The notes under the pieces were generated by a model. The model searched no databases. It was given only the letters and a program-made list of their open reading frames with translations, and had not been told where the DNA came from. From Octopus vulgaris (Eukaryota), in contig OX597826.1 of NCBI GenBank assembly GCA_951406725.2, positions 74,152,001 to 74,216,000 on the forward strand: DNA of 64,000 nucleotides, given 5' to 3'. The position numbers were made by a program, and so were the translations under genes. Every line of letters starts with the position of its first letter. The stretch's first letter is position 1. Of this stretch, positions 1-64,000 are shown piece after piece.

Positions 1-505
1 TGTTGTAATACTTACTATAGGACTAGGAGATATTATCTGGAAAAAAGTTTGTGACTGTAACTAGAGTCCCGGTAGGCAGTTATGATACAATAAATAAGAA
101 TAAAGCAATTCAGGGTGGCCAGATCACGTAAGAGGCATTGTTAGTCCGACTTGCTAATTATGAATCGCATAACTGTCAAGTTTTATCGGAATTGTTCTTT
201 AACGAATGTATTGTATTTATTTACAGCTGACACGTGATACATGCTTTGGTTAATTTTAGCCACTACGACCAGGCCATGCTAGAGCACTCACCGCCTTTAT
301 GTAATGCATTCTTATCGGAAACTAAACTAAAATAGAAATCGTGATTTAAAACAACAAACACCCTGTTTATCAAATAATTCATTGTAATATTCTTGCGAAA
401 ATTCATACCTAGACATATTCCATTATATCCCAAAGACATGGATGTCCTTAGAAGACCTTCAGCTCACTCATTTATCACAAATATTTTGCCTGTAATAATA
501 ACAAC

Positions 506-903
506 GGGGTTCATTCGAAAGATCCCTCTAGAGTAATGTTACTCGTCAGGGTGCGTATTTCGGAGGTTAAGGAGTTTTCCCAGGTCGAGTCGCTACTTCT
601 CCATAATTGAGAGGTCATATCTCCGGTACATCGGACATGTGATTAGAATGTCGCAAGAAAGAACGGCAAGGCAGATTCTTCCTGCTGATCCAACCGGTAG
701 GAGACCTAGGAACTGATCAAGAACGAGATGGCTGGATAATATTCATTGCCTCAATTGGTCACGCTTGGGAATCCAACCGAAAAATGTAACGATGGTTGCT
801 TTTGAAGGATGCTATGGAGTAAGATGCCTGATGACTCTACCCCTACAACTCTCCCAGGAATAATGGGTAGAGAAGATGGATAGAGGGGTGGATGGATGGA
901 TGG
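506..903 (+). mobile_element. 3' fragment of an RTE-clade LINE (Rex3/Expander-like) with (GATG)n tail
   Basis: Translates, with disruptions, as ...LLLH/IERSYLRYIGHVIRMSQERTARQILPADPTGRRPRN*SRTRWLDNIHCLNWSRLGIQP, resembling the RTE/Rex3 ORF C-terminus (LRWxGHxxRM...PTGRRPRGRPRTRW). Ends in gatggatggatgg. Confidence 0.8.
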
Positions 904-2216
904 TTTTAGCAGGGACAAGACCTACTCAGACGAAGTATATTTCCTGGTTATTTCTAAGACACAATACAATATTATTTTTACTTTCCCAAGAATAAAAATC
1001 TTCACTATTTTTCTCAAATTAAGAACTTGCAATTAAATGTACGAAGGGAAAAAGTTAAGTCGAATTTAAAACGATTTTATGCCTTATAAGGTTTTCGCGG
1101 TGACCACCCTCAGTCATCTAAACAAAAGGAAAAGTTCACACTTTAAAATCTTCTGCTTGTCGTCGCTTCTTTTTTTTTTCGACTTGTCAACACCGAATCA
1201 TGAGTGCTAATTGACCGTAATACTTTAAGCATGTATTTGTGTCTGTTATATACCACTTAACCTACTGAAATAGTCGACAGTATACATGTGACACCAAACT
1301 GGCCATGTAACTTCTTTAATGATTGTTAATGTCTCCAGACAAAGTTGTTGCCAGGGAGATAATGGTTCTGGAACCCGAGTCATCGTCCTATACAACAAAC
1401 GGTGGCTTCGAAAACTTCCATAAGTATAGAGAAACAAACCCAGGTTGGTATGTGTGATCGGATTAAAATTTAGCGTGTGAAGAGAGATTAAATGACAGTT
1501 TTGTACATTACATACTTGTCGGTAATGAAATAATGAGTCAACCCCTACTTATTTGATGTCAAGACCTCGTGTTTAAACTCTGATAAATACCGGACTCAAA
1601 TGAACTCATCCACTCTACCAATTAGTGTTTGTGTTTTATACCAACCAAACCACTCACTGTTTCAGCACATGCTCTCAAATGGTAAACACTCATTTCAACA
1701 ACTCACTTTTGATTCTTAACACTTAATTAAATTGTATTATTCCAAGAACGTTAGTGTGTATGAGTTTGCGTATGTATGGTAGAGATAAATGGATAGATAG
1801 ATAGATAGATAGAGAGATAGAGAGAGAGAGAGAGAGGTGGGGAGACTTCGGTTTGTTAGGTTTCTATTGCCTATGGTCAACAGTTGGTCAACAGAGCATA
1901 CACAACAGTACTTAGTGTTTGAGGCTTTGGTGGCGGAATAATCCCCATAATTAAGAACGTTATTTGAACTGATTTCTTCTTTAAATACCAACCTGCCTTA
2001 GAACTTTCATTAATTAGCCATCTAACACTGATTGCACTTTACCTTTCAAGGAGTCTTGCTAATTAAAAGTGACAGAAAACTTCAAATGTGTTGTGACAAG
2101 TTCTTTTTTCTTTCTTTTTTTTCAAGTCGAACTTCTTCTGCTAGGGCTTGGCTAGAATTACAAAATCTACAAAAATTGCTGTTTGTTACATTATTATTAT
2201 TATTATACATTGAATG

Positions 2217-2436
2217 TAAGGCGTCGAGCTGGAAGAATCGTTAGAGCACTGGCCAAAAGGCTTGGCGGCATTTCTTCCATTTTTTACGTTCTGAGTTCAA
2301 ACTCCGCCAAGGTCGACTTTCTCTTTCACCCCTTCGAAGCCGATAGAATAAGTATCAATTGAGCAATGAGGTAGATGTAATCGACTAGCCCCCTTCCCGA
2401 AAATCCCTGGCATTGTGCCTATAATAAACAAGATTA
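2217..2436 (+). mobile_element. tRNA-derived SINE, family C (Meta-domain-like core)
   Basis: Head aaggcgtcgagctggaagaatcgttag, B-box-like gagttcaaact, core gtcgactttctctttcacccct..gatagaataagtatc. Related copies near 22705-22860(-), 30180-30380(-), 35150-35360(-), 46310-46400(-), 51045-51290(-), 56484-56675(+), 57965-58165(+). The domain name is an inference. Confidence 0.8.
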
Positions 2437-3156
2437 CATTATGACTTCTTCCACCTTTTAGATATTCTCGTTGCAAGCAACAGAACATCAAACCAAGCTT
2501 CACGGGAAAAAAGAAAAATAATTATTTTCTTAGATAAAAGCCATGATGTGATATTACGTTTGTTTACGTTATTAGTGATGAGGTGGGGACATGCAGTTTC
2601 TTTGGCACCATTTATCCATCCTAAAGAATCATAATCTTATTGATTAGTTTCACTTTTGATGAGAAACAAAATTGTACATCTTAGGAGGAGATGAAACGGA
2701 ATTTTTCAGCGAGCCTGCCATTTCTAAACGTTAATTCTAAACGTACATAAAAGTGGAAATCGTTTGATTACGATAGGAAACAAGACCTTAGTATCGACTC
2801 ACAATGATCTTACTGCATGTTGTCACGTGAAGATGTTACAGTTTCATACACATCTTACTATCGATGTAGATCAATATCTTCAATAATAAACATCACAGTA
2901 CACTTTTGTTTCAGCAGTGTCAACAGCATTTTAGTCGATGTTTTTTCATTTTTTTCTGAGCGTGACAATTATATAAACTGATGAATAAAGGTAGTAAATT
3001 TTAGTGGTGTTAGCACTCTCAGCATTAAGTTTGAAGTTTGAGCAGAAGTACCCGAGTGGAAAACGCGACTAGAAAATTTAAAATACAAAAAAAAAAAAAA
3101 AAAATGATTCTTTCCTGTTATTAACGACCAATTTTGCTTTAGAGTTATATATTTAA

Positions 3157-3345
3157 GAGATGAGGAATTATGTACATTATTTACATTTGACGGATATTTG
3201 CCCTCATCTTTTTTGTTGTTAACATAACATTTCGGCTGATATACCCTCCAGCCTTCATCAGGTATCTCGGGGAAATTTCGAACTTGGGTTCTCATTCCTA
3301 AGGTATTTTACGATGTTGTTGTTGTTGTTGTTGTTATTATAATTA
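3157..3345 (-). mobile_element. Short dispersed element carrying a minimal hammerhead motif (Penelope-like/retrozyme-type)
   Basis: Minus strand CTGATGA-a-ggctg-gagggtatat-cagcc-GAAA at 3261-3230. A second copy of the same element lies at ~38815-38998. Confidence 0.7.
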
Positions 3346-4041
3346 TATGTGGGGGATGTGCAATTTTGATTTATTTAATAAAGGATTACCAAACAAACTA
3401 TTGCACTCTTAAGACGCGTGAAATAGTAGATCAGCGGACTTTCGGAACAGCCATCACTTTCTCATAAACAAGGAAAAGAGAAAGAAACCAGATAATTGTC
3501 TTTTTGTGCAAAAAGATTTTTTGACCAGATATTGATTTAAAAAAATAAAAACATTTTTGCCATCAAATTACGCATCCTTTTCCGGTACATTTTTACTGGA
3601 ACTTTTCTTCTGGAGGTAGATATGTATCCCGAAAGTTCGCCGACCAACTAACTACTCGTAATAGTTTATTTACGAATCCTTTTGTAAATTAAAAAAAAAT
3701 TCGCTGGAAGCACCGAAGAACTATCGTTTAGTGCTGGATGCTTGAGAAGGAAATGATGTATCCTTAATGCAATTTTGGTAATAATAACAGTTTTAAAATG
3801 TGGAGTGAGTAAAATATCACAAAAGCATCTGACGGATATTATAATAATGCACCGGACTAGAGACTTCACCACCTCTCTTTCCCTTCCACCTACCTATCTT
3901 CCTCTCTCTCTCTTTCAAACTTTTCCTTATACCTAATTTCACTATGACCGATTACACAAGTGTTATTAATAAATTAGGTAAGCAAGAGGAATGTTTCGTT
4001 TACTGATGAACTGTTCAATTACGAAATATAAATCTAAGAAA

Positions 4042-5081
4042 GGTGTATTTTCCGGTATACAAGTCGACGTGGTACGAGGGGTGCCGAAAAGGAACCGGAG
4101 ACGTTCTCTGTGGGACAAGCCCTTTGTAGTTCATGCTTCCGCCGCTAGAAGCCACTTGATATAACTCTCAGGCATCAGTTTGCCGACAGGAGTCGTCGGC
4201 TGTAGCTGTACTGCCACGTGATGGTTTTGCAGTGCCTCTCCCTTGTTCGTCGATTTTTGTGATGCTGAAAACGAAGGAACCGATTGCTTCTGAGAAATTC
4301 TGTTTTCTGCCGAGGAAAACAGCGGCTAAAACAGTTGTCAAGCTTCAAACAGCTTACAAAGACACTGCCATGAGCAATACACAAGTTTACAAGTGGTTTT
4401 TACGCTTGAAGACCAACTTCGTTCAGGATGACCGTCGACCTCCCGAACGAATGAAAACATCATGAAAATTCACGAACTGATCTTGGAGGACCGTCACCGA
4501 ACAATTGACGAACTTGTTGTTATGACTGGTGTGTCCTGGAGCTCCTGCCAACGTATTTTGAGCGAGGAATTGCGACAAAATTTGTGCCTCACTTGCTCAC
4601 GGAAGATCAAAAACAGTCACGACTGAATGTGTATCGTGAACCGAAAGCGCAGTTGGAAGTTGATACAGATCTTTTTTCGAAGGTCATCATTGGTGACGAA
4701 AGCTGGTGCTACGGAATTTGAAGACGGAGGCGTTAAAAGCATCACTTCGTGAGAGATCCAGCACTTCTTCGAACAGTGAAAAACGCTCCTGGACAGATGC
4801 ATTACTTCAAATGGAGAATACTTAGAAGGCGATAAAAGTGTAAACATATAAAACTAGGTGAATAAAATAATATTGCAAAATTGCGGTTTCTTTTGGGTTG
4901 TCCCTCGTGTAAACATGGAGCATAAACATTCAAACATCGTCAGTATCTTTCGAAATCCTGTTGCTTTTTCACGTAGAAGTTTTTGTCCTCCAAACTCATC
5001 TTGTTGTATAAGTCGAGCTGCCTTTTTTCGGCTGTAAATTGTGGTCAGAAAAAATTCGACTTGTATGTCAAAAATACGGTA
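4042..5081. mobile_element. pogo/Tc2-like MITE, host of the nested mariner
   Basis: Ends gtattttccggtatacaagtcga and tcgacttgtatgtcaaaaatacggta are inverted repeats. The right arm matches, in reverse complement, another copy at ~23700-23850. Confidence 0.7.
4075..4907 (+). mobile_element. Internally deleted mariner element (transposase pseudogene)
   Basis: TA-cgaggggtgccgaaaaggaaccg ... cggtttcttttgggttgtccctcg TIRs. Translated pieces include KFCFLPRKTAAKT..AYKDTAMSNTQVYKWF, KFVPHLLTEDQK, VIIGDESWCYG and RCITSNGEYLEG. The catalytic middle is deleted. Confidence 0.9.
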
Positions 5082-5800
5082 TATTTAATGAATTAAGAAA
5101 AGAAGTGGAGAAAAATATTTCTAGTGGCGTCTTTTCGACTGGGAAGAAAATCATCTTTAATTTTCCGATGATGGATTTCTTGAAATTTGATAGAAATTCA
5201 ATCGTTTTCTGAAATTAATTTTAGTAAAATCTTCGTACAATATTATAAAGTGCATAATGCGTATTCTCTGTCTATTCATCATATCAGCACTGTACATTAC
5301 TGAGGACCAAGCCTTTGTGTTATCTGGTCTGAACAGACGCATGCATAGCCGTCCCACAATATTAGTTGGGTTAGGGTTAGGTAAACATAAAATATTTTGC
5401 TTCTTTTTCTTGAGAAATCTGAATATCCATTGCAAATAAGAGATATCAGTCAACTGACTAAAAGAAAGCAGGAAACTCTTATTTGTTTTACCTTTTATAT
5501 AATTTTGTTTTCAAAGCAACTTGCCATATATCTGAAAGTAACGTATAAGAGATTTGGAGTCAGCTGACTTTCGGTGTATAGTGACAGTCGAAAAAAAAAA
5601 AAGAATCCGTCAAAGGTTTCTTTAACGCCAGGTTAAACAACTGAAGATGTACGGAAATAGACTGGACAATGCAATAAAAGCAATGTATCCAAACTACCAC
5701 ACTGCCAGTGGCCCAGCAACAAAATTTGCTAAGGGGGTGCAAACCCAGGTCCTAATTTTTTTAATGAAAAATGTGGATATAATAATAATTTTTATTATTA

Positions 5801-6215
5801 TGAGGATTGGCTGAAATGTTCATAATCTGAGCAAGACACTCTCAATGGAATGTGACCAAATGAAGTTCATTTTCTAACATAGTTCCTCTTACTGTCCACA
5901 CGCTTCCATTAGTAGTTGCAGTGCTTGGGTCGCACTGGTGAAAAAGCTTTTCTGATGATCAAAATGGTCATCAACAGATAAGATGTTCTGGTGCTCAGCT
6001 GAGTGTTTTTCTATGTTGGGAAACAGATGATAACCAGAAGGAACCAAATCACTAACATAGGGAGCATGATCAGCCAGTTCAAAGTCAGTCACATACAGCA
6101 GCCATTGAAACCAAGGACTTGTGTGCTGAAGCATTGTCCTAATGAAACAAGTTTTCATCAGTTTTTCTGGGTGTTTGGTCTTGATAGCCTTTCATAACTG
6201 CCTTAGGAAGTTGGT
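5801..6215 (-). mobile_element. Degenerate mariner 3' fragment nested in the hAT element
   Basis: ORF 5889-6158 contains HAPYVSDLVPSGYHLFPNIEKH, a decayed HPPYSPDLAPSDYHLF motif. TIR-like tgaggattggctgaaatgttcata at the left edge. Confidence 0.75.
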
Positions 6216-6595
6216 ATTGAAATTTTCCATTGATGGTGTGATCATTTTGAAGATAGCCAATAAACACAATATTTTTTGCATTAATGCATAGTATATGCAA
6301 TAATGTGAAGTATATTTTGCATATTAAAATGTTTAATTTTGGAAATGTATCAAGCAAAGCTAAAATAAGCAGTAAAAATACAAATTGCAAGTATTTCAAA
6401 CTGTGGGACACTACATGACAAAAACTAACAAAAAAAAGGAAGAAAATAGTGGTGCTTGTGTTCCAAATGTACAATGAGAAGGCGCAGGAGAATGATAGAG
6501 AGATGGGGTCGAGGAAAGGAAGTTAGAAGGAAAGAAAAGAATGAAAAGTGAAACGATAAATTGAGGATCTGAAATGAGTACTAGGCAGGAAATTG

Positions 6596-6785
6596 GCCCC
6601 TGTGCCGGTGGCACGTAAAAACAGCACCCACTACAATCTCAGAGTGGTTGGCGTTAGGAAGGGCATCCAGCTGTAGAAACACTGCCAGATCAGACTGGAG
6701 CCTGGTGCAGCCTCCTGGCTTCCCAGGACCAAATCGAACCATTCAACCTATTCTAGCATAGAAAATGGACATTAAACGATGATGT
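6596..6785 (+). mobile_element. SINE family B (GGTGGCACGTAAAA..GCACC core, (GAT)n tail)
   Basis: gtggttggcgttaggaagggcatccagctgtagaaac...ggacattaaacgatgatg. Other copies near 21565-21770(-), 22863-22973(+), 25520-25776(+), 31223-31512(-), 34735-34908(+), 46855-47092(-). Confidence 0.85.
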
Positions 6786-7084
6786 CTTACCTATGCACTG
6801 GTCAAGTAGAAAAATGATGAGTGACAAAAAATTAGATTGTCTTTTGTTACCAAAAAAGTGAAGAAAGAGAGTAGAGAAGGTTAGGGAAGAGCAAGTAGGA
6901 AGAAAGAGAGAGTGCGGAGAAATAAGGGAATAAAGATAGACAGTAGGTAGTTGACAGAGATGGACAGAGGAAGAAATGGAAGGCAGTAAAGAGAGAAAAA
7001 CAGCAGATAGGTAGAGAGGTAGATAGAGGGGAGAGGAGAAGGACAGAGAAATAGATAGAAAAGAGACAGTCTTGCACCAAATAT

Positions 7085-10000
7085 TTCTCAGGAAGTTTTC
7101 GACCAAATTTTCCGACAGTCAGAAAATCCTCGGAACTTCCAAGGAGATTTTCGACCTAATTTTCCGGAAATCAGAAAATTCTCGGAACTTCCCAGGAAGT
7201 TTTCGACCAAATTTCCCGGAAATCAGAAAAACCTCGGAGCTTCCAGGGAGGTTTTTGACCAAATTTTCCGGGAGTAAGAAAATCCTCGGAACTTCCCCGG
7301 AAGTTTTCTACCAAATTTCCCGAAAGAGAGAAATCATCGGAACTTCCCAGGTAGCTTTCGACCAAATTCCCGGAAGACAGAAAAGCCTCGGAACTTCCCT
7401 GCTAGTTTTCGACCAAATTCTCCGGATGTAAGAAAATCCTCGGAAGTCTTCGACCAAATTCCCCAGAAGACAGAAAATCCTCGGAACTACCCAGGAAGTT
7501 TTCGACTAAATTTTCCGGAAGTTAGAAAATCATCGGAACTTCCCCGGAAGTCTTCGACAAAATATTCCGAAAGATAGAAAATCCTCGGAACTTCCCAAGA
7601 GGTTATCGAGCAAATTTTTCCTCGGAACTTCCTAGGATGTTTTCGACCAAATGCTCCGGAAGTAAAAAATCCTCGGAACTTCCATGGAAGTTTTCGAACA
7701 AATGTTCCGGAAGCCACAAAATCCTCGGAAATTCCCAGGAAGTTTTCGACCAAATTTCCCAGAAGTCAGAAAATCTTAGGAAATCCCAGGAAATGTTCGA
7801 CCAAATTTTCTGGAAGTTAGAAAATCTTCGGAACTTCCTCGTAAGTTTTCGACCAAATTTTCCGGAAGTCAGAAATTAATCGGAACTTCCCAGGAAGTTT
7901 TCGACCAAATTTCCCGGAAGTCACAAAATCTTCGGAACATCTCAGGAAGTTTCGACCAATTTCCCCGGAAGTTAGAACTTCTCCGGAAGTTTTCGACCAA
8001 ATTTGCCGTAAGATAGAAAATCCTCGGAAATTCACAGGAGGTTTTCGACCAAATTTTCCGAAAGACACAAAATCACCGGAACTTCCCAGGTTTTCGAACA
8101 AATTTTCTGGAAGTCAGAAAATCCTCGGAACTTCCCATGAAGTTTTCGACCAAACTTTCTGGAAGTCAGAAAATCATCGGAACTTCCAAGGAAGTTTTCG
8201 ACCAAGCTTTCTGGAAGTCAGAAAATACTCGGAACTTCCCAGGAAGTTTTCGACCAAATTTTCCGTTCGATAGAAAATCCTAGGAACTTCCCATGAGGTT
8301 TTCGACCAAATTTACCGTAAGATAAAATACTCGAAACACCCCAGGAAGTTTTCGACCAAATTTTCCGTACGATAAAAAAATCCTCGGAACTTCCCATGTA
8401 GTTTTCGACCAAACTTTCTGGAAGCCAGAAATTCCTCGGAACTTCCCATGAAGTTTTCGACCAAACTTTATGGAAGTCAGAAAATACTCGGAAGTTCCCA
8501 TGAAGTTTTCGACCAAATTCTCCGCACGATAGAAAATCGCCGGAAATTTCTAGGAAGTTTTCGACCAAATTTCCCGAAAGGAGGAAATCCCTGGAACTTA
8601 CCAGGAGGTTTTCGACCAATTTTCCCAGAAGGCAGAAAATCCTCGGAACTTCCCACGATTTTCGACCAAACTTTCCGGAAGTCAGAAAATCCTCGGAACT
8701 TCCCCGTCAGTTTTCGACCAAATTTCCCGAAAGGCAGGAAACCCCCGGAACTTCCCAGGTGGTTTTCGACCAAATTTACCAGAAGGCAAATTTACAGAAG
8801 GAATTCCTCGGAACTTCCCACGATTTTCCGACCAAACTTTCCGGAAGTCAGAAAGTCCTCGGAACCTCCCAGGAAGTTTTCGACCAAATTTTCCGTTCGA
8901 TAGAAAATCATCGGAACTTCCCATGAGGTTTTCGACCAAATTTACCTTAAGATAGAAAATCCTCGGAACATCCCAGGAAGTTTTCGACCAAATTTCCCAG
9001 AAGGCAGAAAATCCTCGGAACTTCCCATGAATTTTCGACCAAACTTTCCGGAAGTCAGAAATCCTCGGAACTTCCCAGGAAGTTTTCGACCAAATTTCCG
9101 TACGATAGAAAATCATCGGAACATCCCAGGAAGTTTTCGACCAAATTTTCCGTTCGATAGAAAATCCTAGGAACTTCCCATGAGCTTTTCGACCAAATTT
9201 ACCGTAAGATAGAAAATCCTCGAAACACCCCAGGAAGTTTTCGACCAAATTTTCCGTACGATAAAAAATCCTCGGAACTTCCCATGTAGTTTTCGACCAA
9301 ACTTTCTGGAAGCCAGAAATTCCTCGGAACTTCCCATGAAGTTTTCGACCAAACTTTATGGAAGTCAGAAAATACTCGGAAGTTCCCATGAAGTTTTCGA
9401 CCAAATTCTCCGCACGATAGAAAATCGCCGGAAATTTCTAGGAAGTTTTCGACCAAATTTCCCGAAAGGAGGAAATCCCTGGAACTTACCAGGAGGTTTT
9501 CGACCAATTTTCCCAGAAGGCAGAAAATCCTCGGAACTTCCCACGATTTTCGACCAAACTTTCCGGAAGTCAGAAAATCCTCGGAACTTCCCCGTCAGTT
9601 TTCGACCAAATTTCCCGAAAGGCAGGAAACCCCCGGAACTTCCCAGGTGGTTTTCGACCAAATTTACCAGAAGGCAAATTTACAGAAGGAATTCCTCGGA
9701 ACTTCCCACGATTTTCCGACCAAACTTTCCGGAAGTCAGAAAATCCTCGGAACCTCCCAGGAAGTTTTCGACCAAATTTTCCGTTCGATAGAAAATCATC
9801 GGAACTTCCCATGAGGTTTTCGACCAAATTTACCTTAAGATAGAAAATCCTCGGAACCCCCAGGAAGTTTTCGACCAAATTTCCCAGAAGGCAGAAAATC
9901 CTCGGAACTTTCCATGAATCTTCGACCAAACTTTCCGGAAGTCAGAAATCCTCGGAACTTCCCAGGAAGTTTTCGACCAAATTTCCGTACGATAGAAAAT

Positions 10001-10440
10001 CATCGGAACATCCCAGGAAGTTTTCGACAAAATTTCCCGGAAGGCAGAGAATCCTCGGAACTTCCCATGAATTTTTCGACCAAACTTTCTGGAAGTCAGA
10101 AAATCCTCGCGTCCCAGGAAGTTTTCGACAAAATTTCCCGTGCGATAGAAAAATCCACGGAATTTCCCAGGAAGTTTTCGACGAAATTTCCCGGAAGGCA
10201 GAAAATCCTAAGAACTTCCCAGGAAGATTTCGATCAAATTTCCCTGAAGTCAGAAAAATCTTCGGAACTTCCCAGGAAATTTTCGACCAAATTTTCTGGA
10301 AATCAGAAATTCATCGGAATTTCCCAGGAAGTTTTCGACCAAATTTCCCGGTAGTCAGAAAACTTCGGAACTTTTTCGACTAAATTTCGTGGAAGTTAGA
10401 AAATCTTCGGAACTTCCTAGGAAGTTTTCGACCAAATTTC
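7085..10440. repeat. Tandem satellite, ~52-bp monomer, roughly 64 copies
   Basis: Consensus cccaggaagttttcgaccaaattttccggaagtcagaaaatcctcggaactt repeated head to tail. Copy number estimated from length/52. Contains an 888-bp higher-order duplication. Confidence 0.97.
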
Positions 10441-10903
10441 GTGAGGTGGTTTTTGCACGTTTTATAGCAATATAATTGGAATACTATTTGGTACAGATGC
10501 TACTTTGCTTCAGAAGTTGGTTTGTCATAAATTCCCTTGGGAATTTTAAGCCCAGCTTCATCACTTTTATTTATTTATTTTTGTTCTTTGTTTTTGCTTT
10601 GAAACGAAATCTAGCTTCAAGCATCTTATACGGATAATTTTTTAGACACTATTTTCTGAAACTGGTAAGATTATGTAGGGGGTGCAAATTTTGATCTTGC
10701 ACCACCTGAAAATTCCAAGAGGTGCAGGTGCACCCGCTGCACCCCCTGTTCCGGGCCCTTGCACACTGCGTCCCATGTAATTCACCAGTGCCACGTCGGA
10801 GTGCACAGTATGGTCCTCAGTTTGGCAGAGATACTGCGGATCGTGCCTAATCGTGCCATAAGACTGTCTCACCAGAGTTGACCAGAAACTGCATAACAAC
10901 AAT

Positions 10904-11242
10904 CTGAGACCTCTTCCGTCACGAGACAGACCATAGGATTGCACCTAGAAAGTTACCCTCCCAGGCACAAGTCCAGGCAAGGTTGTTTTATGGAAGACCA
11001 GCAGTCGCCCATGCATACCGGCCTCCCCTCTCCACGCCACCAGTGTTATCCAAGGGAAAGGCAACAGCTGATACAGCTTGGCACCTGTGACGTCGCAACT
11101 CATTTCTACAGCTGAGTGAACTGGGGCAATGTGAAATAAAGTGTCTTGCTCAAGAACACAACACGCAGCCCGATCCGGGATTCGAGCCCACAACCTCACG
11201 GTCGTAAGCCCGACGCTCTAACCACTGAGCCATGCGCCTTCA
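10904..11242 (-). mobile_element. Full-length tRNA-derived SINE, family D, with TSD
   Basis: Minus-strand head gaaggcgcatggctcagtggttagagcg...ggctcgaatccc (A and B boxes), then core tgtgttcttgagcaagacact. Flanked by cataacaacaat at 10892-10903 and 11243-11254. Confidence 0.9.
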
Positions 11243-11760
11243 CATAACAACAATACTACCGCAAAAACTGTTAAGCCTGACTTGGTGCTTGCACCTCAGC
11301 AACTACCCGTGTGTAGTGGAACAGCTTGAAAGGGGATGATCTGGGATTACTACGTAACAACAACTGCTGGATCAAAGCTGACCAAGGATCATAGAACAAC
11401 AACGAACACGAGCACTGCTCCATCAGAGGGTAGCAAAGAGTTCATAACTATAATTGGCTGTGTGCATAGGACCAAATATCCAGAGATGACCGACGGCTAC
11501 AAGCAGCAACAGTACCACCAGGACTGATCTCCTGATAAGGAGCTCCTCCTTCTCCTCTGCTGCCACCGTCGCCACTACAAGGACTGCTAGATAAAAAACT
11601 GACCCAGGATTCTTTAACAACCCCACTAGAACATTACATACTTACATTAGAAAGAGAATGAACCAGGAAATCATGTGGTATCACTTTAGAGCATGTAATT
11701 TATAATTCAAACATAATTGCAAAGAAGTTGTAGTAAATAAGGGATTGAGAAATAATGCAT

Positions 11761-11866
11761 AAAATCTCTTACAGCTGTTTCTAGAATAGCTGTACATACG
11801 GTGCATAGGTCATTTAGCAAAAATTTCCATATGAGCCAACTATACCGTCTTCAGAGAAGAAGAATT
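11761..11866 (-). ncRNA. Degenerate type I hammerhead ribozyme motif
   Basis: Minus strand ttct-CTGAAGA-cggtatagttg...cagctattcta-GAAAC-AGCT-GTA-agag. Stem III loop is palindromic; the base pair closing stem II is mismatched. Confidence 0.55.
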
Positions 11867-12204
11867 AAGGAATTTCCTTTTCAAATAATATTAGTTGTTA
11901 CCATTTCCATTGTCGAAGAATTAAGGAATATATTTAGTAAGAATTCTCAATTACTAAGAGAGCGAAAATTGACTGAGAAAAATAACGCAAGAATGACCCA
12001 GGGCACGAATTTAAATAACAAAAACGACAATTTATCAGGAGATTGATAAAAAATTCATTATTAAAAAGAAAAAAATTGAATTCTCTTGCTTGTTATTCAT
12101 GTTTGTGTGCATACGTACGGATGTATACGATGTTTAATGTGATAGCTGTAGATCTTTTACTTGAAACAAAGCGACTTAAGTGAAAATATATATATATATA
12201 CTGC

Positions 12205-12361
<157 letters not shown>

Positions 12362-12429
12362 TCATTCTCGAGTTTGATGGACATATAGCGGTACGTAAGC
12401 CGACTCAAGAAATCTCAAGAGAGACTTTT

Positions 12430-12485
12430 TATTGATATACCTGAAGAAACACAGAACGGGTCGAAACATGTGTTGTACCCAATAA
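12430..12485 (+). ncRNA. Degenerate minimal hammerhead motif
   Basis: tac-CTGAAGA(12441-47)-aacacagaacgggtc-GAAAC-ATGT-GTT-gta. Stem II is decayed. Confidence 0.45.
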
Positions 12486-12651
12486 TGTTTATTACACATT
12501 CCATCTCCTCTTTTATTAATATTGCTACCCCAACCGCCACTGCGAAGTTCCTGCAATAAATCTACGGATAACAACAGGGAATCGAAACTGTGCTGGTTCT
12601 TTACTCATCATCTATTTATGCATTTTGAACAATTTCTCCTTTATATATATG

Positions 12652-12745
<94 letters not shown>

Positions 12746-12889
12746 TAGTTGAATGAATTATCTTAGTATGGATAATTCGGTTAATCGATACCTGGATAGT
12801 AAATTCACGTCAGAAAAACACGGTTGAAGCTACATGCCAAGGGCAGAGATCACATGTTTTCGTGTGGAAATTTGTGTGTTTTTTTAAGT

Positions 12890-12986
12890 TCCTTGTTTTT
12901 CCTGATGAGAAGGCGGCATAATGCACCCCTTATTCCTTCGAAATTAGGAATATGCAGCCTTCGAAACATATGTCGAGAATAAAGGA
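12890..12986 (+). ncRNA. Type I hammerhead ribozyme with intact catalytic core
   Basis: CTGATGA at 12902-08. Stem II gaaggcggcata/tatgcagccttc pairs at 11 of 12 positions. GAAA at 12963-66, C-ATAT-G stem III, GTC triplet at 12972-74. Stem I tccttgtttttc/gagaataaagga is partly paired. Confidence 0.75.
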
Positions 12987-13023
12987 TTTTTGTTAAATCG
13001 TCGTTCAACTCCATTCTTTCATT

Positions 13024-13076
<53 letters not shown>

Positions 13077-13339
13077 ACATACATATACAAGCATATATAT
13101 ATGTATGTATGTATGTATGTATAATTATACACACACGCAACCAAGGTGCATTCCATTCCTGGCTCTCTTTTCTCATTTCGTATCTCCTTTCCTCCTTTCG
13201 TTTTTTCCTTGTCTTTGCCTGGACTTTCTTCTTGTGTCCGACGAAGGACTCTTGCCCGAAATGTTATAAGTTCACTGCATTACTTTCCCCTTCTTTGAAC
13301 GTCAACCTCGTAACGGACTTTTGCTGATTTTGTGTGATT

Positions 13340-13687
13340 TTACATACATACATACATACACACATACATACATACATACATACATACATACATACATACA
13401 TACATACATACATGCATACATACATACATAAATACATACATACATACATACATACATACATACATACATACATACATGCATACATACATACATACATACA
13501 TACATGCATGCATACATACATACATACATACATACATGCATGCATACATACATACATACATACATACATACATACATACATACATACACACATACATACA
13601 TACATACATACATACATACATGCACACATACATACATACATACATGCATACATACATACATACATACATACATACATACATACATAC

Positions 13688-13718
<31 letters not shown>

Positions 13719-13893
13719 TACATACATACACACACACATACATACATACATACACACATACATACATACATACATACATACATGCACACATACATACATA
13801 CATACATACATACATGCATACATACATACATACATACATACATACATACATACATACACACACATACGCATCACACACACACATGTATATATA

Positions 13894-13926
<33 letters not shown>

Positions 13927-14090
13927 TTACACACACTTATGTATTCATGTGTACACACGCACGTTTATGTGTGCATGCATGCTTGTAAGTACGTGTGTGT
14001 ATGTGTGTGTACGTGTGTGTGAGTGTGTGTCTTCGTGCATGTGTGAGTGTGTGTATGCACTCTCGCGCGCACGTGTGTGTGTGTATACAA
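13340..14090. repeat. (ACAT)n microsatellite followed by degenerate (GT)n
   Basis: Direct reading; the source of the HTYI/MYVC ORFs. Confidence 0.95.
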
Positions 14091-14461
14091 TGTTTGGGAA
14101 AACCGCCAACATTCACTCGTGTGTTTACTCTAGCGTGTCGTAAGGCTGGGATAAACAAGAATACTTAAGGAACACTTTTCTTGATAATAATGATAGCAGC
14201 ATCAGGCTGAGCTTCCAAGCAAACCATAGCAATGATCAACGAACTGTGTCAAAGAGAAAAACCAACGTTTTTGAAGCGGTATTTCACTAAGTGATACATT
14301 CCCAGAGAAAATTCCATCGGGGGTTCCTTTCTCTTTCTATTTTCCTTTTTTTGTTTAAAGAAAAGGGTAACTTAAGCATGAAGTATTCAGTTTTAAGTGT
14401 AAAGTATCGCAAAACTTAACTGTCAGGCGTTATCAAAAATGTAAAGCGAATATTTATTTAC

Positions 14462-14863
14462 TCTTTTACTCTTTTACTTGTTTCAGTCATTTGACTGCGA
14501 CCATGCTGGAGCACTGCCTTTATAGTCGAAGCAAATCGACCCCAGAGCTTATTCTTTGTAAGCCTAGTACTTATTCTATCGGTCTTTTTTGCCGAACCGC
14601 TTAGTTACGGGGACGTAAACACACCAGCATCGGTTGTCAAGCGATGTTGGGGCGACAAACACACGCACACACATATACATATATATACATATACATACAT
14701 ACGACGGGCCTTTTTCAGTTTCCGTCTACCAAATCCACTCACAAGGCTTTGGTCGGCCCGAGGCTATGGTAGAAGACACTTGCCCAAGGTGCCACGCAGT
14801 GGGACTGAACCTGGAACCACGTGGTTGGTAAGCAAGCTACTTACCACACAGCCACTCCTGCGC
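14462..14863 (-). mobile_element. Full-length SINE family A (tRNA head, CORE-like block, internal microsatellite, (AAAAGAGT)n tail)
   Basis: Reverse complement gcgcaggagtggctgtgtggtaagtagc...ggttcagtcccactgcgtggcaccttgggcaagtgtcttctac...atgactgaaacaagtaaaagagtaaaagag. Most abundant element in the window, with about 20 full or partial copies. Confidence 0.9.
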
Positions 14864-14893
14864 TTGTGATTTTAACTTTCACAGCGGATGTGA

Positions 14894-14924
<31 letters not shown>

Positions 14925-15399
14925 AGCGTGTGCGCATAATTTCTAACATTGGCTCTGGGTCAGACGCTACACAGGTTTTTTTGACGTTTCCACTTCATCT
15001 GGCGACTGGTGACCTCTTCACCTCTACATGGATTCTTTTTATAGCAGTTACTCTATTTATGGCAGAATCTTAAGAATAAATTACAATTTTAAAGACTCTA
15101 ATAATAATATATTCGTACCATCGGCCAAAACAGGAAATCCTGGCAGGAGACCAACGTACACGCGCTCGCACAGACACACACACACGTACACAGGCGTCCA
15201 CACACACGCACAGCTGCAAAAGACTCATCTCCCGTGCAAGATGCTAACCCCATCACTACTACCAAAAGAAAAAAGAAAAAAAAAAAAGGAAAAGAAAATT
15301 ATCCACATCTTCAAGTCAATAAACCGAGATGCCAATACGTTTGTAACAGATCTGGACACGGTTGACAGAGTTAAACGCTTAACGCTCCGTGCAACTCAC

Positions 15400-15464
15400 G
15401 CGAGATGTAAGAAACACACTCTTCTACGATAACCGTATTTGCAAGTTATTAAATCCCACAATGT
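15400..15464 (-). other. Candidate 65-nt exon of a minus-strand transcript
   Basis: Acceptor tttgcttactctgccgatttcAG and donor CGC|GTGAGT in unique, CpG-retaining sequence. No homology recognised. Confidence 0.4.
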
Positions 15465-15500
15465 CTGAAATCGGCAGAGTAAGCAAACAGAGCCGAAGCA

Positions 15501-15504
<4 letters not shown>

Positions 15505-15539
<35 letters not shown>

Positions 15540-15598
15540 GTCGTCACCATCATCATCATCACCATCATCATTATCATCATCATCACCATCATCATCAC

Positions 15599-15645
<47 letters not shown>

Positions 15646-15914
15646 CCATCGTCATCATCATCATCATCATCATCATCACCATCATCATCACCATCATCAT
15701 CACCATCATCATCATCGTCATCACCATCATCATCGTCGTCGTCGTCATCATCATCATCATCACCATCATCAACATCATCACCATCGTCAACATCATCACC
15801 ATCGTCACTATCATCATCATCATCGTGAACATCATCATCACCATCGTGAACATCATCATCATCATCGTCAACATTATCATCATCGTCGACATCATAGCCA
15901 TCATCATCATCATC
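15505..15914. repeat. Imperfect (CAT/CAC/CGT)n trinucleotide repeat
   Basis: Direct reading; produces the poly-His and poly-Met ORFs. Confidence 0.95.
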
Positions 15915-16214
15915 AAGAAAGCAGCCAAATCCCTCCTTTTGGGCGTGACGCTACATCCGTCATTAAAAGGGTTACTAAAATGAACGACAGACACCTATAC
16001 AAGCCGACACACATCAAAATCGTGGAGTTCTATATTCAATAATTAAACACCTATTTTTAAAAGCACTTTTGTCCACAAGAAAGTACACTACGATAACCGA
16101 ACAGTAAACCAGGGTCATAACGCACACCTTAAGGTCTTTGCTTTGCTGAAGACCCACAGACAAAAACCAAACAATGATAAACATATCTCGATCTGACGAT
16201 GGGTAGGCAGCAAA

Positions 16215-16260
16215 GATTCAGTTGAATAAACGTCATCAATCTTTTATACACCATTGCGCG
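16215..16260 (-). promoter_or_regulatory. Candidate TATA-box core promoter on the minus strand
   Basis: TATAAAAG at 16248-16241, TGACGT at 16235-16230, Inr-like ttcaact about 25 nt downstream, then donor AAG|GTGTGC at 16128/16127. The neighbourhood retains CpG. Confidence 0.4.
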
Positions 16261-16529
16261 AATGTACGAATCTTCTGACATGCAATTGTATTAATATCAC
16301 AACTTGCCCTCTCTTTTGCCTTACAAAATTTGTGGTGTACTTCATAGATGCCTTCAAAATATATTCAGTGTATTTTGTTCTGCGTTCTTAATGTACATAT
16401 GTGTGCATGCATGTTGGAGTTATATGCTTACTGACATGCGTTAGTGTGTATGTGTGTGCATGTATGTGTAAATATGTATGCATAAATGATTTAAAAAATG
16501 TTAAATACATACAAACAATGTTAAAGATG

Positions 16530-16955
16530 CATGTCACTTTGTGGTCTGGAAAAAATGTTCTAATTATTGAAAGGAAGTCCATTGGACAGAGGTTGAAATA
16601 ATTTCAATCCGGACAGCTTCGTACAAAAAGTGCAGGAAGAAGAGATTAAGGAAGTTGGTTCAGGTGATATTCGGGATTTACAGCATACTGATAATCAGCC
16701 CCTCATCTACGAAGAACATCAAGAATTAAGAGAACGCAAGTGTCTGATTCAGGAAGCAAAGAGACCCCTCCACAACAGAGATGTTAGTGATGTAAATTCG
16801 TGTTTTAAGAGAGCCTTTCAGAAAAATATCCAACTTTTGAACAACATATGCAAGTTTCAAGATCTGCAATGATAGCATTGAATCTTTATAAGGGAGAGTC
16901 ACAGGCTTGTAAGAAGAAGCAAAGCAGTCGACCCTTGACGCCATTTTTATTAAAA
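16530..16955 (+). mobile_element. Possible pogo/Tigger transposase C-terminal remnant
   Basis: Translated EVGSGDIRDLQH..PLIYEEHQEL and terminal KQSTLDAIFIK resemble Tigger C-termini. Highly decayed. Confidence 0.35.
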
Positions 16956-17075
16956 TGAAAATCTTACAAAATCAGTAGCTCCAAATTTATTTTTCTTTAT
17001 TTCGTCTTTCTTTTTTTTCCGCAAAAACTAAAGAAAGCATGTATGTTTGAATTACATATACTTTTGCTCTACGTG

Positions 17076-17107
<32 letters not shown>

Positions 17108-17156
17108 TGTATGTATGTATGTATGTATGTATGTATGTATGTATGTATGTATATAA

Positions 17157-17233
<77 letters not shown>

Positions 17234-17358
17234 ATGGTATGTATGTATGTATATATGTGTGTGTGTGTGTATATATATAAAATTTTAAATTGAATAAGGG
17301 TAGAAATTGATATTAATCAATTAAAACCAGTGGCCTAGCATATTAAAAAATCCGAAGA

Positions 17359-17470
<112 letters not shown>

Positions 17471-17639
17471 GCCATATTATGTCTTTCAATGATTGAAAGG
17501 AATTATCTGTATAAAAAAAAAAATTCCCGACAGCTTTTTTTTTTTTATATATATGAAAACCGCCCGTGTATTTTATATAAGATGAAAACAATCATATTTA
17601 CGGGAAAACATAATAACCATTGATGCAAGAAATGAGATT

Positions 17640-18030
17640 CGTGAACAGTTTTCACAATCTCCAAATTTATCTCGCCGCACATTCTCGCGTGGATGTGATG
17701 TAAAATAAATCACCGCTAGTCCCACATTGTTGCCAAAATTTCTTCTTGGCGAGTATCCCTCGTCCTTCTTTAGTCTTTGTATCGATGCTGTTATCGTTTG
17801 GATAAAAAAAAAATTGGGTGAAAGATTGACAACTTCGTGAGATCAAGGCCCACGTCCAAGCTTGATTGGATATCAAGCGTGTCCCTGGCAATATCCGATG
17901 TCTTATAATGGGCCAAATTGTTTTGTACGTGTGATCGGCGATCTCAATCAAGCAACATTTTCCTGCACCCTTTTCAGCTGCTGTTTCTGAAATACGTAAC
18001 ACATCATTCGAAGGTACTATACAAGCAGGT
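17640..18030 (-). mobile_element. Merlin (IS1016/ISXO2-like) transposase remnant
   Basis: ORF 17667-18047 contains CLIEIADHTYKTIWPIIRHRILPGTRLISN and FFYPNDNSIDTKTKEG..AKKKFWQQCGTS, resembling Merlin TLxPIIxxxIxPGTxIxSD and FVDP..HTxxIEG motifs. Confidence 0.75.
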
Positions 18031-18199
18031 GTCTGTGGATGTGGCATAAGGAGGGAGTTCTTTATGCTCTTTTTATGAAATTCTTGTCTGTCACTGTCGT
18101 CACTTTCACTTTCTATCTCAATTTACTTTCATTTTTTAGGACAATTTACTTTCACTTTTTTTCTTACGATGGCAAACTGGATGTTAAACACGGTCATAT

Positions 18200-18560
18200 T
18201 TTTACATATATTGTCGAGCAGTATATTACTGGTATCGGCATATAACTGGTCAGAATGTTACAGTGAGTTTCGCGCCAACGATTGCACCTTAGCAAAATTC
18301 TTCAGACGTACTGTACACAGCCTCTTTTATACTGGAGACATATATATATAGACTCTGGGCGGGTTCCGCATAAAAGAGTCTTTGTGTTTCTGAGTCAGTA
18401 TGTCTGAAGAGTTGTCAATATTACCAAAGAGCGAATAATTGATACAAAACCGTTGGTTGCATTCAGGCCAGTCGTATACCATAATCAGTAATATATTGCT
18501 CAACACCTGAAGGAATTTGCGAAACGGCCGTAACCTTATGAAAGTTACTTGCTCAAATAA
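18200..18560. mobile_element. Inverted pair of related hammerhead-bearing repeats (Penelope pseudo-LTR-like)
   Basis: Minus strand: cagtacgt-CTGAAGA(18305-18299)...GAAAC-tcact-GTA-acattctg. Plus strand: cagtatgt-CTGAAGA(18404-10)...aaaac-cgttg-gtt-gcattc. Both are preceded by taaaagag and followed by cagtaatata(c/t)tgctc. Confidence 0.55.
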
Positions 18561-20322
18561 ATCTCTCTTTATCTCTCATACATCTTGATTTATGTTTTAT
18601 ATACTCCTCAAAGAGTAATCTCAAGGATTTTCAGTCACGTGGACATTTTACATTACACTACATTGTAATTGATTACTATATAGGATGATAGCCGAGTCCG
18701 TATGAGGAGCTTACTGTGATACCCGCATGATTCTCTGAATCCATGTCTGGCACTACCCGACTACTCATTTATATCTGTGTGTGTGTGTGAGTGTGTATGC
18801 ATCTACACACACGCACTCATATGTAAGAAGTAAATAAAACTAAATGAAAATGTGTTTATTCACTAAAGTGCAACTTGTTGACTATCTTTTTATGTATTTA
18901 TGAAGTATATACACTTGTTCATGGCAATGCTCCAGCAAAACCTTAACCAAGATGGCAAAAACCTACTAAAGACCTACAGAATGTCAAAAATACACTGACA
19001 AAAACGAAAAAAAAAATCACAATTTCCCTCTCTCATAAACTGCTGATTGAGTTCACGTACGTAATTCCCGCTAAACCTAAGCTGATTACTCTTGATCAAA
19101 GGATCTACTCTGTTCAACGAATTTAATCTATTCTATATCTATAACTTTAATTAGTAATTTAGTAATTGAAATAAACGAAGTATTTTGTAGAAAAGTAAAA
19201 CTTAAGAAACGAGCACGTGAAAATTTAGTAGTTATTTATGGTTATCTCTCTTAATCTGAGTATCCATCCTGTCGGTACGATGTCTCTTGAGGCCAAAATA
19301 TATAAACATAATAAAAAAATGAAGACAGATAGTTTGAAATTGGGTTTTAAGAATAAATGTCTACTGTCAACGATCAGATAAAAAAACGGAGAATGTCTGT
19401 CGGAGTCATGTTCCATATGTATAGGTAAATTTACTGTCAAGAAAATAGATTAAAATGTAATGAGTTGAAATAATAGGAAAAAAACCAATTTGTTAGATGA
19501 CTGTGTGTACTAATTTCATAGCAGTGAGTCACCCAATTGAATGGCCAGCTTAAAACATGAGGTGAGTTAATCGCGCGCACAACAGGCGATCGATCAGCCG
19601 ATAGATCAATAAGTACTAGCTGCAAGAAGTGTTGCCCGCGTTTTCCACAGCCGAGAGGGCAACAAGTAAGCATGCATGCGGTAGCTGGGCCTGCTAGAAA
19701 TAGCAGTCAGATCTCTCTTAAATCACAGCCTATGGTTTTCAATAAGGAAAACACATATGATTTCAACATACTTGCACCACTAAAAAATAAATAAATAAAA
19801 ATAACAAAACTGACGAGGTGGTCATGGTTGGAATATCATGGCTGGACAATCAAGGTTGATCTATGGTGAAACAGTAATAACAACGAAGTGAGTGCATTTG
19901 GTGCAATATTAGTCAGTGTTTATGAATCACAGAAATATTACAATCTCAGTCGTATCTTTACGACATTGTTCTCTGACGTAAGGGTTACAAGTTGAGTAAC
20001 GGTTCGCAAACAGAACATAGGCCCAGGCATACCTGTGTAGTAAGTAGCTTGCTTCCCAACCACATGGTTCCGGGTTCAGTCCCACTGTGTGGCACCTTGG
20101 GCAAGTGTTTCTTCCACTACAGCCTCGGGCCGACCAAAGCCTTAAGTGGTGGAGTTGGTAGACGGAAACTGAAAGAAGCCTGACGTAAATGTATATACAC
20201 ACACACATACACACGCTTGGGCATGCGTGTGTGTATGTGTGTGTGTGTGTGTGTGTTCCCCCCCACCACTGGATAACCGTAACTGGTCATTCTCTGCCGC
20301 TTTTGTGATGGAACTTTGACAC

Positions 20323-20373
<51 letters not shown>

Positions 20374-20609
20374 GGATCAGGCAAGGCTGTGAAGTAAGCA
20401 GTTTACTTCCCAATCACATAGTTTCAAATTCAGACCCATTGCCTGACACCTTGAGCAAGTATCTTCAGCTGTAGCCCTGAGCCACTCAAAACCTTGAGAG
20501 TGGATTTGGTGGCTGGAAACTGAATGTGTGTGTGTGTGACACTGTCTCCTTGCCTTGACATCATGTGATAGTTGTAAATGAATGTCACCACCAAGCAAGC
20601 GGTTTCCTT

Positions 20610-21288
20610 TGCTGGAAACAAAGGAACTCATTTGCATAACGGTGCTCCATGTGAAGTCCCACTTATTATGAAAACCAAGTTCCCTGAAGCTGTGATGGTC
20701 TTTTGGTGTGTTTCCAGTGAAGATGATGTCACACCTTTGAACAGGATCTTAAGCTCAATTCAGATGGCTGTCTGAAGCTGTTGAAAACTAGTGGTCAATC
20801 ATTGGCTGGGGAGGGTCACAGCTGGAAGGCCATATACATGTGGCAGCAGGAATCAGCTCCTTGCCATACTCCCCTCCCCCAACCAGAAAAAGTCGGAAGT
20901 GGTTGACAGGAAATTTCTATGGCTTCCACAGCCCCAACTTCTGACCTCTTAATTCCCTGACTTGTAACCTTATGGATTACCATGTGTGGGTCACAGTTGG
21001 GAAAGGCACCAACTGCTATGCCTGCAACACCAAGGCTAAGCTAGTGGTCAAGATCAAAGAGTTGTTTGAAGATCTCTTCAAGGAAACAGTGAAGAATGTA
21101 TGAGCCAGGTTCCAGAGCCATTTTTAGATCACGGTGGAAGCTGAGGGTGGCTACGTTGAGCAAAGTGTTACCTCCCAGCCATAATCTTTTTGATATTTTT
21201 TCATTTTTTAAAATGCTTTTATTTTGGGATAAGATATTGGGATTTTCCCTTTTATACGAATTGTCAGATTTAACTTGGACACCTTCTA
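20610..21288 (+). mobile_element. maT/DD37D-like Tc1-mariner transposase remnant
   Basis: Pieces MKTKFPEAVMVFWCVSS, WQQESAPCH and decayed PxNSPDxNxMDYHVW, ending VEAEGGYVE. Confidence 0.75.
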
Positions 21289-22027
21289 TAATATATGATG
21301 ATGTTACTCTTTTGCTCTTTTACTTGTTTCAGTCACTTGACTGCAGCCATGCTGGAGCACCGCCTTTTGGTCGAACAAATCGACCCCAGGACTTATTCTT
21401 TATGAGCCTAGTACTCATCCTATCAGTCTCTTTTGCTGAACCGCTAGGTTACAGGGACATAAACACACCAACATCAGTTGTCAAACAATGGTGGGGGGAC
21501 AAACACAAACACACACACACATGTTGATGATGATAATGATATATATATATATATATATATATATATCATTATCATCATCATTTAATGTCCATTTTCTATG
21601 CTGGCATGGGTTGGATGCTTTAACAGGATCCGGTGAGCCTGCAAGGCTGGGCTGAGCTCTCGTGTCAGCTATAGCATGGTTTCTCTGGTCGGATGCTCTT
21701 CCTAACCCTAACCACATCACCGTGGGTACTGCGTGTTTTTGTCATGCCACTGACACTAACGAGATGGCAAGAGTAAGTCAGTGTCCAGTTTACCTGAAGG
21801 GTGGCCAGTATTACTGGATTTAACTGACCCTCACCACTTCCTCTGCTTCTTTCTCACATCATAAATACATCCAGCTGCAGGCAAGAATATTTGATAACCT
21901 TCAAGTTTGTCCATCTTCATACATTATGCAAGAATTTCCAGCATTCACTCTCTCTTCATGCATTTATGCATTTCACTGAAAATTCCTGCATTTTAGAAAT
22001 TCTCTGCTATTTGCAATATATTATTTA

Positions 22028-22389
22028 CTAGCAGTATCGCCTGGCATTGCTCGAGTTTATTTTGACCCTTCAGAATTGGAATTTTTGAAAAGTAAAAATT
22101 TTGCATTATGTAGCTTGTTATTCTCTTTAAGTGAACATTTTTCTGGTTGAAATACACTGAAAAATGGTGACACAGCAGTAAAAAAAAACATAAAAATAGG
22201 AATTTTCATAGAAAAAAAGCACCTTTTTAAGTAAATAATTTTTTGTGTTAACATGGTCCGATCAAGCCTTCTTCTATCATACTCTCAATTTTGGTCAACT
22301 TGCGCCGCAGGGTCTCGGAGGAGATAGTGTTAGTTGAAGGCTACCAAACCTACCATATACAGACAACTTCAGCTTTATATAGAGAGAGA
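22028..22389 (-). mobile_element. Non-autonomous Helitron
   Basis: Minus strand begins TCtctctctatataaag and ends in a decayed GC hairpin plus CTAG (22031-22028). Inserted between A and T with no TSD. Confidence 0.75.
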
Positions 22390-23264
22390 TTTCACTGTTC
22401 CCTTTTTGGAGTTCTGTTTGAGAGGCTCTAAATTCGTTGATGTGCACTATCTTTCAACTCATTCTGAATGTGTATTGTATAACCGTTCTCACTAGATCAT
22501 TATAGAGTTCATAACATTGCTTCTTTTTTTTTTTTGCTTCAACCAGATTTAGGGGTACATATGGCTTTGTGAGTGTGTTTATGTTTGTGATTCCTTGTCT
22601 GGACAACATGCGATAGTAGTAAAATGATTGTCCCTGTCATACAAGCAGTGTCGTTCATTGCCAATATTCTGTGAGAACATGTTTAGCCATGGGGGAAGAA
22701 TATTGGTTTCATGTTTTAGCACAAGGTCAGCAATTTTTGTGGAGGGGGTTAAGTCATTTACTTCTACCCCAGTGTGCAACTGGTACTTATTTTATCGACC
22801 CTGAAAGGATGAAAGACAATATTGACTTAGGTTGAATTTGAACTCAGAATGTTACGACAGACCAGGGTTGGTGACAAGAAGGGCATCCAGCCATAGAAAA
22901 TCTGCCTCAGTAAATTCCATCCAACCCATGCAAGCATGGAAAAGTGGACGTTAAAAGGATGATGATGATGATGTGTAGGTGATAGGTAAAAAAAGGTTGA
23001 GAACCACAAGTCTAGTGCTTTAAGTCTAAGCAACATTTGTATGTCTTACTACAATAACAATTGGTACAAGCACATTTATGTTAATTTGTGTTAATTTATT
23101 CAAGTTCACCTGAATAAATTAACATTCTGCATTTATTTGTTTGAAGGCACACCTCTAATTCTCTGTAAAGACATCTCAGAAAGAAAAATCCCAACATATT
23201 TCTCATATGCAATGTGCACTATTTGTTAATATTAAAACTATTGTGGTTTTCATTTTGTATATAT

Positions 23265-23424
23265 AGGTGCAGGGGTGGCTGTGTGGTAAGAAGCTTGCTT
23301 CCCAACCACATGGTTCCAGGTTCAGTCCCACTGTATGGCAAAGTGTCTTCTGCTATAGCTTCAGGCTGACCAAAGCCTTGTGAGTAGATTTGGTAGACAG
23401 AAACTGAAATAAACCCAGCATATG

Positions 23425-23467
<43 letters not shown>

Positions 23468-23670
23468 TGTTTGTGTGTCTGTTTGTCCCGCCTCACCATC
23501 GCTTGACAACCGATGTTGATGTGTTAACGTCCCCACAACTTAGCGGTTCAGCAAAAGAGACTGATAGAGTAAGTACCAGGCTTACAAAGAATAAGTCCTG
23601 GGGTCTATTTGTTCGACTAAAGGCAGTGCTCCAGCATGGGGCGCAGTCAAATGACTGAAACAAATAAAAG
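23265..23670 (+). mobile_element. SINE family A, full length
   Basis: Same head, core and tail as 14462-14863, with CpG decay. Confidence 0.9.
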
Positions 23671-24560
23671 AACAAAAAAGCAACAAAAAAAAAAAAGAAT
23701 ACCGTATTTTCCAACCTACAAGTCAAATTTTTCAAACAAAAATTTACAGTCAGAACAAAGTAGGTGGACTTATACACCAAGATGACTTAAGAGGACCAAA
23801 AAATTCCACATGGAATGCTGCAGGATTGACGATGTTTGGATGTTTACACATTTCCTCACTTTGTATGCTAGAAAAATGGTACAAGAAATTTGGTGATTAC
23901 TTTTGCCCCATGCTGCTTTACCTGTTTAATGCAACACACCTAATTTAAAGATTCAAAATGTGGCAAAAAGTGTTTATTATATGCAAATAAAATGCAATCC
24001 TATTTAAAAGTAGTTAAACCGGTAAAACACCCAAAGTAATTTTCTCTGCTAATTCTTTCTGGCACCTTTACAATGTTTTGCTAACCATATTCGTTTAGAT
24101 TACTTAACACTTCTGTTCCGTCCAAGTTTGTGGCGCTTTCAGATTCTATTTGCAAACTTACGTAAATAATTCCTTCAATTGATGTTTATTTTGATTTGAT
24201 GAAAGGATTAAGAATTTGAGAATATCTTTCTTGTATATTACGTTGGATTAAAAGCATCTTCAGAGTAAAAGATAATCTATATCCTCCTCCTCCTCCTCCT
24301 CCACCCTCCCCTAATCCTCCTCCCCACCAATGCCACTACCACCACTACCATCATCATCATCACCATCACCACCACCACATACCACCACCACCACCACCAC
24401 CACCGCCATCATCATCACCACCACCACCACCACCACCACCACCACCGCTATCATCATCACCATCACCATCATGATCATTATCATCATTTAACATCTGATG
24501 ATGATATGAATAATTTTTTACCCTGAAGATTTTTTAAAAATCCCTAGTATGCATGCACAT

Positions 24561-24608
<48 letters not shown>

Positions 24609-24636
24609 ACACACAATAGTGTATAGCCATACTTAC

Positions 24637-24796
24637 CATGTTTGTGTACACACTCAAATTTGGGAAGATCTTTTGGTGTGGAAATATTTCCAGAAAAAAT
24701 CTTCTCACCAGCTAAATATTTGGAAACATATTGGGCTATGAATGATGTCATTAGAGCATAGGATGCATGCATTTCTCTATCATTGCACATTGTCAG
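24637..24796 (-). CDS. Candidate 160-nt coding exon of an unidentified minus-strand gene
   Basis: Acceptor tttgatattcatAG, consensus donor ATG|GTAAGT, and a single open frame LTMCNDREMHASYALMTSFIAQYVSKYLAGEKIFSGNISTPKDLPKFECVHKH. In frame with the candidate exon at 25021-24976. Confidence 0.4.
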
Positions 24797-24975
24797 CTAT
24801 GAATATCAAATTTGTCTTTCATGACCCTGTATGAATGATAGTTATGATTTATAAGAAGAGTACATAGTACATTTACTGATGTGCATAAAGCTTGATCAAA
24901 CTGGAATTAAATAACTAGACACACACAAAACAACCTTGAAAAAAATACACTCATATACAACCATAATTAACATAC

Positions 24976-25021
24976 TTGTGTACATTTGCATCTGGGGAGA
25001 CTTTTCACTGCTGAAATAGAC
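24976..25021 (-). CDS. Candidate 46-nt coding exon
   Basis: Acceptor aattttctctcAG and donor CAA|GTATGT. Reads SISAVKSLPRCKCTQ in the phase required by the next exon, across a 179-nt intron. Confidence 0.35.
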
Positions 25022-25721
25022 CTGAGAGAAAATTATCTTTCGCTTATGTGTGACTGCATAAAACTCTGCAAAGTAACTGAATTCAGTTGTTTTCAGTCAC
25101 AGGCTACACATCATTAATGTGGACTGTTAACATGTTGACCTTTTAGCATTTGGGTTACTCTGTCAACTGTAATATTTATTATTTATTCACATTGCTTTGA
25201 ATCAATCAAACATTATCTTGTAGTTTCAGGATTTCAATGATATGATTGTTTATTTGTAGGTTAGGTGTAAGAAACTGGAGCTGGCCAGTTTGAACCTAAA
25301 ACAGGTTGAATATTTGGGTCAGATGAGGACTGAAAGAGGTTTTTGTGGAGAACCAAAGTTTTGTCATTCTCTGATAGTGTTAGCATATGACAGAAAAAAA
25401 TAATTCTGTGATAAAAATTTATAAAAAAAATATTTAGCTTTCAATCAAGCTCTGATCATTTGATTTTCTTTTCTGATATATTACATCCAAGACTTCTTTA
25501 TTTGCCACATAAAAATCACTGGCACTGGCACCTTGTAAAAAGCATCGGTATTGGTACTACGTAAAAAGCACCCAGTGCATTCTGTAAAGTTGTTGGTGTT
25601 AAGAAGGGCATCCGACTGTAGGGATCATGCCAAAACAGGTGATGGAGCCTGGTGCGGGCCCTGGCCTTACCAGCTCCTGTCAAAGAGTTCAACTCATGTC
25701 AGCATGGAAAATGAACGTTAA

Positions 25722-25778
<57 letters not shown>

Positions 25779-26009
25779 CCATTTGTAAGACAAGGTGGTA
25801 TTTAAGGAAGATTTGACCACAACTTTTTCAAATCAATTCACTGTGTAGAAGCTTCATCATTGGTTTGTTACAATGACAGTGGACATGATTGGCCCCATTG
25901 TGAAGTTGAAGTTGGCTTACCACACACTTAGATGAAGCTGAAAAGTTTACAGTAAAATGAGTCTAGTAAATACTTGGGGGCTTTTATGGGAGGACATGAA
26001 ACTCCAGTA

Positions 26010-26418
26010 ATTTTAGCTAAGATTTGAACTCAAAACTTGTCGCCAGTTTAATCAATATATTAGTATGTAAGTCACTGACAAGTTGGCAGAATGACTTAAC
26101 GAGGACTCGTCCCACCAAAAAGAAACACAGCTGTATAAAGATCTCTTGCCTGTTTCCATTATGATAAGGGAAAGGAGCTTGTGCTTTGCAGGACATTGCT
26201 GGTGAGCTAAACAAGAGCTGGCAACTGACCTTCTGCTATGGATGCCGAAGCCTGGCCATACTTGAGCAGGTCATCTGAGCACAATGTATGTAGGTCAACT
26301 CAACAGAAACAGTGGATGCCACCATGAAGACCCCCCTCAACAAATGCAGGGCCACGATGGATGGCACATGTGGGTTAAAAATGTCCAAGCATGTTCGGTC
26401 AGATGAAGGTTGATGAAG
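26010..26418 (+). mobile_element. RTE-like LINE 3' fragment
   Basis: IRERSLCFAGHCW*AKQELATDLLLWMPKPGH resembles RRLRFAGHCxR..LLLW..GRP at the RTE C-terminus. Confidence 0.65.
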
Positions 26419-26567
26419 ACTATATTGTAATGGATTCAAGCTTTTACTACATTCACTACAATTATTGTGCCTTAACAAGTAAAAAACAATTCTGCTTTCC
26501 CCAGTTTTGCGTGATAGACCACAGGTTTCAGTTCTGTTTCAGATTTGAATGATTAACATTAAGAGAA

Positions 26568-27085
26568 GCATCATCATCATCATCATCATTGTTTAACGTC
26601 TGCTTTCCATGCTAGCATGGGTTGGACGATTTGACTGAGGACTGGCGAACCAGATGGCTGCACCAGACTCCAATCTGATCTGGCAGAGTTTCTACAGCTG
26701 GATGCTCTTCCTAATGCCAACCTTTCTGAGAGTGTAGTGGATGCTTTTAAAGTTCCACTGGCATGGGGCCAGTCAGGTGGTACTGGAAACGACCTTGCTC
26801 AAATCTTTTACACATGCCACCGGCACAGGTGCTGGTAACGATCACGCTCAAATGGTGCCTCTTACATGCCACCGGCACGGAGGCCAGATAACCGCTCTGG
26901 CAATGATCATGCTTGGATGGTGCTCTTAATACCCTACTAGCACAGGGCTCGAGTGCCAGTAAGGCGACGCTGGTAACAATCACACTCGAATGGTGCCTTT
27001 TATGTGCCACAGGCATGGAAGCCGGTTAGCCACTCTGTCAACGATCACACTCGCATGGTGCTCTTTGCACCCCACTAACATGGAC
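26568..27085 (-). mobile_element. SINE family B with internal tandem subunits
   Basis: (CAT)n tail and body, then several diverged repeats of ...tggtgcct(c/t)tta(c/t)(a/g)tgccac..ggca... Confidence 0.85.
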
Positions 27086-27359
27086 GTTGTTAAAAAAAAA
27101 AACCCAAGATACAATGGATGTCAACTGAAGGGTCTCAGCTGTGATGTAGGAAATGATTAGTCTTGGGATCCGAATTAGAAATTGCAAAACAAAGAAGGAA
27201 CATTAACGAAAGTTGCTGGATTTTACAGATTGGCTGAGATGAACTGGTTTTATGGATGCTTCACATCTCAGAAGAATTGGATAGTTTCATGGACAGGTAC
27301 TTTGGGTAAGATATATCTGTTTGGGTAGATAAATGGAAGTAACAGGGTGTGAGATGGAA

Positions 27360-27754
27360 GGGGGAGAAAGAGAAAGAGAGAGAGAGAGAGAGTGAATGAG
27401 GTGTGTGTGTGTGTGTGTGAAAGAGAGAGAGAGAAAGAGAAAGAGAGAGAGTGAATGAGTGTGTGTGTGTGTGTGTGTGTGAAAGAGAGAGAGAAAAAGA
27501 GAGAGAAAGAGTGAATGAGGTGTGTGTGTGTATGAAATAGAGAGAGAGAAAGAGAACGAGTGAATGAGTGTATGTGTGTGTGTGTGTGAAAGAGAGAGAG
27601 AGAGAGAAAAAGAGAGAGAAAGAGTGAATGAGTGTGTGTGTGAAAGAGACAGAGAGTAAGAGTGAATGAGTGTGTGTGAAAGAGAGACAGAAAGAGAGAA
27701 AAAGAGAGAGAGAGAGTGAATGAGTGTGTGTGTGTGTGTGTGTGTGTGAAAGAG

Positions 27755-27803
<49 letters not shown>
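27360..27803. repeat. Compound (GA)n-gtgaatga-(GT)n minisatellite
   Basis: About seven variable-length units sharing the junction gagtgaatgag. Confidence 0.9.
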
Positions 27804-27804
<1 letters not shown>

Positions 27805-28147
27805 ATGGTGGTGGCAGGGAAAGGAAATTAGCAGATGCCGTTCTGTTTATTTAATCAGAGGCTGGCAGCGTGGGTGGGGAGCGAGATGAAGTAATTAAAG
27901 CCTGAAGAAACAAGTCAGATCTTCAAAGATGCACAAAAGATAACAGGCGGAAAAAGAATAGAAAATGGTATTTTTAACAAGAAGAGGGAGTGGCACATAT
28001 GAGTGTATTACATATGCAGGCACAACCACACTTCTGTGAACATACACGACTACACACACACACACACACACACACACATATTCATAAATATTGTGTATGT
28101 GTGTGTATATATATATATATATACAGACACACACTTGCGTTTACATT

Positions 28148-28194
<47 letters not shown>

Positions 28195-28390
28195 CTACTT
28201 TTGTATACGCTTACATAGTGACACTTATACATACATGCATGCTTCTTTATATTCTCACAAATATACTTGGATGTGTGTATATATGTTTGTGTGTGTGTAT
28301 ATATATATACATTTATTTATATATATATATTTATTTATATATATATATATATATATTTATTTATTTATTTATTTATATATATATATTTAT

Positions 28391-28436
<46 letters not shown>

Positions 28437-28786
28437 CTCACATACACATGCATACACACACACACATTTATACTTGAATATTATACATATATATTTGCAT
28501 ATTAGATGAGAGAGGAGAAAAAAGGGAATTTGTCAAAGGTTCAGAGATTAAATGCAAGCGGGGCGGGTGGGGAGTTCAGGAAATTATCTCTGCCATTAAA
28601 TGTTTCTGACATAAATATGTAAAAACGAGGACTCTTTCCGACTTGGTTGTCCAGTGTCCCTATATTTCTGAGGTGATATGATGTTAGGAAGCTGTGAATT
28701 TCACTCTTTTTTCCCAGAGGCATTGAAGTAGAATTATAGAAGAGACAGGGAGATAGGATTGCAGAAAGAGAGAGAGAGAGAGAGAA

Positions 28787-28826
<40 letters not shown>

Positions 28827-29106
28827 GGAGAGAGAGGGTGGGGAGAGACTTGTTCCTTTCTGTTCTATGCAATCTGTCAGCAGCTTATAAGAATGCAAGT
28901 GATTGGTGGAGACCAGAATGGTTTGAGTAGTGATGTAGTTGATGCCACTTTCATATTTTCCTCTCTTCAACATAGATGCCAGTGTCAGTCTAATAATCTT
29001 GCTTTACAGAGAGTCTCTGCCAAGCTTCTCTTCTTTATTTATTCCAAGTCAAGCATTGTATCAACCTTTTGACATGTAGCAGTGATGATTAATGGCCTGC
29101 ATTATT

Positions 29107-29382
<276 letters not shown>

Positions 29383-29536
29383 GTTTGTCCACAAACCATT
29401 CTGTTGCAAATAACTACAACAAATGATGAGGATCAGATAAAATGAGGAACAACATCAATCACGAACATGTCTCAAATATACGTTGAGCCTGATATTAATC
29501 ATGCGCATATTTCAAATATATACAGAGAGAGATTAA

Positions 29537-30401
29537 CCCTTACAATGCCAACCTGCATGAGACTGTCCCTGATTCTACAATACTCTTTAGTCTTTACTCT
29601 TTTACTTGTTTGACTGTGGCCATGCTGGAGCACCACCTGGGGTCGAGCAAATCAACCTCAGGACTTATTCTTTGTAAGCCTAGTACTTATTCTATCGGTC
29701 TCTTTTGCCGAACCGCTAAGTTACGGGGACGTAAACACGCCAGCATCAGTTGTCAAGTGATGTTGGGGGAACAAACACAGACACACACACATCCACACAC
29801 ACACACACACACACATGTACATATATATATACATATATACATATATACGACGGGCTTCTTTCAGTTTCCATCTACTAAATCCACTCACAAGGCTTTGGTC
29901 AACCTGAGGCTATAGCAGAAGACACTTACCCAAGGTGCCACACATTGGGACTGAACCTGGAACCATGTGGTTTGTAAAGAAGCTACTCACCACACAGCCA
30001 CTCCTACACCTAATACAAACTTTTTGGTTTAAAGTGATTTAAATTAAGACCGTCTGTCAAAATTCCAGGTTATTTTATGTTTCAAACACTAGCATAACAA
30101 TGACAAAATTATTTTATTAAGTCCTTCATTTTTCTTAAAATTGATTTAAAAGAAAGTCAGTGTTTTTCAACAGAAATATTCTTTTCGACTCTAGGCACAA
30201 AGCCCAAAATTATTGGAGTGGGAGCCGGTCGATTAGATCAATCCCAGTACACAACTGGTACTTAATTTATCAACTCTGAAAGGATGAAAGCAAAGTTGAC
30301 CTCGGCGGAATTTGAACTCAGAATGGAAAGACGTACAAAATACTGCTAAGCATTTTGCCTGGTGTGCTAACAGTTCTGCTAGAAATATGGTAATGAAACA
30401 A
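29537..30401. mobile_element. piggyBac-type MITE interrupted by two SINEs
   Basis: TTAA-cccttac... and ...aatatggtaatgaaacaa-TTAA ends. The body matches the intact copies at 58215 and 58558. Contains SINE A (29582-30011, -) and SINE C (30180-30380, -, TSD agaaatat). Confidence 0.7.
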
Positions 30402-31068
30402 TTAAGCTGTATTACATTCGCCACAGGCTTTTGCACAAAGAAGTTTTGGTGTCTTGCAGAGGTCATTAGTTTGTTACGTAGAAGTACTGGACTGAAATGG
30501 TGCTACATTACAAGGCAATCAGCTGTGATCCTCTTATATTTCTGCTTCTAGTTGCTTGTAAAGACATGTGGCTTTGCGGTTGGCATATTCAGCCCAAGCA
30601 TGTAAAAAGAACCATCCAAATGTGGCCAATGCCGGCACCACCTCGACTGGCTTCCGTGCTGGTGGCACGTAAAAAGCACCTTCCGAATGTGGCTGATGCC
30701 AGCACTGCCTCGACTGGCTTCCGTACTGGTGGCACGTAAAAAGCACCTTCCGAATGTGGCTGATGCCAGCACTGCCTCGACTGGCTTCCATGCCGGTGGC
30801 ACGTAAAAAGCACCAACTGATCACGGTCATTGCCAGCCCCCTCTGGCTCCTGTGCCGGTGGCATGTAAAAAGGTGATATTTCCTCATGGCCAGATATGCT
30901 TTTCATGGAAGACTGGAAAGGAACATCACTTGTTTGAATGTAATGCTCATATACAATGGTCACATGATGTTAAGACAACAGTACACCTTGAGCACAAACA
31001 TGCACGTGCACACACACACACACTCACATACACACACATACACACACATGCATGCACACTCACACACA

Positions 31069-31101
<33 letters not shown>

Positions 31102-32168
31102 CCATGATGGGCTTCTTTCAGTTTCCGTCTACCAAATCCACTCACAAGGCTTTGGTCAGTCCAGGGCTTATAGTAGAAGGCACTTGCCAAGGTGCTGCAC
31201 AATGAGACTGAACCCACAACTACATCATCATCATCATCATCTAACATCCATTTTCCATGCTGGCATGGGATGGATGGTTTGACTAGAGCTGGTAAGAGTA
31301 TGGGCTGCACCAGGCTCCGTTGCCTGTTTAGGCATGGCTTCTATGGTTGGTGTTAGAAACGTGTTGGATGCCCTTCCTAACACCAACCACTTTACTGAGT
31401 GTGGACTGGTTACTTTTTACATAGCACCATCACCAGTGCTTTTTACATAGAACCATCGCCGGTGCTTTTTAGGTGGAACCATCACCAATGCTTTTTATGT
31501 GATGCCACCACTGGGAAATTATATTCAATAATTTTACCAACCTTAATAGAATGATGTATCTAATTGTGAGACTGTCACAGACCTACTGATTAGTCTAAGT
31601 AACTGTTAGTTATTCCTAAAACCTACATTAGAGATTTTTGACACCGAGAATGGAATAACAGGAAATTAAGGGGGGAAATGAAATTAAAAAAAAAAACATG
31701 GTTCTTTCTAAGAGTAGAGCTGGTGTCACTTGTAAGATTGTTAACATTTTGGTGAAGTGCTTCAAATTAACCCAGATATTGTGCTGTTTGCTTTTAGAAA
31801 TTCCTCTAACACTTAATTATGGAGGCATCATTAAAACTGCGTTGAAAAACAAACCAACAAATGAAAAACAACAAAAACACAAAAAGAAACGATTTCCAAT
31901 GTTCATTCTTCCTTGAACAATAACTACCTGCAGACATCCTTTCTGATCCCTTTTTATTCCTTTCATTACCGAATTTCTGTGTTGAAATGCACTGCTTTTG
32001 TAGCAATTAATTTTAATAATAATATTTTATAAATTAACTTTGTCGTTATTAAACTGATTGTTTTTTTTCTTTAAAAATAATTTAAATCAATGTCTTTCAT
32101 GTAAACGGGGTCTTTGTGGTTCAGTCAAATGTTTGTGTAAGTTATTGTAGAATATATATGATGGCTAC

Positions 32169-32290
<122 letters not shown>

Positions 32291-32628
32291 TTTTCTGTCT
32301 ACATGTTAGTTAGTTAGTTAGTTAGTTAGTTAATTTGGCTCAAAAGCAAATAGCAAGGCCATGTAGGGGGACATATTAAGATGAAATCGTTGCAGGTAGA
32401 GCTTTTCGGAATGACCCCGCAGCCGACGGGGTCATTCATACATACATACATGTATCAATTCACATAAATCATCATCATCATCATCATCATTTGACATCTC
32501 TGATCCATGCATTCATGAGTTATACATACAATTCATACACACACACACACACATACACACACACACACATACACACACATACACACATACACACATACAC
32601 ACACATACACATACATGCATGCACACGT

Positions 32629-32662
<34 letters not shown>

Positions 32663-32784
32663 CGGAGTAAACACATAAATGTGAAACAAGGTGGAAAAAA
32701 GAGTACTCAAATACCAGTGGTAGAGTAATATGCTTTATTTAAAGCTGCTTTAAATAAAGTATATATATATATATATATATATCG

Positions 32785-33265
32785 CTGACATGGCCAATGA
32801 CAGTTCCGCCTGATTGGCACTCATGCCAGTGGAACATTAAAAGCACTATCCGAGCGTGATTGTTACCAGGGCCACTGACTGGCTCCCGTGCCGTTGGTAC
32901 ATAAGAAGCACTATTCGAGCATGACCGTTGCCAGTGTCGCCTTACTGGCAAATGTGCCAGTGGAATATGAAAAACAACATTCGAGCGTGGTCGTTGCCAG
33001 TGCCGCCAGACTGCCACCCGTGCAGGTGGCACGTAAAAAACACCTTTTGAGTGTGGTCATTGCCAGTACTGCCTGACTGGCCCTTATGCTGGTGGCATGT
33101 AAAAGCACCCACTACACTCTCGGAGTGGTTGGTGTTAGGAAGGGCATCCAGCTGTATAAATTTTGCTAGATCAAATTGGAGCCTGGTGCAGCCTCTGGCT
33201 CACAAGTCCACAGTCAAACCGCCCAACCCATGCCAGCATGGAAAGCGGATGTTAAACAACGATGA
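32785..33265 (+). mobile_element. SINE family B with about five diverged internal subunits
   Basis: Repeated g(c/g)tggca(c/t)gtaaaa..cacc units ahead of the standard body and tail. Confidence 0.8.
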
Positions 33266-33509
33266 TATATATATATATATATGTTATATATTTAAAAGGT
33301 TTTGCAAACCTTACTTTATATAGTCACAATATTTGAAAACAGATTTTCTCAAAGGTTGTGGCTGTGTGGTAAGTAGCTTGCTACCCAGCCACATGGTTCT
33401 GGGTTCAGTCCCACTGCGTGGCACCTTGGGTAAGTGTCTTCTACTATAGTCTCGGGCTGACCAAAGCCTTGTGAGTGGATTTGGGACAAGAACTGAAAGA
33501 GGCTTGTCT

Positions 33510-33880
33510 TGTATGTATGTATGTATGTATGTATGTATGTATGTATGTATGTATGTATGTATGTATGTATGTATGTATGTATGTATGTATGTATGTATGT
33601 ATGTATGTATGTATGTATGTATGTATGTATGTATGTATGTATGTATGTATGTATGTATGTATGTATGTATGTATGTATGTATGTATGTATGTATGTATGT
33701 ATGTATGTATGTATGTATGTATGTATGTATGTATGTATGTATGTATGTATGTATGTATGTATGTATGTATGTATGTATGTATGTATGTATGTATGTATGT
33801 ATGTATGTATGTATGTATGTATGTATGTATGTATGTATGTATCTATCTATCTATCTATCTATGTGTGTGTGTGTGTGTGT
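33510..33880. repeat. Long perfect (GTAT)n microsatellite within a SINE A copy
   Basis: Direct reading; follows the SINE A head at ~33352-33508. Confidence 0.95.
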
Positions 33881-34078
33881 TCGTGTGTGCGTGTATCCTG
33901 TAGATGCTGGCTCTATACTTTTGTGAGTTGCAACTAAGTGACAAAATTAGCGATATTATTTAGAAGAGTGGAATAATATTATTTATTCAGTCCAGATTCT
34001 GTGTAAGCTACTCCTCAGAACTTCTTCATAATCATCAGGCAACATGATGACTATACACTGTATATTTATATATAAATA

Positions 34079-34121
<43 letters not shown>

Positions 34122-34906
34122 TACATATTTATAGTTACAATGTTGTAGTATTGATTATTTAGATTATGGTGTTTGATAAAATTTAGGCGATGGTAAATTA
34201 TTTATGAGCCGGTTATAATATAATTTGGTCAATAGCATCATGTAATATGGTATTTTGTACAAGAGCAGATGAGAAAATATCATTGCATGTGTTGTTAATA
34301 TGTAAGGTATTCTAATGTTTTATAGCTTGGGTTGAATAGCTTGAGTCGAGAAGGAACTAAGAATATGAATGAGGGTGTTTAAATAACTGATAGACAGATG
34401 CACAACTACATAAAGGATAGAAAGATATGAAAGGGAAAGCGCCGAGTTGAGGCTTGGACAGAGAATGTGAGAAAGTTGTTCATAGGTGTAGGAGTGGCTG
34501 TGTGGTAAGTAGCTTGCTTACCAACCTCATGGTTCCGGGTTCAGTCCCACTGCATGCCACCTTGGGCAAGTGAGTTCACAGCTGTAACCTACACCAGCAT
34601 CGCATAACCAGCCCACTCAAAAGTGCCTGGGATTGTAGGGCGACATGGCATGCTTGAGGAGACCTATTGAGTCAAGTACATCAACATCAACTTCAATATC
34701 AAATTACAATCAAATGGAAATTGTAGCTGTGACCCTCATGCCAGTGGCACATAAAAAGCATCCACTACACTCTCAGAGTGGTTGGCATTAGGAAGGGCAT
34801 CCAGATCAGACTGGGGCCTGGTGCAGCCTCCTGGCTTCCCAGACTCCAGTCGAACTGTCCAACCCATGCCAGCATGGAAAACAGACATCAAAAAATGATG
34901 ATGATG

Positions 34907-35000
<94 letters not shown>

Positions 35001-35554
35001 AGTCTCTGCAACTCTTTCTCTATTCACATTAAAAAAAATAATCTGTAAAGGAAGTTTAGGATAAATATTAGCAACAACATTGACCTCAACTTACTGTTGA
35101 CCTCAACAAAGTTAAAGGCTATTGTTGTTCCTCTTTGATAGATTTATTAATTGTGATTTGCTAATTAAGCACAAAACCAGTTAATTGGCAGGAGGAGGTC
35201 AGTTGATGCCATCGATTCCACTTCTTCATTAGTGCTTTATTTTATTGATCTTTAAAAAAGTCCAAATATGGTTGGCCTTGACAAGATTTCAGCTCAGAAC
35301 ACAAAGAACTATGGCTAAATATTGCTAAGTAATTTGTCCACTACACTAACAATTTTGATAATCCATCATAATCATTATCGTCATCATCATTTAACATCTG
35401 TTTTCCATGTTGGCATGGGTTGGACAGTTTGATTGAGGTCTGGAGAGCAAGCGGCTGCACCAGACTTCAATCTGATCTGTCAAAGTTTCTACAGCTGGAT
35501 GCCCTTTCTAATGCTAACCACTCCAAGAGTGGATGTTTTTTTATGAGCCAGCCG

Positions 35555-36140
35555 GGCGGGCCTGGCATCGATCACGTTCAGATAGTGCTTTTTATATGCC
35601 ACCGGCACGGGAGCCAATCAGGCGACCCTGGTGTTGATCACGTTCAGATAGTGCTTTTTATATGCCACCGGCATTGGAGCCAATCAGGCGACCCTGGTGT
35701 TGATCACGTTCAGATAGTGCTTTTTATATGCCACCGGCATAGGAGCCAATCAGGCGACCCTGGTGTTGATCACGTTCAGATAGTGCTTTTTATATGCCAC
35801 CGGCATTGGAGCCAATCAGGCGACCCTGGTGTTGATCACGTTCAGATAGTGCTTTTTATATGCCACCGGCATAGGAGCCAATCAGGCGACCCTGGTGTTG
35901 ATCATGTTCAGATAGTGCTTTTTACATGCCACTAGCATCAATCATGTTCGGATAGTGCCTTTTACATGCCACCAGCACAGGATTCAATCAGGCAGCCCTG
36001 GCATTGATCACGTTCAGATAGTACTTTTTATGTACCACTGGCACAGGATTCAGTCAGGGGGAACTGGCATTGATCATGTTCGGATAGTGCTTTTTACGTG
36101 CCACCAGTATGGGAGCCAGTCAGGCAGACCTGATACCAAC
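35555..36140. repeat. 66-bp tandem array derived from a SINE B subunit
   Basis: ggcgaccctggtgttgatcacgttcagatagtgctttttatatgccaccggca(t/c)(t/a/g)ggagccaatca with period 66 (35621, 35687, ...), degenerating after 35935. Confidence 0.92.
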
Positions 36141-36269
36141 CAATAAATTTTAATAACTGTTTCTATTTTTGGCCCAAGGCCTCACATTTTAGGGATATGT
36201 GGCTTATTCAATTATGTCTGTCCCATTGCTTGACCGGTAGTTATTTTATCGACACTGATATATATCGAT

Positions 36270-37250
36270 AAGAAGAGGGTTAGCTATGGGTTCGCCAGTA
36301 TCACTGATAATAGCCAATATATACACGGAATACTTCGAGAATTTAGCTTTAGAATCAACACCACTCAAACAACCCTATGGCTGCGATATGTTGATGACAC
36401 CTTCATACTCTGGGCCCACCAGGAAGATGTCCAAGTGCTGTTAGATCATATGAACTCAATAAAGCCATCCATACAGTTCACAATGGAAAAAGAAAAAGAC
36501 AATCAGCTAGCATTCCTGGACGTATTAATAACACACACCAAGTATGGATTCAGGACATCTGTATACTGCAAGCCAACTTTCGCTGGATGATACCTCAACT
36601 TCAGCTCCCACCATCCATACAGTGTAAAGAGAGGGATTGCTCAGTGCCTAAAACATCGAGCAATGAATATAAGTAGCGATCGTGATACTCGCCACGAAGA
36701 AATGATCAAGCTCAGTAACAATCTATTAAGCAACAACTACCCCAAAAGCATACTCTCCACTCCAATTATGAAGAAAAGAGAGGATGAAACCCATAAACTG
36801 TCCATAGTCTGTCTACCCTATGGGAAAGGCCTCTACGAAAAGATACAAAAGATATGTGGCCCATATGACGTAAGGACAGTATACAAGAGTAATACAACAC
36901 TTTGCAAATATCTCCTTTGAGTAAAGCCACCAATAGAAGAGAATATGACCAAAGACTGAGTGTACTCCATTCCATGCAGCAGTGGTAGGTTATACAAAGG
37001 CGAAACATGCTGACCCCTCAAGATAAGGGTAGACGAACATCGCAAAGCTGTGACATGGGGAGATATTGATAAATCAGGTATAGCTGATCATGTATGGAAA
37101 AATGGAGACCACTTCCCCCTGTAGAACACCACTGGAAAATATGGAAACTAAAAGAAGCAGCACATATGCTGGGACATAACAACCTCCTAAGCAGACTAAG
37201 TGCAGATATGAACAGCATATGGGAACCGGTATTAAGGAAGGATAGGAGAA
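36270..37250 (+). mobile_element. Penelope-like element: RT C-terminal half plus GIY-YIG endonuclease (pseudogene)
   Basis: GLAMGSPVS..IANIY, WLRYVDDTF, IQFTMEKEKDNQLAFLDV, YLNFSSHHP, then VYSIPCSSGRLYKGET..LKIRVDEH..SGIADH. Contains stops and frameshifts; 5' truncated. Confidence 0.92.
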
Positions 37251-37359
37251 TATTAGATTTATATACCCTAAAATTCACTCCATAATTGCCCACAGGCATA
37301 TGGCGTGGTGGTTAAGAGTGTGGGCTACTAACCCAGAGATTCTGAGTTTGATTCCAGCA

Positions 37360-37771
37360 CTACCTCTTCCAGGCACTTGATGTAGGCCTCCGTGTTGAGT
37401 GTGAGGCTGTGTGGGAGATGAATGGAGGTGTAACATTGCCATCATTAGTGATCATTCAAAACACCATGATGCTGACTGGATGTTTGATTTTTATCACTTT
37501 CAGTACATGTCCTCAAACTGCACTATCCTCAGGTCAACACCCAAATACTCTGAAATGTTCGTATTGGAGCTTCCGGCATGAATGCCAAGCAATAACAGCA
37601 TGTTGTTTCCAAATTTCTGGCAGAGTGAATTGCATCATGGTGCTGTTTTTCTCACAGATGGTGCCCAACTGACCCTACTATACTGTGTAGTCAACAAAAT
37701 CAAAAACAAGCAATACACATGCGTGAAATTAAAAATATAAAAATGGCATCAATTTACTCATCGCATCCTGT
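37360..37771 (-). mobile_element. maT-like element, 5' end with TIR, internally deleted
   Basis: Minus strand caggatgcgatgagtaaattgatgccat TIR-like start, then IKHPVSIMVF*MITNDGNVTPPFI and LTLNTEAYIKCLEEV. Confidence 0.65.
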
Positions 37772-38206
37772 GTATATAATGAATCAAGCCTCTTCCTGGC
37801 AGAACATACCGTATATAATAGTATCAGGAAAAATTTCAAGATTGCTATTAGTCACAAGATGGAGAACCTCTGGAATTTCATTAACAACTGGATACTAGCT
37901 GTATAGTGAATTATATGTCCACATCTGCACTCAGCTGCCAATTCAACCACATCAGCACATCTATTCTATTCAATACACTGATACGTTCAATACATTCAAT
38001 ATATTTGGATTTTACAAGGATTGTATGTCAATTGTTTCATTATATTGATCGTGCAGTCTCTACTTGAAGTTAGCCGCAAGTATTGATCTTTTGCTGTTAA
38101 AAATCAAACCTTTTATTTCTGCCTTCAGCCCAGAGCTTTTGAGTCATTGAGGACTTTTATTCTATCTTAATTCCTTATTATTTATGTTATTATTATTAAA
38201 TCTGTT

Positions 38207-38450
38207 TAAAGTGGAGAGCTGGCAGAATTGTTAACATGCTTGGTAAAATGCTTCATGGTATTTGACCTGTTTTTACATTCCAAGTTCAAATTCCGCCAAG
38301 GTCAACTTTGCCATTCACCCTTTCAGAGTTGATAAATTAAGTACCAGTGAAACTCTGGGGTTGATGTAATCGACTAGTCACCTCCCCCCCCCACACAAAA
38401 AAACAACTTCAGACCTTGTTCCTATTATAGAAAAGATTATAATTATTATT

Positions 38451-38483
<33 letters not shown>

Positions 38484-38810
38484 GCTAAGGCAGTGAGCAG
38501 GCAGAATCATTAGCACACAGGGCAAAATGCTTAGTGATATTTCTCCCATCTTAACATTCTGAGTTCAAATTCCACCGAGATCAGCTTAGCCTTTCATCCT
38601 TTCAAGGTCGATAAATTAAGTACCAGTCAAGTACTGGGGTCATTGTGATCGACTTCACCTCTCCCCACAAACTGCAGGCATTGTGCCTATAGTAGAAAGG
38701 ATTAGTAAATCTAATGAAGCCAGTGAGCTGGTAGAATCATTAACATGCCAGATAAAATGCTTAGCAGCATTTCTGCCACTTTTATTTTCTTTGCTCAAAT
38801 TCCAACAATT
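38207..38810 (+). mobile_element. Three head-to-tail SINE C copies
   Basis: The head gagc(t/a)gg(c/t)agaat(c/t)(g/a)tta(a/g)ca..aaaatgctt recurs at ~38215, 38495 and 38725. Confidence 0.8.
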
Positions 38811-38814
38811 TCAT

Positions 38815-38998
38815 CTTTACATTATTTACATTATTTACATTATTTACAATTGATGGATATTTGTCCTCATCTTGTTTGTTGTTAACATGTTTCAGCTGAT
38901 GTACCCTCCAGCCTTTATCAGGTGTCTTGGGGAAATTTCGAACCTGGGTTCTCATTCCTAAGGCATTTTTTCGATGATGATGATGTTGTTGTATGATG
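38815..38998 (-). mobile_element. Second copy of the hammerhead-bearing short element
   Basis: Matches 3157-3345. The core reads CTGATAA (mutated)-aggctg...cagct-GAAAC. Confidence 0.75.
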
Positions 38999-39002
38999 AC
39001 TT

Positions 39003-39225
<223 letters not shown>

Positions 39226-39893
39226 GAAATAAGAAAGTTGTCTCCTTCAATACAGATAATCAAATAAAAGAGTTGATGGTGAGAGGAGGAATTTGGTAAA
39301 TGGTAAAAACATCAGATGAGCTTAAAGGAATTGCGTAGAGAGACTATAAACCAGAGTAGCTGGAAGTTACCACTGCTGAAATCCAAGTGAAAGAAAGGAG
39401 TGGAAGAGAGTAGAATCAGCACACATTTACCTCAGCTACCTTTGGAGGGGCAGGGGTCACTGTATGTTGGGTCCACTTTCCTCCATTCTTTGAGTAAAGT
39501 TTCTGTTAAAAAGTTTGTTGATTTCATTCTTTGACTAATTTCGAAGCTAATTTCCTCTGATAAACTTTTTTTGTTTGATTGAAGTAGAAGAGATGCGTTT
39601 CAGTGATAGTTGTTTGATATTTACCGTCAATGATCAATCACGAATGATCGACATCTGTAACTCCTTGGTAACCGAGGTCATTGATCAGAGTCTTAAGAGA
39701 CACAACATAGACAAATTATTGATTATAAGATTAAATATCCAAAGCAAAAGGCATATCAAAGAAGAAAGTTTCATAACCCATTTACTTTGGAAATCAATCA
39801 GATATAGTCATTCAAAATTTCATTACCCTTAACTGCAGAAAGCAGTTTTAGACACCATTTTGTATTTTGCGGATGAAACTATTTTATTAAGGG

Positions 39894-40312
39894 TGTATGA
39901 GTTGACCCTGGTGAACGCCGTATGAGTCAACTGTGGTGAACAACTTTAAAGATATACTGATCTGGTGTACGATTATAAAGACATACAAATAGTGAATAAG
40001 TCAACCCTGGTGAATTACTGCAAAGGCATTCTTATGGTATGTAAGTCTATCAGGGTGGACACTGTATAAGTCAACTGTGGTGAACAATCTTAAAGACATA
40101 CTGAAGGGGCATATGTCAACCATAGTCAACACTTGAAGTGATTCATGGTGAATAGCTTTAATACATAATGACAGTGTATAAGTTTACCGTGATGAACATT
40201 GTACAAGTCAATCACAGTGAACAACCTTAAAGACATACTGACAGTGTTTCAGTTAACAGTGGTGAACAACGTTAAAAATATATTGATATTGTGTACGTTA
40301 ACCGTGATGAAT
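39894..40312. repeat. Degenerate minisatellite mixing ~24-bp and ~44-bp units
   Basis: Recurrent gtataagtcaac(c/t)gtggtgaac, with or without aaccttaaagacatactgaca. Confidence 0.8.
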
Positions 40313-40326
40313 TATTTTGAGTCTAT

Positions 40327-40624
40327 CTTCTTCTTCTTCTTGTCTTGAGACAGCATTCACCCGGGGTGGATTGAGCTGGCTTCATTCATCCTCAATGCTG
40401 CATCTCTCACAAACGCCGACCAGGCCTGGCAATTTGAGGCAAACGACTTCGTGATCTCCAACCACTCCTTATTCCAGTGGCGAACGCCGTAGACATGGGA
40501 GCCTAGGTTGGGTCCCAGATCAGCCTTGACTGTCATCAGCCAGGTTTTTCATTGTCCACCACATGGCTTTTGCCAAACCTGAAGGGGAGCTGGGGCAATT
40601 GCTTCGTAGATTGAATTCTCCTCG
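40327..40624 (-). mobile_element. 5'-truncated RTE LINE (SR2-like) with (GAA)n tail and 10-bp TSD
   Basis: TSD ttgagtctat at 40317-40326 and 40625-40634. Translation WQKPCGGQ*KTWLMTVKADLGP..VYGVRHWNKEW..AWSAFVRD. Confidence 0.85.
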
Positions 40625-40968
40625 TTGAGTCTATGAAGGCAATATAACTTGCAGAAGATCCTAGTTCTGTTTTTTTTTTAAATTTCACAACGAAAGGATT
40701 AAAGAATAGTTATAGGTTTAGTGATAATGGTTTATCTTATGGTTGGATGCATATTCCATTTTTTTTTCATAGACCAGCTCGACTTCCTCTTACTGCAATA
40801 ATTTTCCAGGTAGATTTTACTTTCATCATACCATTTTTATATGTTTTCTATTAGATATTTTATTAAAATATTTTTCAGACTTTGTTTTCTTCTGTAAATA
40901 TGTGTGGTCTTTTGTTGACTGACGACTCCTTATGCATGTCTTTCACACCATTCGTTTTTAGGACCCAA

Positions 40969-41027
<59 letters not shown>

Positions 41028-41031
<4 letters not shown>

Positions 41032-41325
41032 GGCATGTGGCTTAGTGTGAGGTCGTGAGTTCGATTCCAGGCAACGCGTTGTGTCCTTGAGCAAGACACT
41101 TTATTTCATGTTACTTCAGCCCACTCAGCTGGCAAAAATGAGTAGGACCTGTACTTCAAAGGGCTGGCTTTGTCACACTCTGTGTCACGCTGAATTTCCC
41201 TGAGAACTACATTAAGGGTACTCGTGTCTGTGGATTGCTCAGTCACTTGTACGTTAATTTCACGAGCAGGCTGTTCCATTGATCGGATCAGCTGGGACCC
41301 TCATTGTCGTAATCGACAGAGTGCT

Positions 41326-41328
<3 letters not shown>
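41028..41328 (+). mobile_element. tRNA-derived SINE with a family-D-like head and core but a different tail
   Basis: gaaggcatgtggcttagtg..gagttcgattcc..tgtgtccttgagcaagacactttatttc. Confidence 0.75.
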
Positions 41329-41365
<37 letters not shown>

Positions 41366-41518
41366 TGGCATTAGTGTTTGGTAAGAAGTTTACTTCTTAG
41401 TCACATGGTTCTGGGTTCAGGCCCACTGCATGCCACCTTGGGCAAGTGTCTCTTGCTATAGCCTCAGACTAACCAAAACTTGTTAGTGGATTTGGTAGAT
41501 GGAAACTGAAAAAGCCTA

Positions 41519-41577
<59 letters not shown>

Positions 41578-41595
41578 TACACACACACATACATA

Positions 41596-42541
41596 CAATA
41601 CCATACAAAAGTCTTTGGCCACTTTAAACTATTATAAATTTCTACAAATTGCCAACTTATAAATGAATGTTTCGCATTATGTTTTCTACAGATGAAACAT
41701 TGGCCCTGTTGCAGTCATTTCCATACCTAATCCTTATATTTTGTAGTAGGGGTTCTGAATGAGAAGGGAAGATGTGAGACGGCCACCAAAAATGGCTGTG
41801 CAAAAGTTTTCGGCTGCCTCCTGGAGGTCTTCTGACAAATTCTCGCTTATCAGAAAGCAAAACGACTCTTGTTATATGACAAAAGCAGTGAAGTTTGGTG
41901 CTAAGAGTCTGATGCTTTGGGAATAATTGATGGTGACATGAATAATGCCAAATACATCCAGTTGCTGAAGGACAATTCGATACCAGACTTGGATGAAGAT
42001 GAGATTTTTCAGCATGGCAGAGCTCCATGCCAGAGATCACATGCAACACAACAGAGTCTGGCTGATGAAGGTGCTACTGGATTGAAAGATTGGTCAGCTC
42101 AGGGCCCTGACTTAAATATCATCAAACAAATGTGGACAGAACTGAAGAGAAGAATTCACCAGAAGAATCCATGCAATCCTGAAGAATTGTGCAAGTTCTG
42201 CCACAGAGAAAGGCATCGCGTACCTGTGAAGATAGTGAAGGATTTGTACACATCTCTTCCCAGGTGCATTGAAGCAATTATTGAAGCTAAGGGAAGCCAC
42301 ACGAAATATCAACAATGTACCGTAACTTCTTGAAATGAACATTATGTAATAAATTTCCGTTATAGACATTTTTCTGCTTTAAAACATTGTATCATAACTG
42401 GTTTATATAAGGTGGCCGAAAACTTTTGCACGACCAATTTTGGTGGCCATCTTGCATATTCTCCTCACATTTAGAACCCCTACTAGAAAATATAAGGATT
42501 AGGTATGGAAATGACTGCAACAGGGCCAATGTTTCATCTGT
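41596..42541 (+). mobile_element. Tc1 element with long IR/DR-type TIRs, internally deleted
   Basis: ORF 41917-42333 contains IFQHGRAPC..WSAQGPDLNIIKQMW, a decayed FQQDNAP/SPDLNPIE pair. Inverted repeats at 41688-41819 and 42410-42541. Confidence 0.88.
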
Positions 42542-42568
42542 GTGTAGTGGCTACTGATCTATCATGCC

Positions 42569-42613
<45 letters not shown>

Positions 42614-42614
42614 G

Positions 42615-42950
42615 ATATGGTGACCCCCTTCGGATCAGACACTGACCATGGGTTTGCACCTAGAGAGTTACCCTCTGAGGCACAAGTCTGGGCAAGGTTG
42701 TTTTTTATGGAAGACCGGCAGTCGCCCATGCATACCGGCCTCTCCTCTCCACGTCACCGATGTTGTCCAAGGGAAAGGCAAGGGCCGATACAGCTTGGCA
42801 CCTGTGACGTCGCAACTCATTTCTACAGCTGAGTGAACTGGAGCAACGTGAGATAAAGTGTCTTGCTCAAGAACACAACACGCAGCCCGGTCCGGGATTC
42901 GAGCTCACAACCTCACGATCATAAGCTCGACGCTCTAACCACTGAGCCAT
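42615..42950 (-). mobile_element. SINE family D
   Basis: Closely similar to 10904-11242. Confidence 0.9.
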
Positions 42951-43584
42951 ATATAGGCACACATACACGTAGATAGAGAGATGGCGATAACTGAAAGGTG
43001 CTATAAAAATTAATAACCAAAATATAATGGGCTATAAAAAATGAACTGAAATAGTGTTACCTTCCCAGATGACGATCGTAAAACCATGACAACAACAAAA
43101 TACACTCACGCACACACACACAATCATCCATACATACACACACACACACACATGCATGTATATGTATATATAGTTACACATATGAAGCAAAAACAAAACC
43201 ATGCATGGAAGCCCACATGTGGATGCTCCTGGTCATAAACACAAAAGCGTAACCATTACCAGCCCATTAATAATTAAACACATGCATGCACACAATGCGA
43301 CACACACACACATGCACACACACACATGCACACATGCACATGCACACACACACACACATGTACACAGTCACGATACATATAAATGCCAAACATGGAAAGT
43401 AAATTAGACAGTCTGAGGAAAAAGCATTGTTGGAAAAGCTACGGTTGTTTGGAGAGACTTTGGGAAATCAATTAACTAAATCAATCAATTAAATTAATTA
43501 ATTAATAATGGCAATAAATGAACAACAACCTGGATGTGTATTTTTGTTGGCAGAATGACCTTCTTAAAGTACAATATTATGCTA

Positions 43585-43617
<33 letters not shown>

Positions 43618-43817
43618 CACACGCATACACATATACACACAGGTATGGTGATGAAAACAGGTAAAATAGAACTCAAAAATATGCGTATATGTATGTTTTT
43701 ATTAATATTTAACGGAAGCAACGGAGTGACTCAAAGGCAGAGAGTTTTGGGCATTGGCACAACACACAAGACTCTCAGCACTTGAGTCATTCTGTTGCTT
43801 CTGCTAAATATTAATAT

Positions 43818-43915
<98 letters not shown>

Positions 43916-43951
43916 GCATATATATGCATATATATACAAATACATACATAC

Positions 43952-43988
<37 letters not shown>

Positions 43989-44052
43989 CATATATATATA
44001 TATGTATGTATATATATACATATGTATACATACATACATACATACTTACATA

Positions 44053-44103
<51 letters not shown>

Positions 44104-44139
44104 TATGTATGTATTTATATACACATATATACATATATT

Positions 44140-44245
44140 GTTCCGGGTTCAGTCCCACTGGCAAGTGTCTTCTACTATAGCCTCAGACCGACCAAAGCCT
44201 TGTGAGTGGATTTGGTAGGCGGAAACTGAAAAGAAGCCTGTCGTA

Positions 44246-44289
<44 letters not shown>

Positions 44290-44548
44290 TATGTATGTAT
44301 GTATATTGGTATGTATGTATGTGTGTGTATATGTTTGTGTGTCTGTGTTTGTCTCTCCAACATCGCTTGACAACTGATGCTGGTGTGTTTATGTCCCCGT
44401 AACTTAGCAACTTGGCAAAAGAGACTGATAGAATAAGAACTAGGCTTACAAAGAATGAGTTCTGGGGTTGATGTGCTCGACTAAAGGTGGTGCTCCAGCA
44501 TGGCCACAGTCAAATGACTGAAACAAGTAAAAGAGTAAAGAGTAAGAG
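44140..44548 (+). mobile_element. SINE family A (5' clipped)
   Basis: Core, internal (TA)/(GT) tract and aaaagagt tail. Confidence 0.88.
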
Positions 44549-45238
44549 TATATGGATTATGAATGTTTAGTTTTATCAGCTGCCTGATCAGTGTGATAAT
44601 TAAGGGAAAATTAATTAATTAATAAGAAGGGAAATCGGAGGGACGGTTGTTTGTATTAAAGACTTGTTTGTTTCAGATGAAATAAATCTGTGTTGTATGA
44701 AAATGGGAGTTGAGTCATCGTTTGATCGAGATGGATTGGCTAAATACCCTATTGCTTTCACAGAAACTGGTTTCATGCCAAAAGGGTATATCGGGGGTAC
44801 AGGGGTTTGTATCAGTCATTCATCAATGTCTTCTTTGCCCCCGTATTTTTTATTATTTTACCGTATTGACGTCAAGCAGAAAGCTGAATTGCACAACGAA
44901 ATCCGTTTCCTGTGGTTCATTCTATTCCAAATAACAATATCCAAGATGTGTATGTGTGTGCATGCACACACATGTGTATGTGTGTATGTGTGTGCATGTG
45001 TGAGTGTGAGTATGTAGTGCAAACTACCTGTTTCAGCTCTGTCAAATTTTGTGGGGATTTTATTTTTTGTGGAACCATGGATATGGAAGTAGTTACAGGG
45101 TTTTGAATGTTGTATATATGTGTGTGTGTGTGTGTATGTGTATGTAACTATATATATGTGTTTGTGTGTGTGTATGTGTATGTAACTATATATATGTGTT
45201 TGTGTGTGTGTGTGTGTATGTGTATGTAACTATATATA

Positions 45239-45271
<33 letters not shown>

Positions 45272-45625
45272 AACTATATATATGTGTTTGTGTGTGTGTG
45301 TGTGTAGGTGCAGGCATAGTTATGTGGTAAGAAGTTTGTTTCCCAATCAGATGAACCTGGGTTCAATCCCAGTGTGGCACTTAGGACAAGTGTTTTTTAC
45401 TTCAGTCCTGGGGTCAACTAACCCTTGTGAGTGAATAACTGGTAGATGGAAGCTGAAAGAAGCTTTTTGCATATATGTGTGTGTGTGTGTGTGTGTGTTT
45501 GCATATGCATATTTTTTTAATAACAGTTTATGTTATATAATATTATATTCATAGTATATCATGTAATATCATAATATAAATAAATTATTGGATTGTCAAT
45601 AGTATCTCCCTAGTTAATTTAACTT

Positions 45626-45666
<41 letters not shown>

Positions 45667-45765
45667 TGTCTACTTCTTCTTTAATGCTTCAATGGTCTAA
45701 TGAGTGTTTTTTTTTCTACTTTTGTTCTGTCTTCAGGCACCAGTTTATTCATATTGCCCCTGAGA

Positions 45766-45801
<36 letters not shown>

Positions 45802-45886
45802 TAATAATAATAATAATAATAATAATAAGGTAAGAGACTGAAACGAACCAATTGGTTTTCGCGTTAACTGTTCATCGTTTGAGTAG

Positions 45887-45953
<67 letters not shown>

Positions 45954-46736
45954 CCATGTCTACTTATTTCTTTAATGCTTCAATGGTCTAATGAGTGTTT
46001 TTTTTTTCTACTTTTGTTCTGTCTTCAGGTACCAGTTTATTCATATTGCCCCTGAGATAACATCACAAACTTCATTCAATGACCTCTGACATAAGCTAGA
46101 ATTCCGTATATGGACTACCTTTCTCTTTCTCAATATCTGACTCTATGATGGATCTCTTGAACTCACTGCAACTGCAACTCTGTAAGTCAGAATTATTATT
46201 ATTATCATTATTTTTTCTTTCCAGAAGATTCCAAAGAGAAAATGACATGCAAACATAATGTTAAGTCACGCAAACCCCTGTATACCAAAGACCCAGTTCA
46301 TAGAGCTGTATGGTACTTATTTAATCGATCCTGAAAGGATGAAAAGCAAAGTCAACCTCAGCGGAATTTGAACTCAGAATGTAACGGCAGACGAATAGAG
46401 CTGTATTTTTGTATAAAGTTACAAATATGGAAGCAAAACCAAGAATTAAGGGGTCTTAAAATAAACCTAATGAAGACAAAATTTTTATTTAGGGGAGAGA
46501 AAAAAAATGAGATACTTCTATATTTAATATCTGTTTTTTTTTTTCATTTGTTTCAGTCACTGAATGGTGGCCATGCTGGGGCACCGCCTGGCAGGGTTTT
46601 TGTTGAACAATTTAAACTTAAGCCTAGTACTTATTCTATCAGTGTCTTTTGCCGAATTGCTAAGTTACAGGGACATAGACAAAACAGCAACAATTGTCAA
46701 GCAGTGGTGTGTGACAAATACAAACACAAAGACATT

Positions 46737-46816
<80 letters not shown>

Positions 46817-47169
46817 ATGAACCAGTTTCAGGAAAATAGAGAATATACATATATATCATCATCATCATCATCATTTAACGTCCGTTTTCCGCGCTAGCAC
46901 GGGTTGGACGGTTTCGACCGGGGTCTGGGGAGCTCGGGACTGCCCCAGGCTCCAGTCTAGTCTGGCAGTGTTTCTACAGCTGGATGCCCTTCCTAACGCC
47001 AACCACTCCGCGAGTGTAGTGGGTGTTTTTTACGTGCCACCTGCACAGGTGCCAGAGGGGTCTGGCATCGGCCACGTTCGGATGGTGCTTTTTATGGGGG
47101 GGTGCAGAAATATAGGGGAGCACCAGTGGGAGGGGTGGTTCAGAGGACAGGTACTAGGCAAGTAGAACG

Positions 47170-47455
47170 TAGGATATCGATACATATTACTCGAAGCCTT
47201 CGATGAAATAGAAGGGGATATAGCATCACATAATGTGGAAGACAACTGGAGGTTTCTATGGGACAACCTGTTGAGGGCTACTGACCAGATCTGTGGATGG
47301 TGCAAAGTCCCCTCTCGACCCAAGGTAATGTGGTGGTGGAACAATGTAGTTGACAGGGCTATTAGTCAAAAGAAACAGGCTTGGAAGGACTGGAAGAACG
47401 GAGGAATTGTATCAGCCTGCCAGAAGGGAAGCTAGGAGATAGGTTTATTTAGCCA
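47170..47455 (+). mobile_element. RTE LINE internal fragment (EN-RT linker)
   Basis: VEDNWRFLWDNLLRATDQICGWCK..KVMWWWNNVVDRAISQKKQAWKDW; the WWN..KK.AW pattern is typical of RTE ORFs. Confidence 0.75.
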
Positions 47456-47603
47456 GGACTTTGTAAGCCTAGTACTTATTCTATCGGTCTCTTTTGCCGA
47501 ACTGCTAAGTGACGGTCCCGCAAACATACCAGCATTGGTTGTCAAGCGACGTTGGGGTGGGGGTGGGGGCAAACACAGACACACAAACATACACACACAC
47601 ACA

Positions 47604-47645
<42 letters not shown>

Positions 47646-48324
47646 CACACACATATATATATACAAGGGGCCTCTTTCAGTTTCCATCTACCAAATCCAC
47701 TCACAAGGTTTGGTCGGCCTGAGGCTATAGTAGAAGACACTTGCCCAATTGCCATGCAGTGGGATTGAACACGGAACCATGTGGTTGGTAAGCAAACTAC
47801 TAACCACACAGCCACTCCTGCACCTATATATATATATATAAATTGACAAAAAAAAAAAAGCAAAGAAAACTGCCATTTTTACTTGTTCTCTTTAAAAACC
47901 AATTATACAACATTCTCACCCAGTTCCGAATGCAAACTTCTCCATTTTTGATCCAAGTTCCTTCATCATTTCAAAACAGCTAAACACAAAATCTTCGCTT
48001 AAGCAGTAACAATTACCGTTCAGAATGCTGTCTGACCTTAAGGTAAATACATTTTCTACAAAGTCTATCAGTGTTTATAAAATGTTTAACAATTCCTCTG
48101 CATTTCAAGTATAAACATTTAGATAAAAATCAGTGATGAGGGGCTGGGTGAGAAATGAGGGCTGTTGCTAGATGGTATCTGCAGCAGATGGTGACCTGGG
48201 AAAACATGGGAAAAAGTGCTGAGGTCAGATCACAGCAATATTGGGCCACACAGAAGAGAGATATTATGCTGTAGAGCAAATATGCTGAACCCCTGGCAGC
48301 ATGGAAAAGGAAAAATGCTATTAA

Positions 48325-49192
48325 GATGGTGGTAGTGGTGGTGGTGATGGTGGTGGTGGTGGGGAGGGATGGTGTTAGTGGTGGTGATGATGATGATGGT
48401 GGTGGTGGTGGTGGTGGTGATGTCAGTGGTGGTGATGATGATGGTGGTGGTGGTGGTGATGTCAGTGGTGGAGAGTGATGGTGTTAGTGGTGGTGATGAT
48501 GATGGTGGTGGTGGTGGTGGTGGTGGTGGTGATGTCAGTGGTGGAGAGTGATGGTGTTAGTGTGGTGATGATGATGGTGGTGGTGGTGGTGATGTCAGTG
48601 GTGGAGAGTGATGGTGTTAGTGGTGGTGATGATGATGATGGTGGTGGTGGTGATGTCAGTGGTAGAGAGTGATGGTGTTGGTGGTGATGATGATGGTGGT
48701 GGTGGTGGTGGTAGTGGTGGTGATGTCAGTGGTGGAGAGTGATGGTGTCAGTGGTGGGGATGATGATGGTGGTGGTGGTGGTGGTGGTGATGTCAGTGGT
48801 GGAGAGTGATGGTGTTGGTGGTGATGATGATGATGGTGGTGGTGGTGGTGGTGGTGATGTCAGTGGTAGAGAGTGATGGTGTTAGTGGTGGTGATGATGA
48901 TGGTGGTGGTGGTGGTGGTGGTGGTGATGTGGTGGTGGTGGTGATGGTGTTGGTGGTGATGATGATGATGGTGGTGGTGGTGGTGGTGGTGGTTATGATG
49001 AATGTAGTAGTGGTGGTAGTGATGGGTGTAGTGATAAGGTGGTGATGGTGTTAGTGGTGGTGGTGGTGATGATGGTAGTGGTGGTGGTGGTGGTAATGAT
49101 GGTAGTGGTGGTGGTGGGTAGTGACAGTAGTAGCAGCAGTGGTGGTGGTGAGGATGATGATGATGATGACGATGATGATGGTGATGATGACG
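48325..49192. repeat. (GGT/GAT)n trinucleotide region with a higher-order unit
   Basis: Recurrent gatgtcagtggt(g/a)gagagtgatggtgt between GGT and GAT runs. Confidence 0.92.
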
Positions 49193-49367
49193 ATTACATT
49201 ATTATGTCTTGGTTAAGATGTTAGGTTATTTTGACTATGATAATCAGAGTCATGTGACCTACCCAGAGGAAGAACTCAATAGAGGCAGCAAGGTTTGAAC
49301 TGATAACCATGAGATTAGTTGCCCAGAAGCTTCTTAACCTTGCATCTATTCTGTCTCTTTTACCCCT

Positions 49368-50228
49368 TGGCCGTGTGGTAAGAAGTTTGCTTCCCAACTA
49401 TATGGTTCTGGGTTCAATCCCACTGCATGGCACCTTGGGAGAGTTTCTTCTACTGTAGCCTCAGACTAACCAAAGCCTTGTGAGTGGATTTGGTAGATGG
49501 AAACTAAAAGAAGCCCATTGTGTATATGTGTGTGTGTGTTTGTATGTGTTTGTGTGTGTTTGTATTTGTTTGTCCCCTTCTACTAATTGGCAACCGGTGC
49601 TGGTGTGTTTACATCCCTGCAACTAAGCGTTTTGGCAAAAAGGTCCGATAGCATAAGTACTGGGCTTAAAAAATAAAAATTACTGGCGTTTATTCATTCG
49701 ACTAAAATTCTTCAAGATGGTGCCCCAGCATGGCCGCAGTCTAAAGACTGAAACAAGTAAAAGATAAAAGGCTTATGTCTAATTAAGAAATAATTATATA
49801 ATTATATAGGTGCAGGAGTGGCTGTGTGGTAAGTAGCTTGCTTACCAACCACATGGTTCCGGGTTCATTCCCACTGCGTGGCACCTTGGGCAAGTGTCTT
49901 CTACTATAGCCTCGGGCCGACCAAAGCCTTGTGTGTGGATTTGGTAGACGGATACTGAAAGAAGCCTGTCGTACATATGTATATATATATGTATGTGTGT
50001 GTATATGTTTGTGTGTCTGTGTTTGTGCCCCCAACATCGCTTGACAACCAATGCTGGTGTGTTTACATCCCCGTAACTTAGCAGTTCAGCAAAAGAAACC
50101 GATAGAATAAGTACTAGGCTTCCAAAGAATATGTCCTGGGGTCGATTCGATCGACTAAAGACGGTGCTCCAGCATGGCCACAGTCAAATGACTGAAACAA
50201 GTAAAAGAATAAAAGAATAAAAAGAATA
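49368..50228 (+). mobile_element. Two tandem SINE A copies (49368-49770 and 49808-50228)
   Basis: Each has head, core, internal microsatellite and tail. Confidence 0.9.
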
Positions 50229-51000
50229 ATCTTGGTAGATACAGTTAACGATATTCTACTCATTAGTTAATATCCATGAACAAGGAATAATTTTAATTTG
50301 GTTTTTATTCCAAAAGCTGAGACAATCTTCTCTTGAAGATCGTTCATTTCTTGGAGAGCGGAATTCTGTGATTCTTTACGCTTATTATACGTGACATTTT
50401 GTTGTAGACTTCAGTTTTGATGAACGAGGAATGGCTGAAATCGGAGATAAATATTAAAATGTAAAAAACCGGATGCTAAAACGAAGGGGGTATTTTTATT
50501 ACGGATCATGAAATGTAAGAAGTCTGATGGGAGATTAAGCAACAGAGAAAAATGTGTGTAAAAGCTGGAGAAGACTCCATAAAGAAATGTTGTAAAACTC
50601 AAGATATAAGTATGAGATTGGGGCAAAAGGAAAGGGGCAGGATGTTGAGAAGAAGTTGAAGGGGAAATAGGAAATATTTTGTTATCGTCTATCTTATCTG
50701 TTTCAATCATTAGACCAAGGCCATGCTGGGGCACCGCCTTGAAGGATTTTAGTTGAATGAATGAATGAACCCCAGTTTTTTTAAATTTTTTTTTTTAAGC
50801 CTGTTACTTATTTTATTGGTCTCTTTTTGCTGAGCTGCTAAGTTACAGGGATCACTTGTTCTCATGATGGGATATGTGAGCAGATGTGTGTGCATATGTG
50901 TGTGCATACGTGTGTGTATATGTGTGTATGTGTGTGTGGAGGCACATGGCTGAGTGGTTAGGATGTTGTCATCACTTGTTATCATGTGGGAATGGGGGAT

Positions 51001-51036
<36 letters not shown>

Positions 51037-51389
51037 GGACTTCTTTTAGTTTCTTATTTCTTTATTGCCCAGAAGGGGCTAAACATAGAGGGGACAAACA
51101 AGGACAGACAAAGAGATTAAGTCGATTACATTGACCCCAGTGCATAACTGGTACTTAATTTATCGACCCCTGGAAGGTTGAAAAGCAAAGTCGACCTCTG
51201 TGGAATTTGAACTCAGAACTTAACGGCAGATGAAATACCGCTAAGTGTTTCGCCCGGCATGCTAATGTTTCTGCCAGCTCACCACCTTCTTTAAGCTTCC
51301 GTCTACCAAATCCACTCACAGGGCTTTGGTTGGCCTGAGGCTATAGTTGAAGACACTTGCCCAAGGTGCCACGCAGTGGGATTGAACCC

Positions 51390-53287
51390 GGAACGATATG
51401 GTTGAGAAGCAATCTTCTTACCATACTTACTACAAGCATTCTTTTCTTCTTTTATGTGTTGCAGCCAGGTGGCTGTGGTCAGGCTGGAGCACCATCAGAG
51501 TTGAAGAGGAAATTGTTATGAGGAAGAAGAAATTCTTAAACCAAATATGGCAACAGGGAGAGTTGTTAAGGGAGCAGAGATACGGAATAAAAAGATGGGA
51601 GAGAGATGATAATACATCACTAGTTTCCTCTTTCATTTTTTCATCTTCTGCTGCTGTTTCCATTCTTCCTGTTGTCCATTTTTGTTGCTATTGAGGTTGT
51701 CATCATCATCAATGATAGCAGAGAGAAAGATACTCGGAAGAAAGATAAAAAAAGAGAGAGGGAGATAAAAAAAAGAAGAGAGGGTAAAAAGAAGTAGAGA
51801 GAAAGAGAAATAAAAAGGAGAGATGGGGAAATGAAGAGAGAGAGAGAGAGAGAGAGAGAAAAGGGAGAGTGATTATATTTATTTGGCGTTTGTCCATAGG
51901 ATGTATAATAGTATTTTATGAGTCAAGTTAAGAATATGGCAAGGAATTGCGAGATGGCAGATAGAATGGAGATGTTATATTGACTGGGACAAGCCATACT
52001 GGTGAAAAGTCCCAAAGTCTAAAGGAAAAGGTGGCTGCAGTTGGGAACTAGCCATAAGTTTGGTCAGTGAGTCTGAGAGTGGCGATGGTGATACTCAAGT
52101 GAAGAGATGTAGACCAAAGAAAGCAATGTTTGTAGGGAAACAACATTAAACTGATGATGATGATTATGCATGTATGATATATTAATATATTTATATGTAT
52201 AGTATATATATGTGTGTGGTAAGAAGCTCACTTCCCAAACACATGGTTCTGGGTTCAGTCCCGCTGTATGGCACCTTGGGCAAGTGTCTTCTACTATAGC
52301 TTGTCTTGACCAATGCCTTGTGAGTGGATTTGGTAGACGGAAACTGAAAGAAACCTGTCATATGTGTGTGTGTGTGTGTGTGTGTGTTTGTTGTGTTTGT
52401 GTGTGTGTGTCTGTTTTTGTTCCCCCACCATCACTTGACAACCGATGCTGATGTCTTTACGTTCCCAAAACTTAGTGGTTTGATAAAAAAAGCTGATAGA
52501 ATAAGTACTAAACTTACAAAGAATAAGTCCTGGGCTCTTATACAATATAATATAATATAATATAATATAATATAATATAATATAATATAATAATATAATA
52601 TAATATATATAATATGATATGATATGATAATATAATAATATAATATAATATAATAAATATAATATGATATGATAATATAATATAATATAATATAATATAA
52701 TATAATATAATATAATATAATATAATATAATAATATAATATAATATATATAATATGATATGATATGATGTGATATATAATATATATGATATGATATATGA
52801 TATTTGATATACCATAACATAATATAATATAATATAATATAATATAGTATAGTATAGTATAGTATAGTATAGTATAATGGAACGATATGGTTGAGAAGCA
52901 ATCTTCTTACCATACTTACTACAAGCATTCTTTTCTTCTTTTATGTGTTGCAGCCAGGTGGCTGTGGTCAGGCTGGAGCACCATCAGAGTTGAAGCACGT
53001 TTCTCATAAATATATCATTGAAATTCTTATAATAATTTATAAAACTAAATTTGAGATAAAAACATATTACGTTAATAGTAATTACAACTTTAGTGTACTT
53101 AGTTTTAATATAAATTCTCTATAAATAGTATCTGGTAATGTCTAGTTTTTGCTTTTGCCTACAAAGTTTATATTGACTGTAGATACTCGGAAGAAAGATA
53201 AAAAAAGAGAGAGGGAGATAAAAAAAAGAAGAGAGGGTAAAAAGAAGAAGAGAGAAAGAGAGATAAAAAGGAGAGATGGGGAAATGA

Positions 53288-53319
<32 letters not shown>

Positions 53320-53680
53320 GAGAGTGATTATATTTATTTGGCGTTTGTCCATAGGATGTATAATAGTATTTTATGAGTCAAGTTAAGAATATGGCAAGGA
53401 ATTGCGAGATGGCAGATAGCATGGAGGTGTTATATTGACTGGGACAAGCCATAGTGGTGAAAAGTCCCAAAAGTCTAAAGGAAAAGGTGGCTGCAGTTGG
53501 GAACAAGCCTTAAGTTGGGTCAGTGAGTCTGAGAGTGACGATGGTGATACTCAAGTGAAGAGATGTAGATCAAAGAAAGCAATGTTTGTAGGGAAACAAC
53601 ATTAAACTGATGATGATGATTATGCATGATGATGATTATACATGTATAATATATTTATATGTATGTATAGTATATATATG

Positions 53681-53716
<36 letters not shown>

Positions 53717-54701
53717 GTAAGAAGCTCGCTTCCCAAACACATGGTTCCGGGTTCAGTCCCGCTGTGTGGCACCTTGGGCAAGTGTCTTCTACTATTGCCT
53801 TGTCTCGATCAATGCCTCGTGTGTGGATTTGGTAGATGGAAACTGAAAGAAACCCATCGTATATATGTATATATATATATATATGTGTGCGTGTATGTTT
53901 GTGTGTCTGTGTTTGTCCCCCTAGCATTGCTTGACAACCGATGCTGGTGTGTTTATGTCCCCGTCACTTCGCGGTTCGGCAAAAGAGACCGATAGAATAA
54001 GTACTGGGCTTACAAAGAATAAGTCCTGGGCTCTTATACAATATAATATAATATAATATAATATAATATAATATAATATAATATAATATAATATATATAA
54101 TATGATATGATATGATAATATAATAATATAATATAATATAATAAATATAATATGATATGATAATATAATATAATATAATATAATATAATATAATATAATA
54201 TAATATAATATAATATAATATAATATAATATAATATAATATAATAATATAATATAATATATATAATATGATATGATATGATGTGATATATAATATATATG
54301 ATATGATATATGATATGATATTTGATATAACATAACATAATATAATATAATATAATATAATATAGTATAGTATAGTATAGTATAGTATAGTATAGTATAG
54401 TATAATATAATATTATGTAATATAATAAAATATTTTAATTAAGTGGTGTAGATGGACATTATGTCTTCTATATGTGGCAGTGTATCGAGATTTTACAATA
54501 GATTCAATTAAGCACGTTTCTCATAAATATATCATTGAAATTCTTATAATAATTTATAAAACTAAATTTGAGATAAAAACATATTACGTTAATAGTAATT
54601 ACAACTTTAGTGTACTTAGTTTTATTATAAATTCTCTATAAATAGTATCTGGTAATGTCTAGTTTTTGCTTTTGCCTACAAAGTTTATATTGACTGTAGA
54701 T
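51390..54701. repeat. Complex local duplication A-X-C-A'-B-C'-Y-B'
   Basis: A 51390-51506 matches A' 52879-52995. C 51728-52878 matches C' 53181-~54406. B 52993-53184 matches B' 54510-54701. Confidence 0.9.
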
Positions 54702-55009
54702 TCATGCACAAATATTGATGACGCAAAACAATTAAATGGTGATTAGCAAACAGTTCTGATGTGTCATATTTTTTTTTTTGTTGTTTTCAGTATTTTAACA
54801 ATCACAGGCATAAACTACTGGATGAATGTTACCTCCCTCTCTCTCGCTCTCTCGCTCTCTCGGCCATCTTTCTCTCTCACTCACTTTAATCTTTCTCCCT
54901 CTCTCTCTCTCCCTATAACATCTTTTTCACCCTAACTACCACACCACCATCAATAAAAACCATCATGTGTTACATATGCACATGCATGAATATATCAAAC
55001 GTATTTGTT

Positions 55010-55053
<44 letters not shown>

Positions 55054-55399
55054 TACACACATAGATATTTATAAAAATAACATTTTTTACAAAAAACAAT
55101 GCCCATAGGCGCAGGAGTGGCTGTGTGGTAAGTAGCTAGCTTACCAACCACATGGTTCTGGGTTCATTCCCACTGCGTGGCACATTGGGCAAGTGTCTTC
55201 CACTATAGCCTCGGGCCGACCAAAGCCTTGTGAGTGGATTTGGTAGACGGAAACTGAAAGAAGCCCCTCGTATATATGTATATATATATATGTGTGCGTG
55301 TATGTTTGTGTGTCTGTGTCCCTAGAACCGTCCAACCTGTGCTACCGCGGAAAACGGACGTTAAACGATGATGATGATGATGATGATGATGATGATATA

Positions 55400-58155
55400 T
55401 ATTGCTCAACTAAAGGCAGTCAAATGACTGAAACAAGTAAAAGAGTAAAGAGATATATATGACTGGAGCAATGTGAAATGAAGTGTTTTGTTCAAGAACA
55501 CAACACATCACCCAGTCCAGGAATTGAAAGCAGAAACTTACACCCATGAGGGGCTAACACCCTAACCACTCAGCCATGTTGCCTCCACACACACATACAC
55601 ACATATACACACGTATGCACACACATCTGCCTCACATATATATGAACATATATGTACCTATACACACACACATATACATACATGTGTATGCACATATACA
55701 CATATACACTCACATATACACACATATACACACACACATTCTATGTATATGTACAAGGCAGTGTGTTGGTCATTGTTAGATTGTCTTGTGGTATTTACTC
55801 CAGCTCACTACATTCTGAGTTCAAATTATGCTAAAGTCATCTGTAAATTTGGTGTTGATAGATAAAGGACCAGATCCTTGGCATAACTGTTTAGCCATTG
55901 GAATGGGGTGCCTTGTGGTATTTGATCCAGCTCTATGTGTCCTTACTTAAGAGAAACCATCCCCAACTGGATACACTCTCTGGAAACCCATTTAGTATGT
56001 GACCGAGTATTCCTCTAGTGCAGAAATGGCATTGCAGCATTCCAAAAATATCAGTGAACATTTGAATAATTCTGTTGTCCAGTTGTATCATTCTTCAACA
56101 TTTCATGAAGTGCCATGGCAGTCACGGTAGTAAGCTGTAATCTCCAAGTTAAGTTGTTATTTAAGAAGCTTAAACGTTGTTATAATCAATGTGCTAATAA
56201 TTACGTCATGTGATGGTAACTTGCACCTTCCTCCTCCACCACCACTACCTCCTCCTCCCACTCACCCCCTCCTCCTCTTCCCCTGCTGCTATCACTGCCA
56301 CTGCAGCTTGAATTGTGTCCAATCTTTTCGTGCGATGGTCCTTGGGAAATTTGTACACTAAAATGGAAGCATTTCATTCCATCGTTTTACCAGCCTAGTT
56401 TAGAGGGAGTCTGCAGATACAGACCTCAACTTGTATTAAGTTGGAATCAACTGGTATTAACTGGTATTAATTAGTATTTAGATGGAGGTGGGAAGCTGGC
56501 AGAATCGTTAGCACATCAGACAAAATGCTTTGTGGAATTTTGTTCCTCTTTAGATTCTGAGTTCCAATTCTGCCAACGTTGACTTGACCTTTCAACCTTT
56601 CAGGGTTGATAAAATAAATATCAGTTGATCATTGGGGTCGATGCCCCTGAAATTGCTGACCTCATGCCAAAATTTATATATATGTGTGTGTGTGTGTTTG
56701 TCTGTGTTTGTCCTCCCAACATTGCTTGACAACCAATGCTGGTGTGTTTATGTCCCTGTAACTTAGCGGTTCGGCAAAAGAGACTGATAGAATAAATACT
56801 AGGCTTACAAAGAATAAGTCCTGGGGTCGATTTGCTCGACTAAAGGCAGTGCTCCAGCATGGCTGCAGTCAAATGGCTGAAACAAGTAAAAGAGTAAAGA
56901 GATATATATGACTGGAGCAATGTGAAATGAAGTGTTTTGTTCAAGAACACAACACATCACCCAGTCCAGGAATTGAAAGCAGAAACTTACACCCATGAGG
57001 GCAACACCCTAACCACTCAGCCATGTGCCTCCACACACACATACACACATATACACACACGTATGCACACACATCTGCTCACATATACATGAACATATAT
57101 GTACCTATACACACACACATATACATACATGTGTATGCACATATACACATATACACTCACATATACACACACACATTCTATGTATATGTACAAGGCAGTG
57201 TGTTGGTCATTGTTAGATTGTCATGTGGTATTTACTCCAGCTCACTACATTCTGTGTTCAAATTATGCTAAAGTCATCTGTAAATTTGGTGTTGATTGAT
57301 AAAGGACCAGACCTTTGGCATAACTGTTTAGCCATTGGAATGGGGTGCCTTGTGGTATTTGATCCCGCTCTATGTGTCTTTACTTAAGAGAACCCATCCC
57401 TAACTGGATACACTCTCTTGGAAACCCATTTAGTATGTGACCGAGTATTCCTCTAGTGCAGAAATGGCATTGCAGCATTCCAAAAATATCAGTGAACATT
57501 TGAATAATTCTGTTGTCCAGTTGTATCATTCTTCAACATTTCATGAAGTGCCATACTGTTATGGTAGTAAGCTGTAATCTCCAAGTTAAGTTGTTATTTA
57601 AGAAGCTTAAACGTTATTATAATCAATGTGCTAATAATTACATCATGTGATGGTAACTTGCACCTTCCTCCTCCACCACCACTACCTCCCCCCTCCTTCT
57701 CCTCCCCCCTCCCCCTCCCTCCTCTTCCCCTGCTGCTATCACTGCCACTGCAGCTTGAATTGTGTCCAATCTTTTCGTGCGATGGTCCTTGGGAAATTTG
57801 TACACTAAAATGGAAGCATTTCATTCCATCGTTTTACCAGCCTAGTTTAGAGGGAGTCTGTAGATACAGACCTCAACTTGTATTAAGTTGGAATTTTAAA
57901 TATTATTACGATGATATGAAGATGCTATTAACTGGTATTAACTGGTATTAATTAGTATTTAGATGGAGGTGGGAAGCTGGCAGAATCGTTAGCACATCAA
58001 AGAAAATGCTTTGTGGAATTTTGTTCCTCTTTAGATTCTGAGTTCCTATTGTGCCAACGTTGACTTTAACTTTTATCCTTTCAGGGTTGATAAAATAAAT
58101 ATCAGTTGATCATTGGGGTCGATGCCCCTGAAGTTGCTGGCCTGATGCCAAAATT
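55400..58155. repeat. ~1.45-kb diverged tandem duplication
   Basis: ~55400-56675 repeats at ~56830-58155, with small indels and substitutions. Confidence 0.92.
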
Positions 58156-58214
58156 TGAAACTATTAATTAGTATTAAGATGGGTTTCATCTTAATATCAA
58201 GTTTCTTAACTTAA

Positions 58215-58422
58215 CCCTTTCAATACCAACCCAGGCTCTGTAATACAAGACTCTTGTTTTCAAAAGTTTTGAATTAAACTCTTCCACCAAGCCTTAGTCA
58301 CAATTGATGTTCCTAACACTAGCTTAATGATAACGAAGTTATTTTACCAAATTCTTTGTTATAGTTAAAATTTAATTGAAAGACACACAGAGCATCTCAA
58401 AAGAAATATAGTAATGAAAGGG
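58215..58422. mobile_element. piggyBac-type MITE
   Basis: TTAA-ccctttcaatac ... gtaatgaaaggg-TTAA. Confidence 0.85.
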
Positions 58423-58557
58423 TTAAGAAGAAAAATAATCAGCTGAAAATATGAGAAGAAACCTCAGTATGATAGAAATAATAGCCTAAATTTCCTTCAA
58501 TCCTCACCCTTCCAACTCCTTCTAATGTCCATCTGCCCAATGTAGAGGTGTGTTTAA

Positions 58558-58780
58558 CCCTTTTGATACCAATCTGACTGAAACCACCTCTGGCTCTGTC
58601 GTACAAATATCTTGCTTTCATAAGTTTTGAATTAAAATCTTCCACCAAACCTTAGTCACAATCTATGTTCTTAACACTAGCTTTAATGATAACTGAGTTA
58701 TTTTACTAAATTCTTTGTTATATTTAAAATTAATCGAAAGAGACACAGAGAATCTCAAAAGAAATATGGTAACGAAAGGG
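58558..58780. mobile_element. piggyBac-type MITE, second copy
   Basis: TTAA-cccttttgatacca ... tggtaacgaaaggg-TGAA, with the same body as 58215-58422. Confidence 0.85.
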
Positions 58781-59214
58781 TGAAAGAGCATCTTAACTTT
58801 CTTCAGTAGCTTGCTTGGAAATTACAGTTCCCATATGGAACCATGATACAATAGAAATAGAACTATACATAGAATCACTGATATTTCTGGAATGCTGTTA
58901 GCATATATTGTCATTGTAATTTCTGTTATCCTCCATGGGACGACATTTGTTTTTAGAAAAATCGTTAATTTTTATGACCATAGAATTTTGCAATTGGGGA
59001 AATGTAAATGTTTTAAAAATATTTCATCATCTGAGACAGTTTGAATTGAGATTGAATCGGAAACAATAGCTGATGCATATTTATAAAAAAACCCAATTTA
59101 ATCTTGAAATTCTTCCAGCAGAGACACACACATGACCACACACATAGTTACATACACATACAGAGACATAAACTGACACAGTCAAAGTAACACATTCATT
59201 CATGTGTGTGTATA

Positions 59215-59428
59215 TTCTTTTATTCTCTTACTTGTTTCAGTCATTTGACTGTGGCCACACTGGAGCACTGCCTTTAGTCAAACAAATTGTCCTTGGGACT
59301 TATTCTTTATAAGCCTAGTACTTATTTTATCATTCTCTTTTGCCAAACTGTTAAGTTATGGGGACATAAACACACCAACATCGGTTGTCAAGTAATGGTG
59401 GAGGGGAACAAGCACAAACACACAAATA

Positions 59429-59493
<65 letters not shown>

Positions 59494-59656
59494 GACAGAC
59501 TTCTTTCAGTTTCCGTCTACCAAATCCACTCACAAGGCTTTGGCCAGCCTGAGGCTATAGTAGAAGACACTTGCCCAAGGTGCCACGCAGTGGGACTGAA
59601 CCTGGAACCATGTGGTTGGGAAGCCAGCTTCTTACCACACAGCCACTCCTGTGCCT
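59215..59656 (-). mobile_element. SINE family A, full length
   Basis: Reverse complement of the family consensus, with an internal (CA)n tract. Confidence 0.9.
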
Positions 59657-60559
59657 GCGGGAGTGGCTGTGTGGTGTGTATATTGTTTTCCCATATATTT
59701 GAATGGTCAGTTTAGAATATGATTTTTATGGACAGTTAGTTGGGTTGTGAGTATAACTAGTTCTGATCAGTTTAGGTCAATGCGACAGACATAAATTTGG
59801 AGAATTAATAATCCATGTGACCTTTCCTAATTATAGCAAATTATTTAACATTGCTTGGAAAAATATTTTCATGGGATTGTAAGCTAACATTAGCAAGTTC
59901 TCATCAGCCACGTTTGGTTATGCATTCAATCTCTAATTTTAGACTGGAAATAATACATTTTCAGTAAGGACATAATTAAAAGGTTGATGACTAGAAATTT
60001 AAAAGTTCAAATTCTTTGTTCTGTAGATTCTTTGAGATTTACTGGGAGAAATGACTGTGTTTTTCTGTGAAGTGAGGGTATAACTACATAGGGGACCCAA
60101 ATATCAATTCAAATGCTCATTTTGTGATATACTAAATAGAGATTGCTGTATTTTTCTGAGAAGAAAATGGTATCTTTAAGTGAAAGATCCATAATTGTTA
60201 TTATAAGTTACTCATATTGCCTCAATCTTAAGCAAATTGAATGAAATAATCAAATGTTATGAGTGAAGAAACAGAACAACAAAGAGGACCATTAATCTAA
60301 TTTCCTTTCCAGCCCAAAAAGCAGACTGATTGAAGTGAGGTCTGCAGACTAAGTAATCACATTCTTCCTTAATGCCATTAATTCTGATATCAGGAGGACT
60401 GCTGGATTAATCTAATGGAACTGCAATGCAGTCGTTATCAAATGTTTCCAGGGTGTAAAGAATGGAGGAGTCTGAAGATGTGTCCCTTTGTATATTAAAT
60501 TCCTTCCACTTAAATGCCTTGGACTCTAGGATGAGCATCCTTCATATAAGCATATGATA

Positions 60560-61610
60560 GTGATTTCCTTGTGGACATTAGGAAATCCCTCTCATGCCAT
60601 GATGTCTCCTATTGGATCAAAAAGAAGGATTGCCCCTTGGTCTCCATGCAAAGTTTCCATATGGAGCTATGAATGAAATCATAGATTTTGTTGGATTATT
60701 TGTGTAGAACAACCTCAAGAAGCTACTCCTCTTCTCCAATAACTGGGACCAGTACAGAGACAGTGGCTTGAAATTTTCAAGCAATATGATTAGTCATACT
60801 GTGGATAAATTCAGAAAGAATTTAAGAGGAATCTTCAAAGACTTTGGTTTAAATATAAATATTGCTACCAATCTAACCACAATCAACTTCTTGAATGTAA
60901 CTTTAGAATTCAAAACAAACTATTTAGACAGAAAGCCTATATGGAGACTATATTCAGAGGAATTCCAACAATCCCTAGCTATAATGAAAAATGGAGTAGC
61001 TGTTATTTGGTGAATAATCTCTAATTCATCCTCAAATAGAAATTTTTTAACAGAGATGCACCCTTCTTCAATCAAACATAAACAAAGGCAAGATGAGATA
61101 TTTGTGTATATGAAGAATTCCCGCCTACTGAAGGGAATTATAAGGAGAAAAATAATCTACTTCAATCTTCCCTTCAATGTAAATGTTTCTGGGAACCGCT
61201 TTCTCCAAATTAGGCAAGTACCTGTAAACACCATATGGTTTTTAATGCACACAATGTTAAGGTGAGTTACACTTGCTTTCAGTATCACATGTTACTAGAG
61301 AAAAAATACTCAAGAAAGTTTCACCTTCCAAAGGTAGTTGTCTGTTGGGTAACTCTCAGTTTACTCAATATATGTTTGGAGGCAGGAAAAATACACCTTC
61401 CTGTCCTATTGTATCTGAAGGCTCTGGAGTCAGGGCATAACCATATCCAACATAACTGGGAACATTCTTGACAAGGCCTCTCCCTCCTCATCTGGAGCAC
61501 ACAACTTTCATCTTTGTGAGAAACTGAACATATTGCAGTAGCCTACTGTATTCCTTAACAAGAAAACTGAACTGTCATTCTGTGGCAACCAGAGGAGCTC
61601 TCTGTGGGCT
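60560..61610 (+). mobile_element. Highly decayed Penelope-like element of the YRDD-type RT group
   Basis: Pieces RKSL..WIKK, QYRDSGL, IFKDFGLNINI..INFLNVTL, RKIIYFNLPFNVNV, FNAHNVKVSYTC and LNKKTEL, collinear with PLE ORFs. Confidence 0.7.
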
Positions 61611-61671
61611 AATTTCAAGCCATTAACCATGCAGACTTTCAAAATAAGGGAAATATTTCAAAATACAAAAT

Positions 61672-61917
61672 AGGCTCAAGCATAGCTGTGTGGTTAAGAA
61701 GCTTGCTTTGCTACTATATGGTTTTGAGTTCAGTCCTACTGTGCAGCACCTTGGACAAGGATCTTCTACAGCCCCATGCTGACCAATGCCTTGAATTTGG
61801 TAGATGGAAACTGTGTGGAAGCTTTACACACACAAACACATACTCACATCTATGTATGTATATATATATACTTATATATGTATACATGTGTACATATACA
61901 TATATATGTATATATAT

Positions 61918-61953
<36 letters not shown>

Positions 61954-62210
61954 ATGTCTATGTTTGTGCTTGACTTTCCCACTTTGCTTGACAACCGGTA
62001 TTGGTTTGTTTACATACCTATAACTTAGCAGTTCAGCCTAAGAGACCAACAGAGTTAGTACCGAACTTTAAAAACAAAAACAAAACCAAGCAAAAAGAAA
62101 AAAAAAACGAAAATAAGGACCAAGGACGATTTGTTTGACTAAAAACCCTTCAAGGCAGAGCCCCAGCATGGCCACAGTCCACTGACTAAAACAAATTGAA
62201 GATAAAAGAC
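61672..62210 (+). mobile_element. Diverged SINE family A copy
   Basis: Head, core, expanded internal microsatellite and tail are recognisable. Confidence 0.8.
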
Positions 62211-62870
62211 AAGAGATACAATTATATTATATTATATGCGATGCAGCATGGAGTTTTGTCAGTGAACAGGTCACGGTCTGAAAGCAACGAAAATATTTTG
62301 ACAAATCAAATTTAAATGTTGAAGTGAATCTAATGGTTTTTATGTGTTTCTTAAATGGCTTATAAACACCTTCCACGCTGCAATTGTTTTCATTCCGGTG
62401 CACGATCTCAGATCAGGTCACTTGCTATGCAAGTACATCTCCGTAATTATATTATTCTTCTCTCAATATAGACCTTCTTGAAAGAAAATCCCGGTTCTGA
62501 AGAGAACACACACACACACACACCGATCTTGAAGATTGGTGTAATCAAAAACCAACAGTGATTCACATTAACCTTAGGAGAAAGAGATTTCATTCTTTGT
62601 GGCGTCTTTGGAAATAAAGCATCAAAGAAAAACATCTAAGTTTGGTAATTCTAGTAGAATAGTCGGCAGAAGAGTTAAAGTGATATAACGTAATTTCATG
62701 GCCAATAAGTCTCACTAATTGCTTGTAGAAATATAATTGTTGAATTTATAATTGTGGTGCCTTGTTTCTGAGGCTGTGATTCAGGGAATCTTTTGGTACG
62801 GAGGTATGAGATGACAAAAGATTTTATGACCTCACATCATGATACATTTATAAACGTCTTCTCTGCGTGT

Positions 62871-62916
62871 GTGGGGTGGGGTTAGGGTGGGGGTGGGGGT
62901 GGGGGTGGGGGTGGGG
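62871..62916 (+). other. G-quadruplex-forming G-tract run
   Basis: Eight closely spaced G3-G5 runs (ggggtggggttagggtgggggtggggg...). Confidence 0.7.
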
Positions 62917-63064
62917 CTGTGCATAGGGTTGCGTTTTTCATTGTTGGGAAGCTTAGTGTTTTGCCTTCGTTTATCTCCATCATCTGTCTCTATGGATGTT
63001 TAATAACACGTGTGATGGAAGACTTACACTTGGGTACCCTATTTAGCATCCATAAACTCTCTCT

Positions 63065-63082
63065 TGTGTGTGTGTCTGTGTA

Positions 63083-63116
<34 letters not shown>

Positions 63117-63913
63117 CATGTGTACATGCGTGAATATGTGTGTATGTGTATACGTGCATATCGATGTTTATGTATGTATATGTGTGTGTGTGTGTGTATG
63201 TGCGTGTATGCATGTGTACATGCGTGTATATGTGTGTATGTGTATACGTGCATATCGATGTTTATGTATGTATATGTGTGTGTGTATCTGTGTGTGTATG
63301 TGTATTTGTATGCATATGTGTGTGTATTTTTGTGTGTGTACATGTATGTATACATGTGTGTGTATGTTTTTGCATGTGTATGCGAATGTGTGTGTATACG
63401 TGTGTATATGTGTGTGTGTGTATGTATATGCATATATATGTGTATGTATGTGTTTGCATGTGTATGTGAATGTGTGTGTATATGTGTGTGTGTATCTTTG
63501 TGCGTGTATGTGTATGTATATATGTGTATGTTTGCATGTGTATGCAAATGTGTGTGTATGTATGTGTGTATGTGTGTGTATCTGTGTGTGTGTATGTGTA
63601 TACATATATATGTGTGTGTGCATGTGTTTGCATGTGTATCTGAATGTGTATATATATGTGTGTGTGTGCATGTGTATGCATATATATTTGTGTGTATGTG
63701 TTTGAAAGTGTATATGAATGTGTGTGTATGTATCTGTATATGTATGTGTGTATCTTTGTGTGTGTGTATGCATATATATATGTGCATGTGTATGTGTTTG
63801 CATGTGTATGTGTATGTGTATGTGTGTGTATGTGTATGTGTGTGTATATGTGTGTGTATCTTTGTGTGTGTCTGTGCGTGTGTGTGTGTATGCATACATA
63901 TTTGTGTGTATGA

Positions 63914-63945
<32 letters not shown>

Positions 63946-63950
63946 AAGAG
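63065..63950. repeat. Long degenerate (GT/AT)n alternating purine-pyrimidine tract
   Basis: Direct reading; the source of the HT/CV ORFs. Confidence 0.95.
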
Positions 63951-64000
63951 AGGCAATATGCCTGTGTGGTATGTGTTAGTATACTATGTGGTGCTTATCT

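Follow-up and report, generated by a model that had tools for sequence, protein, structure and literature searches.

Positions 5706-10761 of the window, that is, of the whole 64,000-nucleotide stretch of Octopus vulgaris DNA that we analyzed, probably (about 60%) constitute a DNA transposon that lacks a transposase and likely belongs to the hAT superfamily, with a 52-bp tandem array as the likely cargo of a small sub-lineage of a larger family. No host function is implied. The element and its surroundings are composed of the following features.

5698-5705, plus strand: left target-site duplication (TSD), CACACTGC; exact match to 10762-10769, with a chance of ~2e-5 given the read-defined right end
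5706-5798, plus strand: left arm, with an imperfect terminal inverted repeat (TIR) at 5706-5720 and one GGGGGTGCA at 5733
5799-6260 (bounds approximate), minus strand: decayed 3' piece of a mariner-type transposase, frameshifted over three frames (Mos1 match, three-frame translation)
6261-6593, no strand assigned: AT- and purine-rich interior, defined by composition; no Pfam family at E < 0.02
6594-6784, plus strand: SINE-like dispersed repeat with 10 other matches in the window
6785-7067, no strand assigned: purine-rich spacer, 76% A+G
7068-10440, plus strand: tandem array of ~65 monomers of 52 bp with internal palindromes, not CpG-depleted
8251-10024, plus strand: block of 17 monomers, recently duplicated in tandem (copies at 8251-9137 and 9138-10024), as assembled
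10441-10761, plus strand: right arm, with the array-adjacent segment (10441-10498), a part common to a second interior from 10499 onward, six GGTGCA/TGCACC and the TIR to 10761
10762-10769, plus strand: right TSD, CACACTGC; exact copy, with the boundary backed by loose contig ends

Ends of the element and target-site duplication

Contigs from three public runs (sets X1, X4, and X19) were compared with the window, together with one raw-read run (X21). Loose ends behind position 10752 were found in 14 of 873 (X1), 21 of 877 (X4), and 15 of 515 (X19) contigs. These contigs shared the same 10 letters up to the equivalent of 10761 and then diverged, with an agreement of 0.55-0.59 over 30 letters. 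Dispersed copies with a precise end and differing flanks were thereby found for the right end in all three sets (14, 21, and 15 contigs); the right end is a dispersed family with a sharp stop at 10761 and unrelated flanks.

The original prediction placed an exact 8-bp TSD around the element, and this was confirmed: CACACTGC is present at 5698-5705 and 10762-10769, and these are its only plus-strand copies in the window. When the right end was taken as given, two positions within the 10,441 upstream bases had a CA start and a match of at least 8/11 to that end, and one of the two was preceded by the exact 8-mer (expected, 1.7e-5). Given the right end, the duplication before a matching left end is therefore far beyond chance (~2e-5). 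This conditional test replaced a window-wide tally of 8-mer pairs with CA ends, which yielded 172 pairs, nearly all in microsatellites.

Both ends start with CA, and the left end matched the reverse-complemented right end at 8/11 and 9/15 positions, or at 11/15 when the extra C seen in other copies of the right end was included. The short, imperfect, CA-starting TIRs that had been proposed were thus verified; they are features expected of hAT ends. Exact GGGGGTGCA occurs once in the left end (5733) and twice in the right end (10678, plus; 10738, minus), and a fourth copy lies at 47098. The last 100 bases contain six GGTGCA/TGCACC motifs, whereas the first 100 contain one and no other 100-base window contains more than one; none of 10,000 shuffles reached four. 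Accordingly, the subterminal repeats are essentially a feature of the right end; the repeated subterminal motifs claimed earlier are clustered there, whereas the left end has a single one.

The dissimilarity of the two ends bears on the possibility that host DNA already containing a mariner relic, a SINE-like repeat and the array was moved once, by two ends from distinct, though related, members of the family. Even when the right end is taken in its family form, 4 of 15 positions do not match the left end, unrelated repeats follow a left arm of ~90 bases, and the gapped alignment of the two arms (score 30) was no better than that of shuffles (95th percentile, 31). However, hAT elements normally have two ends that differ from each other (PMC10368747), and two of the contig sets contain the array-adjacent arm in multiple copies, so that a single capture would need later amplification. 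We consider such a composite highly improbable.

Class of the element

This copy has an 8-bp TSD, short imperfect TIRs and asymmetric subterminal repeats. P elements also have CA...TG ends and 7-8 bp TSDs, a combination that both ends display; since it is common to the two superfamilies, it does not decide between hAT and P. A P-type transposase, or another DDE transposase that leaves 8-bp duplications, might thus have produced the same behavior. This is compatible with the CA...TG ends and with the fact that no transposase was linked to the ends, the end-pattern scans of viral, metagenome and prokaryote collections having been empty. In contrast, the short imperfect TIRs and the GC-rich, asymmetric subterminal motifs fit hAT elements, for which imperfect short TIRs, asymmetric subterminal repeats and an 8-bp TSD are described (PMC10368747, PMC12511174), and the start of the element is similar to the Tip100 TIR (PMC12511174). 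Another superfamily therefore seems improbable. Further, Merlin was excluded because its termini start with 5'-GG (PMC8101967), whereas both ends here start with CA. A Helentron/HINE carrier, which would have subterminal inverted repeats, a neighboring microsatellite and no 8-bp TSD, was rejected as well: an 8-bp TSD and TIRs are present, and no microsatellite adjoins the array. PMC6947457 and PMC5753468 contained nothing on hAT carriers or end rules.

The original assignment to the hAT type is thus retained in part. The multi-copy right end and a TSD beyond chance support a non-autonomous cut-and-paste element with hAT-like ends; membership of the hAT superfamily itself is likely but unproven.

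Structure of the tandem array

As had been claimed, the whole 52-bp array (~3.35 kb; 7085-10439 according to TRF) lies within the element ends at 5706 and 10761. The 65 monomers cut from 7100-10428 were on average 87% identical to the consensus and 79% identical pairwise. Nearest-neighbor monomers lie 17 monomers apart, consistent with the location of the duplication, whose two 887-bp copies share 879 identities, with 6 mismatches and 4 gap letters over 887 bases (as assembled). The 17-monomer duplication shows that the array changed in length within this copy.

A copy of CTTGCACCA just before the array and another near the right end had been noted. Both copies are present (7071 and 10696), but a third lies outside the element at 19771, and the first is part of a worn monomer at the array edge: of the 18 bases at 7068-7085, 14 agree with the consensus of the monomer, a score reached by 1 of 5,000 shuffles. 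A link through CTTGCACCA was not supported. Derivation of the monomer from the transposon ends was also rejected, as a monomer profile found nothing in the arms and local alignments gave p values of 0.08-0.73. Long frames within the array are by-products of the repeat, and an Rfam match to tsr1 was noise (20.7 bits; cut-off, 235). Further, the array differs from classical satellite DNA, i.e. very long, abundant and homogenized arrays, in the pairwise similarity of its monomers (79%) and in its summed depth, which at each position amounts to some hundreds of single-contig units, a rough measure.

Copies of the right end and of the array junction

Abundance was expressed as the ratio of summed depth to the median depth of single contigs, which is not a copy number. 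In X1, X4, and X19, respectively, this ratio was 508, 435, and 395 at the terminus, 1, 29, and 44 over the arm at 10460-10481, and 1, 11, and 10 at site 10441, suggesting that there are ~400-500 right ends, yet only ~10-44 with the array-adjacent segment in two of the three sets and 1 in X1. Loose ends before 10499 in X4 revealed a second interior on the same right end; two motifs from it, searched with up to 2 mismatches, were absent from the window. Since few right ends have the array-adjacent segment and another interior joins the same end, the array is at most the cargo of a sub-lineage, and the 52-bp repeat is likely present in a minority of the several hundred relatives of the element. 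The depth of the monomer peaked at 250-750 single-contig units, which fits some tens of arrays rather than a megabase satellite. Because this exceeds the 65 monomers of the present locus, other arrays exist.

Alternatively, the element might be an ordinary non-autonomous transposon in which the array entered or grew in this copy after insertion, with the extra junction depth coming from alleles, orthologues, local duplicates or array-free arms. The absence of the array-adjacent segment from most right ends agrees with this, as does an interior that, with its mariner relic and SINE-like repeat, resembles ordinary genomic debris. In X1, the set in which the locus is best represented, one contig at single depth with the window's own sequence covered the array-adjacent arm (10441-10481); this single depth is not decisive, because the analysis covered 80% of that run and some records are removed by a filter. 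Further, the X19 contigs at 10441 passed the site by only 6 letters on the shorter side. In contrast, the depths of three X4 contigs at 10441 summed to 540, compared with ~47 for single contigs, and all three have A where the window has G; the monomer depth in excess of the local array also argues against growth in this copy alone. We consider this explanation unlikely.

Direct joining of array and arm was seen in two pieces, among the 24 of 2,497 pieces listed, that crossed 10441 with at least 31 letters on each side. An X4 contig (record 17) covers 10284-10553 and differs from the window by 11 substitutions and 13 gap letters; it is therefore not this allele and may be the orthologous locus. 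Of the earlier proposal that the element is a vehicle that seeds a satellite into new loci, the element with hAT-like ends is supported, and the array probably travels with the end in a minority of copies only, as indicated by one independent bridging contig and by the depth of the array-adjacent arm in two of the three sets.

Within the right flank at 10768-10915, the three contig sets had depth only at 10790-10833, and no empty site was seen because this flank was almost without depth in any run. X21 gave no true match: its reads aligned to nothing but an AT-rich patch at 10557-10602, and none came from the monomer or the end. A 30-base monomer pattern had no matches in viral and metagenome contigs, and the right-end patterns had none in viral, metagenome and prokaryote contigs.

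Comparison with known elements and proposed mechanism

An array in a non-autonomous DNA transposon is not new and is well described (miDNA4, FEDoR, Cg_HINE, DTC84, and Merlin families). The 1723 element of Xenopus laevis is multi-kb and hAT-like, with an 8-bp TSD and internal tandem repeats that vary in number; its monomer is different. hAT is not among the superfamilies in the table of such cases in a recent review.

FEDoR of Rana temporaria is likewise a non-autonomous DNA element, of ~3.5 kb. It contains tandem arrays and inverted repeats, is described with no ORF, occurs in 43 copies whose TSDs differ, and has short hAT-like and mariner-like patches in its flanks (PMC12054243). Its arrays are short and four in number, and its inverted repeats form 91/49-bp pairs, in contrast to one 3.35-kb array and short imperfect TIRs here (PMC12054243). 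miDNA4 of Xenopus tropicalis is a non-autonomous TIR element whose internal repeat ranges from one monomer to an array, with a proposed route to free satellites; it is, however, a Tc1/mariner MITE of 300-600 bp, and most of its copies have the motif, whereas most right ends here seemingly lack the array-adjacent segment (PMC12628747, PMC9659126, PMC12054243). Among molluscs, Cg_HINE (Crassostrea gigas) and DTC84 (Donax trunculus) are non-autonomous and disperse short satellite-like arrays, with element-bound arrays of up to 89 monomers, and the monomers of DTC84 are palindromic, as here (PMC7492417, PMC3879986, PMC8268682). Unlike the present element, they are of the Helentron type (Cg_HINE) or have an AA target duplication (DTC84), are described with no 8-bp TSD, and make up a far higher share of the genome. 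Some Merlin families also move by cut and paste, have 8-bp TSDs and TIRs that can be very imperfect, and contain tandem repeats that have been proposed to be proto-satellites; their termini, however, are GG, their arrays consist of few units, and a transposase is present (PMC8101967).

For the array-carrying sub-lineage that we favor, a transposase encoded elsewhere would bind the ends and move either the complete 5-kb unit or a shorter precursor of it. One ancestral copy would have acquired the repeat next to its right arm and given rise to some tens of daughter copies. Each array would then change in length at its own locus, through unequal exchange or slippage among the palindrome-rich monomers, and the 17-monomer duplication would be the latest such step. 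More tentatively, and at less than even odds, the 52-bp repeat may occur only inside one hAT-type sub-lineage, having been gained once and spread by cut-and-paste over some tens of loci in three or more related taxa, where it would still be growing by multi-monomer duplication to several-kb arrays.

Should the array be the cargo of a sub-lineage of some tens of copies, each copy would have its own TSD, and array length and monomer order could be mapped on the tree of the arms. It could then be tested directly whether arrays lengthen once they have been inserted and whether long ones cease to move, both of which have been proposed for miDNA4 and the oyster Helitrons. If the repeat is confined to one sub-lineage, it would provide a small, countable and datable system for the handover from transposon to satellite. 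Since the principle is established, the gain is a further tidy example and better repeat annotation rather than a new mechanism.

Interior between the left end and the array

About 1.3 kb separates the left end from the array; the mariner piece and the SINE-like repeat in it, as well as the 17-monomer duplication, were absent from the original prediction. A Pfam search with 35 interior frames detected no family at E < 0.02 (LRR_TTSS and DAP10 were below the cut-off), and there was no hAT transposase remnant among these frames. Residues 13-66 of the stop-free frame at 5892-6191 matched the Mos1 transposase (E 0.004). The mariner piece had no Pfam match, none of 41 candidates scored as a longer relative of its frame, and its last frame had no PDB match. 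No TSD longer than 6 bases was found around the inner SINE-like repeat at 6594-6784. The four longest of its 10 other matches in the window are 76-83% identical over 182-192 bases. The mariner piece and this repeat appear to be passengers, either nested or captured.

Ends of the element and mobility of the right end

The element (5706-10761) is flanked by CACACTGC at 5698-5705 and 10762-10769. The window contains no further plus-strand copy, so the exact 8-bp target-site duplication of the original prediction was borne out as an insertion scar. Both ends of the element begin with CA and match each other at 8/11 and 9/15 positions, as the proposed imperfect inverted repeats require; the match rises to 11/15 once an extra C seen in public contigs is included. 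The left end has one copy of GGGGGTGCA and the right end two; a further copy lies at 47098. The core GGTGCA/TGCACC was found six times in the last 100 bases of the element and once in the first 100, with at most one per 100-base window elsewhere and four or more in none of 10,000 shuffles. Thus, the subterminal repeats that had been described are essentially a feature of the right end.

Part of 5400-11100 was present in 20 of 24 listed public runs, which bore four organism labels. We searched with 10284-10915 (the right arm with three monomers before it and 150 flanking bases after it) against three contig sets, X1, X4 and X19 (organisms A, B and D), and the raw-read run X21. The latter was uninformative, its only match being spurious and AT-rich; it lacked reads of the repeat abundant in X1 despite the same species label, possibly owing to a label difference or a library effect.

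Contigs departing from the window behind 10752 numbered 14/873 in X1, 21/877 in X4 and 15/515 in X19. All shared the next ten letters, made up of the window's end and an additional C, and diverged thereafter; their mutual agreement was 0.55-0.59 over 30 letters, which makes the last 20 near random if the first ten agree. Therefore, the element ends at 10761 and is located at many different sites, a boundary obtained independently of the pattern used in the original prediction. The right flank had depth only at 10790-10833 in the contig sets, and no empty site was observed there. Upstream of the right end, 2 of 10,441 positions resembled it (CA start, at least 8/11). One was 5706, directly preceded by the exact 8-mer, for which the chance expectation was 1.7e-5, conditional on the contig-defined boundary at 10761.

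Interior of the element

The left arm and the features between it and the array are as follows.

5706-5798, left arm (about 90 bases)
about 5800-6260, minus strand, 3' part of a mariner transposase, with frameshifts (Mos1 match, E 0.004)
6594-6784, SINE-like repeat with 10 other matches within the window
between left arm and array, two purine-rich spacers

The translation of about 5800-6260 carries what we take to be mariner-like motifs, spread over three frames; Pfam, longer-relative and PDB searches did not support this identity. None of 35 stop-free interior frames matched hAT transposase families, and a mariner piece and a SINE-like repeat lie inside; we therefore class the element as composite and non-autonomous. 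It is a real, transposase-less insertion, probably of hAT type, with a long internal array. Four X4 contigs had a different interior ahead of 10499, the position at which two of the listed X4 pieces and one from X19 began. Thus, at least two interiors use the same right end. That host DNA was captured a single time between two ends is a reading we consider very improbable.

The 52-bp array

As originally described, the array (about 7068-10440) lies wholly within the element ends. The 65 monomers cut between 7100 and 10428 (35 were 52 bases long, 14 were 51 and the others 37-61) were 87% identical to the consensus and 79% pairwise. The monomer is in part self-complementary, and every copy contains palindromes of the TTCC...GGAA type, which look similar to STAT and ETS sites. 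A block of seventeen monomers is present twice in tandem (8251-9137 and 9138-10024; 879 identities, 6 mismatches, 4 gap letters), and the array length therefore changed recently, barring an assembly error. CpGs were retained in the array (190 observed vs 150 expected), with transitions of 5.9% at CpGs vs 7.4% at other C/G sites; the adjoining mariner piece was CpG-depleted (2 observed vs 18 expected).

CTTGCACCA had been noted just before the array and again near the right end. The copy at 7071 lies within a worn monomer (14/18 to consensus, a score reached in 1 of 5,000 shuffles) and a third copy lies outside the element at 19771; it therefore does not tie the array to that end.

In an X1 contig joining 10439 to 10284, the letters between two monomer matches were nearly identical to the short variant monomer 8046-8094, with neighbours differing from those in the window. 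This hints that variant monomers are common to several arrays or alleles.

Is the array regular cargo?

Summed depth was normalised to the median depth among the eight contigs listed for each run, giving units that indicate orders of magnitude and no copy number. In X1, X4 and X19, respectively, these were 508, 435 and 395 at the terminus, 54, 203 and 75 at 10636-10657, and 1, 29 and 44 at 10460-10481. The base directly after the array, 10441, had 1, 11 and 10. Monomer peaks reached 250-750 units vs 65 monomers at the window locus, about the yield of some tens of such arrays. Two of the 24 listed pieces (of 2,497) bridged 10441 with at least 31 letters on each side. One, X1 record 3, is the sequence of the window itself. 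The other, X4 record 17, covers 10284-10553 at single depth with 11 substitutions and 13 gap letters and may be either a paralogue or the orthologue.

Against the proposal of a travelling array, the array-adjacent arm was at single depth in X1, even with 80% of the run read, and the X19 contigs at 10441 extended just 6 letters beyond it. An ordinary copy of the transposon in which the array arose as a one-off would suit the X1 result but not the monomer depth, and is unlikely. The array is probably common to a minority of the element's family.

Our preferred reading (probability roughly 0.6) combines a transposase acting in trans, a sub-lineage with a gained repeat and in-place change of array length. 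A transposase from elsewhere, probably hAT, would have bound the terminal repeats as well as the subterminal motifs, and the element would have inserted with an 8-base stagger. One copy, in a family of some hundreds, would have gained the repeat next to its right arm, giving rise to a sub-lineage that numbers some tens of copies, in which array and ends moved together and array lengths were then altered in place. The hAT features used here (terminal repeats, subterminal motifs, 8-base stagger) follow PMC10368747 and PMC12511174. That a P-type or other transposase acted on the ends is improbable.

Comparison with known array-carrying transposons

The Xenopus 1723 element is hAT-like and has variable internal repeats. 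Tandem arrays inside non-autonomous DNA elements are well described; examples include miDNA4 and Xstir of Xenopus, DINE and Tetris of Drosophila and pearl-type elements of bivalves (PMC9659126, PMC12628747), Cg_HINE (PMC7492417, PMC8268682, PMC11136912), DTC84 (PMC3879986) and FEDoR (PMC12054243). Merlin families combine tandem arrays with 8-bp target-site duplications (PMC8101967), the latter shared with the element studied here. In PMC9659126, hAT is named only within two references; its table therefore contains no hAT carrier. We found no description of the present family in the open full-text literature that we searched. The element is a further case of a known type of array-carrying transposon.

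Setting in the window

Microsatellites and dispersed repeats are abundant in the window, which is animal-like and non-coding in character; its repeats appear octopus-like. The plus strand carries a further decayed mariner element at 4072-4910, which has inverted ends and matches a Mos1-type HTH (Pfam HTH_48, E 5.6e-6); DNA comparison with the mariner piece inside the element gave no match. Directly right of the element, a dispersed repeat (10923-11233) is 91% identical to 42638-42950. Copies of the SINE-like repeat seen at 6594-6784 contain or adjoin short 66-67 bp tandem arrays (30598-30814, 32801-33104, 35570-36132); this is a second repeat family in the window that appears to give rise to tandem units. 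Judged by eye, frame 36234-36920 resembles a piece of Penelope-type reverse transcriptase and frame 41905-42333 a Tc1-type transposase C-terminus. CpG observed/expected was 0.83-0.99 across 1-20000 and 0.27-0.49 past 20000.
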